Part shown: in pieces, positions 1 through 64,000 of the stretch | How positions within the stretch are numbered: position 1 is the first letter of the stretch | How the letters are laid out: each line of letters begins with the position of its first letter | Virus record (IMG/VR): IMGVR_UViG_3300025410_000009 | DNA from: a virus | Lineage: Duplodnaviria > Caudoviricetes | Direction: 5' to 3' (one strand) | Length of the DNA stretch: 64,000 nt | Notes under the pieces: generated by a model | What the model was told of the DNA's origin: nothing | The model's database searches: none | The model's input: only the letters and a program-made list of their open reading frames with translations | Position numbers and translations under genes: made by a program

Positions 1-1
1 G

Positions 2-1327
2 ACCTGGAGAATCATCACCAGCGACAATTTAAACATCACTGGCACATTTGGCAACTACGAAGGTGACACCAGTGGCACTGGACTAGATGACAATTGGCTG
101 ATACGCTTCTCGTTTGATGGAGCCACTTATACAGCGTTTTATCGCGGCTTGTCGTACATTTTCCAAAGTGCTGGTGAAACCACATTCTACTATGATCCCA
201 AACTAAAAGTTTACGATCCCAAGTCGGGTACTGTGCTACAAGATCAAATCACTGTGCTAAAAACCAATTCGTCGGCTGCAGCACCAACACCCATTGGCAG
301 TGATTACACTTGGTATGTGTACAAAAACTTAATTGCCGATGACGGTTTTGTAAACCAAGACAAAGTTTTTGTAACCTATGCTGACACCAACAATGATGGC
401 ATTCCTGACAATCCTGATCTGTTTGGTGACATTGTTGACGCTCCTGCACAATATGTTTATTTTAAATCAGTCACTGGCTACAACAGATTTAACGATCTAG
501 TGGCAGTGGACAATACCACAGTATGCAGTCTTTATCCGACTCTGATCGCCATTGGCAATCATGTAAATTTATTCACCAATGGTCAGTTGTTTTATGCCAC
601 TGCAGAAGATGCATTCTACCAATTGTCAAGCGGCACGCTGGTGGCATTGAGCAATTACCAAATGCGAGTGGGACGACAAAACTTGATGTTCCAGTATCGC
701 CATAACAGTCCTGATTATCGCAGAATTGATCCTAGCTCGACCAATATTGTCAATTTGTATCTTTTGACTTCGACCTATTCAACCGATTACTTCAACTGGA
801 TACGCGACACCAGCAATACCATTGCCATGCCCAGTCAGCCAACTCCGCAAGAACTAAGCGACAGTTATGGTGCAACACTGACCAATCTACGCAGCATAAG
901 CGACACCATAGTGTTTAATAGTGCAGTCTTTAAACCCATCTTTGGATACAAAGCCGACTATGCTTTGCAGGCAAAATTCCAAGTGATTAAAAACCCTAGC
1001 ATTTCTACCAGCGATAACGATATTAAAACATCAGTGATCAATGCTATCAATGCTTACTTTGATATCAGCAACTGGGACTTTGGCGAAACATTCTACTTTA
1101 GTGAATTGAGCGCTTACTTGCACCAGGCCCTAGTACCCAGCATAGCATCTATCATCATGGTGCCCATGGACAGCTCGGCCACATTTGGCAGTCTGTATCA
1201 AATAAATGCCGAACCCAACGAAATTATTGTTAGTGCAGCCACAGTAGAAAATGTGGAAATAATCACTGCAATCACTGCAAGTCAATTGAACGTAAATCTT
1301 TCAAACATAAACAACAGCGTGTTTTAA
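2..1327 (+). CDS. Baseplate wedge subunit (T4 gp6-like), C-terminal part; 5'-truncated by the window
   Basis: The frame of ORF 149..1327 is open back to nt 2 (TWRIITSDNL...). The C-terminal region (DNDIKTSVINAINAYFDISNWDFGETFYFSELSAYLH) resembles baseplate gp6/J-like C-termini. It lies directly upstream of a giant structural gene. Confidence 0.6.
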   Translation, partial: TWRIITSDNLNITGTFGNYEGDTSGTGLDDNWLIRFSFDGATYTAFYRGLSYIFQSAGETTFYYDPKLKVYDPKSGTVLQDQITVLKTNSSAAAPTPIGSDYTWYVYKNLIADDGFVNQDKVFVTYADTNNDGIPDNPDLFGDIVDAPAQYVYFKSVTGYNRFNDLVAVDNTTVCSLYPTLIAIGNHVNLFTNGQLFYATAEDAFYQLSSGTLVALSNYQMRVGRQNLMFQYRHNSPDYRRIDPSSTNIVNLYLLTSTYSTDYFNWIRDTSNTIAMPSQPTPQELSDSYGATLTNLRSISDTIVFNSAVFKPIFGYKADYALQAKFQVIKNPSISTSDNDIKTSVINAINAYFDISNWDFGETFYFSELSAYLHQALVPSIASIIMVPMDSSATFGSLYQINAEPNEIIVSAATVENVEIITAITASQLNVNLSNINNSVF

Positions 1328-4300
1328 ATGCCAATAACAAGAACCCTAGATTTTTTACCTGGTATATTTCGTACCGAAACAAACAAAAAGTTTCTTTCGG
1401 CCACACTAGATCAGCTGGTCAGCGAACCCGAATTCACCAGACTTAACGGTTACATTGGCAGAAAGTTTGCGCCCACCTACCAAGCCGGCGACAGTTACAT
1501 TGCTGAAGTCAACAGCGACCGCCAGAACTATCAACTTGAGCCCAGTGTGGTTGTGAAAGATAGTTCGAATCAAATCACATACTACAGCAGTTATACTGAT
1601 TTAATCAATATTGTTTCCTACTACGGCGGCAAAACCACCAATCACGACCGACTGTTTGAGTCTGAGTATTACAGCTATGACGGCAAATTTGACTATGACA
1701 AGTTTGTAAACTTTGGTCAATACTACTGGTTGCCCAATGGCCCTGACCCTATTGCTATCAAATCAACCTTGGTTGCCAGCCAAGAAACGTTTGGGGTAAC
1801 TCGCAACACCGGCACAAACGAATTTGTATTGTCGGGTCAGCCAGTGCCCAATCCTGACATTACTCTGCTGCGTGGTGGTCTTTATAAATTTCAAGTCAGC
1901 TCGCCCGGTACTGGATTTTGGATTCAGACCGAACCCGGGGTCGCCGGCTTTAAAAAGTCTGCACCCACAGTTTCAAGCCGCGTGATTGCTGGAGTCACCA
2001 ACAACGGTCGCGACAACGGCACAATCGAATTTTCAGTACCAGCCAGCGACTCACAAGATTTGTATCTTAAAATGCCAGTGGTTGGTTCAATTGATTATGC
2101 CATCGATGTTCCATTTGCTGCGCTTGACAATCTTGATTGGGGAGACGTAGTTCAAAATTACAACGGACTAGATGGCATGACCATCAGCCCAGTTAACAAG
2201 TTGGTTATATTTTTAAACATCAACGGCGATGATGCTGAATGGACTAGACAGGATGGTTCCATAGTCCCAGCAAATCAACGCCGCGGTGTTTGGCGTGTGC
2301 ATCTTGTTGACAATAGATTTACTCTACAGTATGTTAGAGACATACCAGTTAATTCTAAAGTATATGTTCGTAGTGGTCGCACACATGCCGACATTGAATA
2401 CTATCACGACATCATCAATGAATTTATTCCGGTGCCGGCCCTAACTGCACAGCTTGATACCTTGTACTATCAAGATGCTGCCGATCCTGGCATGTATGGT
2501 CGTATTCGTATTGTTGATGAAATACTGGATGCTATCAATGTCACTGAATTTATCCTAGGCAAGCCACGCTACACCAGCCCAAGTGGTGTAGTATTCTCTA
2601 ATGGCATGTTGGTGACTTTTGACAGCAACACTATGCCAGCCCAGTACGCCAATAACACCTTTGTTGTTGAAGGTGTAGGGACTGGTATTACTCTGACTGA
2701 ATTTAGCCGCCTGGTGACTCCTGAGGTCAAACAAGAAGGCGAAACTGTATTGCAACCTGACTATTTTGTTTGCAATCGTGGTAGCTTGGATTTAAATGCA
2801 TGGGCTCGAGGAAATCGTTGGTTCCACAGTGACATCATTATTGCCAGTGCTGCAGCCAATGGTACTGTACCATTGTTTGATCAAACCGCTCGAGCCAAAC
2901 GACCCATCATTGAATTTGAAACAAACTTGCAATTGTTTAACAATGGTAGAATTGGCAAACGTCCAGTTGATCAAATCGTCACCAGTATCACAGATGCATT
3001 TAACCAAGTTGAACACTACAATAAATTGACTGTGGGTGATGTTGTTTTCAACGTTGGTGATAGAGTTTTATTTGTCAATGACATTGATCCGGTGGTACGT
3101 GGCCAAGTGTATGTTGTGGCCTACGGCATTAAGCCCGACCCAACATATCAGTCAATATATGACGGCACTGGCACTGGTACCATTTCAGTTGTGGGTACTG
3201 CAGTGACCGGAACTGACACCGCATTTGTTGCCGAATTACAAGTAGGTAGTTGTTTGTACTCACCTGATTCGGGTATAGTTATCGGTGTTGTGGCCGAAAT
3301 TGCTAGCGATACCGAACTAACTTTGGTTTCAGCTGGCACAGCAACTGACTCGGCATTTTTGTATCGCAATCCCAAATTGCAACTATTGGTATCGCCTGAT
3401 GCTGATGATTCCTTGTTGGAATTTGACACCATAGTGGCCACCAGCGGCAGCAATGCCGGTGTCACATATTGGTATAATGGCACCGTATGGCATGTGGCGC
3501 AACAAAAAACAGCAATAAATCAAGCACCGCAATTTGATGCTTATGACTACAACAATAACAGTTACAGTACTTACCTGTCATCAAATTTCACAGGAACATC
3601 AATTTTTTCTTATGGTGTTGGTAGCGGTGTTACTGATACTGTATTGGGTTTTCCACTGGCCTATAGCAATGGCACTGGTACCATTGCTGACATCAGCTTT
3701 GTCAATAACTTTGATGTTGACACGTTCCAATACACAGTTGGCAAGTCTTTGGTGAAAAAATCTATCAATCTAGGTTACATAAGAAAAAATCTAGATCGTT
3801 ATAACTTTGTTAAAGAGAATGTTTGGAATACTGTAAAAGAAAATACCAAACAGTATCAAATTATCAGCAATACTTTTTCTACAACCAACTACTTTGAAAT
3901 AGATGTGTTGCCCAATACCGCAGCAACCATTCCCTATATCAAAGTATTTGTAAACAATGTATTACAAGACACCGCTAACTATCGTGTGACCACAGTTGAA
4001 TCTATTAATGCTGTGGAAATCTTGACCACTCTTGCAGTTGGCGACAAAATTGATATTTTGATTTATAGCGATAGTACCAGCACACTGGGCTATTATCAAA
4101 TTCCAAGTAACTTGGATTACAACAGTGAAAATCAAAGTTTACCCACTATAACACTGGGTCAAATACGTAACCATATGACCACATTGGCCCAAAACAGTTT
4201 TGGGTTAAACGGTGCAGCGCCTGGAATCCACAATTTTAGAGATCTAAACATTAAATTGCAAGGCGGCGATTTACTGCAGCACTCGGCACCCACAATATAT

Positions 4301-7300
4301 GCCAGCTTGTTCTTGATTGACAATCAAGCAAATTTTGTCAACGGCGTTGACTATGCACGCCGTGAGTATACCAAATTTAAAAACAAATTTGTAGAGCTAG
4401 CAACCACAATGTCAGGCCTAGATCACAACAATGTTTCGGCCAGCGTGGACCAAATTTTAACAACCATTAATCAGGTTAAAAACAATTCGTTTCCATGGTA
4501 CTACAGCGACATGGTACCATACGGACAATACACAAGTACCGCGTATACTGTTGTGACCTTGTTAAGCAAACAATACAAGATCAGTGCAATTTACGATCAG
4601 ACACTACTACAAAGTCGTGCAGTCTTGGTTTATTTGAACAATCGGCTGTTGACAAAAGATCGCGACTACACATTCGATCCAGCTAAACCAGCTATATACA
4701 TATCCGATTCAGTTGAATTGACCATTGGCGCAAAATTAGAAATTCGTGAATACAACACCGACGGAAACTACATTCCTGAAACTCCCACCAAGTTGGGTCT
4801 ATATCCCAAATTCTTACCACAAATTGTTGAGGATGACACCTACCGTACCACAATCAATGTGATACAGGGACATGACGGCAGTTTAACTCCGGTGTTTGGT
4901 GACTATCGTGATGACTTTTTACTAGAACTTGAAACTAGAATCTACAACAACATCAAGGCCAACCATGATATTGCTGCTGTAGATGTTAGATCGTATGTGC
5001 CCGGACGATTTAGAACCACCGACTATTCATTGGCTGAATTCAGTGACATTATTGGATCTGCATTTTTAAAATGGGCCGGCGTAAACTCAGTTGACTACAC
5101 TTCAAATTCCTATTTCTCTAGTAGCGATCCGTTTACCTATAACTATCAGTCGGCCACTGACAAAATTTATAATCAAACTCTGCCTGGATACTGGAGAGGC
5201 ATTTATAGATATTTCTACGACACTGATAGACCGCACACTCATCCCTGGGAAATGTTGGGCTTTAGTCAAATGCCCACGTGGTGGACTGATCAATATGGTC
5301 CTGCACCGTACACATCGGGCAACTTGCCGCTATGGTCCGACCTAGAACTTGGTATCATACAAGCAGGCGAACGTGCTGGCATTGACCCAGTGTATGCTAG
5401 ACCCGGCTTGTCTAAAGTATTACCAGTTGATGACCAAGGCAACTTGTTGCCACCTTTGGGTACACTGACACTACAATTTAGTACCGGCAAAGCCAGTCAA
5501 GCGTTTGCTATTGGCGATGGTGGTCCTGCAGAATCTGCATGGCGCAGATCCAGTGAGTATCCTTATGCATTGCAACAGGCTGTAGCCCTAATGAAACCGG
5601 CAAGATACTTTGCCACAATGTACAATACCAACGAGTATTATAGACATCCCACTATCAATCAGTTTGTGACCACAGACACAAATCGTAGAGTGACACCAGC
5701 TGATATAACACTCAATGGCGAACCAGTCAACGGCACAGTCACTCGTGCCAATGGATATGTTAACTACGTGCTAGATTATTTGACCAGTTTAGGCATATCG
5801 GCCACGACAAAAGTACGTGCCATGTTGGACAACTTGTCGGTGCAGCTCACTTACAAAGTTGCTGGCTATACTGACACTGGGTATTTGACTGTGCTGGCCG
5901 AACAATACAGTCCCACCAGCACCAATGCATCAGTGGTAATACCAGATCAAAATTACAACATCTACTTGAACAAAGGTGTACCGACACGCCGTGTTGCCTA
6001 CAGCGCAATCATTGTTGAAAAGACCACTACTGGTTATAGTGTGCGTGGTTACAACACTGATAATCCTTATTTTATCATGATACCCAGCGAGACCGCTGGG
6101 CCCAGTTACACCATTACATCCGGTACTGTTTCTGCAGTCATATACCAAAATTTTGTGCCCATCACAGTAAGAGTGCCGTATGGTCAACAGTTTGCCACCA
6201 AGCAACAATTGGTTGACTTCTTGATCAGCTATCAACGCTATTTGATATATCAAGGATTTGTATTTGAAGATTATAGTTCAGATCTTGGCCAAACACAAGA
6301 TTGGGCCTTGAGCGCTCTAGAATTCCTGGGTTGGACTCTACAGGGCTGGCGTCCTGGCAGCATACTAGTGTTGAGTCCATGTGAGACTAAACTTACAATC
6401 AACACCAGCTTTGCATCAATTGACGAGATCACCAACAGTGCCAATAACAGTCGAGTACTGGACACCAATTTCAATGTGATCCGCACCACTGAATTAACAG
6501 TCATGCGTGACTTTGATATCAATCAAACTGTAATACAGTCAGTGACTGGACGTACCATTGCATTTGCTGAATTGAATTTGGTACAATTTGAACATGTGTT
6601 GGTGTTTGACAACATTGATATCTTTGGTGATGTTATATACCAACCACAGTCGGGCAGCAGACAATTTAGATTGAAGCTGATTGGTGACAAAACTGCAAAC
6701 TGGGCCGGGGCATTGAACCCACCAGGATTCATCTATAACAGTAACCGTGTTGACAGTTGGCAGCAAGGGTTGGACTATCTCAAAGGAGATGTAGTAACTT
6801 ACAAGAATTACTACTATGTGGCCACACAAGATATACCAGCCGAAACCAGTTTTACAATTGCGTATTGGAAACTGATCAACAAGACCGATATCAAGACAGG
6901 CCTGTTGCCCAACTTTGCCAACAATGCTGGTCGCTTCATTGATTTTTATGATGTTGATGCTACAACACTAAACAAACAGTTTAACCAATACAGTTCGGGC
7001 CTAATAGGATTTAGACCCAGAGCTTATCTAGATGATTTGAGTGTTGACCATAATAGCCAAATCAAGTTCTATCAAGGCTATATCAAAGACAAAGGTACCA
7101 AGAACGCAGTCAATGCGCTACTAAATGCCGAGTTCAACAACTTGTCGAGCGATGTTTCATACTATGAAGAATGGGCTGTGCGTGTGGGCGAGTACGGTGC
7201 ACAGAATACCAATCAGCTGGTGTCCATGATCATCGACGAGTCCATGGTCAAATCCAATCCTGTTGGCTTGGCCATACTCGCCCCGGGCCAAACCGACTCT

Positions 7301-10300
7301 CATTATGGTTTGATCAACATCGCAGATCGCGCCCTATATGATAGACCCCTTGGATCAGCGCCAGTTAGATTCCTAACACGCAACCCCGGGACCAATATCG
7401 AGAACGATATCGAAACTGCAGGCTATGTCAACATCAATGATGTAGATGCCACATTGTTTGATGCATCAGTATCGTTTGCTGGTTTAAGCGCCAGCTTGGC
7501 CGACATTGTCAGCGGCTACAACATTTGGGTCGCTAAAGACATAAACACCGACTGGCAAGTGTATCGAGCCAACGAGACCGACAACGTGGTACTGTCAATT
7601 GCCTACAATCTAGACTCGACTGCCAAAATAACCACAAGAAATCCACATGGGTTTGTGGCCAACGACACCATTGTCATTAAACAATTCAACAGCCTATACG
7701 ACGGATTTTACTCAGTCTCATCAGTGTTGGATTCTTGGTCGTTCTCGGTCTCGGTGTCTAGTACGATTTCGGCAGCACTAAAACCAAAACCAGTTACTGG
7801 CACCGGCATCTTGTTCCAACTATCATCGGTACGCTTCAACAACCCTGGCAATATTGCTAGAGCAGTTCCCAAACATGGCTGGAAAGATGGCGACCGCGCC
7901 TGGGTTGATCGTGACGAGCAGGATCACTGGGCCGTATACCAAAAATCCAATCCTTGGAGTTATACCAATGCAGTATCAATCAGCCATGGTGCTAGAACCA
8001 CTGGTGGCTTGTTTGGCGCATCATTGCGTATAGATCCTGCACAGCGTTATTTGATAGTGGGACAACCATACGGTAATGATTATGGGCGTGTTCGTGTGTT
8101 TGATACCACACAGAATTATCGTGAAGTATCAGTCTTGGATCCTTTAATCACACGCATTGGCGGCCTAGGCACCAGCGTTGACATAGCCAACAATCAGCTG
8201 GTTGCTGGCGCACCAGGCACCAACTACTCGGTTGGTATGGCTGTGTTGTATCAGCTCAATGATAAATTTAGTTTTACTGCTGCACAAGCAATTGTGAACC
8301 CCGACGGTGGCGGTGGTGCAAACTTTGGCTATTGTGTGACCATGAGCTTGGATGCTCAGTGGTTGTACATTGGTTGCCCAGGACTAAATGCTGTTTACAC
8401 TTATAAATTTACCAATGTTGCTGACAACAACACTCCAGATCAATTCAGTATTGATGCAGCCCTGGCTGGATACAATCTAGTTTACAACATCACTGATGAT
8501 CCTGATGCATTGGCAGTTTACAACAACAATATCCTGTTGGTGCGTGATCGTGATTATGCCACTGACGGACATACCATAACACTATTTGGTGGTGCGCTTT
8601 CTAGTGAGTCTGGCAATTTCAATTTGCTGAGCGAAGACAACGATGAAATCGTAACCGAAGCTACTACAGGAGCACCAGGATTCCTAACAGTATATGCTAG
8701 ACCCTACTTTAAATATATCAGCAAAATACAAGGCCCAGCTGGTACACAATTTGGTACCAGTATAAAAACCACCACCAATGGTGGAACAGTGGTAATTGGT
8801 CAACCAGCTGCCACAGTTAATGGATTAGTTGGCGCTGGTCGTGTGTCGGTGTACACCAACAACAATGGTACTTTTACACTTAGACATGTGCTTGCAGAAG
8901 AACAGCCCACTTATGCAGCCCACTTTGGAACCAGTGTGGACATCACTCATGACAATGCCAGCATCATTGTTGGCGCACCTGGATACTCAGACCTAACTAC
9001 TTCAGGTGGCGCAGTATATCGATTTGCCGTGTCAAGCCAATTTGAGCTAATACAAAAACTAACCAAACCCCTGCAGACACAGGGTGAAAATTTTGGTTAT
9101 CGAGTTCGTGTGAGCCCCAGCAACAATACCTTGCTGGTGTCAAGCACCACTGGCACTGTTGAAACCTACGGCACATTTGATGCTGGTAAAACCACATTTG
9201 ACCGTGCTGTAACTAGAACGCTGGATCTTGTGTACGGAAGCGGTGCAGTTTACATTCACGACTATTTGCCTAATCCAGCCGACAGCACCAATCCCCATGG
9301 TGACTTTGTGTTCTCCAATGAATTCAATGCACCAAACATGCACCTTGGTGATCGATTCGGTAGCGATGTAGATATTTCTCAAAATACATTGGTGATCAGT
9401 TCAGCCTACAACAGCGAATACGGTGCCAATTCTGGTCAAGTGTATCACTATTCAAACCCCGCTGGTACAGCTGGTTGGAACAAAATTAGAAGTCAAAACC
9501 CCACTGTGGATGTGACCAGTATCAATCGTGTGTTCTTGTACAGCAATCAGGACAAGAGTACACTGGCCATGTTGGATTACATAGATCCTGCCAAGGGCAA
9601 ATTGTTGGGCATTGTGGATCAGGACATTGATTTTAAATCCAGTCGCGACCCTGCCAATTACAATAATGGTACCGGTACTGACAAAACCATTACAGCTGAC
9701 TATTTCTGGGGGCCGTTGCATGTGGGTCTGGTCTGGTGGAATCTAGACACTGTACGCTATATCAATTACGAGCAGGCTGACCTAAGTTATAGATTAAACA
9801 ACTGGGGACGTTTGTTCCCGGGCAGCACAGTATCGGTCTACGAGTGGGTTGAGAGTTCAGTGCCGCCCAATCAGTATGCCAAATCGGGTGCCATGGGAAC
9901 ACCGCTGTACAGCAACAACGAATACTTTGTAGAAACCACCACGGTTGATCCAGCGACCGGCATCATTGTTACAAAATACTATTACTGGGTACAAGGAATC
10001 ACCACAGTGCCTGCAGGATCTAAGCGAGTCATGAGTGCCAGCAGCTTGGAGGCAACCATACGTGACCCAGCAGCACAGGGTGTGCCGTTTGCAGCAATAC
10101 TGTCCGACAACTCAATTGGCCTTTTCAACTGTCAAAGCTATCTAAGCGGTACTAATACTGTATTACAGATCGATTATGATACTGTGTTGAACAGCAATCT
10201 CTTGCACTCAGAATTTGAATTGGTGCAACAAGGCAACGGCGACAGTGTGATGCCCGAACGCATCATCAACAAGTTGGTAGACAGTATCTCGGGAGCAGAT

Positions 10301-13129
10301 GCTCAAAGCAATCTGGTGCCAGATGTGCATCTACGCCCATCACAGAAAACTGGCTTGGCCATACGTCCTAGACAGACTGTGATACATGATCAATTTGCAG
10401 CGTTAAAAAATGTTGTTCAATATGTAAATGCGGTATTTGCAACCACAACTGCAGCCAGCAAGATACAAAATGTGCAACAATACAGCAATGCCAGTTTCTA
10501 TTTTAAAGATCCCTTACCCAGTGCTGCTGCATACGATTATGTTGCAGCCAATATAACCGAACTTGGGTATGTGCCGCTGGTGGCTGGTACTCGTGTGCTG
10601 GTTGAGTCGGACAGCAATCATGATGATATTTGGACTGTGTATGAAATACAGGATGATTTGTCTTATAAATTGATTTACAATCAATCATATGATACCACTA
10701 AACTTTGGAATTTTGCCACATGGTATGCCACTGACTATGATCCAGCAACCAAAATCACATATGTGGTCAGCACATATGCCGATCTTGAAAAAATAAATAT
10801 TGTTGCCGGTGACATTGTCAAGATTGTAAATGCCGGCAGCAGCGGTTTTGAAATATTAAAATTCATTGATTCATCTACGACCCAGCTGGTTGCAATAGAA
10901 AATGGTACCCTACAACTGAATCGAAATTTATGGGACCTGTCAACCAACAATGTGGGATTAGACAACAGCCCATATGACTCTGTGACGTTTGACTACAACT
11001 TCTCGATTGAAGTTAGAAACATCATGCATGGTCTTGCCAACGATGTCTTGATCGATGATCTAAAAACCAATTACAATCAATTGTTGTTTGTGATAATCAA
11101 CTACATCTTGTCCGAGCAAGTCAATGTGGATTGGATCTTTAAGACCAGTTTTATAAATGTTTTACACAAGATACGTCAATTGATCCAATACCCAAGTTAT
11201 GTCAAAGACAACACCGAGTACTATCTTGATTACATCAACGAAGTTAAACCATATAGAACTCAGGTGCGCGAGTATGTGATCAACTATGACGGCATTGACA
11301 ATGCCTACAGCGGCTTGTCGGACTTTGATTTGCCGGGATACTATGATACTGCATTGGCAGTATATCGCAGCCCAGATGGCACACAACCAGCAACCGACAG
11401 TGCGCTGTTCTTGCAACCACCATGGTCGGCTTGGGCAAACAATTTCTTGTTCTCTATATCAAGCATTGATCTAATCGCAGGCGGTAGTGGCTACACCATT
11501 ACTCCACAAGTTATTATTCTCAGTACCGACAATTCAGGCAGCGGTGCCACTGCCACCTGCACCATAAACAATGCTGGCGCAGTGACCAGTATTACAGTGA
11601 CCAATGGTGGGCAAGGCTATCGTGATGCTCCGTTAATGATAATCAACGGTAACGGTACTGGTGCTCGAGCAGTGGCTCGTATGACCAATGGAAAAATACG
11701 CGGAATCACAACAACATTGAAGTTTGACCGTGTCAGTTATGATACTGCGGTGACCGAATGGTTGCCCGGGCACAATTATGCAGCCGGCAGCAAAGTCAGC
11801 TACTTGCACGAAGGTTATGTTGCTACCGAAGACTTACCAGGCACCGTGACCAGCTATATAACAGCCACAAATGATCAAACTGTGTTTAGAGTGCCCAACG
11901 GCTATTACACCAGCGGTGTTGCAATCAACGGTGTTGCAGTTGGTGGTATACAATCAGTCACAGTTAATGGCACACTGGTCACAGCCAACAACTATACAGC
12001 CACTGACGGAGTATCTGTGGTGTTAACAACACCAACCTATTATGGTGACAATGTGACCATTGTTGCTTACAAAAATGTCAATTCTGCGTTTAATTTTCAT
12101 GTGTTTAGCAAGATCAACAACAGCGATTACACCAGTGCAAACGATCGAATTGCTGCTTTGTACAATCCATTGCCGTCACAGATACCCAAAGAAGTTGATG
12201 CCGATGGTCGCATTGATCTAACTAGATTGATTGACGGTGTGAAATTCACCGGACATAACATAGACAGTGATCTTGTGGTCAATAACGATACCAACTTGGT
12301 GACTTATACATTGTATGACAACAACAGCAACGGCGCTGGCAATATAAATCTAGATGGCGGCTCACTAAATTCAACTGTGCATGCTCCTGAAGAACTAGTT
12401 CCAGGGACCACATACGACAATTTAAACATGCGTGTGTACACCAATTTGAGTAATGGTACTACCGTGGCCTACAGAATAAGTTATGACTCACGTCAGCAAA
12501 CTAGATACAATGTCATTGCAAGAACAAAAACTACATATTTGTTAACAGACTTGAATTGGGACGACACCAGTTTTGAAGTTTCTACCGGATCGGCATTGTC
12601 CATGCCGCAGCCACAAAAATCAATTCCTGGCTTGATATACATCAATGGCGAAGCGATATCATTTTGGAAAATAGTCGGTGGTGTTATCAGTAGAATCACT
12701 CGCGGCGTGGGCGGCACAGGAACTCCTGCAGTACATCTTGCAGGATCTGTGGTAGAAGATGCTGGTAGCACAACAGTGGTACCTGGTACACCGCAAACAC
12801 TTACAACCAAATATACATTTGATCCTGCAGTTGGGGTAGCTACCACCAGCTACACAGTAGCAACCAATTTAAACGAAGTCAAGCATCTTTTGTCGGTCAT
12901 GATCAATATCAACAAATTGCCCATTAATGAATATTATACTGTCAGTATCCATAATGGTCATGCCATGATCACTTTCAGTGATCTTGCCAAACAGGTGATT
13001 CCAGCAGGTACGGTGCTGATGCTAAATTATTACCAGGACCATGTGTGGATCAATTTGGGATCTCATGGCGGCTTGGCCACCAGCACTACCGATCAAGCAG
13101 TATTTTTGAAGAACAACCCATACAATTAA
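1328..13129 (+). CDS. Giant (3933 aa) virion structural protein, baseplate/tail-associated, with FG-GAP beta-propeller and carbohydrate-binding-like modules
   Basis: One uninterrupted ORF rich in T/N/V/G. It has seven FG-x-S-V-x-I...L-x-V-G-A-P-type repeats (about 8000-9450), two W-x4-Y-x2-G-x2-V-x-Y (CBM5/12-like) motifs (about 6758 and 11759) and GGSGY/GGQGY beta-repeats. Structural-gene context. Confidence 0.75.
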   Translation: MPITRTLDFLPGIFRTETNKKFLSATLDQLVSEPEFTRLNGYIGRKFAPTYQAGDSYIAEVNSDRQNYQLEPSVVVKDSSNQITYYSSYTDLINIVSYYGGKTTNHDRLFESEYYSYDGKFDYDKFVNFGQYYWLPNGPDPIAIKSTLVASQETFGVTRNTGTNEFVLSGQPVPNPDITLLRGGLYKFQVSSPGTGFWIQTEPGVAGFKKSAPTVSSRVIAGVTNNGRDNGTIEFSVPASDSQDLYLKMPVVGSIDYAIDVPFAALDNLDWGDVVQNYNGLDGMTISPVNKLVIFLNINGDDAEWTRQDGSIVPANQRRGVWRVHLVDNRFTLQYVRDIPVNSKVYVRSGRTHADIEYYHDIINEFIPVPALTAQLDTLYYQDAADPGMYGRIRIVDEILDAINVTEFILGKPRYTSPSGVVFSNGMLVTFDSNTMPAQYANNTFVVEGVGTGITLTEFSRLVTPEVKQEGETVLQPDYFVCNRGSLDLNAWARGNRWFHSDIIIASAAANGTVPLFDQTARAKRPIIEFETNLQLFNNGRIGKRPVDQIVTSITDAFNQVEHYNKLTVGDVVFNVGDRVLFVNDIDPVVRGQVYVVAYGIKPDPTYQSIYDGTGTGTISVVGTAVTGTDTAFVAELQVGSCLYSPDSGIVIGVVAEIASDTELTLVSAGTATDSAFLYRNPKLQLLVSPDADDSLLEFDTIVATSGSNAGVTYWYNGTVWHVAQQKTAINQAPQFDAYDYNNNSYSTYLSSNFTGTSIFSYGVGSGVTDTVLGFPLAYSNGTGTIADISFVNNFDVDTFQYTVGKSLVKKSINLGYIRKNLDRYNFVKENVWNTVKENTKQYQIISNTFSTTNYFEIDVLPNTAATIPYIKVFVNNVLQDTANYRVTTVESINAVEILTTLAVGDKIDILIYSDSTSTLGYYQIPSNLDYNSENQSLPTITLGQIRNHMTTLAQNSFGLNGAAPGIHNFRDLNIKLQGGDLLQHSAPTIYASLFLIDNQANFVNGVDYARREYTKFKNKFVELATTMSGLDHNNVSASVDQILTTINQVKNNSFPWYYSDMVPYGQYTSTAYTVVTLLSKQYKISAIYDQTLLQSRAVLVYLNNRLLTKDRDYTFDPAKPAIYISDSVELTIGAKLEIREYNTDGNYIPETPTKLGLYPKFLPQIVEDDTYRTTINVIQGHDGSLTPVFGDYRDDFLLELETRIYNNIKANHDIAAVDVRSYVPGRFRTTDYSLAEFSDIIGSAFLKWAGVNSVDYTSNSYFSSSDPFTYNYQSATDKIYNQTLPGYWRGIYRYFYDTDRPHTHPWEMLGFSQMPTWWTDQYGPAPYTSGNLPLWSDLELGIIQAGERAGIDPVYARPGLSKVLPVDDQGNLLPPLGTLTLQFSTGKASQAFAIGDGGPAESAWRRSSEYPYALQQAVALMKPARYFATMYNTNEYYRHPTINQFVTTDTNRRVTPADITLNGEPVNGTVTRANGYVNYVLDYLTSLGISATTKVRAMLDNLSVQLTYKVAGYTDTGYLTVLAEQYSPTSTNASVVIPDQNYNIYLNKGVPTRRVAYSAIIVEKTTTGYSVRGYNTDNPYFIMIPSETAGPSYTITSGTVSAVIYQNFVPITVRVPYGQQFATKQQLVDFLISYQRYLIYQGFVFEDYSSDLGQTQDWALSALEFLGWTLQGWRPGSILVLSPCETKLTINTSFASIDEITNSANNSRVLDTNFNVIRTTELTVMRDFDINQTVIQSVTGRTIAFAELNLVQFEHVLVFDNIDIFGDVIYQPQSGSRQFRLKLIGDKTANWAGALNPPGFIYNSNRVDSWQQGLDYLKGDVVTYKNYYYVATQDIPAETSFTIAYWKLINKTDIKTGLLPNFANNAGRFIDFYDVDATTLNKQFNQYSSGLIGFRPRAYLDDLSVDHNSQIKFYQGYIKDKGTKNAVNALLNAEFNNLSSDVSYYEEWAVRVGEYGAQNTNQLVSMIIDESMVKSNPVGLAILAPGQTDSHYGLINIADRALYDRPLGSAPVRFLTRNPGTNIENDIETAGYVNINDVDATLFDASVSFAGLSASLADIVSGYNIWVAKDINTDWQVYRANETDNVVLSIAYNLDSTAKITTRNPHGFVANDTIVIKQFNSLYDGFYSVSSVLDSWSFSVSVSSTISAALKPKPVTGTGILFQLSSVRFNNPGNIARAVPKHGWKDGDRAWVDRDEQDHWAVYQKSNPWSYTNAVSISHGARTTGGLFGASLRIDPAQRYLIVGQPYGNDYGRVRVFDTTQNYREVSVLDPLITRIGGLGTSVDIANNQLVAGAPGTNYSVGMAVLYQLNDKFSFTAAQAIVNPDGGGGANFGYCVTMSLDAQWLYIGCPGLNAVYTYKFTNVADNNTPDQFSIDAALAGYNLVYNITDDPDALAVYNNNILLVRDRDYATDGHTITLFGGALSSESGNFNLLSEDNDEIVTEATTGAPGFLTVYARPYFKYISKIQGPAGTQFGTSIKTTTNGGTVVIGQPAATVNGLVGAGRVSVYTNNNGTFTLRHVLAEEQPTYAAHFGTSVDITHDNASIIVGAPGYSDLTTSGGAVYRFAVSSQFELIQKLTKPLQTQGENFGYRVRVSPSNNTLLVSSTTGTVETYGTFDAGKTTFDRAVTRTLDLVYGSGAVYIHDYLPNPADSTNPHGDFVFSNEFNAPNMHLGDRFGSDVDISQNTLVISSAYNSEYGANSGQVYHYSNPAGTAGWNKIRSQNPTVDVTSINRVFLYSNQDKSTLAMLDYIDPAKGKLLGIVDQDIDFKSSRDPANYNNGTGTDKTITADYFWGPLHVGLVWWNLDTVRYINYEQADLSYRLNNWGRLFPGSTVSVYEWVESSVPPNQYAKSGAMGTPLYSNNEYFVETTTVDPATGIIVTKYYYWVQGITTVPAGSKRVMSASSLEATIRDPAAQGVPFAAILSDNSIGLFNCQSYLSGTNTVLQIDYDTVLNSNLLHSEFELVQQGNGDSVMPERIINKLVDSISGADAQSNLVPDVHLRPSQKTGLAIRPRQTVIHDQFAALKNVVQYVNAVFATTTAASKIQNVQQYSNASFYFKDPLPSAAAYDYVAANITELGYVPLVAGTRVLVESDSNHDDIWTVYEIQDDLSYKLIYNQSYDTTKLWNFATWYATDYDPATKITYVVSTYADLEKINIVAGDIVKIVNAGSSGFEILKFIDSSTTQLVAIENGTLQLNRNLWDLSTNNVGLDNSPYDSVTFDYNFSIEVRNIMHGLANDVLIDDLKTNYNQLLFVIINYILSEQVNVDWIFKTSFINVLHKIRQLIQYPSYVKDNTEYYLDYINEVKPYRTQVREYVINYDGIDNAYSGLSDFDLPGYYDTALAVYRSPDGTQPATDSALFLQPPWSAWANNFLFSISSIDLIAGGSGYTITPQVIILSTDNSGSGATATCTINNAGAVTSITVTNGGQGYRDAPLMIINGNGTGARAVARMTNGKIRGITTTLKFDRVSYDTAVTEWLPGHNYAAGSKVSYLHEGYVATEDLPGTVTSYITATNDQTVFRVPNGYYTSGVAINGVAVGGIQSVTVNGTLVTANNYTATDGVSVVLTTPTYYGDNVTIVAYKNVNSAFNFHVFSKINNSDYTSANDRIAALYNPLPSQIPKEVDADGRIDLTRLIDGVKFTGHNIDSDLVVNNDTNLVTYTLYDNNSNGAGNINLDGGSLNSTVHAPEELVPGTTYDNLNMRVYTNLSNGTTVAYRISYDSRQQTRYNVIARTKTTYLLTDLNWDDTSFEVSTGSALSMPQPQKSIPGLIYINGEAISFWKIVGGVISRITRGVGGTGTPAVHLAGSVVEDAGSTTVVPGTPQTLTTKYTFDPAVGVATTSYTVATNLNEVKHLLSVMININKLPINEYYTVSIHNGHAMITFSDLAKQVIPAGTVLMLNYYQDHVWINLGSHGGLATSTTDQAVFLKNNPYN

Positions 13130-13135
13130 TCATGA

Positions 13136-13141
13136 TAAATA
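13136..13141 (+). promoter_or_regulatory. T4-like late promoter core TAAATA
   Basis: TAAATA-N5-ATG(13147). Confidence 0.6.
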
Positions 13142-13146
13142 ATAAC

Positions 13147-13806
13147 ATGAATGAAAATCCCAAATTTGAACAACCGGTTGAAACCAAACCCGCACCTGTG
13201 CCCGATGAAAAAACAGGCACTTACATTCGCGGGCATATCAAAATCACCGACCCCGACACCGGGGAAGTTCTAATAGACAAGCCCAATGCAATTCATTATG
13301 AAAATATAAGTCAGGCTATGGCCTATAGTTTGGCCAACAAGGGACAGAATTTTATATTCGAAATGCACTTTGGTAACGGTGGTACCACAGTTGATCCCAC
13401 AGGAGTCATTAACTATTTGCCACCCAATGTTAATACTCAAAACAGCGACTTATACAATCCCACCTACTACAAAACAGTAGATGACACCAGTACTACCAAT
13501 CCTGACCCTATCAATAACAAGATGCAAGTCATGCATGTACCAGGAACCACTTACACTGATATCTTGGTAACTTGTTTGCTGGATTACAATGAACCCAGTG
13601 GTCAAGCCACATTTGACAACAGCTCAAATCTAGCAGGAACTTATGTTTTTGACGAGTTGGGCCTTAAAGGATATACCAGCGCTGGCCCAGGACTAGGGCA
13701 GTTACTGACTCATGTTATTTTTAGCCCTGTTCAAAAAAGTTTAAATCGTAAAATTCAAGTTGATTATACTGTGCGTATACAGTCATTGACAAACCTAACA
13801 GGATAA
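13147..13806 (+). CDS. Virion structural protein (baseplate/tail), 219 aa
   Basis: Start reassigned to the ATG at 13147 (MNENPK), 5 nt after TAAATA. It sits between structural genes and has a beta-rich sequence (FDELGL...LLTHVIFSPVQKSLNR). Confidence 0.55.
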   Translation: MNENPKFEQPVETKPAPVPDEKTGTYIRGHIKITDPDTGEVLIDKPNAIHYENISQAMAYSLANKGQNFIFEMHFGNGGTTVDPTGVINYLPPNVNTQNSDLYNPTYYKTVDDTSTTNPDPINNKMQVMHVPGTTYTDILVTCLLDYNEPSGQATFDNSSNLAGTYVFDELGLKGYTSAGPGLGQLLTHVIFSPVQKSLNRKIQVDYTVRIQSLTNLTG

Positions 13807-13810
13807 TACA

Positions 13811-14677
13811 ATGCCTTACGTAATTCGAAAGACCAATGGCACAAATTTACTCACAATACAAGACGGCTTGGTAGATAATTCTACCGCACTCAGTCTAATT
13901 GGTCGCAGCTATACCAACTACGGCGATCTCATTGCCGACAACTTTGTGCGCCTGATGGAACATTTTGCCAATACCACAGCACCTCAAAACCCCATCGAAG
14001 GCCAACTTTGGTACAATACCTCCATGGGTTATTTTCAGTACTGGCACATAGACCCATCAACACAAAACGGGTCTTGGCAAACGATTTCGCGTATCGGATA
14101 TACTGGCAGCGCGGGTGCCACTGGGCTTACAGGCTATGCTGGCAGCACGGGTGCCACTGGTGCAATTGGCTATACAGGATCAATTGGCATTGGCTATACT
14201 GGATCTGCAAGTACAGCAGCAGGTTACACTGGTTCAACCGGTGCTACTGGCCCTATAGGTTACACTGGATCAGCTGGTCAAGCACAATTTGGTAATCTAA
14301 GCGCCCGCGGTCCCAAAGGACAAACAATAACAGGTCAACTCAACGGCGATATTGCAATCTCGCCCATAGGTGGCGGCAGAGTCGTTGTCACCAGTGATTT
14401 ATTCCCAAGCCTTGATCGACAAATAAACATAGGAAATGCTGGATTACAATTCAGTACTGTTTTCCTTAGCCGTGTTAGATTCACTGATGGATCTGAAATG
14501 ACCACAGCCAAGTCTATACCAGGCACTACACCACCCACCAGCTGTTATGGTAAAGACTTTGACCTACAGGGATGGATAGCAATTGATGCTAACTATCTGT
14601 ATTATTGTGTAGCTGATTACACTGACGGCACTGAAAAAATTTGGGTAAGAATACCTTGGAATCACGACACCTGGTAA
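13811..14677 (+). CDS. Tail fibre-like protein with collagen-like GYTGS/GATG repeats
   Basis: The N-terminal domain (LSLIGRSYTNYGDLIADNFVRLMEHFA...P.NPIEGQLWY) is paralogous to that of the next ORF. Gly-X-Y repeats run from about 14096 to 14275. Confidence 0.65.
   Translation: MPYVIRKTNGTNLLTIQDGLVDNSTALSLIGRSYTNYGDLIADNFVRLMEHFANTTAPQNPIEGQLWYNTSMGYFQYWHIDPSTQNGSWQTISRIGYTGSAGATGLTGYAGSTGATGAIGYTGSIGIGYTGSASTAAGYTGSTGATGPIGYTGSAGQAQFGNLSARGPKGQTITGQLNGDIAISPIGGGRVVVTSDLFPSLDRQINIGNAGLQFSTVFLSRVRFTDGSEMTTAKSIPGTTPPTSCYGKDFDLQGWIAIDANYLYYCVADYTDGTEKIWVRIPWNHDTW
14096..14275 (+). repeat. Collagen-like Gly-X-Y coding repeats (GYTGS, GATG)
   Basis: Translation: GYTGSAGATGLTGYAGSTGATGAIGYTGSIGIGYTGSASTAAGYTGSTGATGPIGYTGSAG. 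Confidence 0.85.
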
Positions 14678-14741
14678 GAATTTACACTGACCCACAGTCA
14701 GTAATACTAGCATAAATAAGTTTAAATGCGGAGCAAAAAGA

Positions 14742-15980
14742 ATGGCATATAATATACAACTATCTAATGGGACAGCACTAGTCACCATAGCCGATGGTAC
14801 AGTTGATGTAAACAACACAAGTTTATCCCTAATAGGTAAAAATTTCGCTGGCTACGGCGCACTGATGAACGAAAACTTTGTTTACTTGCTGGAAAACTTT
14901 TCAGGAGCAGCACAACCAGCCAATCCTTTAACTGGGCAACTTTGGTACGATGCACAAAATCGTGTGATGAATCTGCGTACTGCCAATGGTAACTGGAAAT
15001 CTCTTTGCTCGTCTACTGCATCCGCAAGCAGCCCGCCAGTTCCAGCCATTGGCGATCAGTGGTGGGATACCACAAATCAACAATTGTTTACTTGGACCAG
15101 TACACAATGGAAGCTGGTTGGACCCCTAAATAGTTCAAAGACTGGATTAACCGGCGCCATTCCCGATGTTATCACCAGCACCTCAAACATCGACAATCCT
15201 GTTATTAAATTTTATGTCAACGGCGTTATTGTTGCGATCTGGAGCAACATCGCAGCATATACTGCCAGCACCACATTGCCTGGATTCGATGCCACAATTG
15301 CTCCTGGTTTGACCATGGCCAGTTTGTCGCCTTTGACCAACAACTTGAACGGTACTGCTGCCAATGCACTGGCCTTGGGCGGTGCTCTAGCTCATTATTT
15401 TGTACGCAACGATGATATTGACGTGCAAAACATTTTGGGAACACTATCGTTCCAAAATACCACTGCAGCCATTGAGCTTGCAGGTCCTGTGGCCATTGTT
15501 GATGACAACACATACGACATTGGCGGCCCCAGCAACCGTGTACGCACAGTATATGCAACCAACTTCCATGGTCTTGCCAGTAGTGCATCGTATGCTGACT
15601 TGGCTGAACGTTTCCATGCTGATGCTGAATATCCAGCTGGTACAGTGGTGGCTCTAGGCGGCGATAAAGAAATTACTCGTGTGGTTGATGAATTGAGCGA
15701 TGATGTGTTTGGTGTTATCAGTACCAATGCAGCGTATTTGATGAACGCCGATGCTGGCAACAATGCCACTCACCCACCTATTGCTGTGAGCGGACGTGTT
15801 CCAGTTCAAGTGATTGGACCAGTTAAAAAAGGCGATCGTCTAGTCAGTGCTGGCGACGGTATGGCTCGTGCTGCTAATAAAAACGAAATTACACCTTGGA
15901 ATGTGATTGGTCGTGCACTAGCGCATAAAAAAGATGCCGGCGTTGGCACTGTTGAAGCAATTGTAAAATTAAGTTCTTAA
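14742..15980 (+). CDS. Tail fibre/spike protein with C-terminal intramolecular-chaperone (peptidase G2-like) domain
   Basis: Same N-terminal anchor as 13811 (LSLIGKNFAGYGALMNENFVYLLENFS...NPLTGQLWY). The C-terminus YADLAERF...GTVV...GVIST..AYLMN...P.IA..GRVPV.V.GPVKKGD.LV...G...IGRAL is typical of auto-cleaving chaperone domains. Confidence 0.7.
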   Translation: MAYNIQLSNGTALVTIADGTVDVNNTSLSLIGKNFAGYGALMNENFVYLLENFSGAAQPANPLTGQLWYDAQNRVMNLRTANGNWKSLCSSTASASSPPVPAIGDQWWDTTNQQLFTWTSTQWKLVGPLNSSKTGLTGAIPDVITSTSNIDNPVIKFYVNGVIVAIWSNIAAYTASTTLPGFDATIAPGLTMASLSPLTNNLNGTAANALALGGALAHYFVRNDDIDVQNILGTLSFQNTTAAIELAGPVAIVDDNTYDIGGPSNRVRTVYATNFHGLASSASYADLAERFHADAEYPAGTVVALGGDKEITRVVDELSDDVFGVISTNAAYLMNADAGNNATHPPIAVSGRVPVQVIGPVKKGDRLVSAGDGMARAANKNEITPWNVIGRALAHKKDAGVGTVEAIVKLSS

Positions 15981-15992
15981 AGAGATAACAGC

Positions 15993-17039
15993 ATGACGTA
16001 TGCAACTGGACAGGTAATCCGCGCAGCCGATTACAATCAATTGGTAATTGGCGCAGACACAGCCCCGCTCAACACCGCAGCACCCAGCATAGGCTTGGTA
16101 TGGGGCAACGGATTTGGCGCCCATGGGGTTGGCCAAGACGCCAGTTTTATACATCCAGTTTCGACAGGTGATGTAATTAGAGCCACTGAGTGGGACAACT
16201 TGACCGGTGTTCTACAGGCCATACGTGAACATCAAAGTGGGCCTGGTGCCTATACTGGCCCCGGCGCAGTTTCGGTAGGCAACGTAATTTCACCGCTACC
16301 TGGTCTAGGCCCAATCATACAATCAGCATACAACACTACAGGTACAGCATATGCCAACTCAGATGGCACAGCAAATACCACCAGCTACAGCGGCATATGG
16401 GGCTCAACTGGCTCTAGATCGTTGCACTTTACACAGACTGTTACATTTGCCAGTCCGGACCATGCAAGATATTTTTTCAATGCTGGTGGACGAGTTAAGT
16501 TGTCATTCTCGCATGGATCTGGCGCTGCAACAGCAAGAAATTCTTTTTGGAACAACTTGGCTGCAGCGGCTGGTACTGTTATTGTAGGTTACAACACCAC
16601 CAGCAAAACTGGTGGCAATGGCACATTAGTGGGCATCCCAGGGCACCCCAGCGTGAACAGTTACGGCGGCTATGGCGGCTATTACTCTGGCGGTAACGGT
16701 AACTACTCGTTACCAGGTGCAGGATTTTGGTCCAACACCGCTGGTGTTTCCAGTATGCATTTTAAACAATACGGAACAACTGGTGGATACAGCGACACAG
16801 CCGATTACATTGCAGTATATCTAACAGTTTCGGGTCCAACTGAATCATCGGGCGGCCTAGGTACCGCATTGAATTTTACCACAGTGTTCACTAACGGATT
16901 GGTAGAAACACCATCATCGCAGGATGAAATCTCAGGTACTTCATCGGTGTCTTTGGTATTGAGTAACCCAGTGGCTACCCACTTACCAACCGCTCCTTGG
17001 ACATCAAATACTTTTAGTGGATCAGTGGCACCAGTCTGA
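15993..17039 (+). CDS. Virion structural protein (tail/baseplate), 348 aa
   Basis: G/T/S-rich with internal repeats (GQVIRAADYN / GDVIRATEWD). Last gene of the structural block. Confidence 0.5.
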   Translation: MTYATGQVIRAADYNQLVIGADTAPLNTAAPSIGLVWGNGFGAHGVGQDASFIHPVSTGDVIRATEWDNLTGVLQAIREHQSGPGAYTGPGAVSVGNVISPLPGLGPIIQSAYNTTGTAYANSDGTANTTSYSGIWGSTGSRSLHFTQTVTFASPDHARYFFNAGGRVKLSFSHGSGAATARNSFWNNLAAAAGTVIVGYNTTSKTGGNGTLVGIPGHPSVNSYGGYGGYYSGGNGNYSLPGAGFWSNTAGVSSMHFKQYGTTGGYSDTADYIAVYLTVSGPTESSGGLGTALNFTTVFTNGLVETPSSQDEISGTSSVSLVLSNPVATHLPTAPWTSNTFSGSVAPV

Positions 17040-17040
17040 T

Positions 17041-17060
17041 TAAATACTGCTATAGCAGTA
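17041..17060 (+). promoter_or_regulatory. Late promoter TAAATA overlapping a 16-bp perfect palindrome
   Basis: TAAATA at 17041-17046 and TACTGCTATAGCAGTA at 17045-17060. Confidence 0.55.
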
Positions 17061-17070
17061 ATCGACTACC

Positions 17071-17391
17071 ATGAATCCTCAAGAACTCAAATCTCTCGCA
17101 GATTTTCAATTTGAACGTGCAACATATCTTAAGAATCTCAAAGATTCAATTGATGCTAGACTGACTCTAGTACATCAAGGTGGCATGTTTCAGGTCACAC
17201 CCGAATTCATTGCATTTTTATCTGCGTTTGCAGATGAAACCATGATTGTGGCCGACATCTACAACAACCCAGTAGAAGTCACACGCGAAACATTACTGGC
17301 AACTGCGCTAGATGTTTATCGCACAGTCACCGCCGAGTGGTACGCAGAATTTAACAAAGCATCACGTATACGACGAGCCAGTAATGTCTAA
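17071..17391 (+). CDS. Hypothetical protein, first gene of the late GT cluster
   Basis: 106-aa ORF downstream of TAAATA (17041). Overlaps the start of the next gene. Confidence 0.6.
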   Translation: MNPQELKSLADFQFERATYLKNLKDSIDARLTLVHQGGMFQVTPEFIAFLSAFADETMIVADIYNNPVEVTRETLLATALDVYRTVTAEWYAEFNKASRIRRASNV

Positions 17392-18217
17392 AGGCGTACT
17401 TATTTTTGCCTACAATTCTAAGTTAGACTACACCAGTATTGCATGCCTTGCAGCCCAGCTGGTGCGTAAGCATTTAGATTTGCCAGTCACCTTGGTAACT
17501 GATTCAGATCTTGACCGTGACTACTCGATGTTTGAGCAGGTGATTGTACAGCCCAAAACAGGCACCAGTTATGAACGAGTATTTGAGTTTCCGGGTGGTA
17601 GCCAAGTGGTGCCGTGGCACAACCAAAATCGCAGTAATGCATACGATCTAAGCCCCTATGATCAAACATTATTAATTGATGCAGACTATTTGATTTTTAA
17701 CAGCAGTCTGAAATCGTTGTTTGATACCAATTTGGAATTTGCTTGTCATGATAAAGTCAGTGAATTAACTCAGCAAGGCACGGGTTTAACCAATGCCAGG
17801 GTTGGTATTCCGGGCATTCCCATGCAGTGGGCCACAGTGGTTTATTTTACTCGAAATAAACTGGCTGAAAGTATTTTTGGCTTTATGCAAACAATCAAAC
17901 AAAACTATTTGTACTATGCTGGTGCATACAATTTCAGTACCGCACTATTCAGAAACGATTACACCTTGAGCATTGCCCTGCAGGCACTAACTGGTTATAA
18001 CAACAGGAATTGGACTCCAATACCCGGCCAGCTATTGACCGCAAACACTCTAGTGGAAATACACCAAGCTAGGCCCAACGGCGAAATAGTGTTCACCTGG
18101 TGGCACCATGATCGACAGCAAGTGACTAAAATACGCAACACCAATGTACATGTCATGAACAAAGAGACCATAACCAATCCTGATGTTATATCGCAACTAT
18201 TGGAGTTGGCTGTATGA
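17384..18217 (+). CDS. Glycosyltransferase-like protein (GT-A, GT8-like)
   Basis: Start reassigned to MSKGVLIFAYN (17384). Has a DxD motif in PYDQTLLIDADYL. Paralogous to the next ORF. Confidence 0.6.
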   Translation: MSKGVLIFAYNSKLDYTSIACLAAQLVRKHLDLPVTLVTDSDLDRDYSMFEQVIVQPKTGTSYERVFEFPGGSQVVPWHNQNRSNAYDLSPYDQTLLIDADYLIFNSSLKSLFDTNLEFACHDKVSELTQQGTGLTNARVGIPGIPMQWATVVYFTRNKLAESIFGFMQTIKQNYLYYAGAYNFSTALFRNDYTLSIALQALTGYNNRNWTPIPGQLLTANTLVEIHQARPNGEIVFTWWHHDRQQVTKIRNTNVHVMNKETITNPDVISQLLELAV

Positions 18218-19053
18218 CACGTGGCTATCTTACCTTTGCACAAAACAGTGGCGATTGCGATTATCTTACTATGGCCTATGCTCAAGCCTTGAGTATCAAA
18301 ACCACATGCAAGATCAATCAATATGCAGTGGTAGTAGATGCCTATACCGAATCCTTGATCACTGATCGTCATCGTGCAGTATTTGATCATGTAATACCAA
18401 TTCCGGGCACGGACGAAGCAGCCGGAGATACGTGGAAACTACGCAACGAGTGGAAAGCTCTTGCAGCAACACCGTTTGATGAAACTGTCAAACTGGAAGC
18501 CGACATGCTGATCACCACCAATATTGACTCGTGGTGGGACATAATGGCACAGCGCGATGTTTGTTTTACCACCACAGTATTGGACTATACCGGGCAGGTG
18601 TCCCATGACAGATCCTATAGAAAAGTATTTGATGACAACAATCTCGTGAATGTCTACACCGGATTCTTTTATTTTAATCGCAGCGACACTGCCCGCGAGC
18701 TGTTTGAGCATGCACGCCTGGTGTATGCCAATTGGCCCTTGTTTAGGGATCAAGTGTTGACCAACTGTAGAGAAAGTGAACCCAATACTGATTTGGTTTT
18801 CGCGATCGCAGCTCAGCTGATTGGGCCAGAACGTTGCTACGATCCTGCTGTGGCAGTACCGCGGTTCGCACACATGAAAGGTGCCATCAACGGGTGGGAC
18901 ATGAATGCCAATTGGATGGATTACGTATTGTACCAATTTGACAACACTGATCTTACAGTGGGATTTACACGACAACAAGCGCCGTTTCATTACTACCAAA
19001 AAAACTTTATCACACCTGAGATATTAAAAAATTATGAATCGTCCCTCGTTTAA
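18214..19053 (+). CDS. Glycosyltransferase-like protein (GT-A, GT8-like)
   Basis: PFDETVKLEADML, NVYTGFFYF, NTDLVFAIA and FAHMKG follow the GT8-like motif order. ATGA overlap with the upstream paralogue. Confidence 0.6.
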   Translation: MTRGYLTFAQNSGDCDYLTMAYAQALSIKTTCKINQYAVVVDAYTESLITDRHRAVFDHVIPIPGTDEAAGDTWKLRNEWKALAATPFDETVKLEADMLITTNIDSWWDIMAQRDVCFTTTVLDYTGQVSHDRSYRKVFDDNNLVNVYTGFFYFNRSDTARELFEHARLVYANWPLFRDQVLTNCRESEPNTDLVFAIAAQLIGPERCYDPAVAVPRFAHMKGAINGWDMNANWMDYVLYQFDNTDLTVGFTRQQAPFHYYQKNFITPEILKNYESSLV

Positions 19054-19372
19054 ACGACAGTCGGTGGTCCACGAATATCGTGTGTACTATGATCCCGTCA
19101 GCAAGGTGTGCACTGAGAAATCAGTGACCGAATTGCCCGATAACTCCAACTATGTCATAATTGATAAAACACTATATGACAGCATTGAATTTTGCAGCAA
19201 GTATCGAGTAATTGACGGCCGAGTAGAAAAAGCCGTTACCTATCCATCCAACATACGTTTAACCAAACAAGACACAGGACAGTTCCGTACAATAAAAAAC
19301 AACATGATATTTGTGGTCGGTGACGCATACACCGATCCTGTAGACCGTTGGGAGTATACTACAAATGACTAA
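19034..19372 (+). CDS. Hypothetical protein
   Basis: 112-aa ORF translationally coupled within the GT operon. Confidence 0.6.
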   Translation: MNRPSFKRQSVVHEYRVYYDPVSKVCTEKSVTELPDNSNYVIIDKTLYDSIEFCSKYRVIDGRVEKAVTYPSNIRLTKQDTGQFRTIKNNMIFVVGDAYTDPVDRWEYTTND

Positions 19373-20258
19373 GTTAGCTATAGAAGAATTAGATTGCGTT
19401 TACCTAAGTTACGACGAACCACAAAAAGAAGAATTTTGGGTTAGAATCAAAAACATGGTGCCATGGGCTGTGCGTGTTGATGGAGTCAAAGGTAGCGATG
19501 CGGCTCATAAAGCCGCAGCAGCAGCCAGCCAAACTGAACGATTTGTGCTAATAGATGGTGACAATATCCCCGATCCGGAATTTTTCAATCAATCGTTAAC
19601 ACTCACAGACAGCAATGAAGATCATGTGTTCCGCTGGCGTGCTAGAAACCATATCAACGGGCTAGTATACGGCAACGGTGGTATCAGCTGCTGGACTCGC
19701 GAGTTTGTTAACAGCATGCGTACTCATGAAGCCACTGATGGTAGAAGCCAAACACAAATAGAGTTTTGTTTTGATCCTAAGTATACAGCATTGCACAATT
19801 GTTACAGCACAACCTATCCCAACGGCACAGCGTTTCAAGCATGGAGAGCCGGGTTCCGCGAAGGTGTAAAAATGTGTACCGACCAAGGTGCCCGTGTTTC
19901 TCTAACCGAGTTTGAAAATCGTTTGTGGCACGGTAATCTTAAAAACTTGTATGTATGGCACAATGTGGGAGCCGATGTTGACCATGGTCCGGATGCCATT
20001 GCTGGTGCTAGATTGGGTACATATTTGACCATGTGCACTGACTGGGATTATAGGCAAGTGCAATCGTTTGATACCTTGCAGGCATTATACGACCAAGTCA
20101 ACCAATATGACATGAACGAGGTATCCACCATACTCAAGAAAAAGCTATCCTTACCGATAGCCAATATGGATGCTGATACCAGCAAATTCTTTAAATCATA
20201 TACACTTACACAGCACAAGAACGCAGACATAATGACACCGGCATTTTACGACGTCTAA
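19365..20258 (+). CDS. Glycosyltransferase-like protein (GT-A fold)
   Basis: DCVYLSYDEP...RVDGVKGSDAAHKAAA...FVLIDGDN (DxD). Paralogous to 20808..21710. Confidence 0.6.
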   Translation: MTKLAIEELDCVYLSYDEPQKEEFWVRIKNMVPWAVRVDGVKGSDAAHKAAAAASQTERFVLIDGDNIPDPEFFNQSLTLTDSNEDHVFRWRARNHINGLVYGNGGISCWTREFVNSMRTHEATDGRSQTQIEFCFDPKYTALHNCYSTTYPNGTAFQAWRAGFREGVKMCTDQGARVSLTEFENRLWHGNLKNLYVWHNVGADVDHGPDAIAGARLGTYLTMCTDWDYRQVQSFDTLQALYDQVNQYDMNEVSTILKKKLSLPIANMDADTSKFFKSYTLTQHKNADIMTPAFYDV

Positions 20259-20275
20259 GGTGTAAAAATCAGCAA

Positions 20276-20830
20276 TTACTTGGTGCCGATTAGCATGAAT
20301 CTTGTGAAAGACCAGTCGGGATATACAAAGTCCTTGGCGCCAACAAAATCCACTGTAGATAAATTGTAATCAGCTGCAAACTCTGCGGCTGTGTTGTAAC
20401 TGACACAGTGATCCTCGTGCGGCATGTTGTTTGATTGCAGGACCACTCGAGTGCCTGAGGGAATACTGTCAAACCAAGCACGTGAATCAAAGTGTTCGGT
20501 ACTGGTATTGATCACTATATCCACACCGTCGGGAAATATCATGGTGTTACAATCTCCAGTGAACGCTTTGAATTTCCACTGTTGCCAAACCCATAAATTG
20601 TTAATGTCGTCAGCTATGGCCTGGCATTCGGGATCTTGATCGATACTGCGTATGCTGTTTACTTTGAAATTCCCGCGACTCAACAACAAGAATGCAGTTA
20701 ATCCATACCAGCCGCCGCAGATGTAGGTTTGATTGGACGCCCATCCCAGGCGTTCTAGCTCTTCGCACAACCAAATCTTACTACCAATTTGGCCACTGCT
20801 AAACGCATCACTGTTTAAATTGCTGATCAT
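20276..20830 (-). CDS. Class I SAM-dependent methyltransferase-like protein
   Basis: YICGGWYG (motif I-like), IRSIDQD (acidic end of beta2) and DIVINTSTEH. Confidence 0.6.
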   Translation of the reverse strand: MISNLNSDAFSSGQIGSKIWLCEELERLGWASNQTYICGGWYGLTAFLLLSRGNFKVNSIRSIDQDPECQAIADDINNLWVWQQWKFKAFTGDCNTMIFPDGVDIVINTSTEHFDSRAWFDSIPSGTRVVLQSNNMPHEDHCVSYNTAAEFAADYNLSTVDFVGAKDFVYPDWSFTRFMLIGTK

Positions 20831-21710
20831 AAATTTCCTTTAACCACGCACGATCGTTGATTAATTTTAATTTTTCGGGATCATCGCGATGAGTGCGACC
20901 ATACTCTTCGCCCAGTTTGGCTCCAGCAATGGCATCAGCGCCGTAAGGTTGTTCTTGCCCAAAAGTCTGCCAGGATCTCAATCTAAATGCATTGTCGCTG
21001 CCGATTGAATTTTCAATTATGGCTGCTGCCAACTTGGCACACTCCCTAAAGGCACTGCGCCAAGTGCTGAACGAATCAGTATTGAATGCTGTGATGTTAC
21101 TGACTTGATCAATAGGTATCAATCCCGATGCCACCGACGAAGTGATATCTACATTGTTGGTATCGCTGTACATGACTTGTTGCTTGGGTAATACCTTAAC
21201 ACCGCCATATCCGTATGACAATCGATTAATGGGATTGATTGACCGGTAAACATACGCCGAGTTCCTGTTGAATATGTCTGGTGAAAAAGTGAAATCAAAT
21301 TCATCCACTAGGTATGCATCGCCATCGACTACAAAAAACATGTCGGTCTCGGCCAACTCGGCTGCAGCTCGATGTGCATTTAAAATACCAGCAACACCAT
21401 CAACTCGTTTGGCATTGGGTGCTTTTTGTAAAACTCTTTGCCAATTTTCCTCGGCATTGGATTCGTGATAACTGATAAACACCACATCCAACACTCGAGC
21501 ACATCGTGGGGCGACCGAGCCCATGTCTTTGGTTCCTGCACATGGGCCCTGAGACGGCACATGCCATACCCAAATTCGATCGGGCGAGCTGGTAAATGCC
21601 GGATCTAGGTACCAAACATGATCATACTTGGCATCCCATTCAGGCACAACATAATTGGGAATGTCAAATAATCTTGGCAAACTGTCATTGAGTTCAAATG
21701 TTATTATCAT
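20808..21710 (-). CDS. Glycosyltransferase-like protein (GT-A fold)
   Basis: Start reassigned to MIITFELND (21710). DVVFISYHES...RVDGVAGILNAHRAAA...FFVVDGDA, WRSAFRECAKL and AIAGAKLG match 19365..20258. Confidence 0.6.
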   Translation of the reverse strand: MIITFELNDSLPRLFDIPNYVVPEWDAKYDHVWYLDPAFTSSPDRIWVWHVPSQGPCAGTKDMGSVAPRCARVLDVVFISYHESNAEENWQRVLQKAPNAKRVDGVAGILNAHRAAAELAETDMFFVVDGDAYLVDEFDFTFSPDIFNRNSAYVYRSINPINRLSYGYGGVKVLPKQQVMYSDTNNVDITSSVASGLIPIDQVSNITAFNTDSFSTWRSAFRECAKLAAAIIENSIGSDNAFRLRSWQTFGQEQPYGADAIAGAKLGEEYGRTHRDDPEKLKLINDRAWLKEIYDQQFKQ

Positions 21711-22671
21711 TGATGCGACTCGACCAAAATGGGCTGGTTTTAAACCAGTTGTGGTATCTGCGGAAACCTTCTGCAACATCAACCTGGGGATTGAAATCAA
21801 AGTCCCTACGGGCAGCATCAATGTTTAATGCACCACGGCTAGGGAAATCTAGATCGCGATTGCCGACTTCAATTGATCCTGAACCGGCAATGGACACAGC
21901 CAGTTCGGCAGCCTGTAATAGGGTAGTACTGTTGCTCTTGGTAATGTTATAAATTTTGTTTCGTGCTTGATCATTCGTGGAAGCAGCAGCAATACCGTGA
22001 GCTGCATCTTCAACATAGGTAAAGTCTAATTTTTCGTACGCACCATTGACCTTGAGCACTTGTCCGCGCATGGCTGCTAGCATGAATTTACTGATCACAC
22101 GATCTTCAACATCAAGCTCGCCATATACTGCACTGGGGCGAACAATCACATGATCAAAACATCTACGACGAGTGTAGTCTTGTACCAGGCGTTCGCCCAT
22201 GAGTTTCATGATACCGTACTGTCCTTGTGGGCGGCATTCAAAATCTTCACCAACATCGCTAACAAAATCTCCATACACCATACTGCTACTGACGTAGATG
22301 AATTTTTGTATTGCGTATTTTTTGCTGACTTCCAGCAGGTTAATCAAGCCAGTGCACATGACTTCACTAGCTTCAGCTGGATTAACATTGACCACTTTTT
22401 GTCTAGGAAAGCTGGCCAAATGTATCACTATGTTGGGCTTGAATTTGGCAAAAGTATCGTCTAAACGCCCGGCATCTCTGATGTCGTAAGTGACCAAGGT
22501 GCCAGTAAAGGTTTTAAGACGTTCGTCAACCAAGTAGCGCAACTCGTCAGAATTGACAAAACCGTAATCGGTCAAGCTGTCTACTACACAGCAATCGTGT
22601 CCTTGTTCGGTTAGAATACGTGTGACATGGTGCCCGATAAAACCTGCACCACCAGTTAAAAGAATTTTCAT
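21694..22671 (-). CDS. NAD-dependent nucleotide-sugar epimerase/dehydratase (extended SDR)
   Basis: GGAGFIG, HLAS, SSSMVYG and catalytic YGIMK (YxxxK). Confidence 0.92.
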   Translation of the reverse strand: MKILLTGGAGFIGHHVTRILTEQGHDCCVVDSLTDYGFVNSDELRYLVDERLKTFTGTLVTYDIRDAGRLDDTFAKFKPNIVIHLASFPRQKVVNVNPAEASEVMCTGLINLLEVSKKYAIQKFIYVSSSMVYGDFVSDVGEDFECRPQGQYGIMKLMGERLVQDYTRRRCFDHVIVRPSAVYGELDVEDRVISKFMLAAMRGQVLKVNGAYEKLDFTYVEDAAHGIAAASTNDQARNKIYNITKSNSTTLLQAAELAVSIAGSGSIEVGNRDLDFPSRGALNIDAARRDFDFNPQVDVAEGFRRYHNWFKTSPFWSSRINDNNI

Positions 22672-23570
22672 ACAGCCATCCTTGCATCAATTTTAGACCA
22701 GCTGGTGTAGCCGTCTAGGCGTATATCCGCCATGGTAAATTTAGTAATATCTCGAATTTCGGGGTTAAGCCAAAGTCGTGGGGCAGGTAAGGGTTCACGC
22801 CTTAATTGCTCTTTTACCTGCTCTATGTGATTCAAATATATATGGGCGTCGCCGAGTACGTGAACGAACTCGCCTACATCAAGATCGCACACTTGAGCGA
22901 TCATGGCCGTTAGCAAACTGTAGCTGGCTATGTTAAAGGGTACACCCAAAAACATATCGCAGGACCTTTGATACATTTGACACGACAACCGATTACCGGC
23001 CACATAAAACTGAGCAAGAACATGACACGGTGGGAGAGCCATCTGATCTAACTCTCCAGGATTCCATGCTGATAAGATATGTCTTCGTCCGTATGGGTCC
23101 TGCTTAATGCCCTCAATCAGGGCCAACAACTGATCAACTTCTTTGTAAAAAGGATCAAACCAAGTCTTGCCGTAATCGTCGTCGATGTCAGCAGGTGCAT
23201 TGGGCACATGTGTACGCCAGTGGCGCCATTGCACTCCATAAATCCTGCCTAAATCGCCTGAGTATTTAGCCTTACTGGCCCAATATGGCGCTGTGGCATT
23301 GTCGGACCAAATGGTTGTCTTGCTAGACTCGGCGCTACCATGTAAGATCTCTCGCAGCCGCTTTTCGTCCCCGGACCCTTCAATGAACCACAGCAATTCT
23401 GAAACAACACTACGCCAGGCCAGTTGCTTGGTGGTAACTGCTGGGAAGCCTTGTTGCAAATCATATCTCTGTTGCCGACCAAACACACTGATGGTACCAG
23501 TCCCGGTCCGATCGTCGCGTTGTTGGCCGTTGTCTAATACATCTTGCAACAATTCTAAATATTGTTTCAT
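22668..23570 (-). CDS. thyA: Thymidylate synthase
   Basis: DDRTGTGT, ELLWF, ALPPCH and YQRSCDMFLGVPFNIASY. The dUMP-specifying Asn is retained. Confidence 0.97.
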   Translation of the reverse strand: MKQYLELLQDVLDNGQQRDDRTGTGTISVFGRQQRYDLQQGFPAVTTKQLAWRSVVSELLWFIEGSGDEKRLREILHGSAESSKTTIWSDNATAPYWASKAKYSGDLGRIYGVQWRHWRTHVPNAPADIDDDYGKTWFDPFYKEVDQLLALIEGIKQDPYGRRHILSAWNPGELDQMALPPCHVLAQFYVAGNRLSCQMYQRSCDMFLGVPFNIASYSLLTAMIAQVCDLDVGEFVHVLGDAHIYLNHIEQVKEQLRREPLPAPRLWLNPEIRDITKFTMADIRLDGYTSWSKIDARMAV

Positions 23571-23911
23571 AAGTCTTTTAAAAAGTTATCAGTTATCGGC
23601 TGTAACACTTTGGCCACATCATCAACACTGACATAAAAGTCAACATCTTGAATATACTGATCCAGTTGTTCAAGTTTGTCATTAAGGAACTCTTGCACTT
23701 CAATCTCGGTATTGCCCGAGGACAACAATTCCTTGATGTCAATACTCACCTGAGTGCCGTCAATTAAATTGACTGTGAGTGATTCCAATACACCGATTGG
23801 AACCTCAACTTTTTTGACACTCCTGATTATCTTTTCCCACTTGTCGCGGGAATTGACATTAAGCCGCCGGCGCTTTGGCTTTTTTGGTTTTGGCAGCTCT
23901 TGGTTTGACAT
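23567..23911 (-). CDS. Hypothetical protein
   Basis: 114-aa ORF with 4-nt overlap to the thyA start. Confidence 0.65.
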   Translation of the reverse strand: MSNQELPKPKKPKRRRLNVNSRDKWEKIIRSVKKVEVPIGVLESLTVNLIDGTQVSIDIKELLSSGNTEIEVQEFLNDKLEQLDQYIQDVDFYVSVDDVAKVLQPITDNFLKDL

Positions 23912-24527
23912 TTGATGTAGGATCTAAAGTTGCTGCCTCTTTAATCAATCTTTCAGCCTCAAGAAGCAACTGTGCGGCATTGGCTTTCATTGCTTCAGCT
24001 TGTGATAAACGGCTACGAGCCAAGTCGGCATCTGTTAATACATCACCGACGCTATCAACTTCAGCTGGAAGCGATCTACTTGCTGGGCTTACACCCAATT
24101 CCTTGGGTTCAGCTTTTCTTTTCTTGTTGGTAAATCCGCTGTTCTTGTCAAGTTCAGCTAGACGTCGAATTGCTTCTTCGCCTTGAGCCATTTCGTTAAG
24201 GATACTGTTTAATTCATCCAAACGAATTTTGCTTGCTGGAGTTGGAGTCACAATGACTTGATTGGTTGGGATCTTCTTCATGAGACGATCTTTATGCAAT
24301 GCTTCTAGGCAATTGCGACCATCCGGCATCATGTTTCTGAACAAGGCATCGCTAAAGTTTTCGGCCTGTTGACCCACTGGGCTTTCTAGTACTTTCATGA
24401 CTGCATCGTGATACAGTCTTGGCAGTAGATCACTATATACCACCAGGCACATATGATCCTCGCCGGGAACTTCTCTAAATAAAATTACAATTTTTTTATC
24501 GCCGTGTCGGCCTATGTGCTTTAACAT
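23859..24527 (-). CDS. Hypothetical protein with C-terminal coiled coil
   Basis: 222-aa ORF with an upstream AAGGA Shine-Dalgarno. Confidence 0.7.
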   Translation of the reverse strand: MLKHIGRHGDKKIVILFREVPGEDHMCLVVYSDLLPRLYHDAVMKVLESPVGQQAENFSDALFRNMMPDGRNCLEALHKDRLMKKIPTNQVIVTPTPASKIRLDELNSILNEMAQGEEAIRRLAELDKNSGFTNKKRKAEPKELGVSPASRSLPAEVDSVGDVLTDADLARSRLSQAEAMKANAAQLLLEAERLIKEAATLDPTSNVKPRAAKTKKAKAPAA

Positions 24528-24536
24528 ACGATGTCC

Positions 24537-24767
24537 TTATTCGGTTGTTGGTGTGCTGTCGGGTTTCTTTAGTGCACCGGTCGAATCCAAGAAAGCATAC
24601 AAGCGATCGTACAAACCGCCGACGCCGCTTAATTCCTCGGCTCTAAATGCACCGCGCTGACTGCAAGTGCTGATGATTTGAATCACGTTGACTAAATCTT
24701 GTAGATTTAGCGAAGGCTTCTGAGCTTCTTCGGGTGTTTCGGATTGAAGGTTAACATTATCGGTCAT
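24537..24767 (-). CDS. Hypothetical protein
   Basis: Start MTDNV preceded by GGAG and an upstream TAAATA. Confidence 0.65.
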   Translation of the reverse strand: MTDNVNLQSETPEEAQKPSLNLQDLVNVIQIISTCSQRGAFRAEELSGVGGLYDRLYAFLDSTGALKKPDSTPTTE

Positions 24768-24829
24768 TGATATCTCCATATTAGACTCTAACTATATTTA
24801 CATATAGTTAAGCATGGAGATAATTTTTC

Positions 24830-25129
24830 TTACCAGACCGGACCGGTATCGCGGTTGATTTGATCCAACATGAGTGCAAAGTAGCTGGCCTCGCTGTGCC
24901 GCTCAAACGCCACACAGAACTGCATGTCAATGCCAGACCGATTATTAGATGACACATATACTGTGCCAAGATAAAATCTACCTTCTAGATTGGTGTACAC
25001 CCAATCAGAAATTTCCTTGGAATCAACACGTAGATCAAAATACACCCGCTCAAAATGAGGAGGACAATGTGCAACTGTCCTCAATCCAAAAACATTTAAC
25101 GGGTTGACTTCACCGTGTGCCAGCATCAC
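24830..25129 (-). CDS. Hypothetical protein
   Basis: 99-aa ORF coupled to the upstream ORF by an ATGA overlap. Confidence 0.6.
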   Translation of the reverse strand: MMLAHGEVNPLNVFGLRTVAHCPPHFERVYFDLRVDSKEISDWVYTNLEGRFYLGTVYVSSNNRSGIDMQFCVAFERHSEASYFALMLDQINRDTGPVW

Positions 25130-25380
25130 TCAAAAATTCTAACTTTGAGATCTTGGTTCTCACCTGGCACTGGTATCACCAAACGATCCACCAACTGCTC
25201 GTTTGCGGCAATACGGAAATTCTCTACCAGCTGATACTGTCCGCTAAATTGTGCAATTTCTATTGCACGTGCCAAGTCGTCAAGTGCCTGTTCTCGATTG
25301 AGCAACCGCTCTTGTAGCTCGGCAATGATTTTACGTGCCTCGGTAACTTTTCTTAGAGTGGATGGGTCAATTAGGTCCAT
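25126..25380 (-). CDS. Hypothetical coiled-coil protein
   Basis: 84-aa ORF with AGGA RBS. Confidence 0.6.
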   Translation of the reverse strand: MDLIDPSTLRKVTEARKIIAELQERLLNREQALDDLARAIEIAQFSGQYQLVENFRIAANEQLVDRLVIPVPGENQDLKVRIFE

Positions 25381-25392
25381 GATGTTTCCTGT

Positions 25393-26658
25393 TTAGTTTG
25401 TTTTCTTGTTGTCGTAGTGAGCCCAAATACCAAACTCGGGTTCGGCACTGGGATTGTCTTTGATGATCCAAACTGTATCGCAGTAGTCCTGAACTTCTTC
25501 AGGACTCCAACCATAAAAGCAGTAGTCAGTGAACATGATCAACTTGTTGGGTTGCATGTCGTTTTCTTGTAGCCAACGCCATACACAATGTGGGTCAGTG
25601 CCACCACCGCCTCCGGGCACATACTCGGTGATGTCTTCGCCGGTGTCGCTGGTAAACAATTTGGGATTATACACTTCGGTATCCCAAGTCATAATGTGTA
25701 CACGATAGTCTTGGTAAGTGTCCATGATACCTTTGACTTCGCTAAGGAACAAGCGCAAGTCATCGTCAGAGATACTGCCTGATGTGTCAATAGCCACACA
25801 TACGTCAATGGTGTTCTCGGGCTTCATGCCGGGCATGACAGCGTCCATGTGCCAACCGCGACGGCTGGGGCGAGCCCAAGTGTAATCACTTTTGATGGTG
25901 CTTTGAATTTGTTGTTGCAACAGTTCACGCCAGTTCACTACAGGAGCAGTCAAGTCCTTGATCATGCGCTGAACATTGCCGGGCACATTGCCGGCACCTG
26001 CGGCATTGGCTGCTGCCAGTACAGCTTCTTTGACTTCATCACGAATGGCCTTGCGTTCTTCTTTGGTGAGTTTGGGCCGACCATTGCCTTTGTCGTTGCC
26101 GTCACCATCGCCGTCGCCTTCGTCATCATCACCAAGGTGATCGTCCAACACCTGTTGTGCCAATTTCTTGATGTCAATCTTGTCGGCATTCTTGTAAAGA
26201 TCGTCGTAGACTTCTTCGGCACTCCAGCCATTGTATTTGGTGTTATGCAAAATACCAACCTTGGTGATCTTGTCACCAATGCGTTGAGAGATTAGGTCAC
26301 TGTTGACACAATAGTCATCGGCAATGTTCCACAATTGTGGATCGCGATCACCCCGGCGTCCCATGTGATCATATACCACATGCAACACTTCGTGACCAAA
26401 CAAGAATTCAGTTTCTTTAACACTTAGGCTGGCAATGAACTCGCTGTTGTAATAGAAGTGACGCCCTTCAGTGGCTGCGGTGGGACACCATGCATCAGCA
26501 TTGGTAATGATAAGACGAGTAGCCAAGTTACCAAAAAACGGAGCACGTAACAGCAATCCAATACGTGCCGTAATCAGTTTTTCACGACTGGCAGCATCAG
26601 TTTTGGGATTGGTTACAGTGACTACTTTTGTCTTTTCGGATAAGGTGGTATCGCTCAT
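25393..26658 (-). CDS. Metallopeptidase (HExxH) + VWA-like domain protein (DUF2201-type)
   Basis: FGHEVLHVVYDH (HExxH), acidic linker, MIDAS motif AIDTSGS and GGGGTD. Adjacent to an AAA+ ATPase. Confidence 0.85.
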   Translation of the reverse strand: MSDTTLSEKTKVVTVTNPKTDAASREKLITARIGLLLRAPFFGNLATRLIITNADAWCPTAATEGRHFYYNSEFIASLSVKETEFLFGHEVLHVVYDHMGRRGDRDPQLWNIADDYCVNSDLISQRIGDKITKVGILHNTKYNGWSAEEVYDDLYKNADKIDIKKLAQQVLDDHLGDDDEGDGDGDGNDKGNGRPKLTKEERKAIRDEVKEAVLAAANAAGAGNVPGNVQRMIKDLTAPVVNWRELLQQQIQSTIKSDYTWARPSRRGWHMDAVMPGMKPENTIDVCVAIDTSGSISDDDLRLFLSEVKGIMDTYQDYRVHIMTWDTEVYNPKLFTSDTGEDITEYVPGGGGGTDPHCVWRWLQENDMQPNKLIMFTDYCFYGWSPEEVQDYCDTVWIIKDNPSAEPEFGIWAHYDNKKTN

Positions 26659-26679
26659 GTGTGTTCCTTGTTAGCCTTT

Positions 26680-26708
26680 ATTATAGCACAAAACAATAAC
26701 CCGGTCAA
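26680..26708 (-). promoter_or_regulatory. sigma70-type promoter TTGACC-N17-TATAAT
   Basis: Upstream of the VWA/peptidase gene. The -35 lies inside the terminator hairpin. Confidence 0.75.
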
Positions 26709-26722
26709 GTGCCGGGTTATTG
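26694..26722 (-). terminator. Intrinsic terminator after the AAA+ gene
   Basis: 11-bp stem CAATAACCCGG/CCGGGTTATTG followed by TTTT on the - strand. Confidence 0.75.
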
Positions 26723-26726
26723 CTGT

Positions 26727-27833
26727 TTACTTGGCGCTAGCAGCCAAAATATACTTGCCAAATCGTTTGTGGAACTCGGCAAAACTAGAAATCTTGCCAG
26801 GCACAAACGGTAAGCCGTATGTGGTAAGTGCAACACGAGCACCCATAACCACAAGCTCGGTAGTAAAGTTATCCATCATGAAACGGAAGAAGTTGTCGGC
26901 TTGTGGGTGCCAGTCAGCCAGCTTGCCTTCAGCATTGAGTTTGGTGTACGAATCTTGCAATTCGTAGCACAGGCTAATGGTCAAACTGTAGCAGGCACTG
27001 ACTTCTTTGGTCTTGAGTTCTTTGACCTTGCCGCTCAAGACATCACGGGGCTCGGGCATCTGATCAGACACTTTGCGGTGTGCCATGAACTTGACAGCAA
27101 GACCTTCGCCAATTGTGCCAGCAATAAGGTCCATGTTGGTGCTGTCGTTGTTGCCATCTTCCAACAACTCGCTCACAAAGGTCCATGAGCGTGGTGTAGC
27201 AAAACTACGACCTGAACTACGTGGGTCAAAGTCGTACAAGTCTTGCTTGGCAAAACTCAAGTAACCCACCACGTCTTTGTGGATCTTGTTGTTGACAGCC
27301 CACACTTGCCAAGAATCAAAGTCGGGACGCATTTCTAAGTGAACAAAACGATTTGCCAACGGAGTAGGCATACGGTAGCTGATGCCCTTGTCACTCTCGC
27401 GATTGCCTGCGGCCACGATGACAACATTGTCAGGCAACTTGTACTTACCGACTCGGCGATTCAAAATCAATTGAAACGCGGCACCTTGTACAGCTGGTGC
27501 GGCTTGGTTCATTTCGTCCAAGAACAAGATCACAATGGGATGCTGAGCAGCCATCTCTTCGTCAGGCAGTTCCACAGGAGGAGCCCAATCCATCTTGCCG
27601 CTGTCGCGATTGAAAAACGGAATACCACGGATGTCAGTGGGCTCCATTTGACCCAGGCGCAAGTCGATAGTGATACCGCCCAGTTCTTCGCCAATGCCGG
27701 CCACCAACTCACTCTTGCCAATGCCGGGAGGGCCCCACAAGAACAAGGGACGCTGTTTCTTAAAACAGCGCAAGATGCCGTTGCGGGCATCAACTGCGGT
27801 GACTGTACGGGTTTCACTGATTGCTGTAGACAT
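26727..27833 (-). CDS. MoxR/dynein-related AAA+ ATPase
   Basis: Walker A GPPGIGKS, Walker B ILFLDEMN, AAGNR, PLANRF and TPRSW. Confidence 0.92.
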   Translation of the reverse strand: MSTAISETRTVTAVDARNGILRCFKKQRPLFLWGPPGIGKSELVAGIGEELGGITIDLRLGQMEPTDIRGIPFFNRDSGKMDWAPPVELPDEEMAAQHPIVILFLDEMNQAAPAVQGAAFQLILNRRVGKYKLPDNVVIVAAGNRESDKGISYRMPTPLANRFVHLEMRPDFDSWQVWAVNNKIHKDVVGYLSFAKQDLYDFDPRSSGRSFATPRSWTFVSELLEDGNNDSTNMDLIAGTIGEGLAVKFMAHRKVSDQMPEPRDVLSGKVKELKTKEVSACYSLTISLCYELQDSYTKLNAEGKLADWHPQADNFFRFMMDNFTTELVVMGARVALTTYGLPFVPGKISSFAEFHKRFGKYILAASAK

Positions 27834-27863
27834 TAAATACTCCTGGGTTTAAAACAATAACGT

Positions 27864-27892
27864 ATTATACGACAAATACAAAACCCTGTCAA
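27864..27892 (-). promoter_or_regulatory. sigma70 consensus promoter TTGACA-N17-TATAAT
   Basis: Exact consensus upstream of the AAA+ gene (AGGAG RBS). Confidence 0.9.
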
Positions 27893-27926
27893 TCGTAGGG
27901 TTATTGGTGTTGTATTTTTGCAACAC

Positions 27927-28112
27927 TTATGAATTCACAGTACGGAATGGATCAAAGTCATCGGGGAAGGCATTGTTCCATTCCAAGTTGATGCTTTCAA
28001 CCCATTCATACACGGTGCCAACACTACAGCCCAGCTCGCCGGCAATTTGCTCGGGGCGATAGCCTTCGATGTAGAGTTGTTCAATATCGTAGCTGAAGTT
28101 TTGGGTTTTCAT
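27927..28112 (-). CDS. Small hypothetical protein (possible HTH)
   Basis: YIEGYRPEQIAGELGCSVGTVYEW resembles a helix-turn-helix. Confidence 0.5.
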   Translation of the reverse strand: MKTQNFSYDIEQLYIEGYRPEQIAGELGCSVGTVYEWVESINLEWNNAFPDDFDPFRTVNS

Positions 28113-28576
28113 GCTGCCTCCAATTTGGCGTCTTGAGTCACAGCATCGGCCAACAAGGTCAAAGTCTTGTTGTCGTGATACATGCTACCATAATACCAAA
28201 CACCGTCACGCATGATGTAGTAGTACTCGGCGCCGGAATTTTCACACTGATCAACAAACTCTTTGAATGTGTTTGCCACCTTCCACTCGGTATCAATCTC
28301 GTCTCGATCGCGACCATAAAAGGTGCACATGTCGCCGTAGAGCTTGTCATATTCTTCGCTGGTCAAGTCAGTGCCAAATTGACTAAAGGCGTGCTTTTTG
28401 CCAATGTTGGGACGCAGGCTGCTCAAGTCACCCAACGACACCAGTTCGTTGGCCTTGGCACTGTCATAGTGCTCCAACAAGATAGCACCGTTGTGTTCCA
28501 CATAACCGTCCCAATGACAGTAAACTGATTTAACCTTGTCACCGTGCATGACGCCAATACGTGAACGAGTTGCCAT
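28109..28576 (-). CDS. Hypothetical early phage protein
   Basis: MATRSRIG...SVYCHWDGY...G..LL..Y type sequence, with GGAG RBS and its own sigma70 promoter. Confidence 0.7.
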   Translation of the reverse strand: MATRSRIGVMHGDKVKSVYCHWDGYVEHNGAILLEHYDSAKANELVSLGDLSSLRPNIGKKHAFSQFGTDLTSEEYDKLYGDMCTFYGRDRDEIDTEWKVANTFKEFVDQCENSGAEYYYIMRDGVWYYGSMYHDNKTLTLLADAVTQDAKLEAA

Positions 28577-28609
28577 TTTTAGAGCTCCGTTTAGTTAAAC
28601 AATACGTAA

Positions 28610-28638
28610 ATTATAACTGATTTTGGGCAAGTTGTCAA
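28610..28638 (-). promoter_or_regulatory. sigma70 consensus promoter TTGACA-N17-TATAAT
   Basis: Exact consensus upstream of 28109..28576. Confidence 0.9.
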
Positions 28639-28646
28639 CCAAAATT

Positions 28647-28787
28647 TCAACGTTTTTGGGGTCGAGTGCCTTCTTTTTGTGCAATTTTACCTGAGTATGC
28701 ACCGTTTTTTGCAGTATGGCGCAACACGCCCGGGGCTGGGAAAGTGATAATGCCGCCAGTGCTAGAAGGAATCGAAACGTTTTTCAT
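28647..28787 (-). CDS. Small basic hypothetical protein (46 aa; not in ORF track)
   Basis: Read manually as MKNVSIPSSTGGIITFPAPGVLRHTAKNGAYSGKIAQKEGTRPQKR*. It has a GGAG RBS and a perfect TTGACA-N17-TATAAT directly upstream. Confidence 0.6.
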   Translation of the reverse strand: MKNVSIPSSTGGIITFPAPGVLRHTAKNGAYSGKIAQKEGTRPQKR

Positions 28788-28814
28788 AGTGTGCTCCAGT
28801 GTGTGTAAGTGTTT

Positions 28815-28843
28815 ATTATAACAGCTTTCGGGCTAGCTGTCAA
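28815..28843 (-). promoter_or_regulatory. sigma70 consensus promoter TTGACA-N17-TATAAT
   Basis: Exact consensus upstream of the 46-aa ORF. Confidence 0.9.
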
Positions 28844-28844
28844 G

Positions 28845-28872
28845 AGAAACCCTACATGATGTAGGGTTTTCT
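28845..28872 (-). terminator. Hairpin terminator after the ParB/HNH cassette
   Basis: AAACCCTACAT / ATGTAGGGTTT inverted repeat. Confidence 0.7.
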
Positions 28873-28875
28873 TTA

Positions 28876-29430
28876 TTACACTATGTTGAAATAGTTGTAG
28901 TGATCTTGCAAAGTCCAGGTGCCTAAATCAATTGCATCTCCCTGATGTGTTTCGATTTTGACACCTAAGTCTGCATACCGTTTAAAAAAGTAAGCAATGT
29001 CGGGGGTAGTGGATCCCAGACGAGTCGAGTTCAACTTTTTGTGTTTGGCCTTGCTCAATCTGCAGGTTGGAATATTCAGTGCTTCATCAACAGTGATGCG
29101 TCCAGCCAACAACAGGGCACGAGCCACTGCCGCAGGAGTCACATGCTCAAACTCAGTTTTGTCACTGGCTTTTAGGCCAGTTTCAAAATAATGTGCACCA
29201 ATATTTTCTTTGATACAGTAACCGTGATATCTGCGTAACCAAACATCAATACCGTCACGTATCAACCTGGCTGTTTGATCTTCAACACCCAATTGGCGAT
29301 ACATTTCTACCAATCGTTCAATTTCTGCTCGGCAAAAATTGTATGTGGCATCATAGCTGGGACCACCACGTTTGACTGTGGGTGGCTTCTTTTGCACAAA
29401 GCCGTCTACACGCTCGTTAATGGTTTTCAT
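28876..29430 (-). CDS. Putative His-Me finger (HNH-like) nuclease domain protein
   Basis: Start reassigned to MKTINERV (29430), 1 nt after the upstream stop. FEHVTP...NIPTCRLSKAKHKKLN resembles a beta-beta-alpha-Me core. Confidence 0.4.
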   Translation of the reverse strand: MKTINERVDGFVQKKPPTVKRGGPSYDATYNFCRAEIERLVEMYRQLGVEDQTARLIRDGIDVWLRRYHGYCIKENIGAHYFETGLKASDKTEFEHVTPAAVARALLLAGRITVDEALNIPTCRLSKAKHKKLNSTRLGSTTPDIAYFFKRYADLGVKIETHQGDAIDLGTWTLQDHYNYFNIV

Positions 29431-29431
29431 T

Positions 29432-30619
29432 TTAGAACAAGTCCTTCGCATCAGGTGTGTACACGCTAAACGGTTGTTTAGGGAAGCGGAAGCCAGCGCC
29501 TTTTGTAGGCACCCAAGTGTTGGCCAGCTGGTGCCAGAAAAATGCAATACCTTGTGGGGTGTTCTTGCTGTTGCGTGGAGCATCGGGCCACCTGTGCTTG
29601 GGGATGCCTTGGTTGGCTTTGTTGTAAGCATTAAGGTTGGCTTGGTGCGCGGTACTCCAAAACACACCCTTGGCATCAAAGTTTGCGCCAAACATGTCAA
29701 TACAATGTTGTGCCAAATCTTCGATATCGGCATCACTGTACACAATGTCCTGCTGTTCACACAAGTTTAAAAACTCAATAATGATGGGAATTTCCTTTGT
29801 GTTGATTGGACGTTGTTGGTATCCAACAACATACTTTCCGTATACTGCAAACTGTCGTACCACCTCAACACTGGCATCATCCAGTTCGTTAAGACGACTA
29901 ATAGCACCAATTTGGTCGGTGTCGCCGAACTTCTCAGCTGTTAGAAACATGCCAGCGTTGGCAATGTGCTTCCATTTGCTGTGTGCATTAACCCACTCGG
30001 GTTCGTTAACGCCATCAACCTCAACACCGTAGATCTTTTGCATAAAGATATCAATGATATCCAGGGGCTTTTTGCCTGCATTCTTGCCCACTGTGGTGTT
30101 GTTGTTAATGAAGTTGCTACGAAGTTCGCCACGACTTGCAATGTCGTAGATGTTGATGGGAACCTCAACATCGTCAAAGTTCTCGCCCAGTCCCAATGTA
30201 GCAATTAGGTACAGAGCAATCGAGGTGTGTTGACCATCCCATCCACCCCACTGGTCACCGGCAGCGTACACTTGAATGGGCTGTGCCTGATATGCACGGA
30301 AGTTGGTAATGATGGTAATGATCCAATCCAGGTTGGGCTCTCGTTGCATTGTGGTATCAATCACAATGTCTTTGAGCTTGCCAACCAAGCTCTTGCAAAG
30401 ACGAAAACGTGAACGATCGTTGATGCTCTTTAAGCCAGGATGGTTCTTTTTAAATGTTGCCAGGGCCTTGGCAAGTTTACTTTGCCAATTGCGTCGAGCC
30501 TGCAGGGGCAAGGCAGCAACGGTGTCGTTGTAGCGTTGAACTAGGTCAACAAGATTGGAGGCTGTATTTGTGTAGCGGGCGTTTTTTGTGGCCGCGTAAG
30601 AAGTGTTAAGTGTTGCCAT
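29432..30619 (-). CDS. ParB/Srx-like (DGQH motif; DUF262/DndB-like) protein
   Basis: IDTTMQREPN...IITNF...QPIQVY...WDGQHT follows the ParB/Srx-fold motif order. Confidence 0.55.
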   Translation of the reverse strand: MATLNTSYAATKNARYTNTASNLVDLVQRYNDTVAALPLQARRNWQSKLAKALATFKKNHPGLKSINDRSRFRLCKSLVGKLKDIVIDTTMQREPNLDWIITIITNFRAYQAQPIQVYAAGDQWGGWDGQHTSIALYLIATLGLGENFDDVEVPINIYDIASRGELRSNFINNNTTVGKNAGKKPLDIIDIFMQKIYGVEVDGVNEPEWVNAHSKWKHIANAGMFLTAEKFGDTDQIGAISRLNELDDASVEVVRQFAVYGKYVVGYQQRPINTKEIPIIIEFLNLCEQQDIVYSDADIEDLAQHCIDMFGANFDAKGVFWSTAHQANLNAYNKANQGIPKHRWPDAPRNSKNTPQGIAFFWHQLANTWVPTKGAGFRFPKQPFSVYTPDAKDLF

Positions 30620-30630
30620 GATTGTTTCCT

Positions 30631-31026
30631 TTACGCCACGTGGCGTTGATTATTGAAGTCACCGTTGAGTTGGCCTTTGAGCTTGTGGCAAATAGGGCAT
30701 AGCTCGTCAAGGTTGGTTTTGCGATTATCGCTGTAATTGCCATTTTTATGATCAATTTCAGTCATGCCCTTGGCCCATGCAGGAACCTTGGTCCATTTGA
30801 TCATGCAGTCAAAACCTAGATGTCCATCGGTGTTACTACATTTACCAGTTTTAAAAGGAGTTACGCCTTCTGCATGTGGGTGGCGCCCGTAACTGGCTTT
30901 TTGACAGTGTCCACAATGTATTCGCCAGCGACGATTGCCATATTCGTCTTTGTGGCTGTATGCCACAGGTTTGCTGCAACCGTGATTGATACACGTTGGT
31001 CGCGCAAATTCGTAAATTTTGCTCAA
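30631..31026 (-). CDS. HNH endonuclease with Cys-rich N-terminus
   Basis: EIDHKNGNYSDNRKTNLDELCPICHK plus CxxxxC/CxxC motifs. TTG start with AAGGA RBS. Confidence 0.8.
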   Translation of the reverse strand: MSKIYEFARPTCINHGCSKPVAYSHKDEYGNRRWRIHCGHCQKASYGRHPHAEGVTPFKTGKCSNTDGHLGFDCMIKWTKVPAWAKGMTEIDHKNGNYSDNRKTNLDELCPICHKLKGQLNGDFNNQRHVA

Positions 31027-31122
31027 TTTGATTTCCTTGGTTCGTAACTTTTACAACTCGGTGACCCCGTGTCACGTTGTTGTGTATTAAGTTAGCCGGT
31101 AATAATCTTCTACCGTAAGCCA

Positions 31123-31151
31123 ATTATAACAAAGAATAGTACCACAGTCAA
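31123..31151 (-). promoter_or_regulatory. sigma70-type promoter TTGACT-N17-TATAAT
   Basis: Upstream of the HNH-ParB-like cassette. Confidence 0.8.
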
Positions 31152-31191
31152 GTGTTTTTTTTGAATTATTTTGTTGTATTTTTACAACACT

Positions 31192-31197
31192 TAAATA
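31192..31197 (+). promoter_or_regulatory. Late promoter core TAAATA
   Basis: TAAATA-N5-ATG(31203). Confidence 0.55.
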
Positions 31198-31202
31198 ATT
31201 GA

Positions 31203-31820
31203 ATGAATGAAACCAGCAAAGCAGCCGCAAGAAGATTGAAAAATACCAAATTTGCCACCACATATTTTGTGGGCAACGGCATCGACATCGGGTGCGGTCC
31301 TGATCCAGTTAGTAAATTTGCCGAGGAATTTCCGGCCATGGGCACAGTAAAACCATGGGACTTGGATGATGGTGATGCACAAGTTATGGCTGGAGTTCCG
31401 GATGAAGCTTATGATTTTGTTCACAGCAGTCATTGCCTAGAGCACATGCGAGACCCCACTGAGGCTTTTGCCAATTGGTTGCGTATCTGTAGGCCCGGTG
31501 GTTATGTAATTATCACCATTCCCGACGAAGACCTATACGAGCAAGGTCGTTTCCCCAGCACGTTTAACCGAGATCATAAGACCACATGGACCATTTCAAA
31601 GAGTCAGAGTTGGAGTCCGGTCAGCATCAACTTGTTTAACTTCCTGGGACAATTCGGCAATCAAATTGAAATACTAAAGGTAGAGTTGATCAACGATGCT
31701 TTTGTGTATGATCAACGCCGGCACGATCAAACTTTGTTGGCAGCAGAATGTGCCATTGAATTTGTGGTAAGAAAACGCCCTGCAGACGAACTGGCTCGTT
31801 GCGGGCGGTTACCGTTATAA
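31203..31820 (+). CDS. Class I SAM-dependent methyltransferase (Methyltransf_11-like)
   Basis: GIDIGCG, YDFVHSSHCLEHM and WLRICRPGGYVIITIP. Confidence 0.88.
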   Translation: MNETSKAAARRLKNTKFATTYFVGNGIDIGCGPDPVSKFAEEFPAMGTVKPWDLDDGDAQVMAGVPDEAYDFVHSSHCLEHMRDPTEAFANWLRICRPGGYVIITIPDEDLYEQGRFPSTFNRDHKTTWTISKSQSWSPVSINLFNFLGQFGNQIEILKVELINDAFVYDQRRHDQTLLAAECAIEFVVRKRPADELARCGRLPL

Positions 31821-32561
31821 CACTCGAACAGCGACTTTTTGATGTCGGCTCACACGGCCAATGTATTCGTATTTGACACCATACGAACTCACATACTCTT
31901 GCCAAGCACGGAACTCATCCAGTTGCCATCCTGGGTAATTCATGTACTCGTCAAATATGATGACAGTCCCGGGCACGATGTTGGTTTTTAGTGCATTCAA
32001 CACAGTTTTTGCGCTCGAGTACAAATCGCAATCGATGTGCAGTAGGGCAATATCAGTGTATCTGTGTTTGTTGGGAGTCAGGAACTTGTCTAGGGTTTCA
32101 TCAAACCAGCCCACCACAAGCTCGCAATTTTTTCTCACACGCGGCAGAGCCTTGCGAGCAAAGAACCCACGACGCATACGGCTGGTCCAGTCTTCGGGAA
32201 GACCTTGGAAACCATCAAATCCATATATGGTGTGCTCAGGCAGCAGTCTAGCAAAGTGATTCAGTGTACGGCCAGTGGCAACACCAAATTCAAGTACCAT
32301 ACCGCATTTCAGTAGATCGGGATCCAGCTGTGTACGCACCACCCACTCGTGCAAATCATAGTCGGTGTCAAAGTTGGGCACAGTACGCATGTTGTCTAAC
32401 ACATACTGTGCTGACTCTTCGCTGGCCAGCCGTATGGCAGTGAATTCAGTGTCAATCACATCGGTATAGAGACCCAACAACCTTTTCTCTGTACGACTGG
32501 GTTGCGGATAACGCCACCACTCTTCAATGCGATCTTTGACGCGATACCAGCTGTCAAGCAT
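31815..32561 (-). CDS. TylF/MycF-like sugar O-methyltransferase
   Basis: VLEFGVATG, FDGFQGLPEDW, GWFDETL, LLHIDCDLYSS and IIFDEY. Confidence 0.85.
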   Translation of the reverse strand: MLDSWYRVKDRIEEWWRYPQPSRTEKRLLGLYTDVIDTEFTAIRLASEESAQYVLDNMRTVPNFDTDYDLHEWVVRTQLDPDLLKCGMVLEFGVATGRTLNHFARLLPEHTIYGFDGFQGLPEDWTSRMRRGFFARKALPRVRKNCELVVGWFDETLDKFLTPNKHRYTDIALLHIDCDLYSSAKTVLNALKTNIVPGTVIIFDEYMNYPGWQLDEFRAWQEYVSSYGVKYEYIGRVSRHQKVAVRVL

Positions 32562-32784
32562 GACTCAACTCCTCACTAGGAAACTCGTTTTCTAAATAGT
32601 AACGCAATAGCTCTTTTTGTGTATAAGACGGAATGCTCAGTCCGTTGGGAGCATAGAACAACACCGGCGAGTGCGACCACGAAAAGGTTCGCAAATACTC
32701 GGCCACATATTGTCTGTGATCGGCATTCTCAACGTTGAATGGTACAACTGGTTTGCGATGCATGTCAAGTACAGTATTGTTCAC
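32554..32784 (-). CDS. Hypothetical protein
   Basis: 76-aa ORF with GGAG RBS and its own sigma70 promoter. Confidence 0.6.
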   Translation of the reverse strand: MNNTVLDMHRKPVVPFNVENADHRQYVAEYLRTFSWSHSPVLFYAPNGLSIPSYTQKELLRYYLENEFPSEELSHA

Positions 32785-32805
32785 TTCAGCTCCTTTGTAA
32801 AAATA

Positions 32806-33261
32806 TCAATTATACGACATTTGATCATAGTGGTCAATCTCGTATCTGCCCGCACGTTCGAGACCGTCAATGAGTTGGTTTACCGGCACCGCATGTTGAC
32901 GATAGCCTTCAAACAACATTTCTCGATAGTGCTGGCTGGGCATACACAGCGGGTTACCCGGAGTCATGACATAGACCCAGGCACGGTACAGGTCACCCTG
33001 ACACTCAATGGTGACTTTTTTACGATCGTAATAGCGTGGATAACCTTCTAGCACATCCAAGGCTACTAGCCCAGCCCGGTCCACAGTCCATAATACACCG
33101 TCAACCACATTGCCAATATCGGGTACCACATCAGCATGATAAGCAAATCTAAATTGATAATTACGCAATTGTGCACGGCCCAAACTGGTGCTGGCTGGAC
33201 TGCGGTGGCGCATGCTGTCATTGTTGGTATTCATGCCGTAAGCAAAGTAATACTGTGTCAT
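32806..33261 (-). CDS. Gamma-glutamylcyclotransferase (AIG2-like) family protein
   Basis: YFAYGMN, V.GVLW, LDVLEGYP..Y and AWVYVM. Confidence 0.85.
   Translation of the reverse strand: MTQYYFAYGMNTNNDSMRHRSPASTSLGRAQLRNYQFRFAYHADVVPDIGNVVDGVLWTVDRAGLVALDVLEGYPRYYDRKKVTIECQGDLYRAWVYVMTPGNPLCMPSQHYREMLFEGYRQHAVPVNQLIDGLERAGRYEIDHYDQMSYN
32809..32837 (-). promoter_or_regulatory. sigma70-type promoter TTGACC-N17-TATAAT
   Basis: Within the 3' end of the GGCT gene, upstream of 32554..32784. Confidence 0.7.
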
Positions 33262-33617
33262 GTGTGGCTTTCTAAATCGTCTAGGTATTTCTGTAAATTA
33301 TTGGCATTAAGCGCCAACATTAGTGCAGTTTCTTCATCAAAAACTGCAATTGTGGTAAGGTTTTTTATGTAGTAGGGATATTCTATGTAACGCTCTAGCT
33401 GTAATAAAGTTTTAGGCAGTATCCTAGACTTTAATTCAAATTGATAACTTTTTAATTTTGTAGACAGGAAGCGATAGCCTGGCATGGACAATCGCATGCT
33501 TTTACGATTGGTGGGATTATAAAACAGCGTGGGTCTTGATCGTCCCATTGAGTTCGACATGAACTCGCCTGCCAGTAAGGTCAACCAATCGTGTTGATCA
33601 CGGGAATATTTGTTCAC
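33258..33617 (-). CDS. Hypothetical protein
   Basis: 119-aa ORF coupled to its neighbours. Confidence 0.6.
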   Translation of the reverse strand: MNKYSRDQHDWLTLLAGEFMSNSMGRSRPTLFYNPTNRKSMRLSMPGYRFLSTKLKSYQFELKSRILPKTLLQLERYIEYPYYIKNLTTIAVFDEETALMLALNANNLQKYLDDLESHT

Positions 33618-33885
33618 CTTGAGTCAAGACCACAACACTGAATTTGTCAGTCTTGTATAATGTGTTTAATTTTTTAGCTAGGTTAATGGCGTGGCCGGGA
33701 TTGCTAAACGATACTTTTCTATATTTTGGTCCCGGATACGAGACCAAAATATTGCTAGTCTTCAAGTTAATTGGCTTGGTATCGTAAAACACAGCCCAAA
33801 TGCCTTCGCTGTTCAACACTTGGTCGCACTTGTAGTTATTCTTATTAAGATGCTCGAGTATAACAGTTGGCTTGGGTCTTGACAT
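33598..33885 (-). CDS. Hypothetical protein
   Basis: 95-aa ORF (MSRPKPTVIL...) downstream of TAAATA at about 33907-33912. Confidence 0.65.
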   Translation of the reverse strand: MSRPKPTVILEHLNKNNYKCDQVLNSEGIWAVFYDTKPINLKTSNILVSYPGPKYRKVSFSNPGHAINLAKKLNTLYKTDKFSVVVLTQGEQIFP

Positions 33886-33914
33886 AATAATCTCACTTGA
33901 TATGTTTATTTATC

Positions 33915-34379
33915 TCAGTTTTGTGTGTAGTTAATGATTTCCTGCTCAGCTTGTTCGTGTGTGGCATATGGTCCACGAAATTCGTAACGATTCAATGTGA
34001 TGGCCTTGGGACAAAAGTGTGTGCCCCACTGACCATTGATGCATACTGCATAGTGTCCAGCACAGAAAAAGCTCTTGCTCTTGGCGGTCTTTGTGTAAAA
34101 CGGCAAGCGTTTACGCACATCATAGACTTCGTTAAAGCTCTTGGAATCAATGGGAAAACCATAGATGCTTTTGGTTTTTGCCGCTGGTGTGGGACTGTAT
34201 CGATCGATCTTGATGTTGTAGTTTGCACTCAGCATCTTGAGTGATGGAAACTTTTCGCGGTATTGTTTTTTGACCAAAACAACTCCGTCAGGGCTGGACT
34301 GGATAGTGGCCACAGGCTCACCATCTTCTTCAACAATCCAAAATTTATTCTTTACAACAGGTTTGGCTTTTAATGTCAT
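33915..34379 (-). CDS. Hypothetical protein
   Basis: Start reassigned to MTLKAKPV with AAGGA RBS. Confidence 0.65.
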   Translation of the reverse strand: MTLKAKPVVKNKFWIVEEDGEPVATIQSSPDGVVLVKKQYREKFPSLKMLSANYNIKIDRYSPTPAAKTKSIYGFPIDSKSFNEVYDVRKRLPFYTKTAKSKSFFCAGHYAVCINGQWGTHFCPKAITLNRYEFRGPYATHEQAEQEIINYTQN

Positions 34380-34380
34380 G

Positions 34381-35376
34381 TCATGTTCCTTCGGGGTAGG
34401 CTGCTGATAAAAACTCAGCATAACCACCAGCTTGTTCGCTGATTTTCACTAGATCGTACTTGCCGCAAAACTTTAAGAATTGTGCACCGATCATGGTACG
34501 ATTCAATACAGTTTGTCCAGCCGCAATGGTTTCAGCCATGAGAGCCTTGACATTGTCGGGCTGTGCCTTGAGATCCACCAGCACACGATTGCGATTGTAA
34601 TCATCTAGTACTCGATGCTCAACTCCGTTGTGATCGGACCAGCGTTGAAGCATGAGATTGTTCCAAGCAAATCCTTGTGTACTGCGATCCGCATAGGCTT
34701 CTTGTAAGCCAACTTTGTTCTTGGTACCTTTGGTACGCACACCAGGATAGGCACTAAAGATGTTGTCAGTGGGATCGCCACGCATACATTTCTCAAACAG
34801 AATCCATTCGGGGTCGGGAATACGCTTGGGTTCTTTGGTTTTCTTGTCAATGACCAATTTGCCTTTCTTGTCCAAGATGCCGTCTAGAGTGTGTAACTCG
34901 TCAGCAATGCCATTGTACTGTTTTACATTACTGGCCAATAACTGATAGAAATCGGTGTCGCTACTGACAATCACATGCTCGTCTTGGGGATGGCTCTGTA
35001 TCCAGCCTGCTACCAAGTCGTCGGCTTCTAATTGACCGTGCTGTAAAACAGTACAGTTTGTTTTTTCTTTAAGGAATGTTTTCAGCGTATCGAATGTTTC
35101 CCAGAACAAACGATCTTCTTCAGCTTCGGATTCAGTAAGAGCAGCTCGTGCTACACTTCTATTCTTTTTGTAGGGTTCGTAGAAATCTTTGCGCCAGCTA
35201 CGACCTTCAAGACAGAATACCACGTGGTCGGCTCGTTGTTCACGCCAGGCCTTGTTGACGCTGGCCAGTGTAACATGTATGGCAAAGCCCAGCCGATCCC
35301 ACGTGTCACTTTGACGGTGGGCAGCGTGGCGGGCACGGAAAAATGTGTTAGCAGTGTCAACAATTAGATATTTCAT
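34381..35376 (-). CDS. rnh: 5'-3' exonuclease / flap endonuclease (T4 RNase H-like)
   Basis: LIVDTAN, SWRKDFYEPYKKNR, EADDL, VSSDTDFYQL and H3TH-type GDPTDNI. Confidence 0.88.
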   Translation of the reverse strand: MKYLIVDTANTFFRARHAAHRQSDTWDRLGFAIHVTLASVNKAWREQRADHVVFCLEGRSWRKDFYEPYKKNRSVARAALTESEAEEDRLFWETFDTLKTFLKEKTNCTVLQHGQLEADDLVAGWIQSHPQDEHVIVSSDTDFYQLLASNVKQYNGIADELHTLDGILDKKGKLVIDKKTKEPKRIPDPEWILFEKCMRGDPTDNIFSAYPGVRTKGTKNKVGLQEAYADRSTQGFAWNNLMLQRWSDHNGVEHRVLDDYNRNRVLVDLKAQPDNVKALMAETIAAGQTVLNRTMIGAQFLKFCGKYDLVKISEQAGGYAEFLSAAYPEGT

Positions 35377-35382
35377 ACAGTA

Positions 35383-35411
35383 ATAATAGCATATTACTGT
35401 ATGGTTGTCAA
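35383..35411 (-). promoter_or_regulatory. sigma70-type promoter TTGACA-N17-TATTAT, 6 nt upstream of the rnh ATG
   Basis: Hexamers read directly. Overlapped by a 12-bp inverted repeat at 35374-35403. Confidence 0.7.
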
Positions 35412-35824
35412 CCTATTTCTGAACGTCCGTTGCCCAAATCTCTACGTTCGATCCCACGTGGATTGTTGGCTTCAAACTGTTCGAAATTTTCTAGTAGAAC
35501 ATTTCTGCAGATGTCCTGGAACCACTGGTCAACAATTTGTTGGTCCGTTTTGCCTTTGTATCCAGCACGAACCAACTTGGCCAAAAAGATATCGTTCCAG
35601 TCTAGTTCAAAAGCACCATTGCCCAAGTTATCAGGATCCAGTTCAACTGTGAGCACAGCCACGTAGGGCTCGCCACGTGCTGTATATGAATCCTTGATAA
35701 AAGTAGGTGATACTTCGGGCGCTGGCGGTTTCTTTTTAGCTCTAGGGCGTTTGGGCTTTGCGGGCTCAACAGCCGGTGCAGCCACCGGCTCAGGCTTATT
35801 AAGAAATCGGTCAAAAAGTCCCAT
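35408..35824 (-). CDS. Hypothetical protein
   Basis: Start reassigned to MGLFDRFL, 1 nt after the ahcY stop. Confidence 0.65.
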   Translation of the reverse strand: MGLFDRFLNKPEPVAAPAVEPAKPKRPRAKKKPPAPEVSPTFIKDSYTARGEPYVAVLTVELDPDNLGNGAFELDWNDIFLAKLVRAGYKGKTDQQIVDQWFQDICRNVLLENFEQFEANNPRGIERRDLGNGRSEIG

Positions 35825-35825
35825 A

Positions 35826-37112
35826 TCAATACCTATAAGTGTCTGACTTGAATGGCCCTGTGGTGTTGACACCAATGTATGCTGCCTGTTCATCGGTCAG
35901 TGCAGTTAGTGTAGCATTAATCTTGGCCAAATGCAAGCTAGCAACTTTTTCATCTAGATGTTTAGGCAACAGATACAGTTGGCCTCGAACATATTTGTCA
36001 GCATTGTTGAACATTTCAATCTGAGCAATGGCCTGATTGGTAAATGAATTTGACATAACAAAACTGGGGTGTCCGGTAGCACAGCCAAGATTCACCAAAC
36101 GTCCTTTGGCCAAAACAATGATGCGTTTGCCATCTGGGAATACAACATGATCCACTTGTGGTTTGATTTCTTCCCAGGTCAAGTCTGACAAGCTGGCAAT
36201 ATCAATCTCGCTGTCAAAGTGTCCAATGTTGCACACAATGCTTTGATTACGCATTTGTTCCATGTGTGCACGAGTGATCACATTGATGTTGCCGGTGGCA
36301 GTGACAAAGATGTCGGCCTTGTCGGCAGCATAATCCATTGTGACCACACGATAGCCTTCCATGGCAGCTTGTAGTGCACAGATGGGATCAACTTCGGTTA
36401 CCCATACTTGAGCGCTCAGTGCTCGCAAGGCTGCAGCCGAACCCTTGCCCACATCGCCAAATCCGCACACTACAGCCACTTTGCCAGCAATCATGACATC
36501 AGTGGCACGTTTGATAGCATCCACTAGACTTTCTCTGCAACCATACAAGTTGTCAAATTTGGTCTTGGTCACTGAGTCATTGACATTGATAGCAGGAATA
36601 CGCAAGGTACCGGCAGCAATACGTTCAACCAATTTGTGAATACCAGTGGTGGTTTCTTCGGTGACACCAATGATGCCATCTAGCAATTCGGGATAGAGAT
36701 CGTGTACACGGCCAGTCAAGTCATGTCCGTCGTCTAACAACATGTTGGGAGTCCAACCATCGGGTCCACGAACTGTTTGGTCAATACACCACCAGTATTC
36801 TTCTTCGGTTTCGCCCTTCCAGGCAAACACAGGAATACCCAGATCAGCAATGGCGGCTGCAGCATGATCCTGTGTAGAGAAGATGTTGCAACTGCTCCAA
36901 CGCACACTGGCACCCAAGGCCACCAAGACCTTGATCAAGACTGCAGTTTGAATGGTCATGTGCAATGAACCAGTGATACGTGCACCTGCTAACGGCTGTT
37001 GTGCTTGATATTCTTGCAAGATAGACATCAAGCCGGGCATTTCGCTTTCGGCAATGGCGATCTCTCGATGTCCCCATGCTGCCAGGGAGATGTCTGCTAC
37101 TTTGTAATCCAT
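35826..37112 (-). CDS. ahcY: Adenosylhomocysteinase (SAH hydrolase)
   Basis: [60 protein letters not shown] and [14 protein letters not shown]. Confidence 0.97.
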
Positions 37113-37122
37113 GTTATTCCTT

Positions 37123-37530
37123 TTAATTTTTATGATGTTGCCACACAGTGTCGGATCCACCTAGGTGTCCCCAATCACTGTCTACTGTCAATTTACTTGA
37201 AATGCCACCACGTGGGCGGAACTCAATTTCTAATCTAATACGATCGGGCTCGTAAGCTGCCATCAAGTGCTTGTACATGACATCTAGCGCCCGCTCATAA
37301 CTAATTATGGTACTTCGGTACTGGAACAAATAATTCTTTAGACTCTTGAGTTCTATAGTTTTATCTTTGCCGTAGAACCATATGGTAATAAAGCCAAAGT
37401 CGGGTTGGTCACGAACACCCAGGAAAGTGAATTCTGGGATTGTGATTTTCTGTTCGTAACCACGTGCAGCATTGGGTAGAGATTTTAGGATCGAACCATC
37501 GATCGTGTTCCACAGTTTCTTTTCAGTCAT
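37123..37530 (-). CDS. queF: QueF type I-like T-fold protein lacking the catalytic Cys
   Basis: [14 protein letters not shown] aligns to QueF PEFTSLCPxTGQPDF with C replaced by G. The QueF motif ELKSLKNYL, the downstream conserved Glu (SYE) and F.PRGGIS are retained. Confidence 0.75.
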
Positions 37531-37532
37531 GA

Positions 37533-38624
37533 TTAAAACAAGTTAATTTTTTCCCAAGGCAATTCAACCTTGCCAAAATGTCCGTAATTGGTGGTTGCGC
37601 TGTAGATTGGACGGAACAGATCAAAACGATCAATAATGCCCTTGGGAGTAAGATCCACGTTGTCTTGAATCCACTGAGTCAGTGCACGACTGTTATGATC
37701 ACTTTCAACATAAAAGCTCATGGGATCTTTCATGCCAATGGCATAACTGATCTGCACAGTGGCCCATTTGGCTCGACCAGTGGCCACAATGTTCTTGGCC
37801 AAGTAGCGCATCATGTATGCTGCCGAGCGATCCACCTTGGTGGGGTCTTTGCCCGAGAAAGCACCGCCGCCGTGTGGAGCATAACCGCCATAAGTGTCCA
37901 CAATGATCTTGCGTCCAGTTAATCCGGTATCACCATCAGGTCCACCAATCACAAAACGGCCAGTGGGATTGATAAAGAACTCGGTGTGACTATCAATGTA
38001 CTTGGCTGGAATTGCAGATCTAATGATTTGATCTACTCGTGTACGCACAGTTTCAATATCAACATCGGGTGCATGCTGTGTTGAGCAAACAATCTTGGCA
38101 ATACGCACTGGATTGTTGTTGTCATCGTATTCAAAAGTGACTTGACTCTTGGCATCGGGCCGCAACCAAGTTTCGCCACTTTTTCTAGCAAGTGCAAGTG
38201 CCTGTACCACTTGGTGGCTCCAGTAGATGGCACTGGGCATCAAGTTACCAGTTTCAGTAGATGCATATCCAAACATGAGACCTTGGTCGCCAGCACCAAA
38301 AGTGTCGGTGCCTAGTGTAATGTCAGCACTCTGTCCGTGTAAGAGATTGGTAATCTGCACATCGCGCCAGTCAAAACCTTCTTGTTCATAACCGATATCT
38401 TTGATTACATTACGAATAGTGGTTTCGACTTGAGCGTTGTCTAGTGTGCCCTTATACTCACCGGCCACTATCACTTTGTTAGTGGTAACCAATGTTTCAC
38501 ATGCACACCGCATGGTGGGGTCTTGGTGGGCCATGACCAAATCAAGAATACCATCACTGATGGCATCTGCCACCTTATCTGGATGTCCTTCGCTAACACT
38601 TTCGCTTGTAAATAAGTAACTCAT
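37533..38624 (-). CDS. metK: S-adenosylmethionine synthetase
   Basis: LFTSESVSEGHPDKVADAISD, GAGDQGLMFGYA, DTGLTGRKIIVDTYGG and GGGAFSGKDPTKVDRS. Start at MSYLF. Confidence 0.97.
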   Translation of the reverse strand: MSYLFTSESVSEGHPDKVADAISDGILDLVMAHQDPTMRCACETLVTTNKVIVAGEYKGTLDNAQVETTIRNVIKDIGYEQEGFDWRDVQITNLLHGQSADITLGTDTFGAGDQGLMFGYASTETGNLMPSAIYWSHQVVQALALARKSGETWLRPDAKSQVTFEYDDNNNPVRIAKIVCSTQHAPDVDIETVRTRVDQIIRSAIPAKYIDSHTEFFINPTGRFVIGGPDGDTGLTGRKIIVDTYGGYAPHGGGAFSGKDPTKVDRSAAYMMRYLAKNIVATGRAKWATVQISYAIGMKDPMSFYVESDHNSRALTQWIQDNVDLTPKGIIDRFDLFRPIYSATTNYGHFGKVELPWEKINLF

Positions 38625-38644
38625 ATTTTCCTTTATATATTTTT

Positions 38645-38923
38645 TTAAACTGTAACCAATGCCCATATCAGGTGTTCGTCTCTGCTGTGCCACCGTGTTT
38701 CATAAACTGGTTCACCAGGACCAGTCCATGTTGCGGTGCCTTGATAGCCACGCCGGAACCAAATAAGTTTATCGGTAAGTGCACACCGTTTGGGCAACAG
38801 CGCAAACTTTTCTTTCCATACCGCTCTATGATAAAATGCATCCTGATGGAATTTGTACCAGTGTCCATCACTCATCAGCTCAGGACTTTTTGCAAGTTGG
38901 CCTTCATAGCTGAATCCAAACAT
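38645..38923 (-). CDS. Hypothetical protein
   Basis: Start MFGFSYEG, 1 nt after the queE stop. Confidence 0.5.
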   Translation of the reverse strand: MFGFSYEGQLAKSPELMSDGHWYKFHQDAFYHRAVWKEKFALLPKRCALTDKLIWFRRGYQGTATWTGPGEPVYETRWHSRDEHLIWALVTV

Positions 38924-38924
38924 G

Positions 38925-39773
38925 TCAAGTGCCCCATTCGTTCTTGAATAGCGGTACTTGCAATCGATCACTATAACGCCAACCACGTGTCAGTGCCATT
39001 AAGGCCACTGCTTTGTTGTTTAATGCATATACACTTTCAACACCGCCCACTGGCATCAAATAAACATGTCCAGTAAATCCAGCTCTACGATATTCGTCAA
39101 CTGCTTGCTCGGCATCACGCAAATCTTGCTCGGTGGATACAACAAACTTCAAATAGGTGGTTCCCACTTCTTCGTATGCACACACAATCTCGGGCTTGAT
39201 AGCATCTTCCCACTTCTCGCCGCTTGCTGGAAGTTTAGCACTCACTGAGAATGTGATTTCGTTATCAAAACCAGTACCTATCCATTCAATTAAATAGTCT
39301 TTAAATTCTGGAGTTAAGTTTTGAGTACCATTTGTTTCAAAGGTGATTTCTTTTAGATCTGCCATCTTGGGATGACTTAACAAGTCAGGATAAGCACGTT
39401 GCCAACCCAACAAGGGCTCGCCGCCCGTGATCACCAAATGTTCATCTTTCCACGTACCATGCGGAATAATATCCATAATACGCTCGGCAATTGCGTCAGT
39501 ATCAAGTAAGGGAGATAGATGCTTAAAATCAGGATGCCAACTGGCATAGCTATCACAACCGGTAGTGACAAGAGGAAGTTCTTCATATTTGTTATACAAG
39601 TGCATCACTTGGGCAAGGTCTTCAGCTTCGGTACTCAGCTGGCCTCGTGGCATGCCAAATCCTGCACAGCGGAAATTACAGCCGAAAGTACGTAAAAAGA
39701 CACTAGGTACACCCATGTACCTTCCTTCTCCCTGTACGCTGTAAAACAGTTCTGCAATTTTAATCTTGCTCAT
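38925..39773 (-). CDS. queE: 7-carboxy-7-deazaguanine synthase (radical SAM)
   Basis: ELFYSVQGEG.YMGVPSVFLRTFGCNFRC...GCDS, VITGGEP, ETNGT, YLKFVV and RLQV. Confidence 0.93.
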   Translation of the reverse strand: MSKIKIAELFYSVQGEGRYMGVPSVFLRTFGCNFRCAGFGMPRGQLSTEAEDLAQVMHLYNKYEELPLVTTGCDSYASWHPDFKHLSPLLDTDAIAERIMDIIPHGTWKDEHLVITGGEPLLGWQRAYPDLLSHPKMADLKEITFETNGTQNLTPEFKDYLIEWIGTGFDNEITFSVSAKLPASGEKWEDAIKPEIVCAYEEVGTTYLKFVVSTEQDLRDAEQAVDEYRRAGFTGHVYLMPVGGVESVYALNNKAVALMALTRGWRYSDRLQVPLFKNEWGT

Positions 39774-40038
39774 AGACAGTGGACCATTTCTTTAGTTTTG
39801 CAATTTTGTTGTCGGCAGCTACACTGATCTGTTCACTGCCCACTATGTTGAATTTGATACACAAATCAATCATGGCTTGTAAATCACCCAGCTCTTCGGC
39901 CAAGTGTTCACGGTTGGTTTTAGGCTTACCGGGCTTGACGTTGTCTAAACCAAAACGATTACATTTACTGATGGCTTGTATAACTTCGGCACATTCTTCG
40001 GACAGAATGTTCATGACTTCAACAACTTGTTTATTCAT
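39760..40038 (-). CDS. MazG-like all-alpha NTP pyrophosphohydrolase
   Basis: ILSEECAEVIQAISK...LAEELGDL (ExxE...ExxD). Start reassigned to MNKQVV. Confidence 0.7.
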   Translation of the reverse strand: MNKQVVEVMNILSEECAEVIQAISKCNRFGLDNVKPGKPKTNREHLAEELGDLQAMIDLCIKFNIVGSEQISVAADNKIAKLKKWSTVYEQD

Positions 40039-40174
40039 CATCATGCCGATTGTTTTGTTCAATGCCGTACTGTTCATACAACCACTTGATAAAACGCTCA
40101 ATGTCAAGGCTGGGATATGCATACATTTTGTATGCCACGGTGACTTTCTCTAACCATTCTTTATCTTTTAACAT
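40031..40174 (-). CDS. Small hypothetical protein (47 aa; not in ORF track)
   Basis: Read manually as MLKDKEWLEKVTVAYKMYAYPSLDIERFIKWLYEQYGIEQNNRHDDE*. It has a GAGG RBS and overlaps the start of the next gene. Confidence 0.6.
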   Translation of the reverse strand: MLKDKEWLEKVTVAYKMYAYPSLDIERFIKWLYEQYGIEQNNRHDDE

Positions 40175-40245
40175 GTATACCTCACTACTATATTTTGCTA
40201 TGATAACACAAATTGCTTAAAAAAGCAACAACGAGTTTTACCAAA

Positions 40246-40440
40246 CTAGATTTGGTTCCAGTGGCATATGACGCCGGCTATGATAAAACAATTGGTCATG
40301 ACATACGACAGCACAATCACAGTGCGTATACCAGCAACACGATCGGCTTCTTGATCGGTGTTGCTGGTCTTTTCGCCCAGGGCCTTGGCCCATAGACGCC
40401 AAAGCGTTTTAACCTTCGTAGATAGCCGAATTAGCACCAT
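40246..40440 (-). CDS. Small membrane-associated hypothetical protein
   Basis: WRLWAKALGEK...IRTVIVLSYVMTNCFIIAGVICHW has a hydrophobic C-terminal segment. The start is uncertain. Confidence 0.5.
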   Translation of the reverse strand: MVLIRLSTKVKTLWRLWAKALGEKTSNTDQEADRVAGIRTVIVLSYVMTNCFIIAGVICHWNQI

Positions 40441-40894
40441 GTTCGAATACTTCAACTGATTTGATTCTTACACTGGGGTTAATGGGGTAACGTTGGTCAC
40501 CTTGAGTCAGTAGCTCGGCCATTTTGTCGTAGCACATCTTGGCAAACATTTCGCAACCGACACCAGGCACAATGCGTAAATCGCATACACCGCTGTCTTC
40601 GAATCCACCACCAATGGCGTTCAGTTGCTTGAAAGTTTCCAAGTGTGGATCATCTTCGGCAATGACCAAGGTGTGATCAAACATGGTGTCGGCCCAGGCC
40701 TTGAATCCTTTGAGACCACCAAAGTCCATGCACCAGTTTTTGTCATCCAGTGTGTCGCACTCAAATACGAGCTTGATGCCAATTGAGTAACCATGCAATG
40801 TCGAGCAGTGGCTATGTGAAGCACGCCACTGTCTAAAACAGCAGGACAGCCCTCTGTCGTTACCGTATGTTTTTGTTGAGTAAAATTTTGCCAT
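40409..40894 (-). CDS. queD: 6-carboxy-5,6,7,8-tetrahydropterin synthase
   Basis: CSTLHGY (CxxxHG), W..DFG.LK...FDH and GCE..A...E.FE. Confidence 0.92.
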   Translation of the reverse strand: MAKFYSTKTYGNDRGLSCCFRQWRASHSHCSTLHGYSIGIKLVFECDTLDDKNWCMDFGGLKGFKAWADTMFDHTLVIAEDDPHLETFKQLNAIGGGFEDSGVCDLRIVPGVGCEMFAKMCYDKMAELLTQGDQRYPINPSVRIKSVEVFEHGANSAIYEG

Positions 40895-40911
40895 GTTATT
40901 CTCCTATGTTA

Positions 40912-40975
40912 ATTATAGCATAGGCGGCGGAGTTTGTAAAGCGGGACGATGCCGATAGACCGCTAGAGATATTTA
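40912..40975 (-). promoter_or_regulatory. Dual promoter for queD: late TAAATA (40970-40975) and TTTACA-N17-TATAAT (40912-40940)
   Basis: Both elements read directly upstream of the AGGAG RBS. Confidence 0.6.
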
Positions 40976-41170
40976 TTGCAGGTTGTAGTGGCTGAGAATA
41001 GATTGCTCAGCTTCAACATTTTGCTTTCGTGCAAGATTGGCACATTCGCGCACCAGCAGTTCAGCAAAGTGTTCAAGCATGGCACCACCCACTTCGGGAT
41101 AGTGACTACCGCCTACTTCCAAGGCAAGTTCGATAAATTTGGGATTGGTCATTGTGGGTTTGGTGTTCAT
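40973..41170 (-). CDS. Hypothetical protein
   Basis: 65-aa ORF (FAELLVRECA) coupled by an ATGA overlap. Confidence 0.55.
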   Translation of the reverse strand: MNTKPTMTNPKFIELALEVGGSHYPEVGGAMLEHFAELLVRECANLARKQNVEAEQSILSHYNLQ

Positions 41171-41568
41171 GATGGTTGTTTAAGTAAATGCATGGAAATA
41201 ATTTTGCCCAATTCGCGATCGAAGTTTTTCTTATCGTCGGGGATGATATAAAGTTCAGCCTGTGAATTGCTGGCAGCACAGCGTACCACATAGCCGCCAT
41301 TGGCTTTCACAATCGAAAATGTAAGTTCAGAGTTTTCAAGCATAGTGTTAATCAAGTTTCTTCTAGAAAGGGTGTTTAAGGTATCGGAAAGGTTGAAGTT
41401 ACCATATTGGTTAGTGCCCCAAACACCGGTTTGGTTAGTGGTATAGGTGTATCCGCCACTACCTACGGCACCAATAGTCAATGGTGCAAGTGTTGCACCG
41501 GGAATGACAGTACAGCCGGCAGTATTGCCTGACAGCGTGATGTTGTTTGAAGTTGCCATGTTTGACAT
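41167..41568 (-). CDS. Hypothetical protein; C-terminus resembles 46127..46429
   Basis: Start MSNM with GAGG RBS. C-terminal TFSIVKANGGYVV...FDRELGKIISM. Confidence 0.55.
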   Translation of the reverse strand: MSNMATSNNITLSGNTAGCTVIPGATLAPLTIGAVGSGGYTYTTNQTGVWGTNQYGNFNLSDTLNTLSRRNLINTMLENSELTFSIVKANGGYVVRCAASNSQAELYIIPDDKKNFDRELGKIISMHLLKQPS

Positions 41569-41569
41569 A

Positions 41570-42469
41570 TCAAGCCTCGGGGTCAACAGCCAAGCCTTGC
41601 CAGGCCTTGATTTTGATTTCATCAACATCGGCTACATCTTCGCTCCACGAACTGATCCATCTGGCACCGGTCCATTTGGCTTGATGTGTCCAGCTGTTGC
41701 GTCCAGCAGTTTTAATTGTGTAGATGCCCTCACGTGCTGGTTTGATTTTTTTAGGGAACCACTCGGTCATGGGGTACTCAATGTCATCCATGTTGGTATA
41801 CTTGATGTACTGACCATTGTTGTATTTTTGCGAGCCAGCAATGTAGAAACCAAAGTCGCTGCTCTTACCGTCGGTGCCACCACCGTCGTTGTCGATATCA
41901 ACATCATTGTAGCTGACACCCACAACAAACTCTTCACAATCAAAATCAGTCAACAACAATGTCAATTTAGTGATGTCAAACGGTGCTGTGAGTTCAATAG
42001 CACCCTCGAAGAAAGTGCCCTTTTCGTTACTAGTGCCTACGAATACCACTACATCGTCACCACGTTCGTCGATCCAAATTTCTTCTGTAGTTGACAGTTC
42101 AGGGCCGTCGTCTAAACCATTACAGTCGCCTAGTTCGATTTCCAGTACAGAATTCCCGTTTTCGTCAAATATTTCCATAGAGCCAGCATCTTTACTGACA
42201 CCGTTGATGTGTCCCATGTCATCGCACTCGTACCATGAGCCAGGCGAAAATGGCCACATTTCTTCGGGAATGTTGTTTTCTTCTGCGTATTCGCTGTTCC
42301 ATGCAAAGTCGCTAAGGTCCAGTCTACGACTGCAAAAGTAATCGTAGATTTCTCGCGATACGGTGCCCATGACACGTTCGCCACCATAACCCCACATACT
42401 GACACGATATGTGCGTGGAGTAAACTTTAAAACTTCTAATAGATATTCTTGATCTTCAATTGTGGCCAT
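41570..42469 (-). CDS. Acidic hypothetical protein
   Basis: Start MATIEDQE with AAGG RBS. D/E-rich, with C-terminal module PMTEWFPKKIKPAREGIY. Confidence 0.7.
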   Translation of the reverse strand: MATIEDQEYLLEVLKFTPRTYRVSMWGYGGERVMGTVSREIYDYFCSRRLDLSDFAWNSEYAEENNIPEEMWPFSPGSWYECDDMGHINGVSKDAGSMEIFDENGNSVLEIELGDCNGLDDGPELSTTEEIWIDERGDDVVVFVGTSNEKGTFFEGAIELTAPFDITKLTLLLTDFDCEEFVVGVSYNDVDIDNDGGGTDGKSSDFGFYIAGSQKYNNGQYIKYTNMDDIEYPMTEWFPKKIKPAREGIYTIKTAGRNSWTHQAKWTGARWISSWSEDVADVDEIKIKAWQGLAVDPEA

Positions 42470-42473
42470 GATG

Positions 42474-43220
42474 TTACCTTGGTGCAAATTCTTGCTGTAG
42501 TTTGATGTTGTCAAAAAATTCTTTTTTGGTATTACCGTCGTCTTTAAAAGAACCTTTTAGTACAGTGGTCTGTGTTAGACTAGAGTGTGCCATGATGCCA
42601 CGATTCTCACAGCATCCATGTGTCATCTGCATGTATACACCGATGTCATCTGCGCCTGTGGCCTTGCCTATTTCTTTAGCAATGTCGTTACAAAGTTCCT
42701 CCTGGAGAGTACCCCGTCGGGCACACCATTGTGCAATACGTGTATACTTTGATAAGCCAATAAGTTTCTGAGCCGCAATAATGCCAATATAAGCAACACC
42801 AGTAACGGGTTGGTGATGATGGCTACACATGCTACGAAGCTCACTACGAACCACTAGCATGCCCTCATAACGATCCGCTGAGTCATTTGGAAATGCTGTA
42901 GCGTCGGGTGCTGGGTCATATCTACCTGCCATTACTTCGTTAAAATACATCTTGGCCAGTCTACGTGCTGTACCTTTACTGTTAGGATCGGTTTCGCGAT
43001 CAATGAGTAATCGATCTAGTACTGTTTCAAAAGCCTCTGCGGCTTCGTCAATAAGTTTTTCTTTGAATTCTTCACTAACGTATTCGCTAATGTTATCACC
43101 TGCCCAAAAACGCTTGCCCTCGCGTTTCATTTTAAAGCGAAGGTGATCGCCTAAGTAGGCTTCTTCATATCCGCCATCGCCTGCCATTGCGTCCAGGCCT
43201 GTTTCATTTTTAGTTGTCAA
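42474..43220 (-). CDS. folE: GTP cyclohydrolase I
   Basis: TARRLAKMY, SMCSHHHQP, GLSKYTRI, QEEL and HGCCENRG. Confidence 0.95.
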   Translation of the reverse strand: MTTKNETGLDAMAGDGGYEEAYLGDHLRFKMKREGKRFWAGDNISEYVSEEFKEKLIDEAAEAFETVLDRLLIDRETDPNSKGTARRLAKMYFNEVMAGRYDPAPDATAFPNDSADRYEGMLVVRSELRSMCSHHHQPVTGVAYIGIIAAQKLIGLSKYTRIAQWCARRGTLQEELCNDIAKEIGKATGADDIGVYMQMTHGCCENRGIMAHSSLTQTTVLKGSFKDDGNTKKEFFDNIKLQQEFAPR

Positions 43221-43262
43221 TTTATGGTTCTCCGAGTTAAAGACGAGGATGTCTTTGTGTTT

Positions 43263-43291
43263 ATTGTATAGTATTTAGATCTTGAGGTCAA
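43263..43291 (-). promoter_or_regulatory. folE promoter TTGACC-N17-TACAAT with nested TAAATA (43272-43277)
   Basis: Hexamers and spacing read directly. Confidence 0.65.
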
Positions 43292-43295
43292 GCAA

Positions 43296-44273
43296 TTATG
43301 GCAGTACATTATACCGTTTTTGCCAATTCCATGCAGTTGATATGATATTTTCTATATCACTATTGACCGGACGCCAAGGTGTCGCTGATTGAAATGCTGT
43401 GCTGTCAGCCACCAGTTCATCGGGGTCGCCAGCTCGAGGATCGCCCATTTGATAAGTGATCGGTGCACCAACTACGCGACTACAGCCAGCAACTATTTCC
43501 TGATTAGTGTGCCCACGACCAGTTCCCAAATTATAGATTCTTGACTCACCGGGTGTCATGGTGTGTGCCAGTCGTACTGCTTCTAGGTGTGCTTGAGCAA
43601 TATCGGTCACATGCAGGTAATCACGTATGCAGGTGCCGTCACGAGTGTTGTAGTTGTCGCCGTACAGCGTAAAAGGTTCTTGGCGCTGATGGGCACTCAG
43701 CACTCGCGGAATCATATGCGTATCATCTGCTACATGGCCCAGGTCAACATCGGCATCGGCACCGGCAGCATTAAAATAACGCAGTATCACACCGCGATGT
43801 TGATGTGCTTGGCAGTGATCTTGTATCACTTGCTCGCACATGAGTTTGCTCCACCCATAGGGATTTATGGGCTGTGTTGGTGCAGTCTCAGGGATTGGAC
43901 TGGTGCATTTGTTGCCATATGTGGCTGCACTACTACTGAACACAATAATGCCACGCCAATCGCTTAATTCCACCAACATTTGATTGGTTTTGGCCACATT
44001 ATTGCTATAATATTCGCCAGGATTGCCAATACTGGGACCTACTAGGCTAGTACCGGCACAATGCACAACAACACCAACCTTTTCAAGGTCAGCAGTGGTG
44101 GCAACGAAGTCGGCAAAGTCGCCCATGATCCAGTGGTCCAGGTATTTTGCTGCCTCGGGAATGGTACAATGTCGATCAATCCCAATCACACGGCAACCGG
44201 CCTCTTTGAACACCTTGGCAGTATGAGCACCAATGAATCCTAGAGCGCCGGTAATGATTACAGATCTTGACAT
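43296..44273 (-). CDS. galE: UDP-glucose 4-epimerase
   Basis: GALGFIG, VVHCAG.S.VG.S...P..YY.NN, FSSSAATYG, YGWSK, LRYFNAAGA and DGTCIRDYLHVTDIA. Confidence 0.9.
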   Translation of the reverse strand: MSRSVIITGALGFIGAHTAKVFKEAGCRVIGIDRHCTIPEAAKYLDHWIMGDFADFVATTADLEKVGVVVHCAGTSLVGPSIGNPGEYYSNNVAKTNQMLVELSDWRGIIVFSSSAATYGNKCTSPIPETAPTQPINPYGWSKLMCEQVIQDHCQAHQHRGVILRYFNAAGADADVDLGHVADDTHMIPRVLSAHQRQEPFTLYGDNYNTRDGTCIRDYLHVTDIAQAHLEAVRLAHTMTPGESRIYNLGTGRGHTNQEIVAGCSRVVGAPITYQMGDPRAGDPDELVADSTAFQSATPWRPVNSDIENIISTAWNWQKRYNVLP

Positions 44274-45448
44274 CAGTATTTGGTTTCGCGTGTGTGACGA
44301 CGATAGTCAGTGCCCATACGCAACATGCTGTCACCTTGGCCCTGCAGGATATCAATGATACGATCTACAGTACCATTGTTGCGATCACTGATCCGACCCA
44401 TGTCAGGATGAGGCCATGCCAACAGTTGTTCCAGCTTGTTGAGCGCATCTTCTATGCTCCAAGGCACATAAAGTCTAGTATGGTCGTTGGCAAAAGTTTC
44501 AGGAAAACTACGATAAGCGGGATATAATACATTACATCCAAGAGCATCAGCTTCCGATACAGTATTCGATACCCAGTCTTGTAACGCACAATTAAACACC
44601 ACACGGCTATCGTTGACAATGTTATAGTAATCATTCTTCTCAAGATTCTCGTAGATCTTGAGTTGACCCTGTGCAACCAAGTCGCGTGTGCGTTGCATGT
44701 AGCTTTCGCTGTTGGACTTGAGCCAACCACCGCTACATACACAAAACTCTAGAATTGACCCTGGATGCCGAGCAAAGTATGCTTCAATCAAGTCCATGTA
44801 AAAGTCTGGTTGTTTCTCTTGATCCCAACGTGCGCTGAACACCACACGATGTTTACGATCTTCAAATGGTTTGATATTGGCCACACGACCTTGCACTTCT
44901 GCTTTGCCAAATGCCAGGCCTGAAATGTTGTAGATGGGAGCGGTCCAGCCAGCAACCTTCATGTGCATGACCATTTCTTCGTTGGTGGCTAGTACACCAT
45001 CTACGAACGAGTCAACCATCTTTTCATATGCCGACATCCATTTTGACATGCCCCATACATGAACAAAATCATCTGGATCAATGGATTGAGCAAGACAACG
45101 GACAAAAATCCTAGGACGGTGAAGAGAATCGATTTGATCCAAAATATAAGGCAAGCTCTCGATACCGGGCTGAAACATGTCTTCAAAGTAGACAACATCT
45201 TCATTGTTCAATTCTCCTGCTTTCATCATGCGAATCAAGTTCATGAGCTGGCTCATACCAAAGTAGGTACGACCATGTGCATCCAACACCTGTCCGGTAA
45301 CAATGGCTTGATCGTTACTGAGTGTGTCTCCGGGAACCACAACATAGTCGATACCACGGCGATCAAACACCGCAGTATTCCACTCTTGTAACTGCAGAGT
45401 GTATCTTGCCTTATAGGGCTCTAGGCCCATATAATACAATTTACGCAT
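44273..45448 (-). CDS. GT-B (GT4/alpha-glucosyltransferase-like) glycosyltransferase
   Basis: Start reassigned to MRKLYYMGLE. VVFSARWDQEKQ (R...EK) and DWVSNTVSEADALGC (GT4-type Ex7E region) indicate a retaining GT-B enzyme. Confidence 0.7.
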   Translation of the reverse strand: MRKLYYMGLEPYKARYTLQLQEWNTAVFDRRGIDYVVVPGDTLSNDQAIVTGQVLDAHGRTYFGMSQLMNLIRMMKAGELNNEDVVYFEDMFQPGIESLPYILDQIDSLHRPRIFVRCLAQSIDPDDFVHVWGMSKWMSAYEKMVDSFVDGVLATNEEMVMHMKVAGWTAPIYNISGLAFGKAEVQGRVANIKPFEDRKHRVVFSARWDQEKQPDFYMDLIEAYFARHPGSILEFCVCSGGWLKSNSESYMQRTRDLVAQGQLKIYENLEKNDYYNIVNDSRVVFNCALQDWVSNTVSEADALGCNVLYPAYRSFPETFANDHTRLYVPWSIEDALNKLEQLLAWPHPDMGRISDRNNGTVDRIIDILQGQGDSMLRMGTDYRRHTRETKY

Positions 45449-45671
45449 AGCGACCCTGCTTGATTGCCCAGCCCCAGTTGTCACGGGGCCACTTGCCACG
45501 CTTGGTACGCATGTAGTCACCATATGGGCTACGCTCATTGCCCAAGTCGCTCTCATCAAAGAAGTAACCTTGACGTACACAAAAATCGCGATACTCATCG
45601 AGGGTGTTGAAAATGTTTTCAACCTCGGGTTTCATACGCAAATACTTCTTAATCCATGCTGGCTGTGCCAT
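45441..45671 (-). CDS. Hypothetical protein
   Basis: 76-aa ORF with AAGGA RBS. Confidence 0.6.
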   Translation of the reverse strand: MAQPAWIKKYLRMKPEVENIFNTLDEYRDFCVRQGYFFDESDLGNERSPYGDYMRTKRGKWPRDNWGWAIKQGRYA

Positions 45672-45680
45672 ATTATTTCC

Positions 45681-46130
45681 TTAAACGCTAATAAGTTGAG
45701 GGAGGTGAGTTTCATATTCAATGAAGGCTCCGTTTTCACCATCTTCGGAAACTTCAATCCAGACCGAACGGCCAGGATATCGTGCAGCAATCTGTACATA
45801 CAGATCGTCTGAAATCATTTCACAAGATTTATAATCAAGTTTTAGTACTGCATCTTGGCTATTGTACAACGAAATCAACCAACGTTTGAATTGGATAAAT
45901 TCAATGTCACGATCGTTGTGCAACACGTCGATGGCCACTCTAAAGTGGAACATGTGACGATGTGGGCTGGCCAAAAAAGATACATCATATTCGTCGCCAG
46001 TGGCCAAATAGGGATCTGTGCCGGCTGCCGGGTAGCAGTGAATTCCTTCTTTTTCAAAGGTGACCCAAATTTTACGTCGGGCACGTTGTTTGATACGTTC
46101 GATTTGATCGCGTTCTTGATATGTGGTCAT
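45681..46130 (-). CDS. dpdL: QueD-paralog T-fold protein, DpdL-like (predicted CDG decarboxylase)
   Basis: SFLASPHRHMFHFRV matches the LxxxHRHxF signature I recall for DpdL. Also DRDIEFIQFKRWL and SCEMI. It lies inside the deazaguanine cluster. Confidence 0.65.
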   Translation of the reverse strand: MTTYQERDQIERIKQRARRKIWVTFEKEGIHCYPAAGTDPYLATGDEYDVSFLASPHRHMFHFRVAIDVLHNDRDIEFIQFKRWLISLYNSQDAVLKLDYKSCEMISDDLYVQIAARYPGRSVWIEVSEDGENGAFIEYETHLPQLISV

Positions 46131-46429
46131 GCTCGTAGTCTTTCCATGCTGATAATGTGTGTGAGTTGTTCGTCAAAGGTTTCACCATCGTGTAACACAT
46201 GCAGGTGCCGCACAATTTCGTCTTGCTTTCGATTGTAGTGATGCACATGTATCACACATCCGCCCTGTGCTGGAATCACTTCAAAGTTGATACCGTTGGG
46301 CAAACGTGCCGATTCTCGTTCGCTAGTGCTTGTAAGTTTAGCCGTGACATATTCTATCTTGTCTTTAGTTAGAGACTCTTCGTAATCCCAAGCCCAATGT
46401 AGCAATCTATGCAGGGTTCGTCTAATCAT
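46127..46429 (-). CDS. Hypothetical protein
   Basis: Start MIRRTLH, 1 nt after the upstream stop. Confidence 0.55.
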   Translation of the reverse strand: MIRRTLHRLLHWAWDYEESLTKDKIEYVTAKLTSTSERESARLPNGINFEVIPAQGGCVIHVHHYNRKQDEIVRHLHVLHDGETFDEQLTHIISMERLRA

Positions 46430-46430
46430 G

Positions 46431-46946
46431 TTAAACCTCATCTTTTGAGTATTCACGCCAAGCGGTGAAATTGTCTCGGTTGGTCAAAGAGTGTAGGCTA
46501 TGACACCATACACCAAAATTGGTAGCGGCAAAGTCTTTGTCGTCTAACTTAATTGTAGCATTAAAACCCAGCTGTTGTAAATAGGGCAATTTCACCGAAA
46601 TCATGGGAATAAAATTCATATGTTCGGTTAGGCCACCCTCTAACAAGCCCTCAACTGAAGCAACATCCAGATCCAAAGTGCAGGTATAGCCCAGATCGAG
46701 ACAGCTTCTAATCATGGTTTCCCATGGTCGCCACCCGTCAATGTCATTGATTGACAGTTGAGGGAAACTCATGTTGGCACCAAAATAGATGTGTTCAACT
46801 GGTTGACTGCCATTGGTCAGGGCAGCAGCAATGTCATCTAGTGATTGTACACCAACCACAAACAGGGTATACTGTCCGTATGCAGGTGTACGTTCAATTT
46901 CAGTGCCGTAGAAGAACTGTACATTTTCATGTCCTTGTCGGTTCAT
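46431..46946 (-). CDS. Hypothetical protein in the deazaguanine cluster
   Basis: 171-aa ORF (FFYGTEIERTPAYG..TLFVVG; HIYFGAN) immediately downstream of the TGT-like gene. Confidence 0.65.
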   Translation of the reverse strand: MNRQGHENVQFFYGTEIERTPAYGQYTLFVVGVQSLDDIAAALTNGSQPVEHIYFGANMSFPQLSINDIDGWRPWETMIRSCLDLGYTCTLDLDVASVEGLLEGGLTEHMNFIPMISVKLPYLQQLGFNATIKLDDKDFAATNFGVWCHSLHSLTNRDNFTAWREYSKDEV

Positions 46947-46947
46947 T

Positions 46948-48546
46948 TTAACTCTCCAAATCAGTTAATCGAGTTTCGTCTAGTGTGGGTTCAACATAGG
47001 GTTCTTCTGAGAACAGCATGCCAAACATGGTGTTGGAATTCTTGGCCTTTTTGCCTTTGAATCCACGAGTGCCCACAATCTCCATCCAGTAAGTGTCGTA
47101 CTTTTCAATGATGCTTTCGGCTGTGGCTCGATCGGGTGCAGCAAAAATGCTGTCGACAATGTCTTCAAAATAGGCATAGTCTCCAGTACTGCGTCGCATC
47201 ATGGCCGGATGTTCGCCGGCATCAAAGCGTCGATTGGCCTCCTGAACCGCAGTCAAGTGCATCCATACATTATGACCCATCAACAGCATGTAGCTGAAAC
47301 TGTCCCAGCTGGTTTTGCCCCATTTGCCGTTTTTGTTGAAATCAGGCAGTACTGCATAAAGATCAGGATCTTTAAAGTTTTCTTCTGTGATGGTGACTCC
47401 GGGCTTGGGTGTACCTGCTTTGTAGATACAGATATCACGCATGGTCAACATGTCACTGACTGGACTTTCTTGCCAGTTGTTGTAGATACCGTCAGCCACA
47501 ACACCAGTTGACCACTTGCGTGTGTCAGTGGCATATTTTTTATCATCAGCACTGGGAGCCATACGATAGCTCCATTTGCCATCCTGCGGGAAAACATTTT
47601 CGTAATAGACCTGTCCGTTGGCAGTGGCCAAGAATGGACTGGCACAGTCAAAACTGATTGTGAAATTGGGATTCACATACCGACGAACTGCACGTTGTAT
47701 CACAGTCAGCAACACAGCCCATTCCAGCTTGCTGGTGCCCAAGAAGTGCATCCAGTCGTGCACACCAGTTTGCAGTAGATTATCGTAGCGTAGGGCCACT
47801 AGGCGTTTCAACACAAGATGTACATCACACATGTTTTGACCACCCATGCCCCAGCCGTTGAAATGACGTCCTGGGTACTTTGCAGGATCACAGTAGTCCT
47901 TCATGGTCTGATACCAGTCTTCGGCTTCGTTGTGATTGGCACCCTGTAACACATTCAAGAATCGAGCACCACCATTTTCAATGCCGCGGCGATTGGCAAT
48001 AAAGTATTCGTTGTTGAATTTGGTCGCAGCCACAGCTTGACTGTGTGTGGTGATTTGGCATTTACTACTGGCAAAAGGATCCTTGACCACCCATGTGGGA
48101 ATATCCAGTGTCATTCCGTAATCGGCAATGCCATCTAACCATTTGAGCACAGCCTCACGTTTGGCCTGTGCACGTGGGCAACCGGAGTTGGCTTTCCAGT
48201 CACCTTCCCACAAGCCTTTGGCAATTTGGAATCCGCCCGAGTCACCCAGCACAGTGGTACCAGGTTCACGATTGCGAACCATGTCTTCGCTCCAGTCCTG
48301 TCGAGTAAGATCAAGATTGGCATGTCCACCTGAGTATAGACTCCAACGATACGGGAACAGGGCTTTCTGACTATTGAGCCAGTTCATTTGCTCCATGTCA
48401 ACAAATCCCTGTGGGAATCGTGCAGGATCCACATACGGTTCATTGCGTTGACGACCCACAAACGTGGCATAAAAACCGCTAATGGCCGGTAAGAATACAG
48501 CGTAGTCGTTTTGTTTAGCGGTTAAGTTATCCTGTTGTTGTTCCAT
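46948..48546 (-). CDS. dpdA: tRNA-guanine transglycosylase-fold protein, likely a DNA deazaguanine transglycosylase (DpdA-like)
   Basis: LGDSGGFQI, TLDIP, NVLQG, GWGMGG, HFLGT, nucleophile-bearing SFDCASP and C-terminal GHN. Context: folE/queD/queE. Confidence 0.78.
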   Translation of the reverse strand: MEQQQDNLTAKQNDYAVFLPAISGFYATFVGRQRNEPYVDPARFPQGFVDMEQMNWLNSQKALFPYRWSLYSGGHANLDLTRQDWSEDMVRNREPGTTVLGDSGGFQIAKGLWEGDWKANSGCPRAQAKREAVLKWLDGIADYGMTLDIPTWVVKDPFASSKCQITTHSQAVAATKFNNEYFIANRRGIENGGARFLNVLQGANHNEAEDWYQTMKDYCDPAKYPGRHFNGWGMGGQNMCDVHLVLKRLVALRYDNLLQTGVHDWMHFLGTSKLEWAVLLTVIQRAVRRYVNPNFTISFDCASPFLATANGQVYYENVFPQDGKWSYRMAPSADDKKYATDTRKWSTGVVADGIYNNWQESPVSDMLTMRDICIYKAGTPKPGVTITEENFKDPDLYAVLPDFNKNGKWGKTSWDSFSYMLLMGHNVWMHLTAVQEANRRFDAGEHPAMMRRSTGDYAYFEDIVDSIFAAPDRATAESIIEKYDTYWMEIVGTRGFKGKKAKNSNTMFGMLFSEEPYVEPTLDETRLTDLES

Positions 48547-48895
48547 GGTCTTTGGCTAATGTTATAAGTGTTTGTAAGGCCTGCTTGGCATGTTCGACTT
48601 CGTTTACGGCAGCCATCAAGTGCGGATGTTTTTCAATGATGCTGGCTAGTTCTTTTTCTTCCTGCATTTTTTGCTCGGCCCACTTGAGTATACTGATGGC
48701 GCGACCATCTAACTTGATGTTAGCTGTGCCACCACCAATGTTTGTCCAATTGTTACCATCAAACAATTTCAAGGATTGAGTAGTACAATCAAATGCCACC
48801 ATACCAGTAATTGGCTGGTATGTGTTGACAGTGGGGTAATAACCCTTGTTACTGGTAACGTCTAGAAACTCGCCGCCGGATACGTAGTCAATCAT
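48527..48895 (-). CDS. Hypothetical protein
   Basis: Start MIDYV with an ATGA overlap on the clamp stop. Confidence 0.6.
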   Translation of the reverse strand: MIDYVSGGEFLDVTSNKGYYPTVNTYQPITGMVAFDCTTQSLKLFDGNNWTNIGGGTANIKLDGRAISILKWAEQKMQEEKELASIIEKHPHLMAAVNEVEHAKQALQTLITLAKDHGTTTG

Positions 48896-49629
48896 TTGGT
48901 CTGTGCTGGGATAGTGTAATTCCAAACTGCGATGCCTGAGTCTACTGTGATCTGTGCAGCACCTTCGTCACTGATACGCAACATTTTGTCACCAGGCAAG
49001 TTTAAAATACTGATTACAACATTGATAGGCCAAGACCAAGAACGATTCAATGTGCCGCTAACTCCAGTAGCAAACACAAAGTTACCGGCATGGCTACTAT
49101 GATCACCAAAGTAAAACACCAAGTCGCCTTTATCGGTCTTGGCTGTAAATGTTTCTTGATCGCTGTTGGCGCTGGCTTGAAACTTCAAGCGTTGGATACT
49201 GAGTACGCTGGGCTCAATTTCCACGCCCCATTTGACGCCTTTGAATCTAGTGCTCTTGACCTTTTCATTAATGATGGCCTCGCTCATGAAGCGATAATCA
49301 TTTTTAAAGTCACCGGTCTTGTTTTCAAAGTGAATGCCGTTGGGCACAGTGGTGTCGGGCTCTTTACCTGGCTGTGTGGTAATGGTCAACTGAGCATCTT
49401 CGCGGTACTCGTTGATGTTCAAAATGGTATTCAGCTTGGCCAGGTTTGGCATACCAAACGTGCCAATAAATTCAGGCACTACACCTGCAAACTTTGCATC
49501 AACAACAACCGATTTGTTTTCGGCAATGGCTGCAATTTCTGTGCTGTTTTCAGTGCCAATAACCTTGGCCAAATCAATCACACCCAATCCGTGTGTGTGC
49601 TGTACGATGTCTAAAAGTTGGTCTTTCAT
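48892..49629 (-). CDS. DNA polymerase sliding clamp (T4 gp45-like), putative
   Basis: 245-aa beta-rich two-domain pattern (FGMPNLAKL..IL; MLRISDEGAAQITVDSG...YTIPA). Directly downstream of PolB, with AGGAG RBS. Confidence 0.6.
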   Translation of the reverse strand: MKDQLLDIVQHTHGLGVIDLAKVIGTENSTEIAAIAENKSVVVDAKFAGVVPEFIGTFGMPNLAKLNTILNINEYREDAQLTITTQPGKEPDTTVPNGIHFENKTGDFKNDYRFMSEAIINEKVKSTRFKGVKWGVEIEPSVLSIQRLKFQASANSDQETFTAKTDKGDLVFYFGDHSSHAGNFVFATGVSGTLNRSWSWPINVVISILNLPGDKMLRISDEGAAQITVDSGIAVWNYTIPAQTK

Positions 49630-49649
49630 AAGTTCTCCTGTGTTGATGT

Positions 49650-49679
49650 ATTGTACATGATTGTATTTAGAGAATACAA
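49650..49679 (-). promoter_or_regulatory. Clamp promoter TTGTAT-N18-TACAAT with nested TAAATA (49664-49669)
   Basis: Read directly. Weaker match than the other promoters. Confidence 0.45.
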
Positions 49680-49693
49680 CCGTTATGGTAAAA

Positions 49694-52381
49694 TTAATCC
49701 CATGTAAACAAGCTGTCAAAAGTGGTCTTGATTTCGGTATGGTTGGGAATGTCCCAGTCCAGCACACCCAGCAAGTTTTCTACCTTTTGATCCACAATGC
49801 CAGCTTCCATTTTGTTGTCGTCAAACGGCAATTCTTTGAACCATTGCGGGATGTGACTTTCGTCAGTGGGATAACCCACACTGGTATAACCCATGGGGTT
49901 GTCTCGCAACTTGCACACAATGGTCTTCATGCCATCCACAATGGCCATGCTGTAGTTGTCACCGTGCATGCGACGCAGATTGTTCCAGTTCAGTGCAGCT
50001 CGCACATGTCCGGGCATGTTGGCTTTGCCTGATTTGGCTTCCAGTGCACCGTATTTGGTCAAGTTGTTGACACGTTTGGGTGTGCCCTTCTCCCATGCTG
50101 GGCGATCCTGGAACAGCAATTTAAAGTCGCGAACCTTGTCGTAGATGTGCTCTTTTTCAGCGCCGGTCAAGACATCTAGCAAGATCTCACTTAAAAAGTC
50201 TTGTACCACCTTGGGTGTGTCTGATCGCTTCAAGTCCAAGCCCATGGCCTTGAGTTTGCCTGGCTTGCCGTCTACATCTAGTCGTTTGCCTTCAAGGTCA
50301 TAAATCAAGGCTGCGTAGCGTTTTTTCTTAATAAAAAGACCTTTTGATGCCACCAGTTCTCGACCACCCTTGATCAGGGCACCCATGTCTCTGGGAGCAT
50401 GAAATGCACGTTCCATGAATGCCGGGAAGCTGTTGTTGACCTGTTCGGCAATGTTGTCGTAAAGTTCAACACAGATTTCTCGATTCCATTCCATCTGTCC
50501 GCTTTCAACTTCGTCGCGAATGGCCGGCCATGCACTAAAATACACCGAGTCTGTGTCACCGTAAATGATGGCATCACCCACGTGATTGTACTCGCCAGTG
50601 ACACATTCGTTTACAAATGCATCCATGTGTCTAGCAATCACACGACCAGTCAGTGTGGTACTCTGTCCAATGCGCTTGTCAAAGAATCTGCAATGCGGAT
50701 TAAGAATAGCACCATACAAACTGTTCAAGTTAATCTTTTTAACCAGTTGTCGTTTGTCCCAAAATGCAATTTCTTCGGGTGTGGTTGCTGCTTTCTTTTT
50801 GGCCTGCATTTCCTTACGTTCAGCATACCAGCGTTCCAGCAAGCCGGGCACAATGCCCTTTTGATCGTATTTGAAAATGGTACCGTTGGCACTCAGGATC
50901 CAGGGTTGATTGCTGTTAAACACCATGTTCCAAACATCAGCGGCACTGACCACATTACTGCTGCCATCCTCCCAGTCTATGGTAATCTCGGTACCGATTT
51001 CGCCATTCATGACTGCGGTATACTCCAAGCTGCCAAATGTATCTTCCCATGCATCAGTAAACGAACTGCCTTTCACAGTCTTGCCGTTTACCACTTGATC
51101 AGCCATGCGAGCGGCCAGGTAGTGATCAGTCAGTGTGGGTCGCAATTGGCCAACGATGGTTTCACAGGCCATGTTAAGGGCGCGAATAGCCGAGGGATAG
51201 AGCGAGTTGATGTCAATGGCTCCGATGTATTCGTGGATGCCTTTTTTGGGATAAGCAACATAGGCACCTGCTGCTTGCGAGTCTTCACGGTCATCTTTTC
51301 TACTCCTGTTTTGAACAATTAAACCTTGTTGATGTGCTTCGTTAATGATGGCCTGTTCGGTAACAGCCACAGCGCCCATTGTGGTGGGCAATAGCACAGT
51401 ATTGTCGTGCGCCAATTCGTTGGCTAGATCCAAGAAGCGTAACTTCTTGTCAAATTTGGCCAACAGCATGGTGTCTTGTCGGTTATAGTCAATAAATGTA
51501 GGAAAGTCCTTGTTGTACAGTTGATCTAGAGTACCTTCATATTGAGTCTTGCGCTCGCCTAATTCGTATTCGGCAATGGCATCCAAACTGTAACTATGAC
51601 GTTCTTCATAGGTGTATTTGCGATACAGTTGCATGTAGTCTAGGTGCACACGACCCAACAAGTCGAACGTGATGTTTTCAGCACCAAAGCGTTCAAATGT
51701 GCGTTGTTTGGGCAGTTGGTTCCACAAACACAATCTACGTGTATCATCACGGCTCAATACTTTGGTGATACGCATGACTGTGTAAGGAATATCGAAGCCT
51801 TCACTGTTCCAACCACTAAGGATATCGGCGTCATCGATCAGGTTCAAAAACGTGTCCAGTAGATCTTCTTCGCGATCAAACAGGAAACAGTTGTCGTATC
51901 TATCGGCAATTTCCTGTGCAGTCTCCCAAGAATAACTGCGTGGCGGAACCACTAGTGTGACCAACTTGTCCAACCAGTCTAGATATACTGTAATGGCAGT
52001 GATGGCATTGAAGGGATCTTCGGGCTTGCTGTATCCACGCACCGGATCAAAGTCAACTTCAATGTCGAAAAATGCCGTTTGCAGTCGCGGTGAATTGGCG
52101 CCTAGATAATTTTCTTCCAGGCAACGGAATACCGGATTGATGTCGCTTTCCCAGAGTCTGCGATCGCCATGGTTTCTAAGTTCTTTTTGAAACTCTTTGC
52201 CGTTGCGTGTGCTGAATCTGCCTACAGTGGTTCCGTAGATGGTACGGAACTTGCCACGTGGATCATCGTAATAGAACACATAGTTAGCTGGGTATTCTCG
52301 ATATACCCTTTGACCATCAACTCGCTCCACAATGTGAATACGATCTTTGGCCTTGTCAAAAAGAGCGTCTACATAACTCAT
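49694..52381 (-). CDS. polB: Family B DNA polymerase (T4 gp43-like)
   Basis: ExoI FDIEV, ExoII GWNSEGFDIPY, ExoIII YNRQD, motif A DINSLYPS, motif B KINLNSLYG and motif C YGDTDS. Confidence 0.97.
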   Translation of the reverse strand: MSYVDALFDKAKDRIHIVERVDGQRVYREYPANYVFYYDDPRGKFRTIYGTTVGRFSTRNGKEFQKELRNHGDRRLWESDINPVFRCLEENYLGANSPRLQTAFFDIEVDFDPVRGYSKPEDPFNAITAITVYLDWLDKLVTLVVPPRSYSWETAQEIADRYDNCFLFDREEDLLDTFLNLIDDADILSGWNSEGFDIPYTVMRITKVLSRDDTRRLCLWNQLPKQRTFERFGAENITFDLLGRVHLDYMQLYRKYTYEERHSYSLDAIAEYELGERKTQYEGTLDQLYNKDFPTFIDYNRQDTMLLAKFDKKLRFLDLANELAHDNTVLLPTTMGAVAVTEQAIINEAHQQGLIVQNRSRKDDREDSQAAGAYVAYPKKGIHEYIGAIDINSLYPSAIRALNMACETIVGQLRPTLTDHYLAARMADQVVNGKTVKGSSFTDAWEDTFGSLEYTAVMNGEIGTEITIDWEDGSSNVVSAADVWNMVFNSNQPWILSANGTIFKYDQKGIVPGLLERWYAERKEMQAKKKAATTPEEIAFWDKRQLVKKINLNSLYGAILNPHCRFFDKRIGQSTTLTGRVIARHMDAFVNECVTGEYNHVGDAIIYGDTDSVYFSAWPAIRDEVESGQMEWNREICVELYDNIAEQVNNSFPAFMERAFHAPRDMGALIKGGRELVASKGLFIKKKRYAALIYDLEGKRLDVDGKPGKLKAMGLDLKRSDTPKVVQDFLSEILLDVLTGAEKEHIYDKVRDFKLLFQDRPAWEKGTPKRVNNLTKYGALEAKSGKANMPGHVRAALNWNNLRRMHGDNYSMAIVDGMKTIVCKLRDNPMGYTSVGYPTDESHIPQWFKELPFDDNKMEAGIVDQKVENLLGVLDWDIPNHTEIKTTFDSLFTWD

Positions 52382-52641
52382 TAGAGAGTCTTGCCCACAG
52401 TTTCCAAAATAGTGTTGAGATCTTCGTGATCACGATTGGTTTCGCCCAAGCTGGCTTTGTGTGCAATTCTAATGGCTTTCTTGAGAATAGCGGGCTTGAT
52501 TTCTAGTTCTTCTGCCACAGCCTTGATGGTGTCATTCAAGCCAGCATTAAGATCTTCAATTTCTAGCATGGTACGCATGCCTTCATTGACAATTTGAGTT
52601 AATTTTGCACGTTGCTCGCCGCTAAACATTTTTGCAGTCAT
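52381..52641 (-). CDS. Small dsDNA-binding protein (T4 DsbA/GapR-like)
   Basis: Helical 86-aa protein (IEDLNAGLNDTIKAVAEELEIKPAILKKAIRIAHK) immediately upstream of PolB. Confidence 0.6.
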   Translation of the reverse strand: MTAKMFSGEQRAKLTQIVNEGMRTMLEIEDLNAGLNDTIKAVAEELEIKPAILKKAIRIAHKASLGETNRDHEDLNTILETVGKTL

Positions 52642-52665
52642 AGAAAAGTCTCCAGTAAAAATACT

Positions 52666-52694
52666 AGTATACGCGAATAAGATTGTGATAGCAA
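52666..52694 (-). promoter_or_regulatory. sigma70-type promoter TTGCTA-N17-TATACT for the DsbA-like-polB operon
   Basis: Hexamers and 17-nt spacer read directly, followed by a GGAG RBS. Confidence 0.65.
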
Positions 52695-52722
52695 GTGTAA
52701 TTTTTGCCGTTTTGTGATAAAA

Positions 52723-52812
52723 TGCTCACTTTGGGATTCCCGGTAGCGAATCGGGCCGTCCCGGGCAGCAGCCGCCCCACACCACGGTAACGAGTACCGG
52801 TCCTAAGGCGTG
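52723..52812 (-). ncRNA. Candidate structured non-coding RNA
   Basis: GC-rich island in an AT-rich intergenic region. Three hairpins: CGGTA/TACCG, GGGCGG/CTGCCC and GATTC/GAATC. Strand not proven. Confidence 0.4.
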
Positions 52813-52813
52813 T

Positions 52814-53527
52814 TCATTGAAACAGGTACATGTGACTGGGATGTACTGCTATATAATTGGGGCCCACAAAAGTTTCGTGTGTGAGCATGTAATCTCTAAA
52901 TTCAACACCGTTGGGGCCCAACAAGCCCAATTGATATCCGTATGGTGTCAGTTTGCGATAAGCATCCACCAGTAAAAATCTACTGAGCACATTGGCAAAG
53001 CCGTATTCAAATTGGATAATGCCCACACGGTTGGATGCTATGGTTTCTGCAAACCCGTCAATCACTAGGCCTTCGGCTCCCTCAACATCCAGTTTAAGAA
53101 AGTCAATGCGATCCAGTCTACGACTGTGTGCATATTGGTCACCGGTCATGGTCAGTCCGGTACGCCACTCAAAATTTTCAACTGCCAGTTCAGTTAGGTA
53201 TGTGCTAACTGCATCGAACGTGGTGCAATACTTGATATCTATGGTGCCCTGCTGATCCGATAAACCAAAACCATTGGGTACAATTTTGTTGTCAATGGGA
53301 ATATTGGCCAACAGTTTTCTATAGGTGTCGGGCACAATTTCGAATGTGTGTATTTCAGCGTCGGGATTGAATTCACGTGTCATACGTGTCCATTCGCCAA
53401 TGTTGCTGCCAACATCTAGGACCGTGCCCAACTGTCCTGCCAGCTTACGCATGAGCCAGTCTTCACCGCTTTCTATGAATTCTCGTCTGGCAAATTCTTG
53501 AGTATATGGTTGATTGTAAATGGCCAT
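52814..53527 (-). CDS. FkbM family methyltransferase
   Basis: VLDVGSNIGEW, HTFEIVP, GLSD, IDFLKLDVEGAE and IQFEY. Confidence 0.9.
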   Translation of the reverse strand: MAIYNQPYTQEFARREFIESGEDWLMRKLAGQLGTVLDVGSNIGEWTRMTREFNPDAEIHTFEIVPDTYRKLLANIPIDNKIVPNGFGLSDQQGTIDIKYCTTFDAVSTYLTELAVENFEWRTGLTMTGDQYAHSRRLDRIDFLKLDVEGAEGLVIDGFAETIASNRVGIIQFEYGFANVLSRFLLVDAYRKLTPYGYQLGLLGPNGVEFRDYMLTHETFVGPNYIAVHPSHMYLFQ

Positions 53528-53578
53528 TGCTGCCCTTGATTGATAATAATATTTATTGACCCTGAGACGGGCTGGAAA

Positions 53579-53905
53579 TTAAACGCTGAAACTGGATCCG
53601 CAACCGCATGTGGTTTGAGCATTGGGATTGTTGATGACAAATCTAGAACCCATGATTTCCTCCACATAGTCCACTGTGGCGCCTTGTAGGTATTGCATAC
53701 TCATGGCATCTACTAATATGGTGCAACCGTGTTGCTCAATCACGTAATCGTCTTCGTTGACATCGCTATCAAAAGTAAATCCATAACTGAAACCACTGCA
53801 ACCACCACCTTGCACAAAAGTACGCAATTTCAATGCTGGATCATTTTCTTCAGCTAGCAAATCATTAATTTTTTCACCAGCTGCTTCAGTTAGTATTAGG
53901 TTCAT
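53579..53905 (-). CDS. erpA: A-type Fe-S carrier (ErpA/IscA)
   Basis: [23 protein letters not shown] and [12 protein letters not shown]. Confidence 0.93.
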
Positions 53906-53920
53906 AATATTACTTACTCT

Positions 53921-54919
53921 CTAGTGCGGCAGTCCTAATTTTTTAGCTCGAGCTGGACTGGTGTTGACATGTAATGTTGCATGTGGTACTTGGCCGTTCT
54001 TGCCAACCGCAACCAGTTTACCAGGGTCAGCACCAATGCCATAGTTGATGTCGGGCACAGTTTCATCTAGCGATTTTTCGGCGGCTGGTACATAAGCTGG
54101 TATTGCAGTCATACCGCGCATGCTGGCTGCCAGTGCTCGATGATTACCATCAATGATATATCCATCGGCATCTACCACAATGGGTTTATTTTTAATATCA
54201 TGTGTGGGAATTGCATTAACATGCGATCTGTCAATGTCTAGTACACGATCGTACGGATCTTCTGGTTCGTCTTCACTTGCGGGATCAGGTATATGCAACT
54301 GAGTTAGCGGAACTGTGCGAAGTTCCCAGTGAGGGTGAGCCACCACTAGGCTTTTTAAGAAACCACCGCCTTGCTGGTCACTGGGGTGTATACGTTTAAC
54401 ATATTTCCAAACTTCGGCAGCAGTGAACAATTGTTGCGGTTGTTGGTCTTCGCCAATCTTGTCGTATGCTCTACGGTCAGTGAGATGAAACACCATGCCA
54501 TCAACTGGATCTTTTTTGCTGTACAACTCCCAATTGGGCAACAAACGCTTAATCATCTTGGCATATAATTCAATACGACTATCTTCTTTGGCATTGAATG
54601 TGATTTCTTCTACTTTGTCGATGCCGTATTCTTTTAAGAATGCACGGATAATATCTACTGCGGTTGATAACACTTGTGCAGAATTACCTGTACCAGTCTT
54701 TCCAAACAAATCCAAGTCAGCAGGATCGTTTTCATGATCTCTTAATAAGCGAAATTGTATTTCCCACTTTTTGGGATCGCTACCTGTAAAGGCTTGCCAA
54801 AGATATTCTCTGTTGCCTACCTTAAAAAACGCAGAGGCTTCATCATCGCTGCGACGTGCCCACTCCCAGTTTGTTTTACCAGGTTGAAATACTTCGGCAA
54901 TAAATTCACGTGCTCTCAT
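53921..54919 (-). CDS. Modular putative head-packaged protein: unknown domain + ParB/Srx-like domain
   Basis: N-terminus MRAREFIAE. C-terminal PIVVDADGYIIDGNHRALAASMRG (ParB-like). The N-terminal domain is paralogous to a domain in 54916..56871. Confidence 0.65.
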   Translation of the reverse strand: MRAREFIAEVFQPGKTNWEWARRSDDEASAFFKVGNREYLWQAFTGSDPKKWEIQFRLLRDHENDPADLDLFGKTGTGNSAQVLSTAVDIIRAFLKEYGIDKVEEITFNAKEDSRIELYAKMIKRLLPNWELYSKKDPVDGMVFHLTDRRAYDKIGEDQQPQQLFTAAEVWKYVKRIHPSDQQGGGFLKSLVVAHPHWELRTVPLTQLHIPDPASEDEPEDPYDRVLDIDRSHVNAIPTHDIKNKPIVVDADGYIIDGNHRALAASMRGMTAIPAYVPAAEKSLDETVPDINYGIGADPGKLVAVGKNGQVPHATLHVNTSPARAKKLGLPH

Positions 54920-56871
54920 TTTTTATTGGCCTTTGCTCGTCCTGCCTTCATGTTGGCCAACCAGTGCGCCATACGTGCTTTTTCACCTGTGCTGTGTTTA
55001 GCAGTATTTCTTAAACTACTGACTGACGCTTTGGTATTTACACCCATGCGTTTGGCTAGACCCTTGCGTCCAGGATTTTTGCCATCAGCAAAGTTTTCCG
55101 CTACACTCTGTTCCCATACATTTTTACCAGGCTTGTGTTTGTCCCAAAAGCCGGCACCAGCATCAGTCTGTTGACCACTACGACGTATCTTATAACCTTT
55201 GCTCTTTACGTAGTCATACATTGTTTTAGCAATGCCTTGACCTTGATAGCGTTCTTCAACTTCTAGGTCTTGTGGTAGTAGATATTCACCATCAAATGCA
55301 AATAACACATGACCCAACTCACGACCATCGTTACTGGCAACGACATATAGTACTTGGTTATCGTAGTCGTCATCGTCCACATACTCATCATCTTTTTGTA
55401 TTTCCATAGAGATATCTATGCCATTGAAGTTTTCTGAATCTTCTTTTACTTTTTGTTCATTGCGTGTTAGCTTATATCCTGTTTGTTCAGGATAATCTAT
55501 TTTTTTTAAGTTGTAGCCTAACTGTGTAGCATATCTTTGAACTAATCTATCATATAGTTTTGTTCTGCTGCCAGTGGGATCTTCTTCTTTTACTGCGGAG
55601 AAAAATAGAGTATTGGGTTTTTTCTTTTTAATAAATTTACTAATAGCATTTAATACTGTGGCAAATACTCGTTGAGCATCACCTTCTCCGGTGACCGATT
55701 GACTGTTGCTTCTATAAAATTCAACACCCCAATCATTCTCTGACATGTCAGCAAGATTAAACATGATGCTTAGAGGAGTACCGTCTGGTAATTTAGCCAA
55801 TGCATCAACATCGCCGTAATCACTCTTTTCCCATTTAATCGGATAAGGTTTATCAAATGCTTCTTGCAATGAGTCCTCGTCCAAGTTAAATGCTTTCAAG
55901 TTCTTTTCAATTTGTCCAGGACGAACATCTTTTGTAAGACTCATCGAGTAGCGTGGATCGCGAGCCTGTGCCTTGGTGGCAATGACTCCAGATGCTTCTT
56001 GTACGCCATTGATGATCTTGTCCCATTTGGCCTGTAGGGCATTCTTCAAATCCACTGTGGACTTGATACGATTGGCCTGCATGTATTTTATAATTTCTAC
56101 TACACTAGCACGGTCGCTGGAATTGGGTTTACGCCCATTGCTTAGATCTACAGCCAAGTTGTTGTCCTCGTTGGGGCGGCTGTAGTATCTTATATTTTTC
56201 AACAAGCGTTGTGCACGATCACTAAGGTGTTGCACATTGTTCTTGGTCAGCAATTCAATCCAGGGTTTGACATAGTCAGTGGGCTTGCGCGAGTATCCGG
56301 CTGGTGTTGCACCCTTGAGTACATCTTGTGCTTGGCTGAGACTCTTGGCATGACGTGTGTCCAACAAGCGCCAAGCTGCTTCGTCGGTGTATAAAAAGAT
56401 TGGAAAGCCTTGCTGTTTGGCTGACAAGATCAGTTGGCGAGTTTCGGGGCTGCGATATTCATGCTGTTCTTTTAACAACACATGTATGGATTCAATTGCT
56501 TTGTTGGGTATAGTGGGTTCGGTGCTAAACACACGATCTTCGCTCTCTCTAGAACGTGTGCCATCGCTGTGTAACCAAGCACGTTCCCAGTAGTCAATGG
56601 GTTTAACCACATAGTTGTGATTGAACCAATCACCATTCAACTTGAACATGACACCGCTGGATCCCACAAAGCGATGATAGTCACCAGTGACCGATCTAGT
56701 CAAACTCAAAAAGAATGGACGACCTTTGGGTGCATACTGCTCTTCGCTGCGGTTGCCCACAACACTGGCCAATTCAAAGTTACCCGATTTAAGTATTTTT
56801 AATGCAGCTGGGATGGTGGTATAATGAAATAGTACGCTACTGGCACGTTCAAATAAATCGTGTACAAACAT
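54916..56871 (-). CDS. Polyvalent protein: ADP-ribosyltransferase-like + unknown domain + GNAT + basic C-terminal module
   Basis: LFHYT...FLSLTRS...RESEDR (ART-fold H/S/ExE order). GNAT motif A VEERYQGQGIAKTMY. Linkers VQE/A, LQE/A, VKE/D and VAE/N. Confidence 0.6.
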   Translation of the reverse strand: MFVHDLFERASSVLFHYTTIPAALKILKSGNFELASVVGNRSEEQYAPKGRPFFLSLTRSVTGDYHRFVGSSGVMFKLNGDWFNHNYVVKPIDYWERAWLHSDGTRSRESEDRVFSTEPTIPNKAIESIHVLLKEQHEYRSPETRQLILSAKQQGFPIFLYTDEAAWRLLDTRHAKSLSQAQDVLKGATPAGYSRKPTDYVKPWIELLTKNNVQHLSDRAQRLLKNIRYYSRPNEDNNLAVDLSNGRKPNSSDRASVVEIIKYMQANRIKSTVDLKNALQAKWDKIINGVQEASGVIATKAQARDPRYSMSLTKDVRPGQIEKNLKAFNLDEDSLQEAFDKPYPIKWEKSDYGDVDALAKLPDGTPLSIMFNLADMSENDWGVEFYRSNSQSVTGEGDAQRVFATVLNAISKFIKKKKPNTLFFSAVKEEDPTGSRTKLYDRLVQRYATQLGYNLKKIDYPEQTGYKLTRNEQKVKEDSENFNGIDISMEIQKDDEYVDDDDYDNQVLYVVASNDGRELGHVLFAFDGEYLLPQDLEVEERYQGQGIAKTMYDYVKSKGYKIRRSGQQTDAGAGFWDKHKPGKNVWEQSVAENFADGKNPGRKGLAKRMGVNTKASVSSLRNTAKHSTGEKARMAHWLANMKAGRAKANKK

Positions 56872-56880
56872 GGCCAACCT

Positions 56881-57315
56881 TTATTTTAGGCTGGCCTTGA
56901 GCATCCATCCATGTTTGCGATGTGCATCCATGCGTTCAGCCAGGAAGTTGCTGAAACCGTGCTCGCCGGCAGCTTCGGCCAAATCATAAATCATTTTAAG
57001 CACACGCAACATTTTTTCATTGTCGGCCAGTAATTCTGCAATCATGCCCACTTGATCAGGAACTGCAGTTTCGTCTTCGATTGTGGTCAGCATGCTGAAT
57101 CTAGTGTAGCTGGCAGGAACAAATGCTCCCAGTGCACGAATTTTTTCAGCAAAATCGTCGATGCTGTTGTAGACTTCGTCATATATGACTTCTAGTAGTT
57201 TGTGGTACTCGTAGAAGTCGGGTCCTGTGATGTTCCAGTGGAAATTGTGTGCCTTTAGATAAAAACTAAAAGTACTGGCAAATCCAATTTTGGCAGCTTT
57301 TTGTAATTCTTCCAT
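56881..57315 (-). CDS. dps: Dps / ferritin-like DNA-protecting protein
   Basis: KAHNFHWNITGPDF...H..LE..Y......D.FAEKIRALG and H.KH.WMLKA. Confidence 0.93.
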   Translation of the reverse strand: MEELQKAAKIGFASTFSFYLKAHNFHWNITGPDFYEYHKLLEVIYDEVYNSIDDFAEKIRALGAFVPASYTRFSMLTTIEDETAVPDQVGMIAELLADNEKMLRVLKMIYDLAEAAGEHGFSNFLAERMDAHRKHGWMLKASLK

Positions 57316-57320
57316 ATCGA

Positions 57321-57326
57321 TATTTA
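57321..57326 (-). promoter_or_regulatory. Late promoter core TAAATA for dps
   Basis: TAAATA-N5-ATG(57315). Confidence 0.6.
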
Positions 57327-57333
57327 TTCCGGC

Positions 57334-60300
57334 TTACCAAGCACGGCAACTCCAGTAGTTGGCTTTCCATCTTGGTCCGGGATTCTCACAGTGATGTCTA
57401 GCTCTAAAACTTTTTCTATGCTTGGGCAAATGTTTCTTGATGGTCATGTTTTTGTCGCCAAAGTTGACTTTGACAATTTTGCCGTTGGGCTTTTTGACAT
57501 ATACCTTGCTCTTTTTAACATCGCCCTTCATGGGCTTGCCCAGTGGCACTTTGCGTCCATGGTATTCGGCTTCGGTCAGTTCAACACCGTTGTCGGTCAG
57601 CATGTAGGTTGCGGTGTGATCAAATTCTAGCAAGACGCCGTCTTCGTAAGTTTCTAGTACCACGGTTTCAATTTCTTGATCGCCACATTCGATAATGAAG
57701 CCATCGCCCACTTGAATGCTTTCATTGGGCACACAGTTACGGACTTGTCCACCGTTCTTGCCTTTCTTGGTACCGGCAGCATGATGTCCGGGCCAGCATC
57801 GAGTATAACCATTGCTGTCTTTTTCGCCCTTGCGTATCTCGTTGATATTGCCGTGTGTTTGGCACATGCCGCAGTCGGGGCAGGTCATTTCCATTTCAAC
57901 ACTTTCGTTGTGTTTTTTCTTGCCGGCACAGTGAGCTCGTTGACTAAAGCCTTTTGGATGACTGCAATTGATACTGCGTTTGTATTTTTCACTCCAGGCT
58001 TCGCTCATGGGGTGATTCTCATCGCCCAAGAAAGTATCAGCCAGCATCTTGCACACCTTGACAATGTCTTGGTTGCTGGTTTCTTCCACTGTGAAACCAA
58101 AATCATCGTTGGCTTGTGTGGGATCCATGTAGCCACAGTAGACTTTCTTTACTGGACTGGCATCTATTAAATCAGTGCAACTGCCTTGATAGCGATCAGC
58201 CATGGCGCTATCGCAAGGGCTCAATGTTGTGATTATAATACTGCCTTCGGGAATCTCGCCATAACGGTCTTGGTATGCATTGATGGCATTGCGTTCAGCA
58301 TGACTCCACTTGCCGTCAACATTGGTGCTGGTGCGTGCTACCATACGGTGCTCGGGATCCAACACACAGGCAGCGACCATGCCAAATCGTTCTGAGTCAC
58401 GCTGTTGACCCTTTATGACAAGATCACCCAGTTTGACCAAATAACCATCTAGGTGTTTGCGATCGTGGATTTTAGAATCTTCTGAGCCTTCCGCCACACC
58501 TTGCTCAGGAGCATCCATCCAACTTTTTGTTAATTTAATTTGTGACAACGGTATGCGTTTCTTATCAGCAAGTTTCATTGCGTGACTTCTTGCCTCGTCC
58601 TCAGATGAGAAAATCTCTGGCTTATACTTGGTGTCATTGAGGATTTTACCGTTGACCCGAATATACCAATTGCCTCCAGTGCCCTCCGCCACACCTTGCT
58701 CGTTAATTCTTAATTGTTTCTTTGTGTAGGCGATATTACTATCAAAACTTTTTTGACCTTTTTCTTCTGTGTGTTTAGTTATATCTGAATGAATTTGTTT
58801 TCCACCAGCATAAACTCTTACTTGATATCCCCATGGTGTCTTATGTAGTTCATGTGTGTATGGTCCTATTGTTTCTGAGCGAATAACAGATTCTTTTAGT
58901 GAGCCTTCCGCCACACCTTTTTGTTTGTCCCACTCTTTGTCGGTCTTTACATTATATTCTTTTCCACCTGGGCCAATATCACTAACTCTGGCGCCAATTG
59001 GTTTGTTAGTTTTAACTACTGCAGGATTTCTAAATGCACCAGTTGGGGCTCGACGACCACCTTTTTCCCAACTTACTTCTTGATCGCCAAACATGCCGTT
59101 GCCTTCCGCCACACCTTGTCCTTCCTGTAATCCCGGAATAGGATGTAATCCTTTTGGAATTTGACCAGTCCAATGTTGTGATCCTGGTTTTGCTGGCAAA
59201 TCTCGTATGGCATTATCTTCTGCTAAATCACATAGTTTAGTATGATGCAAGAATATAGTGCTACCGCAATCGTAACAAGGATAGTTATCGGTTGGATCTT
59301 CTCCGTCATCGCCCATCGAGAACTCATTCAAAGAGCCTTCCGCCACACCTTTGTCTAATTCCCATATAGTTCTTAGACTACTGCCGCCATGGTCACTGAG
59401 TAATTCATCGATCATTTCGCTTACATGACTTTCTAATTTACCTTGTGCTTCTAGTCCAGCTCGTTCACCTTTGGCTATATAGATGCTGGCAACTTTCTTT
59501 GCATTGGCAAAATCTTTAGAGTCGTAACCCAACTCGTCATTTTCCGCTTCATATTCAGGTATGTATTTTAATATCATTTGACCAATGGCCGGACCTGGAT
59601 CTGCTTTTGCATCTTTGCCTTGTGCAATGTTAGTGATTTGATTTAGATCTTCAATTTGATTTATATTGCCATTTGCGCCCATACCTTGCCATACATTAGT
59701 TTGATACCCTGGCAGGCCAGTAGCCTGAAGACTGCGGTTCATTTCAGAAAAATATTTGTTGATTGCGGCCACGGTTTTAACTATCATAGCAGCCAGTTGT
59801 TTTTGATTGTGAGTGGTAAATTCTTTATTGGTATCAAAATACACATCGGTATAGCCTTGACCTTGTGCGGGCTCGACCAAATCCCAACCGTATTTTTGAC
59901 CAATGACTGTTAGTTGTTGTTCAATTCGATCAGGGGTAAATTTTAAGTATTTTAAGTCTTTTAACAACTGTCCAGGATCGTCAGTGGTGGCAGGCAAAGC
60001 TCGGCCATTTACTGTAGCACCACTTATCTTTTTAGATGGCTTCTCACTGGCATAACTGACTGCAACATATCCACTGACAGGATCGGGAGTGGTCTTTTGA
60101 ATGGCTCCCATCATCTTTTGGAACTTGGGATCATCGGTTGCGGCCTCCGCCACACCTTCACTTTTAGGTTTCTGATGATGCTTCTTCATGTTGATGGCAA
60201 TGGCGGCTTGCTGCGCTGCATTGGCAGCTTCTGAAACTTTAGGCACCAATCTAACAGTGACATCGCCATTGGGGTGACGGTGTGTTTTTTCAACCGAATA

Positions 60301-60993
60301 GCCCATCTTTTTCAATGCTGTTATCTGTTTGGCCACGTACGGACTTTTGCCAGTGACAACTTTGACTCCGTCTGTGGCAGCTTCGGAGACACTTTCTGTG
60401 TATGGTGACAGTGCTTGTTTGGCTCTAAAGTTACCGGGTTGTGATGCCAACCAAAGACCTAGGTCGCGCTTTTCAAAGTCGGTCAATCTACCACCGCTGT
60501 TGAACTTGTTTAACAGCACTTGGAAGTAGGGATTTTGTATACCTTTTTGTCTACGTGCAATTTCCAAACGATCAGCATAGGCGTCACGTGGTACAGGTTT
60601 AACTGGAGGTTTTTTATTGGTCATGAAACCCAGCACACCTTCATCAACATCAGACTCACCGCGAGCAATTAGTCTTTTTAATTCTTGCATTTGTTTGTCA
60701 ATGCTGTGATTTTGACTCCATACACTATGGTCGTCGCTGTATTGATAATTTTTATCAAAGCCAAGCTCTAATTGTGCTAGTTTTTGTTTGGCAGCAGCAA
60801 CTTGTTCTGCACTTGGTTTAGGCACCGGTGCATTTGCTGCTGCTTGACGTTGTGCCAGCTGTGCTTCGCGATCGGCCTTTAATTCAGCCCAAGTACGTGA
60901 CTTGCCTGAATAGCCTTTTGCACGTAAAATTGCCGCAAAATCGTCTTCAAGACTTTCCGACATACTTTGTTGGAATAAGTTATATAAGTTCAT
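57334..60993 (-). CDS. 1219-aa modular polyprotein with GVAEG linkers, Zn-deaminase domain and small basic/Cys modules
   Basis: Six GVAE(G/A) linkers. Deaminase HAE...TLSPC...C. Modules WSEKYKRSINCSHPKGFSQRAHC, CPDCGMC and CWPGH...NCVPNE, and C-terminal VKVNFGD...RKSFRARH.C...YWSCRAW. Confidence 0.8.
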   Translation of the reverse strand: MNLYNLFQQSMSESLEDDFAAILRAKGYSGKSRTWAELKADREAQLAQRQAAANAPVPKPSAEQVAAAKQKLAQLELGFDKNYQYSDDHSVWSQNHSIDKQMQELKRLIARGESDVDEGVLGFMTNKKPPVKPVPRDAYADRLEIARRQKGIQNPYFQVLLNKFNSGGRLTDFEKRDLGLWLASQPGNFRAKQALSPYTESVSEAATDGVKVVTGKSPYVAKQITALKKMGYSVEKTHRHPNGDVTVRLVPKVSEAANAAQQAAIAINMKKHHQKPKSEGVAEAATDDPKFQKMMGAIQKTTPDPVSGYVAVSYASEKPSKKISGATVNGRALPATTDDPGQLLKDLKYLKFTPDRIEQQLTVIGQKYGWDLVEPAQGQGYTDVYFDTNKEFTTHNQKQLAAMIVKTVAAINKYFSEMNRSLQATGLPGYQTNVWQGMGANGNINQIEDLNQITNIAQGKDAKADPGPAIGQMILKYIPEYEAENDELGYDSKDFANAKKVASIYIAKGERAGLEAQGKLESHVSEMIDELLSDHGGSSLRTIWELDKGVAEGSLNEFSMGDDGEDPTDNYPCYDCGSTIFLHHTKLCDLAEDNAIRDLPAKPGSQHWTGQIPKGLHPIPGLQEGQGVAEGNGMFGDQEVSWEKGGRRAPTGAFRNPAVVKTNKPIGARVSDIGPGGKEYNVKTDKEWDKQKGVAEGSLKESVIRSETIGPYTHELHKTPWGYQVRVYAGGKQIHSDITKHTEEKGQKSFDSNIAYTKKQLRINEQGVAEGTGGNWYIRVNGKILNDTKYKPEIFSSEDEARSHAMKLADKKRIPLSQIKLTKSWMDAPEQGVAEGSEDSKIHDRKHLDGYLVKLGDLVIKGQQRDSERFGMVAACVLDPEHRMVARTSTNVDGKWSHAERNAINAYQDRYGEIPEGSIIITTLSPCDSAMADRYQGSCTDLIDASPVKKVYCGYMDPTQANDDFGFTVEETSNQDIVKVCKMLADTFLGDENHPMSEAWSEKYKRSINCSHPKGFSQRAHCAGKKKHNESVEMEMTCPDCGMCQTHGNINEIRKGEKDSNGYTRCWPGHHAAGTKKGKNGGQVRNCVPNESIQVGDGFIIECGDQEIETVVLETYEDGVLLEFDHTATYMLTDNGVELTEAEYHGRKVPLGKPMKGDVKKSKVYVKKPNGKIVKVNFGDKNMTIKKHLPKHRKSFRARHHCENPGPRWKANYWSCRAW
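58484..60157 (-). repeat. Six dispersed in-frame direct repeats, core TCCGCCACACCT on + (GGT GTG GCG GA on -; encodes G-V-A-E)
   Basis: Cores start at + positions 58490, 58685, 58907, 59105, 59339 and 60146. Spacings are 195, 222, 198, 234 and 807 nt, all multiples of 3. Codons are identical in every copy. Confidence 0.92.
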
Positions 60994-61634
60994 TGTATTG
61001 TGGCCAGTTGTTGTCTTAGAGTATTCAATGCTTTGTTGTAAGCATTAATTTGATCTTGTATGGCTTTACGACGATCGGCTTTTTGTTGTTGAGCATCTGC
61101 AGCATTGGCAGCTGGTGTTGTATCAGTGGTTCCTGCTGCTGGTGGTGTTGTACCAGGTGCGGCTGGTGCACCGGGCAATGCCATACCAGTTACATCATCT
61201 TCAGATACATTTTTAGCAAACTGTGCCATATGGCGTAGGTGTGCATTTTTGCTATGGCTGGCTTTTTCCAATTTACCTTTAGGGATTTTTTCGCCCTGTG
61301 CCACGTGTAGTGCTTTGTGCAAGTCACCTTTGTTGGCTGGATTGACAGCTCGTTGAATCCATTTGTCAGTCTCTTCAACTTTTTCTTTTTCTTTTTCTTC
61401 TTTTTCCTTGGCTTGGATATCTTTCATGTCTTGATATCGCTTGGCCAATTTATCTTCAAGGTTGATTTCTTCGCCCACCAAACGATCATGGAATGGATGT
61501 TGTTTACCACGACTGACTGCTCGGTCAGTGCCGCGTACTTGGTCGCCGGGCTTTTGCTCGGGTTCACCAGCAAATTTAATTTTGTTACTTTCCATCAAGG
61601 TCAGTAGTTTGATCATGTCGCTGTTGTGACTCAT
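60990..61634 (-). CDS. Modular hypothetical protein (basic KWIQ...HKALHV...EKIP module; Ala/Pro/Thr linker)
   Basis: 214-aa ORF with LME/S, VGE/E, VEE/T and VSE/D linkers. Confidence 0.65.
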   Translation of the reverse strand: MSHNSDMIKLLTLMESNKIKFAGEPEQKPGDQVRGTDRAVSRGKQHPFHDRLVGEEINLEDKLAKRYQDMKDIQAKEKEEKEKEKVEETDKWIQRAVNPANKGDLHKALHVAQGEKIPKGKLEKASHSKNAHLRHMAQFAKNVSEDDVTGMALPGAPAAPGTTPPAAGTTDTTPAANAADAQQQKADRRKAIQDQINAYNKALNTLRQQLATIQ

Positions 61635-61993
61635 TTTGCGGTCCTTTTAATTATTTTTTTCTTGCCAAGCAAATTTTGTGGTGGGGCAGCAGCAATATTT
61701 ACACTACTGGTAATGCCACCGTCGGCATCTTCATGTATTGCACCAGCTGATTTAATTTCATATGCCAACCACTCACGCACAGTACGCAAGTAATCATCAG
61801 CCAAGGTAATTTTTTCGGCAGCCCATGCATCAAGGCCTTTTGCAGCATCTAGCTCTTTTAATAACTTGTGCAGTTGAATGGCATTGTTGGCAGCGTTATA
61901 ACATTCTTCACGTGCCATGTGTATTTGTTCACCAGTTACAGTTTTCTTAGCTACTACAACAGGATCTTCTTTAATGAAATCAGACTTTTTCAT
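61631..61993 (-). CDS. Hypothetical late protein
   Basis: Starts MKKSDFIKE, downstream of a full TATAAATA. Confidence 0.65.
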   Translation of the reverse strand: MKKSDFIKEDPVVVAKKTVTGEQIHMAREECYNAANNAIQLHKLLKELDAAKGLDAWAAEKITLADDYLRTVREWLAYEIKSAGAIHEDADGGITSSVNIAAAPPQNLLGKKKIIKRTAK

Positions 61994-62012
61994 GATATCT
62001 CTCTATGTATAA

Positions 62013-62020
62013 TATTTATA
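62013..62020 (-). promoter_or_regulatory. Full T4 late promoter TATAAATA
   Basis: Exact T4 consensus upstream of the 61993-57334 gene run. Confidence 0.75.
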
Positions 62021-62648
62021 TGTTATTATTTGATAACTTGTGTTGCATGATATGTAGCACAGCATCATTGAATCTACCAAACAAATCAGTCACTATTTTC
62101 TTTTGTGTTTCGGGATTGCTGCTAGCAAATAGTGCACGAATTTCAGTAGCACTCTGCATGGGTTTGCCTAATACAGTGAAGTCTACTGTGGGCACAGTTT
62201 TGATATAGGCATGATGCTCAAAGGTGTTCATGTCATTGGGATTGCGTGGCATGGGTTGGAAGTAGGCTGGCGTGCCATCTTTTTTGGTCCACGAGGCAAA
62301 GCGCGGATCTTCGGCCATGTCTTTTTCGCTGACTGCAAAAATCAATCGTGTTGTAGCAGGATCATATCGGCTGACCAATTCTGGTGCTCGATATGGTTGA
62401 TTGGTTTCGATCACACGATCTAGGTGTACACCAGTCAAGGCCATGAACTGTGCCTTGTCGCTAAAGCTAAAAGGACTCTTGGGTGGATCGATTTTGTTGC
62501 TGGTGGCAACAAACACATGGTCGCGACCGTATGTGCGTACTAGGCCATCATAGACTGCTTTGTGACCCTTGTGCCATGGCTGAAAGCGTCCGGGATAAAC
62601 TACCAGGACGCTTTCTTGTACAGATTCAAATAATTCAGCAATTAACAT
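62016..62648 (-). CDS. HxGH nucleotidyltransferase (NMNAT/cytidylyltransferase-like)
   Basis: VVYPGRFQPWHKGH and C-terminal SATEIR (SxT motif). N-terminus MLIAELFE. Confidence 0.8.
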   Translation of the reverse strand: MLIAELFESVQESVLVVYPGRFQPWHKGHKAVYDGLVRTYGRDHVFVATSNKIDPPKSPFSFSDKAQFMALTGVHLDRVIETNQPYRAPELVSRYDPATTRLIFAVSEKDMAEDPRFASWTKKDGTPAYFQPMPRNPNDMNTFEHHAYIKTVPTVDFTVLGKPMQSATEIRALFASSNPETQKKIVTDLFGRFNDAVLHIMQHKLSNNNI

Positions 62649-62667
62649 TTTATTAAGGTTATTGCTG

Positions 62668-62673
62668 TATTTA
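62668..62673 (-). promoter_or_regulatory. Late promoter core TAAATA
   Basis: 19 nt upstream of the nucleotidyltransferase ATG. Confidence 0.55.
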
Positions 62674-62678
62674 GTGTA

Positions 62679-63557
62679 TTATGTATTTTTGTTTACAGCA
62701 TCTGCTGGTGCTGGTGTGGCTTGTGCGCCACTAAAGTCCGGCATCTTGCTCAAGTCACCTTGGTACTCGTAGTGACCAATGTGGTTCAACAGAGTCTTGC
62801 TGTGTGCCCAAATCTCGCCGCCTAACTCTCTCCAGCGTCGGCAGAACAACCAGTCTTCGCTCAAGTAGTGACCTTTGCTGTCAATTTCGCAATCAAAGAT
62901 GGCATACATGTTGGGTTCGTATTCTTTGCCCAAGCCCACATCGTCCACATACTTGCTTTGTGGATGTGCAGCGATCAAGCGTGTGTAAACATCGCGTCTA
63001 AAAATCAAGAAGCCGGTACCGGCTGTGTCTACAGTAAAGATATCGCCTTGGATCTTGGTCTGTGGCAACAAGTTGATCACATAGTTAGTAGGAATGCTTT
63101 TCTTGGGATACAAGCCAGCAATGACTTCTTTTTCGTAAGCCAGCATTTGGAAAATGCTTTCGGGCTGGAAACGAATGTCAGCATCAATAAACATAAAGTG
63201 AGTGGCCTTTTCATTGGTCATCATCTTGGCCATTAGGTTGTTACGACCACGTGTGATCAAACTTTCGTTGACCATGGTGTCCAGGCTCCAGTGTAGACCC
63301 AGTCTAGCGGCCATTAGCACAAAGCGCAACAGGCTGGTCATGGTGGGTTCAGAAACCATGCCACCATAGCATGGAATGCCAATGTGCAAATGAGTCTTGC
63401 TGAAATCATATGGAGTACCAGCAGGTGCAGCAGCATTACTAGACTGCTGTGTGGACTGTTGTTGCTTCATAAGATCTTGAATGCGTTGAACTACTTCAGT
63501 AGCACTTTTGCCAGGGATGGCGTCGCCGTCGGCGAAGGGAGTTGTTTGATCAGTCAT
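62679..63557 (-). CDS. Glycosyltransferase-like protein (GT-A)
   Basis: HIGIPCYGG, ESLITRGRN, THFMFIDADI (DxD), AGTGFLI and YLSEDWLFCRRW. Confidence 0.75.
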   Translation of the reverse strand: MTDQTTPFADGDAIPGKSATEVVQRIQDLMKQQQSTQQSSNAAAPAGTPYDFSKTHLHIGIPCYGGMVSEPTMTSLLRFVLMAARLGLHWSLDTMVNESLITRGRNNLMAKMMTNEKATHFMFIDADIRFQPESIFQMLAYEKEVIAGLYPKKSIPTNYVINLLPQTKIQGDIFTVDTAGTGFLIFRRDVYTRLIAAHPQSKYVDDVGLGKEYEPNMYAIFDCEIDSKGHYLSEDWLFCRRWRELGGEIWAHSKTLLNHIGHYEYQGDLSKMPDFSGAQATPAPADAVNKNT

Positions 63558-63580
63558 TTATTTTCTCGAGTTAAAAAGGG

Positions 63581-63748
63581 TTACGCTGTTTTGATTTCCA
63601 CGATCACATTAGAACCGGCCAATTCTTGTGCCACTTGTTCTAGTGCAGACAAAATGTCGCTGCTTATTGCGGGTTCAGGATTTGGCTCATTGTCTTTTGC
63701 CAATCTGCTAAATGTTATCACTAACGAATCTTGAATTATTTGAGCCAT
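63581..63748 (-). CDS. Small hypothetical protein (55 aa; not in ORF track)
   Basis: Read manually as MAQIIQDSLVITFSRLAKDNEPNPEPAISSDILSALEQVAQELAGSNVIVEIKTA*. It has an AAGGAG RBS and an upstream TAAATA. Confidence 0.7.
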   Translation of the reverse strand: MAQIIQDSLVITFSRLAKDNEPNPEPAISSDILSALEQVAQELAGSNVIVEIKTA

Positions 63749-63771
63749 GTTTACTCCTTGCTTGAATATAT

Positions 63772-63999
63772 CTATTTATTGCTCTGTATCACGGGATGAA
63801 TATTTAAAATAATACCGGGTTCAATTAAACTCAGTGTAGTCGACAAAGTTGCATCGTTGGTGTAAAACCAAGCGCCCCAAATAAAAGAATTGGTGCTTTT
63901 TAACATGTCACTGACTGCACGGCTAACTTTGACATCTTGACCAAGATTGTCTAGATACTTGCCGATTGTGGCCTTGTTGGCAAACTTGCCGTCACGTAG
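63772..63999 (-). CDS. Hypothetical protein, 3' end only (truncated by the window)
   Basis: Open frame LRDGKFANK...HPVIQSNK ending in TAG at 63772. Confidence 0.55.
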   Translation of the reverse strand, partial: LRDGKFANKATIGKYLDNLGQDVKVSRAVSDMLKSTNSFIWGAWFYTNDATLSTTLSLIEPGIILNIHPVIQSNK

Positions 64000-64000
64000 T

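What the first reader, a model, noticed from the sequence alone, without database searches (positions are those of the whole stretch)
37123..48546. 7-deazaguanine DNA-modification cluster with no QueC in this window but with DpdL-like, GT-B glycosyltransferase and GalE: possible new G hypermodification
Seen: folE, queD, queE, a TGT/DpdA-like gene and an LxxxHRHxF T-fold gene, with a GT4/AGT-like glycosyltransferase and galE co-transcribed between dpdL-like and folE. No queC was recognised in the window. Known: FolE-QueD-QueE make CDG, DpdA inserts deazaguanines into DNA, DpdL is the predicted CDG decarboxylase giving dDG, and QueC is required for preQ0/preQ1. Inference: the DNA probably carries dDG and/or dCDG. 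The tightly linked sugar-transfer genes suggest a glycosylated deazaguanine (or other glycosylated base) that I am not aware of being described. thyA is canonical, so hmC is not an evident sugar acceptor here.
Basis: partly seen in the sequence, partly recalled or inferred. Interest (0 to 1): 0.85.

Follow-up and report, generated by a model that had tools for sequence, protein, structure and literature searches.

The report
Sugar transferase inside phage deazaguanine genes
A giant lake-water phage carries the known genes for replacing guanine in its DNA with 7-deazaguanine, and built into that gene set is a sugar-transferring enzyme that travels with it in hundreds of phages, so the DNA may carry a sugar-bearing purine that I found described in no paper.

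Summary
On the minus strand lie DpdA-like (46948-48546), a 171-aa unknown, DpdL (LASPHRHMF), a GT4 glycosyltransferase (true start M59, 44273-45448), GalE, FolE, QueD, MazG, QueE, then MetK, a Cys-less QueF-like gene and AhcY. No QueC is in the window or in a 95%-complete 331-kb relative.

New here: the GT is a confident GT-B/GT4 fold with its conserved Arg/Lys/Glu motif intact. Its family looks phage-specific and almost always sits in DpdL clusters. In 80 loci found through distant GT homologues, 65 had DpdL within 1.5 kb, 64 FolE and 58 QueE. All 102 DpdL loci with enough flank had the GT.

Cultured PA5oct, ACP17, Phosso, BUDD, BCSR5 and BUCT-ZZ01 share the pairing. phiST, the only phage with proven dDG, lacks the GT. 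GalE follows the GT in all 47 close relatives that extend far enough.

The GT is not AGT/BGT-like, and I found no QTMAN_N domain.

Most likely the GT adds a hexose downstream of DpdL, to 7-deazaguanine on the free base or in DNA. The acceptor atom is unknown, and no paper in the library describes this.

The scan has flagged the same pattern before on other DNA, in at least 84 genomes.

The parts
46948..48546 (-). DpdA-like DNA guanine transglycosylase, 532 aa, DpdA3-like
   Evidence: GDSGGFQ motif. A profile of the family (A5) hits almost only TGTs in the PDB, best E 0.0035, with invariant D102, S103, G104, G105, Q107, D148 and D300. A single jackhmmer profile joins it to the DpdA-position proteins of ACP17, BUDD, BUCT-ZZ01 and PA5oct. 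It is 37% identical to PA5oct EST35_0316.
46431..46946 (-). 171-aa protein of unknown fold (u171), a recurrent partner of DpdL
   Evidence: Present in 77 of 80 close loci, 25 of 80 distant loci and ACP17. Fused to DpdL in one ORF in L098-L100, L126 and L173. Invariant G14, E16, G24, T27, F29, K133 and D169. AF2 pLDDT 82, with no convincing structural match: best Z 6.9, Foldseek E above 0.03.
46127..46456 (-). 109-aa unknown (u109), paralogue of the 153-aa ORF at 41167-41628
   Evidence: No Pfam or PHROG hit. Found in 13 of 80 close loci. jackhmmer links it to 41167-41628.
45681..46130 (-). DpdL, a QueD-like T-fold protein and the proposed CDG decarboxylase
   Evidence: LASPHRHMF matches the LxxxHRHxF signature of Cui et al. 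2023. 53% identical to the ACP17 homologue and 31% to phiST DpdL. Invariant H31, L53, H57, R58, H59, E77, E104, E129, D130 and E132. 122 of 139 homologues in the fetched loci keep L...HRH.F.
45441..45671 (-). 76-aa basic ORF between DpdL and the GT
   Evidence: Read directly from the sequence. Its stop overlaps the GT start, ATGCGTAA. pI 9.1. Not studied further.
44273..45448 (-). GT4-family (GT-B fold, a retaining family) glycosyltransferase, 391 aa
   Evidence: Start at M59 from 67 homologues. AF2 pLDDT 94.9. Foldseek top hits are MshA, BshA, PimA and glycogen synthase, E about 1e-12. Invariant R207, K212 and E299, with R207/K212 aligned to the GT4 RLDxxK motif. 38 of 60 family members hit Glycos_transf_1. 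827 representative clusters at 50% identity.
43296..44273 (-). GalE, UDP-glucose 4-epimerase
   Evidence: NCBIfam TIGR01179 galE equivalog, 298.8 bits against a cut-off of 262.3. E 1.5e-65 to PDB 4twr. GxxGxxG, SSS and YxxxK are visible. Its start overlaps the GT stop, TGATG. The residue at E. coli Y299 is Leu.
43263..43291 (-). Sigma-70-like promoter between GalE and FolE
   Evidence: TTGACC-17-TACAAT, 10 of 12 matches. Followed by GGAG and the TTG start of FolE. This is a consensus match only, and the scan as a whole was not above chance.
42474..43220 (-). FolE, GTP cyclohydrolase I
   Evidence: PF01227, E 4e-37. About 80% identical in close relatives.
41570..42514 (-). 314-aa very acidic unknown (u314)
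   Evidence: No Pfam hit. Its C-terminus hits phrog_26541. pI 4.2. Found in only 7 of 80 relatives, so probably not part of the pathway.
40409..40894 (-). QueD, 6-carboxytetrahydropterin synthase, CxxxHGY variant
   Evidence: PF01242, E 1e-15. Its motif is CSTLHGY. About half of the QueD genes in the fetched loci have HGY instead of HGH.
39760..40122 (-). MazG-like nucleoside triphosphate pyrophosphohydrolase
   Evidence: PF03819, E 1.4e-5, above the cut-off. A MazG-like gene also sits in the phiST cluster.
38925..39773 (-). QueE, 7-carboxy-7-deazaguanine synthase (radical SAM)
   Evidence: Five NCBIfam QueE models are its best hits, all below their cut-offs. Weak Radical_SAM hit. 61-77% identical copies in five large relatives.
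37533..38693 (-). MetK, SAM synthetase (adjacent SAM-cycle unit)
   Evidence: All three S-AdoMet synthetase domains, E 1e-33 to 3e-57.
37123..37530 (-). QueF-like T-fold protein without the catalytic cysteine
   Evidence: PF14489, E 7.5e-17, but below the NCBIfam QueF-II cut-off. [12 protein letters not shown] replaces ..SLCPxTGQPDF. Gly stands at the Cys position in 119 of the 120 best homologues, and ELKSLKxY is kept. It is paired with AhcY in an unrelated gene context in another phage, and is absent from five large relatives.
35826..37160 (-). AhcY, S-adenosylhomocysteine hydrolase
   Evidence: PF05221, E 1.5e-127, and PF00670, E 1e-79. It overlaps the end of the QueF-like gene.

Best explanation
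This is a QueC-less, DpdL-type 7-deazaguanine DNA-modification module of a Rak2/Phosso-like jumbo phage.

Established enzymology, with the genes shown here: FolE, QueD and QueE turn GTP into 7-carboxy-7-deazaguanine (CDG).

Proposed in the literature, not proven: DpdL, probably working with the 171-aa protein that is fused to it in some phages, converts CDG, by decarboxylation to 7-deazaguanine. The DpdA-like transglycosylase then exchanges the base for guanine in DNA. MazG may deplete a competing nucleotide.

Shown here by comparative genomics: a dedicated GT4 glycosyltransferase is an integral, phage-specific member of this module.

Inferred: the GT acts downstream of DpdL and transfers a hexose from a UDP-sugar. 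Here the sugar is probably a galacto-configured one, supplied by the translationally coupled GalE. The acceptor would be the 7-deazaguanine, either already in DNA or as the free base before insertion. The result would be a sugar-bearing deazapurine that shields G sites from host nucleases.

The atom that receives the sugar is unknown. dDG has no hydroxyl, so an N- or C-glycoside, a glycosyl ester of CDG, or a different DpdL product would be needed.

MetK, the QueF-like gene and AhcY next door are probably a separate SAM-cycle unit.
For: - All pathway genes are present and QueC is absent. A 331-kb, 95%-complete relative has no QueC above cut-off.
- The GT is a high-confidence GT-B/GT4 fold with invariant R207, K212 and E299; R207/K212 align with the RLDxxK motif of GT4 enzymes.
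- Among 80 loci fetched through DpdA, 46 of 46 DpdL loci with at least 2.5 kb on both sides hold the GT, at a median gap of 231 nt.
- Among 80 independent loci fetched through distant GT homologues (33-44% identical to their query): 65 have DpdL within 1.5 kb, 64 FolE, 58 QueE and 50 QueD. 56 of 56 DpdL loci with enough flank have the GT. The DpdA in these loci is of either type.
- In the pattern scan of 185,579 prokaryote genomes, the GT family gave one confirmed match. It is a MAG contig carrying u171-DpdL-GT-DpdA.
- Cultured phages with DpdL next to the GT: ACP17, BUDD, BUCT-ZZ01, PA5oct and Phosso. In BCSR5 the two lie about 3 kb apart.
- DpdL occurs without the GT in the phiST group, where plain dDG was measured. 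The GT almost never occurs without the pathway. That asymmetry fits an add-on step after DpdL.
- ACP17 dpdL plus dpdA alone gave no dDG in E. coli, and the authors suggested that other enzymes may be needed (PMC10516641).
- PA5oct DNA resists restriction enzymes in a pattern that its authors read as a modified G (PMC12191111).
- GalE is a true equivalog, overlaps the GT stop, and is present in 47 of 47 close relatives that extend far enough and in 12 distant loci. 38 relatives add a DegT-like aminotransferase, which points to a diversifying NDP-sugar supply.
Against: - There are no chemical data for any GT-bearing phage.
- dDG has no hydroxyl, and GT4 enzymes are not known to make C- or N-glycosides of nucleobases.
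- The GT family is acidic (median pI 5.8). Its acceptor domain carries conserved Asp, Glu and aromatic residues rather than a basic groove. T4 AGT and BGT were not among the 50 Foldseek PDB rows listed. This fits a small-molecule acceptor better than duplex DNA.
- The window's own GT scores below the Pfam gathering cut-offs.
- DpdL's decarboxylase activity is itself unproven.
- This genome contains several other glycosylation cassettes (first-stage notes), so sugar metabolism is not unique to this locus.
Confidence: 0.5

Rival explanations
1. The GT and GalE serve a non-DNA target: a virion protein, a host envelope glycan, or a soluble pterin or deazapurine glycoside comparable to the cyanobacterial pteridine glycosides. 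They sit in the cluster only because they share early expression or the FolE/T-fold precursor supply. The DNA itself carries plain dDG or dCDG.
For: - The GT's closest structural relatives (MshA, BshA, LmbT, SenB) act on small molecules.
- The protein is acidic, with an Asp/Glu/aromatic-rich acceptor domain.
- Pteridine glycosyltransferases exist that put sugars on products of a FolE plus PTPS pathway (PMC4133829 and PMC5683033).
- This genome has other glycosylation cassettes aimed at fibres (first-stage notes).
Against: - The GT family tracks DpdL, QueE and DpdA, not merely FolE. It does so across two unrelated DpdA types and many gene orders, at a median distance of 54-231 nt from DpdL.
- It sits among replication genes, not structural genes.
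- The pattern scan of prokaryote genomes found it only once, on a MAG contig with the same module. A pterin-glycoside function would be expected in cells too.
- A free soluble glycoside has no obvious benefit for a phage.
Confidence: 0.2
2. The GT acts inside the pathway but leaves no sugar in the final DNA. It might make a transient glycosylated or activated intermediate of CDG or DG that DpdL, u171 or DpdA then consumes, or it might serve as a scaffold. The end product would be ordinary dDG.
For: - Heterologous ACP17 dpdL plus dpdA, without the GT and u171, gave no dDG. The GT could therefore be needed to make dDG in these lineages.
- dDG offers no hydroxyl for a stable O-glycoside.
Against: - phiST makes dDG at full replacement without this GT.
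- A GalE fixed behind the GT, and DegT-like sugar-tailoring genes in relatives, imply that the identity of the sugar matters. That is typical of a final decoration rather than a leaving group.
Confidence: 0.15
3. The GT glycosylates a different modified base, such as a hydroxymethyl- or hydroxy-pyrimidine made elsewhere in the genome. Its position beside DpdL would then be incidental.
For: All DNA glycosyltransferases mentioned in the papers read here act on pyrimidine derivatives (10.1101/2023.12.21.572611; PMC13326640, abstract only). The rest of this genome could not be searched.
Against: - ThyA is a canonical thymidylate synthase.
- The Pfam scans run on parts of the window and on ten neighbour families in related loci named no hydroxymethylase or 5mC dioxygenase.
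- The tight, lineage-independent coupling to DpdL is unexplained by this reading.
- The GT does not resemble T4 BGT-like DNA transferases.
Confidence: 0.05

Closest known systems
DpdL/DpdA3-type dDG system of Cellulophaga phage phiST (Cui, Hutinet et al., NAR 2023, PMC10516641)
   Same: FolE, QueD, QueE, a MazG-like gene, DpdL with the LxxxHRHxF signature, a divergent DpdA, no QueC, and a position next to the replicative polymerase.
   Different: phiST has no homologue of the GT, of GalE or of the 171-aa protein. Instead it has a small P-loop 'ATPase containing protein'. Its DpdL is only 31% identical. Its product, plain dDG, was measured. Nothing has been measured for the GT-bearing clusters.
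The same module in cultured phages ACP17, PA5oct (EST35_0316 to 0318), Phosso, BUDD/X1, BCSR5 and BUCT-ZZ01
   Same: DpdA-like, GT and DpdL lie adjacent, with FolE, QueD and QueE nearby. In BCSR5 the GT and DpdL are about 3 kb apart.
   Different: In these records the genes are mostly annotated as hypothetical, and I found no paper that discusses the GT. They lack the coupled GalE within the stretches examined. PA5oct DNA is reported only as resistant to several restriction enzymes, which its authors read as a modified G.
T4 alpha- and beta-glucosyltransferases and the metaviromic 5hmC DNA glycosyltransferases
   Same: Phage-encoded enzymes that use a UDP-sugar and are embedded in a base-modification pathway. 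The T4 enzymes and some of the metaviromic ones have the GT-B fold.
   Different: Those enzymes act on 5-hydroxymethylcytosine, resemble T4 BGT and have a basic DNA groove. The GT here is GT4-like and acidic, and neither T4 AGT nor BGT appeared among the 50 Foldseek PDB rows listed. No hmC pathway is present.
tRNA-queuosine mannosyltransferase QTMAN/GTDC1 (GT4)
   Same: A GT4-type enzyme that puts a hexose on a 7-deazaguanine derivative within a nucleic acid. Clusters of this family appear among the language-model neighbours of the GT, at ranks 47 and 56.
   Different: The defining QTMAN_N domain (PF12038) was not detected in any of 74 family members scanned. QTMAN's acceptor hydroxyls lie on the cyclopentenediol of queuosine, which this pathway cannot make.
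Pteridine glycosyltransferases of cyanobacteria and Chlorobium
   Same: A UDP-sugar transferase acting on a product of a GTP cyclohydrolase I plus PTPS-type pathway.
   Different: Those are cellular enzymes making soluble pterin glycosides, with no QueE or DpdA involved. Homology to them was not tested here.

Membership tests
Phage DpdL-type (QueC-less) 7-deazaguanine DNA-modification system | The CDG pathway genes FolE, QueD and QueE are present | tested here: met
   PF01227 and PF01242 are above their cut-offs. QueE is supported by NCBIfam QueE models (below cut-off) and by 51% identity to the annotated QueE of BUCT-ZZ01.
Phage DpdL-type (QueC-less) 7-deazaguanine DNA-modification system | A DpdA-family (TGT superfamily) transglycosylase | tested here: met
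   DSGGFQ motif. Profile A5 hits almost only TGTs in the PDB, though weakly (best E 0.0035). Homologous to the DpdA-position proteins of ACP17 and PA5oct. No Pfam or NCBIfam model matches directly.
Phage DpdL-type (QueC-less) 7-deazaguanine DNA-modification system | DpdL with LxxxHRHxF in place of the QueD CxxxHGH motif | tested here: met
   LASPHRHMF. L53, H57, R58 and H59 are invariant in 28 sequences. The signature is as defined in PMC10516641.
Phage DpdL-type (QueC-less) 7-deazaguanine DNA-modification system | No QueC | tested here: met
   No match in the window by phmmer, tblastn or a PP-loop scan. None above cut-off in five large relatives, one of them 95% complete. The rest of this phage's own genome could not be searched.
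Phage DpdL-type (QueC-less) 7-deazaguanine DNA-modification system | dDG, or another deazaguanine, actually present in virion DNA | not testable with these tools
   Needs LC-MS/MS of virion DNA.
GT4 glycosyltransferases (GT-B fold, a retaining family) | Two-Rossmann-domain GT-B fold | tested here: met
   AF2 pLDDT 94.9. Foldseek probability 1.00 to MshA, BshA, PimA and glycogen synthase.
GT4 glycosyltransferases (GT-B fold, a retaining family) | Conserved donor-binding Arg/Lys and Glu of the C-terminal domain | tested here: met
   R207, K212 and E299 are invariant in 60 sequences. R207 and K212 align with the RLDxxK motif of WlaC and MshA. Assigning E299 to the GT4 Glu motif is my reading of the consensus and was not aligned here.
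GT4 glycosyltransferases (GT-B fold, a retaining family) | Pfam Glycos_transf_1 above the gathering score | tested here: inconclusive
   The window's protein scores 17-21 bits, below the cut-offs of 25-26. 38 of 60 family members match at E up to 0.01, the best at 4.5e-10.
T4-type DNA glucosyltransferases (AGT, BGT) | Sequence or structural likeness to AGT or BGT, and a 5hmC acceptor pathway | tested here: not met
   Neither enzyme appears among the 50 Foldseek PDB rows listed, and there is no sequence hit in the PDB. ThyA is canonical and no hydroxymethylase was seen.
QTMAN/GTDC1 queuosine mannosyltransferase | N-terminal QTMAN_N domain (PF12038) | tested here: not met
   Not detected in 60 members at E up to 0.01 or in 14 members at E up to 1. 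The only link is as language-model neighbours at ranks 47 and 56.
UDP-glucose 4-epimerase GalE | Equivalog-level match and the SDR catalytic motifs | tested here: met
   TIGR01179, 298.8 bits against a cut-off of 262.3. GxxGxxG, the Ser and YxxxK are visible in the alignments.
QueF, NADPH-dependent preQ0 reductase | Catalytic cysteine that forms the thioimide with preQ0 | tested here: not met
   Gly stands at that position in the window and in 119 of the 120 best homologues. The protein is below the NCBIfam QueF-II cut-off.
Pteridine glycosyltransferase | Homology to characterised pteridine glycosyltransferases | not tested
Considered only as a functional analogue.

The most novel reading that the evidence does not exclude
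Virion DNA of this phage, and of the hundreds of phages that share the DpdL-GT pair (among them cultured PA5oct, ACP17, Phosso and BUCT-ZZ01), contains a glycosylated 7-deazaguanine. To my knowledge that would be the first sugar-bearing purine found in DNA. It would be made by a phage-specific GT4 enzyme acting after DpdL. The sugar would vary between lineages through GalE, DegT-like and other NDP-sugar genes. The linkage chemistry (N-, C- or ester glycoside, or an O-glycoside on a new DpdL product) would have no counterpart among the DNA modifications I know of.
Probability: 0.4. Interest if true: 0.9.

Novelty: new variant of a known kind. Interest (0 to 1): 0.78.

Why it matters
Every natural DNA glycosylation I know of sits on a pyrimidine: glucosyl-hmC, base J, arabinosyl-hmC and the glycosylated 5-hydroxycytosine reported in 2026. 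All eight known DNA 7-deazaguanines are small. A sugar on a deazapurine would be a new class of DNA hypermodification, with new enzymology for a GT4 enzyme. It would matter for restriction, CRISPR and glycosylase-based defences and for sequencing chemistry.

It may also explain why the published attempt to rebuild dDG synthesis from ACP17 dpdL plus dpdA failed, since the conserved GT and the 171-aa partner were left out.

The question can be tested directly. Several GT-bearing phages are in culture on laboratory hosts, and I believe 7-deaza-dG DNA can be made with commercial reagents.

Tried and rejected
- Complex prediction of DpdL with the 171-aa protein, prompted by their fusion in other phages, gave no verdict (score 0.00). 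It counts neither for nor against binding.
- Fold searches for the 171-aa protein gave only noise-level matches: STAS, metallo-beta-lactamase and partial TIM barrels including QueE, with Z up to 6.9. The language-model atlas gave nothing above 0.79. Its function stays unknown.
- The QTMAN link was tested and not met at the HMM level.
- A single-protein scan with P0011 found nothing.
- Alignment A1 was too diverse for the genome scan.
- Look-ups of two distant GT representatives gave contigs of about 4 kb with no useful context.
- The promoter and terminator scan was not above shuffled expectation overall. TATAAATA occurs once in the window and not in the cluster.
- Megablast of the region against cultured phages found nothing.
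- The whole genome is not held, so QueC and hmC genes outside the window could be checked only in relatives.
- I considered the Cys-less QueF-like protein as a possible reductase that creates a hydroxyl for the GT. I rejected it as a core step, because it is absent from five large GT-bearing relatives and travels with AhcY in a non-deazaguanine context.

Full report
**1. What is there**

The stretch lies in a long minus-strand run of replication and nucleotide-metabolism genes. The run begins with a family-B DNA polymerase (49694-52381). The nearest cultured relative of that polymerase is Sinorhizobium jumbo phage Phosso at 52% identity, followed by Rak2-like phages. First-stage notes place the window more than 119 kb into a single large sequence. 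No whole genome is held.

Reading downstream from the polymerase:
- a 291-aa and a 132-aa unknown
- a DpdA-like gene, 46948-48546
- a 171-aa unknown (u171), 46431-46946
- a 109-aa unknown
- DpdL, 45681-46130
- a 76-aa ORF, 45441-45671
- a glycosyltransferase, 44273-45448
- GalE, 43296-44273
- a sigma-70-like promoter
- FolE, 42474-43220
- two unknowns
- QueD, 40409-40894
- MazG-like, 39760-40122
- QueE, 38925-39773
- MetK, 37533-38693
- a QueF-like gene, 37123-37530
- AhcY, 35826-37160

Gene junctions are tight. The 76-aa ORF's stop overlaps the GT start (ATGCGTAA). The GT stop overlaps the GalE start (TGATG).

**2. Checking the observation**

- The DpdL-like protein carries LASPHRHMF. This is the LxxxHRHxF signature by which Cui, Hutinet et al. 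defined DpdL (PMC10516641).
- The DpdA-like protein has no Pfam, PHROG or NCBIfam hit. It does have GDSGGFQ, and a profile of its family retrieves almost only tRNA-guanine transglycosylases from the PDB, best E 0.0035.
- E. coli QueC finds nothing in the six-frame window, and there is no SGGxDS PP-loop.
- Five large related IMG/VR contigs have only sub-threshold PP-loop matches. One of them is 331 kb and 95% complete.
- ThyA passes the thymidylate synthase equivalog cut-offs, and GalE passes the galE equivalog cut-off.

Two corrections are needed. The GT gene starts at M59 of the long ORF. It is GT4-like, not AGT-like.

**3. The glycosyltransferase is a real enzyme**

A search of 1.84 billion representative proteins found 827 clusters at E up to 0.001. 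With 60 of them as the alignment, AlphaFold2 gives pLDDT 94.9 and pTM 0.92.

Foldseek places the model in the GT-B/GT4 class: MshA, BshA, PimA, glycogen synthase, LmbT and SenB, with E about 1e-12. R207, K212 and E299 are invariant. R207 and K212 align with the RLDxxK motif of GT4 enzymes. 38 of 60 members hit Glycos_transf_1.

The family is acidic, with a median pI of 5.8. Its N-terminal, acceptor-side domain has many conserved Asp, Glu and aromatic residues and few basic ones.

**4. The GT belongs to the deazaguanine module**

Set 1 is 80 IMG/VR loci fetched through the DpdA-like protein, at 70-82% identity. More than 594 exist. These loci keep PolB, DpdA, u171, DpdL, GT, GalE and FolE in the same order. 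All 46 DpdL loci with at least 2.5 kb on both sides hold the GT. All 47 loci that extend at least 1.1 kb past the GT hold a GalE.

Set 2 is 80 further loci fetched through an alignment of distant GT homologues. They are 33-44% identical to their query and mostly lie on contigs of roughly 10 to 130 kb. Of these, 65 have DpdL within 1.5 kb of the GT (median gap 54 nt), 64 have FolE, 58 QueE, 50 QueD, 25 u171 and 12 GalE.

In about 49 set-2 loci the neighbouring transglycosylase is of the ordinary phage DpdA type, annotated as queuine tRNA-ribosyltransferase in cultured phages. In 23 it is of the divergent type seen here. The GT therefore tracks DpdL and the CDG pathway regardless of DpdA type and gene order.

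A pattern scan of 185,579 prokaryote genomes confirmed a single match. It is a MAG contig carrying u171-DpdL-GT-DpdA.

Among 50,697 cultured-phage records, 29 hold a DpdL homologue. Of those, 18 also hold the GT: the PA5oct group, Phosso, ACP17, BUDD/X1, BCSR5 and BUCT-ZZ01.

The phiST group lacks the GT. It is the only place where the product, plain dDG at full replacement, has been measured.

**5. Other members and non-members**

The 171-aa protein is conserved as far as ACP17. In at least three distinct sequences it is fused to the C-terminus of DpdL in one ORF, so it probably works with DpdL. Its fold matched nothing convincingly, and a complex prediction gave no verdict.

GalE in close relatives is only about 42% identical, whereas the GT is 60-80% identical. 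38 relatives also carry a half-size DegT-like aminotransferase near the GT and GalE, which this window lacks. The sugar-nucleotide part of the cluster therefore varies between lineages.

The QueF-like protein has Gly where QueF has its catalytic Cys, as do 119 of its 120 best homologues. It is absent from five large GT-bearing relatives. In another phage it sits directly upstream of AhcY among unrelated radical-SAM genes. I therefore read MetK, QueF-like and AhcY as a neighbouring SAM-cycle unit, not part of the DpdL-GT module.

**6. Mechanism**

- Established: FolE, QueD and QueE make CDG.
- Proposed in the literature but unproven: DpdL decarboxylates CDG to 7-deazaguanine, and DpdA3-type enzymes insert it.
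- Shown here: the GT is a conserved, phage-specific member of this pathway, with an intact conserved Arg/Lys/Glu motif and, in this lineage, a translationally coupled GalE.
- Inferred: DpdL exists without the GT, but the GT almost never exists without the pathway. The GT is therefore an added step downstream of DpdL that attaches a hexose, here probably a galacto-configured one, to the deazapurine.

Whether it acts on DNA or on the free base before insertion is open. The acidic, Asp- and aromatic-rich acceptor domain and the likeness to small-molecule GT4 enzymes lean towards the free base or a flipped-out base. The attachment atom is also unknown, because dDG has no hydroxyl.

Two published observations fit a missing component or an undescribed modification. 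ACP17 dpdL plus dpdA gave no dDG in E. coli. PA5oct DNA resists several restriction enzymes, which its authors read as a modified G (PMC12191111).

**7. Rivals**

- (a) The GT makes a soluble glycoside or modifies a protein or glycan, and the DNA carries plain dDG.
- (b) The GT forms a transient intermediate or acts as a scaffold, and no sugar remains.
- (c) The GT decorates another base.

The lineage-independent coupling to DpdL, the near-absence from cellular genomes and the sugar-tailoring genes argue against (a) and (c). phiST making dDG without the GT argues against (b). None of the three is excluded without chemistry.

**8. Comparison with what is known, and novelty**

The closest system is the phiST dDG module. 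This locus meets every testable membership feature of that kind. It adds the GT, GalE and the 171-aa partner.

It is not a T4-type DNA glucosyltransferase system. The defining QTMAN_N domain was not found. QTMAN remains the nearest functional analogue, as a GT4 enzyme acting on a deazaguanine derivative in a nucleic acid.

Full-text searches found no paper that describes a glycosylated deazaguanine in DNA or that mentions this GT. The DNA glycosyltransferase survey I read has no occurrence of 'purine' or 'guanine'.

The scan itself has flagged the same pattern before on other DNA. 117 notes in at least 84 genomes hold the search words DpdL, glycosyltransferase, deazaguanine and DpdA, and the follow-ups shown reach the same reading.

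**9. Verdict**

This is a new variant of a known kind. It is of high interest because the prediction can be tested directly in cultured phages.

Noticed in passing
window 35826-37530 (-); L181 9001-10693: A QueF-like T-fold gene with Gly at the position of the catalytic Cys is paired with AhcY. The pair recurs in another phage among radical-SAM, B12-binding and methyltransferase genes, away from any deazaguanine cluster. More than 5000 metagenomic homologues exist. Its function is unknown and may relate to SAM or SAH metabolism.
   Followed up: partly
L098 8247-8990; L126 8024-8956; L173 4836-5615: Single ORFs fuse an N-terminal DpdL domain to a C-terminal copy of the 171-aa unknown domain. 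This is a Rosetta-stone link between the two window genes 45681-46130 and 46431-46946.
   Followed up: partly
L081 7093-7554 (BUCT-ZZ01) and 16 loci of L095-L174, e.g. L147 5266-5820: A small protein annotated as xanthine-guanine phosphoribosyltransferase sits inside many DpdL-GT clusters but not in this window. It hints that some lineages turn the deazapurine base into a nucleotide, which would be a pre-replicative route.
   Followed up: no
L031 14309-14938 and 37 other close relatives: A half-size (about 205 aa) DegT/DnrJ-type aminotransferase lies near the GT and GalE in 38 close relatives and is absent here. A HIT-domain protein recurs in 17 relatives.
   Followed up: partly
window 40409-40894 (-): QueD has CSTLHGY instead of the canonical CxxxHGH. 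About half of the QueD genes in the fetched loci, including ACP17 and BUCT-ZZ01, share the HGY variant.
   Followed up: partly
window 46127-46456 and 41167-41628 (-): The 109-aa and 153-aa unknown ORFs inside the cluster are paralogues (jackhmmer E 2e-15). Their function is unknown.
   Followed up: no
window 31815-32561, 32806-33261, 25393-27833, 52814-53527 (-): Nearby genes: a TylF-like O-methyltransferase, a gamma-glutamyl cyclotransferase-like protein, a MoxR-type AAA ATPase followed by a DUF2201 metallopeptidase/VWA protein, and an FkbM-type methyltransferase. The two methyltransferases may explain the phage-encoded MetK and AhcY.
   Followed up: no
L102 12333-13532; L095 12785-14728; L175 265-1947: Seen in related loci: a UDG domain fused to a 3'-5' exonuclease domain upstream of a family-A polymerase; an intein in a 648-aa protein; and PA5oct's polymerase gene split by a gene annotated as a homing endonuclease.
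   Followed up: no
window 43296-44273 (-): The GalE residue aligned with the E. coli Y299 gatekeeper is Leu, so use of N-acetylated UDP-hexoses is not excluded. This GalE is only about 42% identical to the syntenic GalE of relatives whose other cluster genes are 60-80% identical, which suggests replacement by a different epimerase lineage.
   Followed up: partly

Follow-up and report, generated by a model that had tools for sequence, protein, structure and literature searches.

A Cys-Less QueF-Family Protein (QueF*) of a Freshwater Jumbo Phage and Its Association with Genes of the Methionine/SAM Cycle

Introduction

The closest described relative of the protein treated in this paper is QueF of Bacillus subtilis, a T-fold enzyme which reduces preQ0 (EC 1.7.1.13). 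The C55A and C55S mutants of QueF are completely inactive, and the Cys, an Asp and a Glu are invariant across both QueF subfamilies (review, PMC13740343). The so-called QueF motif is described as involved in NADPH binding (PMC5699537). In the census by Mohammad et al. in 2017, sequences without Cys55 were removed as non-QueF (PMC5372742). QueF-Like (QueF-L), the archaeosine synthase of Crenarchaeota (PDB 5JYX), is a T-fold relative of QueF recruited to another reaction; it still has the catalytic Cys and forms a thioimide, but its NADPH site is gone (PMC5699537). A lost catalytic Cys is seen in DpdL, a further T-fold paralogue, which occurs in phage deazaguanine clusters without QueC; DpdL is a paralogue of QueD, carries the motif LxxxHRHxF and is proposed to be a CDG decarboxylase (Cui et al. 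2023, PMC10516641). GTP cyclohydrolase I (FolE), which binds a guanine or pterin ring, also belongs to the T-fold superfamily.

This paper describes a Cys-less member of the QueF family, here designated QueF*, which is encoded in a stretch of viral DNA of 64,000 nucleotides; this whole stretch is called the window. Its source is an uncultured freshwater jumbo T4-like phage, as judged from tail-fibre PHROG matches and a contig of at least 239 kb. A megablast search of the region against cultured phages gave zero matches, and near-identical copies of the stretch are present in several freshwater metagenome runs; there were no RNA datasets among the listed public runs with a near-identical stretch. 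A literature search for QueF in phage, paralog, methionine synthase and auxotroph contexts found no description of a Cys-less QueF family or of a link between QueF and methionine.

Gene Order around QueF* in Phages

The genes of the window that are discussed in this paper are collected in Table 1.

Table 1. Position, strand and basis of assignment of genes in the window.
Feature	Coordinates	Strand	Basis or remarks
ThyA	22668-23570	(-)	
ahcY (S-adenosylhomocysteine hydrolase)	35826..37112	(-)	Pfam AdoHcyase, 425 bits
QueF* (Cys-less QueF-family T-fold protein, 135 aa)	37123..37530	(-)	Pfam PF14489, alignment and model
metK (SAM synthetase)	37533..38624	(-)	Pfam S-AdoMet_synt N, M and C domains
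ORF of 113 aa, candidate gene	38645-38986	(-)	no family match
QueE-like radical-SAM protein, divergent	38925-39773	(-)	family match
MazG	39760-40122	(-)	family match
QueD-like PTPS	40409-40894	(-)	family match
FolE	42474-43220	(-)	family match
Epimerase	43296-44273		
Glycosyltransferase	44273-45622		with the epimerase, between the DpdL-like gene and FolE
DpdL-like T-fold gene	45681-46130	(-)	LASPHRHMF; no Pfam match
DpdA-like transglycosylase	46948-48546	(-)	GDSGGFQ; no Pfam match

The three genes metK, QueF* and ahcY are packed closely. As read from the sequence, the stop codon of metK lies 2 nt before the ATG of QueF*. The metK ORF is open from 38693, but the Pfam match sets in at the Met at 38624, which is the likely start. 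The likely start of ahcY is the ATG at 37112, 10 nt past the QueF* stop with AAGGA in between; this ORF is open to 37160, and the AdoHcyase match starts at residue 18 of the long form. A promoter and terminator scan gave counts at chance level and is at most a weak hint of co-transcription.

The order QueF*-metK-ahcY is found in a phage clade at 59% identity. Of 79 related viral loci, 39 have ahcY, as a rule immediately downstream, 29 have metK, and 62 have one or both in the flanks. These loci are close relatives, so their synteny counts as one lineage and not as independent evidence; the clade at 59% identity and the 44%-identical homologue described below are more independent. Two relatives, whose QueF* is about 80% identical, are rated complete by IMG/VR/CheckV, namely G001 (338 kb, with terminal repeats) and G002 (197 kb). 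In G001, metK is distant from QueF*, and ThyA and DHFR are present; G002 carries QueF*, but metK, ahcY, ThyA and DHFR were not found in it. Furthermore, in phage-like contigs (L085-L088) that encode a 44%-identical homologue (P0141), QueF* is followed by an HNH gene and then by an 848-aa MetH. This MetH is without a reactivation domain, and the gene between it and QueF* encodes an HNH-repeat endonuclease.

Some other features of the window are recorded here. The QueE-like protein reaches about 55 bits against equivalog cut-offs above 200 and has Cys32-x3-Cys36 with the next Cys at residue 73, that is, no compact three-Cys cluster motif. As listed, the 113-aa ORF bridges the QueE-like gene and metK, overlapping the former at its end and the latter at its start. 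ThyA has no adjoining DHFR gene in the window; in G001 the two form a T4-like DHFR-ThyA pair.

Residues of QueF* and Loss of the Catalytic Cys

The QueF* ORF matches the Pfam QueF family PF14489 with 61.8 bits against a cut-off of 27.3, which is its sole Pfam match, and scores 77.4 bits with the NCBIfam preQ1-synthase equivalog TIGR03139 (QueF-II), below the cut-off of 86.9. A tblastn search alongside the megablast search against cultured phages gave nothing beyond distant canonical QueFs of at most 41% identity. In the HMMER alignment to B. subtilis QueF (PDB 4F8B/4FGC), the counterpart of a 12-residue stretch of the phage protein is FTSLCPKTGQPDF; Gly stands at the site of the catalytic Cys55, and the loop is shorter by one residue. 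Asp62 (of QPDF), Glu97 (SYE vs FHE) and the QueF motif (ELKSLKNY vs ESKSLKLY) are retained, and His96 and Phe95 are replaced by Tyr and Ser, respectively. The preliminary description of this DNA, made from the sequence by itself, had stated that the Cys motif is replaced while the Asp, the QueF motif and the substrate Glu are intact, and the alignment proves this accurate.

The family signature, T-F-[LI]-G ... QPD ... ELKSLKxY ... SYER ... RGG, is complete in the phage protein, where it comprises E33, F36, G38, Q42-P43-D44, E60-L-K-S-L-K65-x-Y67, S77-Y78-E79-R80 and R107-G-G109. Within it, D44 corresponds to Asp62, E79 to Glu97 and E60-LKSLK-x-Y67 to the QueF motif with Glu78, and in QueF* these residues vary hardly or not at all. 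The DpdL motif LxxxHRHxF is absent from this ORF. An identity of the ORF with DpdL was considered and rejected: DpdL is derived from QueD, and the window has a separate DpdL-like gene elsewhere (Table 1).

The absence of Cys is not peculiar to the window. TFLG without Cys is found in all 120 of the closest 90%-identity clusters (77-100% identical), so no close homologue keeping the Cys came to light, and T-F-[LI]-G, QPD, ELKSLKxY, SYER and RGG persist to about 40% identity among the representatives of 50%-identity clusters. Since 120 of 120 clusters, and the clade down to about 40% identity, are without the Cys, chance or error is not the cause; the absence of Cys is neither a sequencing error nor recent decay. 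The median dN/dS is 0.06 for phage orthologues of 77 loci (813 pairs); comparisons with the window copy were synonymously saturated. Therefore, the loss of Cys is clade-wide and under purifying selection, a point for which the preliminary description had proposed an alignment of phage homologues.

Among 43 diverse members, 16 positions do not vary (E33, F36, G38, Q42, P43, D44, E60, L61, K65, S77, Y78, E79, P95, R107, G108 and G109), and there is no conserved Cys or His. When 63 Cys-less and 41 Cys-bearing sequences were compared, the whole NADPH-type motif, the catalytic Asp, both ring-anchoring Glu residues and Arg-Gly-Gly (Arg125-Gly-Gly in B. subtilis QueF) were common to both. The fixed switches from the Cys-bearing to the Cys-less side are Ser53 to Phe, Cys55/Pro56 to Gly and Phe95 to Ser; in addition, on the Cys-less side Arg is fixed at position 98, after the anchor Glu, and position 130 is mostly Ser. 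These switches, together with the shorter loop, also set QueF* apart from the B. subtilis enzyme. QueF* is the converse of QueF-L in that it has lost the Cys and kept the NADPH motif. Unlike QueF*, FolE needs zinc-binding Cys and His residues and has no QueF motif.

A quick maximum-likelihood tree parts the 63 Cys-less from the 41 Cys-bearing sequences by one branch (SH-aLRT 95), with the phage protein on the Cys-less side. On this basis QueF* is an ancient, separate Cys-less sister family of unimodular QueF, distributed in bacteria, archaea and phages, and its homologues number in thousands. The wording of the preliminary description, a QueF homologue that has lost the catalytic cysteine, thus needs revision: the phage gene belongs rather to an old Cys-less sister family which is bacterial and archaeal as well.

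Predicted Fold and Assembly

An AlphaFold2 model of QueF*, built from a 43-row alignment, has a mean pLDDT of 90.1. Its top matches in the PDB are the chains of B. subtilis QueF, a protein of similar size with the same T-fold (TM 0.77, 30-34% identity), followed by bimodular QueF, QueF-L (TM 0.63-0.65) and GTP cyclohydrolase I. A complex prediction with four copies gave an ipSAE of 0.57 against 0.00 for the best control; the runs share at least 70% of contacts, and the partner pLDDT is at least 79. When this procedure was calibrated, 20 of 30 proteins whose structures had been solved as pairs attained the mark, against 1 of 23 with a single-chain structure. Because the QueF decamer has already been solved, the four-copy result may reflect recall of, or likeness to, that structure.

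In the four-copy model, strand 24-33 pairs with strand 106-116 of the neighbour, and residues 61, 64-65, 77 and 79-80 are at the predicted interface, as expected for an inter-subunit T-fold pocket; the motif residues would therefore lie between subunits. QueF* is thus predicted to be a T-fold ring oligomer with pockets between subunits, a ring oligomer being another feature that it would share with B. subtilis QueF.

Methionine/SAM-Cycle Neighbourhoods in Cellular Genomes

Cellular homologues were collected from one genome per prokaryotic species with a profile made from an 11-row alignment, and the best 80 loci were taken; their neighbour genes were clustered and then annotated with Pfam. All 80 loci are Cys-less. 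The bacterial carriers include Chitinophagaceae, Cyclobacteriaceae, Marinilabiliaceae, Syntrophorhabdus and Myxococcota, and further carriers are SAR202/Dehalococcoidia, Pleioneaceae, Nitrotoga, Saccharibacteria, Poseidoniales and Thaumarchaeota. In an even sample of 251 Bacteroidota genomes, QueF* was carried by three.

The gene orders at these loci return repeatedly to methionine synthesis. In one type, metH is split, and QueF* lies between the homocysteine-S-methyltransferase half (about 338 aa) and the pterin/B12/reactivation half (about 897 aa), all on one strand with gaps of 8-69 nt. In Chitinophagaceae, QueF* stands between a Cys/Met-metabolism PLP enzyme (metC/B-like) and homoserine dehydrogenase (hom). 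Full-length MetH adjoins QueF* in Poseidoniales and Pleionea, a stand-alone Pterin_bind protein does so in three lineages, ThyA-DHFR is divergently adjacent to it in Saccharibacteria, and a PALP enzyme overlaps it by 4 nt. Altogether, a methionine or pterin-binding gene lies within 3.5 kb in 31 of the 80 cellular loci and within 300 bp in 30 of them; the other 49 have no methionine gene nearby.

Moreover, the SAM riboswitch (RF00162) heads the operon in 12 of 12 scanned loci of the split-metH and metC/B-like-hom types; it was not detected in 15 other scanned loci, and the preQ1 riboswitch was detected in none of the 27. The preliminary description had taken the position between metK and ahcY as a hint of a SAM-linked step, and this hint gains in substance: the link to methionine and SAM recurs across phyla and under SAM riboswitches. 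The methionine/SAM cycle is, therefore, a well-supported pathway context of QueF*.

A different setting is seen in six Marinilabiliaceae loci (L145, L158, L163, L166, L171 and L183), where QueF* has a TrmA/RlmD-like RNA methyltransferase on one side and, on the other, a group of rhodanese, TusA-DsrE, class-V aminotransferase (cysteine-desulfurase) and AIR-synthase-family genes. By its gene content this group looks like a sulfur or selenium relay.

Proposed Role in One-Carbon Metabolism

Given these data, QueF* is probably an enzyme of one-carbon metabolism which is wrongly annotated as a queuosine enzyme. A fuller statement, to which we assign a little less than an even chance, is that this Cys-less sister family consists of oligomeric, probably NADPH-dependent enzymes of the methionine/SAM cycle with a folate or pterin substrate. 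We infer the use of NADPH, the class of substrate and the reaction; they are not observations. Against this reading speak the 49 cellular loci with no methionine gene nearby, the Marinilabiliaceae setting, the complete relative G002, in which metK, ahcY, ThyA and DHFR were not found, and Syntrophorhabdus, which has QueC and TGT with QueF* as its sole QueF-family gene.

The argument proceeds from the retained residues. The Glu/Glu/Asp set would anchor a 2-amino-4-oxo-pyrimidine ring, be it that of guanine, deazaguanine or a pterin, and the Asp would act as the general acid. The missing thiol is needed only for the activation of the nitrile, and the second half of the QueF chemistry, the NADPH reduction of an exocyclic imine, is thiol-free. 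In the methionine context, folate is the metabolite with such a ring, and from the geometry the C7-linked carbon of preQ0 may be the positional counterpart of the N5-linked carbon of methylene- or methyl-tetrahydrofolate. QueF* may thus catalyze an NADPH-dependent hydride transfer to the exocyclic C=N carbon of a folate or pterin-type substrate, and thereby would supply or restore the methyl donor from which homocysteine is remethylated. The reduction of a folate or pterin is favoured because the ring-anchoring Glu pair, the Asp and the NADPH motif are kept, the nitrile thiol is lost and the context is methionine. The phage QueF*, translationally packed between metK and ahcY, presumably helps regenerate SAM for phage methyltransferases.

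In its most specific form, which we consider unlikely in all its parts, this proposal would make QueF* a T-fold reductase which is free of flavin, depends on NADPH and acts on a folate or pterin, either on the N5 one-carbon unit or in the repair of oxidised methyl-folate. The methionine/SAM cycle of many bacteria, of some archaea and of a great number of freshwater phages would then include it as a regular member that has been overlooked, and phages would carry it with metK, ahcY or metH to drive the supply of methyl groups in the infected cell.

The known enzyme nearest to such a function is MetF (MTHFR, PF02219), which supplies 5-methyl-THF to MetH. The proposed likeness is functional only, that is, an NAD(P)H-linked step serving methionine synthase in the same regulon; there is no relation of sequence or fold, and carrier genomes have MetF as a gene of its own. 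Mycobacteria possess flavin-independent MTHFRs. A replacement of MetF by QueF* is, however, unlikely: MetF (PF02219) is present in four of five carrier genomes tested, and the Marinoscillum copy is situated about 2.9 kb from QueF*, by coordinates just past metH_C; the genome of Syntrophorhabdus aromaticivorans (G008) gave no PF02219 match. A replacement of DHFR was rejected as well, as G001 has DHFR and ThyA together with QueF*, and in Saccharibacteria DHFR adjoins QueF*.

The absence of any identified missing step in methionine synthesis, with MetF present in carriers, also speaks for a protein without catalysis. QueF* might be a binder, carrier or accessory, for example, a holder of folate or purine from which MetH receives a cofactor, or a helper protein of MetH. 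The position of the gene between the split metH halves with their short gaps agrees with this, and QueF C55A still binds preQ0 (PDB 4FGC). However, the conservation of the full NADPH-type motif and of Asp62, the catalytic acid in QueF, exceeds the needs of binding, and the gene is also found in phages and genomes without a nearby MetH. A purely non-catalytic function is accordingly judged unlikely, and a methionine/SAM-cycle enzyme remains the preferred reading.

Relation to Queuosine and Deazaguanine Genes

If QueF* acted in the queuosine pathway, it would be expected to accompany QueC. Among 32 carrier genomes, QueC is absent in 20, and these 20 have QueF* only. Canonical QueF is found in 10 of the 32; all 10 are QueC-positive, so that it is retained alongside QueF* in 10 of the 12 QueC-positive carriers. 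The second QueF-family gene of these 10 carriers is bimodular (279-308 aa) and often adjoins queC. Since canonical QueF is found only with QueC and QueF* often without it, canonical QueF follows QueC, whereas QueF* does not. There are two exceptions: Syntrophorhabdus aromaticivorans (G008, L169) has QueC and TGT with QueF* and no Cys-bearing QueF, and one Niastella genome has a weak QueC-like match. In Niastella vici and Marinoscillum, TGT is present and QueC absent, so precursor salvage may be needed there.

The preliminary description had also held that the protein cannot be a normal nitrile reductase. Because the Cys55 mutants of QueF are dead (C55A and C55S, PMC13740343) and the family is independent of QueC, this can be upheld: on sequence grounds QueF* would not be a preQ0 reductase. 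It differs from QueF in its QueC independence and in its occurrence in methionine/SAM operons rather than queuosine ones.

In the window itself, FolE, QueD, QueE, DpdL-like and DpdA-like genes lie within 11 kb. The DpdL-like protein is 53% identical to a homologue of Acidovorax phage ACP17, and the DpdA-like protein is 37% identical to PA5oct-type jumbo-phage proteins. FolE, QueD, QueE, DpdL and DpdA would together constitute a QueC-independent set of the type proposed for 2'-deoxy-7-deazaguanine in DNA. QueC was found neither in the window nor in the complete relative G001, and in G002 and G004 the QueC model gave no more than a partial match of 26 bits, at its PP-loop end; for the window this agrees with the preliminary description, by which there may be no preQ0 if QueC is absent. 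The DpdL/DpdA-type set of the window is self-sufficient and therefore calls for no QueF. Furthermore, homologues of FolE, PTPS, QueE, DpdL, DpdA and TGT are found in neither G001 nor G002, and among the 79 related viral loci QueE is present in 18, FolE in 9, DpdL in 7 and DpdA in 3. QueF* is, consequently, independent of the deazaguanine set of the window, and the deazaguanine framing of the preliminary description finds no tie, as complete relatives keep QueF* without these genes.

A deazaguanine role might nevertheless take another form, in which QueF* binds or transforms preQ0, CDG or 7-deazaguanine for DNA modification, or reduces salvaged preQ0 by means of another nucleophile. All ring-anchoring residues of QueF are kept, Syntrophorhabdus has QueC and TGT with no canonical QueF, and the salvage that Niastella and Marinoscillum may need would supply a precursor, all of which agree with it, as does the gene set within 11 kb. 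Against it, however, are the inactivity of the C55A and C55S mutants, the complete phage relatives that lack the set, the canonical QueF already present beside QueC in most QueC-positive carriers, the operons with SAM and not preQ1 riboswitches, and the replacement of the stacking residues Phe95 and Ile130 by Ser. With this balance we regard a deazaguanine role as quite unlikely.

Other Explanations

What ahcY, metC, metH and the PALP enzyme have in common is a relation to homocysteine no less than to folate. QueF* might, therefore, serve the homocysteine/adenosine side of the cycle by redox or salvage of homocysteine-derived or purine-nucleoside products of AhcY, with no folate involved; its neighbours that make or use homocysteine are ahcY in 39 of 79 phage loci, the metC/B-like enzyme, the homocysteine-binding half of MetH and the PALP enzyme. 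However, in T-folds the retained Glu/Glu anchor marks the binding of 2-amino-4-oxo-pyrimidine rings and not of amino acids or adenine, and the ThyA-DHFR and stand-alone Pterin_bind neighbours point to folate, so that this is very unlikely. Finally, a functionless, decaying pseudo-enzyme or an assembly error, for which only the missing Cys speaks, is next to impossible, being already contradicted by the conservation data (a dN/dS of 0.06, 16 residues invariant across phyla and thousands of homologues) and by the tight operons under riboswitch control.

Significance

QueF* is a new functional variant within the QueF/T-fold family. Thousands of phage, bacterial and archaeal genes are labelled 7-cyano-7-deazaguanine reductase and are likely miscounted as queuosine or DNA-modification genes; the mislabelled genes are without the residue required for the reaction and track methionine genes instead. 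Defining the reaction of QueF* would add a step or an accessory factor to the methionine synthase/SAM cycle under SAM-riboswitch control, which ranks among the best-studied pathways, and a gene that is very common in freshwater phages would receive its proper functional reading. In addition, it would place beside QueF-L a second case in which the QueF scaffold has been turned to new chemistry.

Fusion Proteins

Several fusion proteins of the family were met (P0127, P0271, P0273, P0272 and P0275). The partners were considered as a clue to the function of QueF* and set aside as uninformative; the HPPK partner belongs to a Cys-bearing QueF. In two metagenomic clusters, Cys-less QueF* carries a Lar-like zinc ribbon as fusion partner. 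P0275 combines a domain of HPPK, an enzyme of folate synthesis, with canonical Cys-bearing QueF, P0272 combines a peptidase M19 domain with a Myxococcota-type QueF*, and P0273 has an N-terminal domain of about 150 aa without family assignment in front of QueF*.

Follow-up and report, generated by a model that had tools for sequence, protein, structure and literature searches.

Probable head-cargo precursors with exchangeable modules encoded by six genes of an uncultured jumbo T4-superfamily myovirus

This locus raises the question of why six genes of an uncultured jumbo T4-superfamily myovirus encode proteins that begin with one type of short peptide and otherwise consist of unrelated modules. 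On the basis of the sequence of the window (the whole stretch of 64,000 nucleotides analysed), we consider it probable that the products are head-cargo precursor proteins that are packed, cut apart and injected with the DNA, because they carry leaders ending in hydrophobic-x-Glu and their modules are joined at the motif of a head protease.

Gene layout and N-terminal leaders

The genes are arranged as follows (a slash marks the proposed cleavage point).

53921-62648, minus strand: candidate cargo gene cluster, six genes with dps as the sole interruption
62016..62648, minus strand: ORF, NMNAT-like nucleotidyltransferase, 210 aa; leader MLIAELFE/S at 62625-62648
62013..62020, minus strand: T4-type late promoter box TATAAATA, ~20 nt upstream of the 120-aa gene
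61631..61993, minus strand: ORF, 120-aa protein; leader MKKSDFIKE/D at 61967-61993
60990..61634, minus strand: 214-aa protein; leader MSHNSDMIKLLTLME/S at 61590-61634; internal NVSE/D site
57334..60993, minus strand: 1219-aa polyprotein, ~13 modules; leader MNLYNLFQQSMSE/S at 60955-60993
56881..57315, minus strand: Dps/ferritin-like gene inside the cluster (PF00210, E=9e-20)
54916..56871, minus strand: 651-aa polyprotein; leader MFVHDLFE/R at 56848-56871
53921..54919, minus strand: 332-aa protein; leader MRAREFIAE/V at 54893-54919

The six genes and the N-termini quoted in a preliminary description were borne out by the ORFs in the window; the most plausible start of the 651-aa gene is the ATG at 56871 (MFVHDLFE) rather than an upstream TTG. 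That description had also assigned late promoters to all six genes, which was overstated: the one canonical box, TATAAATA, occurs a single time in the whole window, a point against the head-cargo reading, and is joined by the variants ATAAATA (57321-57327, upstream of dps) and TAAATA (upstream of the 210-aa gene). The 214-aa gene overlaps both neighbours by ATGA, and the translational coupling of the 214-, 1219- and 332-aa genes via such overlaps suggests about three transcription units.

As previously claimed, each of the six proteins opens with a leader of 8-15 residues ending in hydrophobic-x-Glu. This motif falls inside the first 16 residues of 6/6 cluster proteins versus 10 of the 55 other ORFs in the window, and a stricter leader pattern is found in 4/6 versus 4/55. 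The last five residues of the leader MRAREFIAE of the 332-aa protein, EFIAE, are identical to those of the capsid-targeting sequence (CTS) of T4 IPII/IPIII, MKTYQEFIAE, and 70% of 112 database relatives of the 651-aa protein have a leader of the MRAxEF[IL]xE type. In the CTS of T4 IPIII, residues 4 and 7 control targeting and residues 8 and 10 control processing (PMC9026906); the F, I and E that align with positions 7, 8 and 10 are kept in these leaders. The N-terminus of T4 Alt, MELITELFDE, resembles MLIAELFES (210-aa protein) and MFVHDLFER (651-aa protein), and the homologue of the 120-aa protein in the relative G005 starts with MKSYDFLTE/G and is fused to further modules. Some database polyproteins have no leader and open directly with the NMNAT module, which counts against the head-cargo reading. 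The neighbouring IscA-like gene starts with MNLILTE, the usual start of the IscA-like family, indicating that the loose leader motif yields false positives.

The genes that adjoin the cluster are replication genes, not head genes, which also counts against head cargo, and chaperone genes. Together with NMNAT-like, deaminase, GNAT, Dps and IscA-like functions that could act in metabolism within the producing cell, these neighbours fit cytoplasmic processing, in which a phage protease outside proheads, or another Glu-specific protease, would cut the proteins at their sites and the enzymes would act late in the producing cell, not being injected. We regard this as highly improbable, because T4 gp21 works on proteins already assembled in the prohead and because the T4 CTS, which the leaders match, has been shown to act in encapsidation (PMC9026906). 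Moreover, dps and the IscA-like gene, the plainest metabolic genes here, both lack a leader. Dps itself is probably not cargo; the Dps models in NCBIfam match the embedded gene with scores under their cut-offs.

Modules and the sites at their borders

The modules recognized by family, fold or comparison are listed below.

59338..60144, minus strand: 269-aa module, residues 284-552 of the 1219-aa protein, bracketed by GVAE/A and GVAE/G
58000..58488, minus strand: cytidine/dCMP-deaminase-like zinc module, residues 836-998 (PF00383, E=4.8e-9, over the curated cut-off), flanked by GVAE/G and PMSE/A
57904..57999, minus strand: small basic WSxKYKxSINCS module, residues 999-1030, from comparison
57337..57570, minus strand: basic C-terminal module, residues 1142-1219, net charge +18, beginning after VELTE/A (phrog_7595)
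55996..56847, minus strand: ART-fold module, DarT/Tpt1-like, residues 9-292 of the 651-aa protein (AlphaFold2 pLDDT 87.6), with a helical extension at the end
55441-55860, minus strand: DUF6934 module, residues 338-477 (PF22028, E=7e-8)
55096-55440, minus strand: GNAT acetyltransferase module, residues 478-592 (PF00583 over the cut-off; PF13508, E=7e-6)
54425-54892, minus strand: DUF6934-like module of the 332-aa protein, directly after the leader
about 54077-54358, minus strand: ParB-like module of the 332-aa protein (phrog_620, E=4.8e-6; phrog_1033, E=2e-4)

The earlier deaminase, GNAT and nucleotidyltransferase calls are supported by Pfam/NCBIfam, which add DUF6934 twice; the 210-aa protein matches PF01467 (E=1.4e-5) and phrog_395 (cytidyltransferase), and its matches to the NCBIfam NMNAT models are under the cut-offs. 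The ART-like call holds at the level of fold: the top Foldseek matches of the model are DarT (E 1.9e-4, probability 1.0) and Tpt1, the invariant residues include the His of the FHYT motif and E101/E103, and the ESM Atlas provides a weak DarT/PARP lead. The ParB-like call draws on PHROGs and on the ESM Atlas (ParB_N clusters at 0.91, TM about 0.5), the Pfam search of this module being negative. The 269-aa module recurs in 20 homologues among the matches listed; its model (pLDDT 73) had no convincing fold match, the best being cyclase/palm-like (E 2.5e-3, TM about 0.3). Family searches, including PHROGs, returned no match for the 120-aa protein, and the 214-aa protein had neither a family match nor a match among cultured phages.

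The site residues of the 1219-aa protein are Glu 204, 255, 283, 552, 630, 696, 770, 835, 998, 1030, 1091 and 1141. The 651-aa protein, in the order leader, ART-like module, 45-aa peptide, DUF6934, GNAT and basic 59-aa peptide, has VQE292, LQE337, VKE477 and VAE592, and the 332-aa protein ends in a 46-aa basic tail after AAE281 and LDE286. The preliminary description had proposed (V/L/I/M)-x-E linkers. This generic motif is only 1.7-fold enriched (21.8 versus 12.7 per 1,000 aa), partly because of the higher Glu content of the cluster, whereas the specific class [VM][AS]E[AGSN] is non-random, with 12 occurrences in the 2,748 aa of the cluster versus 2 in the 16,899 aa encoded by the rest of the window (~36-fold); GVAE occurs 6 times versus 0. 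Enrichment at module borders, for which a check had been suggested, is also present: when 119 mosaic homologues were aligned to the 1219-aa protein by BLAST, 60% of their segments began no more than 8 residues from a proposed site, versus ~15% expected. Comparison also places module borders at each of LQE, VKE, VAE, VSE, MSE, LTE and LDE.

Among 189 non-redundant junctions ahead of four unrelated modules, P1 is Glu in 188 (background 6.8%) and P3 is V/I/L/M/F in ~90% (background 22%), and P2 is variable. The WSxKYKxSINCS module is preceded by x-x-E-x in all 73 non-redundant contexts, with a mostly hydrophobic P3; it stands directly behind a 9-aa leader in three proteins, and a homologous module follows RMNE/G in a 373-aa protein of cyanophage P-TIM68. 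Each module occurs in both settings, directly behind a leader and behind an internal site, with an identical first residue, and a leader copy was found in the interior of one protein. Alternatively, x-x-E could be conserved as part of the fold of the individual module, or as a remnant of ancestral leaders that survived gene fusion.

These patterns bear on whether the proteins instead remain uncleaved as multidomain "polyvalent" proteins, whose modules work fused and in which V-x-E and QGVAEG serve only as flexible linkers and recombination joints, the N-terminal peptides having another purpose or reflecting a translation-start preference. As precedents, PMC5512222 documents polyvalent proteins in phages and plasmids that carry 2-15 effector domains, and some of these proteins, including the N4 virion RNA polymerase, are delivered unprocessed; the conservation of the linker at the DNA level and the absence of the leader in some relatives agree with this reading. 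We nevertheless judge it unlikely. An invariant P1 Glu with a hydrophobic P3 and a variable P2 is a protease subsite pattern, not that of a flexible linker, leader and linker are interchangeable ahead of the same module, and many predicted pieces are peptides of 28-80 residues. In addition, the free order and combination of modules even among close relatives argue against functional coupling, and leader presence tracks with the Peptidase_S77 (T4 gp21-type) protease in complete genomes.

Linker DNA and exchange of modules

The QGVAEG linker is present in six copies (AAGGTGTGGCGGARGG on the coding strand; n=6).

58483..58502, 58678-58697 and 58900-58919, minus strand: QGVAEG linker copies, repeat family D2
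59098-59117, 59332-59351 and 60139-60158, minus strand: remaining QGVAEG linker copies, repeat family D2

QGVAEG is encoded by an 18-nt sequence whose silent positions are also fixed: each of the six copies reads GGT GTG GCG GA(A/G), and the codons GGTGTGGCGGAA are found in 65 of the 88 non-redundant GVAE junctions of relatives, with ~0.5% expected from codon usage (GTG, 15% of Val codons; GCG, 8% of Ala codons). VAE sites without a preceding Gly use other codons. This silent-site conservation suggests that modules are shuffled by recombination, and it shows, as a point against the head-cargo reading, that a constraint other than a protease site acts on this junction; QGVAEG is most likely also an in-frame joint for module exchange. 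The preliminary description had not noted that the main linker is conserved as DNA, a feature that implies a further role, in recombination.

The modules are self-contained, and related phages assemble them in any order. Metagenomic proteins in the hundreds to thousands match the cluster proteins through single modules only; homologues of the 1219-aa protein cover 6-25% of it, each by a single module, at 60-94% identity, the 651-aa protein has 1,922 database matches with mosaic architectures, and a relative whose PolB is 76% identical has its modules in a different order from those of the present phage. None of the cultured relatives carries most of these modules, and such a system was not found described in the searchable literature.

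The identical codons would also fit a junction that acts chiefly at the DNA level, as a recombination site or microhomology for cassette shuffling, with an incidental peptide and a coincidental likeness to gp21 sites. Short conserved shuffling sequences, PeSLs, do exist in T4-like phages; they flank variable units and are proposed to exchange them by recombination (PMC4122927), but as promoter-terminator motifs between genes they mobilize entire genes, whereas the present 18-mer lies in frame within coding sequence and moves protein modules. There is little likelihood that the junction is such an element alone: most junctions are not QGVAEG but varied V/L/I-x-E in ordinary codons with the P1 Glu kept, the leaders, which have no DNA repeat, also end in this motif, and recombination and protease-site roles are compatible.

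The head protease and comparison with known systems

Peptidase_S77 is encoded by four of five large related jumbo-phage contigs, in each of which the gene adjoins a gp22-like scaffold gene whose product contains LVAE/G and FVAE/S. In one complete relative, SLLAE/S of the major capsid protein aligns with the T4 gp23 maturation site FLTE/A. Stand-alone homologues of the basic C-terminal module were found in marine phages (tblastn). In podophages without S77 they start with MAKYKG/MATYKG, whereas in the S77-encoding phage C48C1 the homologue has the leader MKKFKQYIDE and the site LELTE/AEY. Leader-bearing versions occur in three complete cultured genomes, all with S77, and homologues starting at the predicted mature N-terminus in two, both without it. 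These starts support the head-cargo reading, as do the CTS-like leaders, the gp21-type motif present at every junction defined by comparison, the exchangeability of leaders and sites and the presence of S77 in relatives. The computable evidence all points to packaging, cleavage and injection, which we regard as partly supported at this level.

We propose that the leader, as an equivalent of the T4 CTS, takes each precursor into the prohead scaffolding core, where the activated gp21-type (Peptidase_S77) prohead protease would cut after Glu in (V/L/I/M)-x-E, removing the leader and severing every inter-module linker, as the motif, the comparison and the relatives suggest. One targeting signal would thereby yield a fixed-ratio set of free modules, comprising the DarT-like ADP-ribosyltransferase, GNAT, ParB-like, deaminase and NMNAT-like enzymes, DUF6934 modules and small basic peptides. 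The pieces may remain with the packaged DNA, enter the next host alongside it, like T4 Alt and IPI-III, and act there before any phage gene expression. A role in host takeover or anti-defence is suggested by the kinds of domains present.

In picornaviruses and retroviruses, a viral protease cuts a polyprotein at short conserved sites into many functional proteins. The likeness, one product from which many proteins are released, is an analogy only: the proposed polyprotein is virion cargo of a dsDNA phage, its protease is a head-maturation enzyme, and its modules are accessory and interchangeable. Each T4 cargo protein is a single unit that receives one N-terminal cut, with a further C-terminal cut in Alt. 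The present proteins share with T4 IPI/IPII/IPIII/Alt a ~10-residue leader ending in hydrophobic-x-Glu, placed on unrelated cargo, an ADP-ribosyltransferase among the cargo (the head-packaged Alt in T4), a gp21-type protease, here in related genomes, and a fast turnover of cargo genes. They differ in having up to about 13 unrelated modules per precursor with an internal site at every junction, in the shuffling of modules among phages and in the lack of sequence homology to T4 IPs; the ART module has a DarT/Tpt1-like fold, and Alt is absent from its fold matches.

Head and ejection proteins of phiKZ, 201phi2-1 and SPN3US are multiply cleaved by diverged gp21-like proteases (gp175 and gp245) that recognize a three-residue motif and cut behind its Glu, and one head protein can be cut at several sites, as proposed here (PMC10052503). 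However, the SPN3US motif is A-x-E, and the cuts there, the protease's own excepted, remove or fragment N-terminal propeptides and release no separate folded enzymes (PMC10052503); the proteins of these phages are not homologous to the present ones, and modular shuffling is not described there. Polyvalent proteins as described by Iyer et al. (2017, PMC5512222) likewise unite within a single chain many conflict-type domains of unrelated families, ART and ParB-like ones included, and are predicted to be packaged and delivered with DNA. The passages searched in that work report neither a CTS-like leader nor prohead-protease sites at junctions, and the processing proposed is autoproteolytic, via an embedded zincin-like peptidase domain. 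No peptidase domain was seen in the proteins of the window; an HExxH module is present in the polyprotein of one relative.

Leader peptides and gene organization of the cluster

The cluster (53921-62648) consists of six genes whose products start with a leader, a short N-terminal peptide ending in hydrophobic-x-Glu, and of one gene (dps) without a leader.

Genes of the cluster (a slash marks the predicted cut)
62016-62648, minus strand: 210-aa gene, leader MLIAELFE/S
61631-61993, minus strand: 120-aa gene, leader MKKSDFIKE/D
60990-61634, minus strand: 214-aa gene, leader MSHNSDMIKLLTLME/S
57334-60993, minus strand: 1219-aa gene, leader MNLYNLFQQSMSE/S
56881-57315, minus strand: dps (Dps/ferritin-like), inside the cluster, no leader
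54916-56871, minus strand: 651-aa gene (start taken as the ATG at 56871), leader MFVHDLFE/R
53921-54919, minus strand: 332-aa gene, leader MRAREFIAE/V

An IscA/HesB-like Fe-S assembly gene, which also has no cargo leader, is located just after the cluster (53579-53905).

The preliminary description proposed that these leaders resemble the capsid-targeting sequence (CTS) of T4, and our analysis upholds this view. All six genes encode hydrophobic-x-E within the first 16 residues, compared with 10 of the 55 other ORFs in the window, and a stricter leader pattern was found in four of the six versus 4 of the 55. EFIAE is common to the leader of the 332-aa protein (MRAREFIAE) and that of T4 IPII and IPIII (MKTYQEFIAE/A in the T4 record), and the N-terminus of T4 Alt (MELITELFDE) is close to MLIAELFES and MFVHDLFER of the cluster. 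Among the 112 Met-starting database relatives of the 651-aa protein, 70% have a leader of the MRAxEF[IL]xE type, and leaders of this type stand before many unrelated modules. In the T4 IPIII leader, residues 4 and 7 control targeting and residues 8 and 10 control processing (PMC9026906); the residues matching IPIII positions 7, 8 and 10 (F, I and E) are the conserved ones here.

All six genes had also been regarded as late-promoter genes. A late-promoter sequence, TATAAATA, is indeed present ~20 nt before the 120-aa gene, but this is its single copy in the whole window. Partial late-type boxes precede dps (ATAAATA) and the 210-aa gene (TAAATA), and the 214-, 1219- and 332-aa genes each show an ATGA overlap with the upstream neighbour (translational coupling). 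As read from the sequence, the cluster would comprise about three transcription units with late-like promoters.

Modules, internal sites and module borders

The domains initially listed for the cluster were retained on different grounds: the deaminase, GNAT and nucleotidyltransferase domains by sequence, the ART-like module by fold, and the ParB-like module by PHROGs and ESM Atlas, Pfam giving no match. The (H/T)xGH nucleotidyltransferase appears nearest in sequence to NMN adenylyltransferases, and DUF6934, also supported by sequence, occurs twice in the cluster. The N-terminal module of the 651-aa protein is predicted to have an ART fold (model pLDDT 87.6), and the best Foldseek matches of the model are DarT (a DNA ADP-ribosyltransferase; E 1.9e-4, probability 1.0) and Tpt1 (an RNA 2'-phosphotransferase). 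The His of the FHYT motif in this module and E101/E103, putative catalytic residues, do not vary among 28 homologues. In the ParB-like module, DGNHR (motif DGxHR) is invariant in the alignment; this module matches phrog_620 (E = 4.8e-6) and ParB_N clusters in ESM Atlas (0.91, TM about 0.5). A sequence search of solved structures yielded nothing useful for either the ART-like or the ParB-like module. Neither PDB nor BFVD gave a convincing fold match for the widely shared 269-aa module, and ESM Atlas gave no match.

These modules had been described as separated by (V/L/I/M)-x-E linkers. The generic motif [VLIM]-x-E is just 1.7-fold enriched, but a specific class, [VM][AS]E[AGSN], occurs 12 times in the 2,748 aa of the cluster versus twice in the 16,899 aa elsewhere in the window. 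GVAE, the core of the dominant inter-module linker QGVAEG, was found six times in the cluster versus none elsewhere in the window. The 1219-aa protein can be read as a string of ~13 pieces, which are separated by MSE/S, VSE/A (twice), GVAE/A, GVAE/G (five times), MSE/A and sites of the NE/S and LTE/A types. Many of the predicted pieces are short (28-80 residues), and several of these peptides are strongly basic.

Module borders were defined independently of these motifs, by comparing the cluster proteins with others. The 1219-aa protein has matches in at least 404 large database proteins, and each of the 119 relatives listed for it spans only 6-26% of the protein, with 40-94% identity. A likewise mosaic pattern was observed for the 1,922 proteins that match the 651-aa protein. 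The remaining parts of the mosaic relatives include NUDIX, lysozymes, peptidoglycan-binding, PARP, nucleotidyltransferase, chitinase-like and further domains. For 60% of the BLAST segments on the 1219-aa protein, the start lies no more than 8 residues from a proposed site (~15% expected), which confirms the suggested location of the motif at module borders.

Junction statistics were anchored on four unrelated modules, namely WSxKYK, DUF6934 (FDQPY), GNAT (ENFNG) and ART-like (VLFHYT). P1, the residue before the predicted cut, is Glu in 188 of the 189 non-redundant upstream contexts of these modules (background 6.8%); P3 is V, I, L, M or F in about 90% of the 189 junctions (background 22%), and P2 is variable. 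Each anchor module begins at the same residue whether it comes right after an N-terminal leader or follows an internal site, and both contexts were found for all four. In the closest large relative (locus L024, 8654-20675; PolB 76% identical), the locus is syntenic and also borders on the genes for ClpB and DnaJ; its 903-aa protein combines the NMNAT-like, WSxKYK and deaminase modules, and a 504-aa protein contains GNAT, DUF6934, the ParB-like region and the basic C-terminal peptide in a different order. Judged from these comparisons, the modules are independent units.

Two observations on related polyproteins may be added. In the related protein P0179, a whole copy of a leader, MRAKEFITE/A, is present inside the polyprotein (residues about 450-470), right before a DUF6934 module, and looks as if two leader-bearing genes had recently fused. 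The 903-aa polyprotein of the L024 locus has a C-terminal HExxH module of the zincin-like type, reminiscent of the peptidase domain in polyvalent proteins.

Nucleotide conservation of the linkers

The dominant linkers of the window are as follows.

58483-58502, 58678-58697, 58900-58919, 59098-59117, 59332-59351 and 60139-60158: QGVAEG linkers, CAAGGTGTGGCGGAAGGC, 18 nt

In the window, the codons GGT GTG GCG GA(A/G) encode every one of the six GVAE linkers, within a 16-20-nt repeat. When 76 related IMG/VR loci were compared, the exact sequence GGTGTGGCGGAA was present in 65 of the 88 non-redundant GVAE junctions, a frequency expected to be about 0.5% because GTG (15%) and GCG (8%) are minor codons in these loci. 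The conserved linker unit is CAA GGT GTG GCG GAA GGC, and VAE sites without a preceding Gly mostly use GTA GCA. The identity at silent sites is more than a protease site by itself would account for. The most economical reading would be that the linker sequence is a site of repeated in-frame recombination or gene conversion. In-frame recombination at the linker would also account for the shuffling of modules, and the fixation of rare Val and Ala codons points to module exchange by this route.

Two other explanations of the conserved codons were considered and rejected. If the linker were an internal ribosome-binding or start signal, a start codon might follow it at a constant distance; by eye none does, and AAGGTG is too near the internal GTG to serve as a ribosome-binding site. 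Rare-codon pausing alone would leave the use of GTG unexplained, as the equally rare GTC never occurs.

For exchange by recombination at the linker, a gene-level analogue is the PeSL-mediated shuffling in T4-like genomes (PMC4122927). In the complete genome of the relative G001 (367 kb), the GVAE linker was found in one protein only, indicating that its heavy use is lineage-specific within the clade.

The prohead protease, related phages and a possible cargo system

The window was taken from an end of a metagenome contig of 239 kb (ENA ERZ27272004, k141_144698), and its source, an uncultured phage, belongs to the jumbo myoviruses. Sinorhizobium phage Phosso encodes a family-B DNA polymerase (PolB) with 52% identity to that of the source phage (49694-52381), the enzymes of the 121Q group of jumbo coliphages reach 43%, and IMG/VR contigs of 157-367 kb encode PolBs with 60-76% identity to it. 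A megablast search of the cluster against cultured phages gave no match, and neither did tblastn searches of cultured phages with the 214- and 332-aa proteins; by these searches, most of the modules are not carried by any cultured phage.

A prohead protease of the T4 gp21 type (Peptidase_S77; S77) is encoded in four of the five large related contigs with a PolB of 60-76% identity, the fifth being 45% complete; five smaller related contigs gave no S77 match, which at their completeness of 12-49% carries no information. The S77 gene has the gene for an acidic core-like protein on one side and, on the other, that for a gp22-like scaffold protein, which contains LVAE/G and FVAE/S. Metagenomes are very rich in S77 proteins, with more than 8,000 close homologues. 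In the complete relative G001, SLLAE/S of the major capsid protein aligns with FLTE/A of T4 gp23, and this is the position at which gp23 is cut, given that a 65-residue propeptide is removed (PMC9026906). The gp22-like scaffolds of two related loci (L080, 2109-3209; L079, 250-1350) end in RRLAGL or KRLAGL.

Cultured phages with and without S77 provide a further comparison. Phage C48C1 encodes a homologue of the basic C-terminal module with both a leader and an internal site (MKKFKQYIDE...LELTE/AEYQGKK), cyanophage P-TIM68 encodes MMKSFIDFSE...RMNE/GWSDKYK, and Alishewanella phage vB_AspM_Slicko01 (locus L109, 354-6024) has eight tandem genes with the common leader MKIxxLYESxLxE; S77 is present in all three genomes. 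Stand-alone homologues of the basic C-terminal module occur in cultured marine phages, and those of Pelagibacter podophage HTVC111P and Roseobacter phage CRP-901 start with MAKYKG or MATYKG, which corresponds to the end left on the module of the window by the predicted cut at VELTE/AEYHGRK. S77 was not found in the complete genomes of these two phages. The presence of leaders with S77 and of a mature-type start without it fits the prediction, in a small sample of three versus two genomes. At least four of the eight leader-bearing genes of Slicko01 begin with an ART-like H-x-T.

Among known systems, the CTS-bearing internal proteins and Alt of T4 are the closest, but the cargo of T4 is single-unit, whereas that of the cluster is multi-module. 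In phiKZ, head proteins are cleaved at S/A/G-x-E. A diverged gp21 homologue of SPN3US cleaves after A-x-E, mainly removing or fragmenting propeptides (PMC10052503). The junctions match neither motif, P3 being V, L, I or M in ~90% of them, and tblastn detected no homologues of the cluster proteins in phiKZ or SPN3US. Polyvalent proteins, as characterized by Iyer et al. 2017 (PMC5512222), are multi-effector proteins with predicted delivery with the DNA and a proposed autoproteolytic processing. The combination of at least two unrelated effector-type domains in one polypeptide, by which they are recognized, is also seen in the cluster: ART-like, DUF6934 and GNAT in the 651-aa protein, a deaminase and ~12 others in the 1219-aa protein, and DUF6934 and ParB-like in the 332-aa protein. 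As for an embedded peptidase domain of the polyvalent type, no peptidase family matches the proteins of the window, and HExxH is found only in the relative. No description of cargo polyproteins with a prohead-protease site at every junction was found in full-text searches of the literature.

The leaders, the site-bounded modules, their shuffling and the DNA-fixed linker are solid facts of the sequence. The best-supported explanation, which we infer at every step and consider fairly probable, is that the proteins would be targeted to the capsid, cleaved by S77 inside the prohead and ejected into the host. Proteins injected with the phage genome act ahead of any phage gene expression, T4 IPI and Alt being well-studied examples, and because of this early activity they form a first line against host defences. 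If the explanation is correct, environmental jumbo phages inject whole enzyme sets from single precursors with freely reshuffled modules, in this case a predicted ADP-ribosyltransferase, acetyltransferase, deaminase, NAD-salvage-type transferase and ParB-like nuclease. It would also make a large catalogue of candidate injected effectors accessible to sequence searches, namely modules flanked by a CTS-like leader and V/L/I-x-E sites in phages with S77, and would offer a natural design for putting several proteins into T4-type capsids and a tangible example of modules exchanged in frame at a short conserved stretch.

More tentatively, and as a possibility rather than an expectation, there may be a large and abundant clade of uncultured jumbo T4-like phages with programmable cargo, in which one capsid-address peptide brings a chain of swappable effector cassettes into the head, the head protease cuts the chain apart, and CAAGGTGTGGCGGAAGGC serves as both protease site and recombination joint. 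Such a system would be a protein-level counterpart of the integron for injected anti-host or anti-defence factors.

Two other regions of the contig deserve mention. Just past the end of the window, directly upstream of the cluster, genes for a DnaJ-like protein and a ClpB-like AAA+ disaggregase are present (locus L001, 3371-6522), and this pair is also found in the relative G005. On the plus strand of the window (1328-13129), one 3,933-aa ORF precedes several smaller ones (280-410 aa) whose N-termini are alike (MPYVIRKTNGT or MAYNIQLSNGT), and these probably encode fibre proteins.
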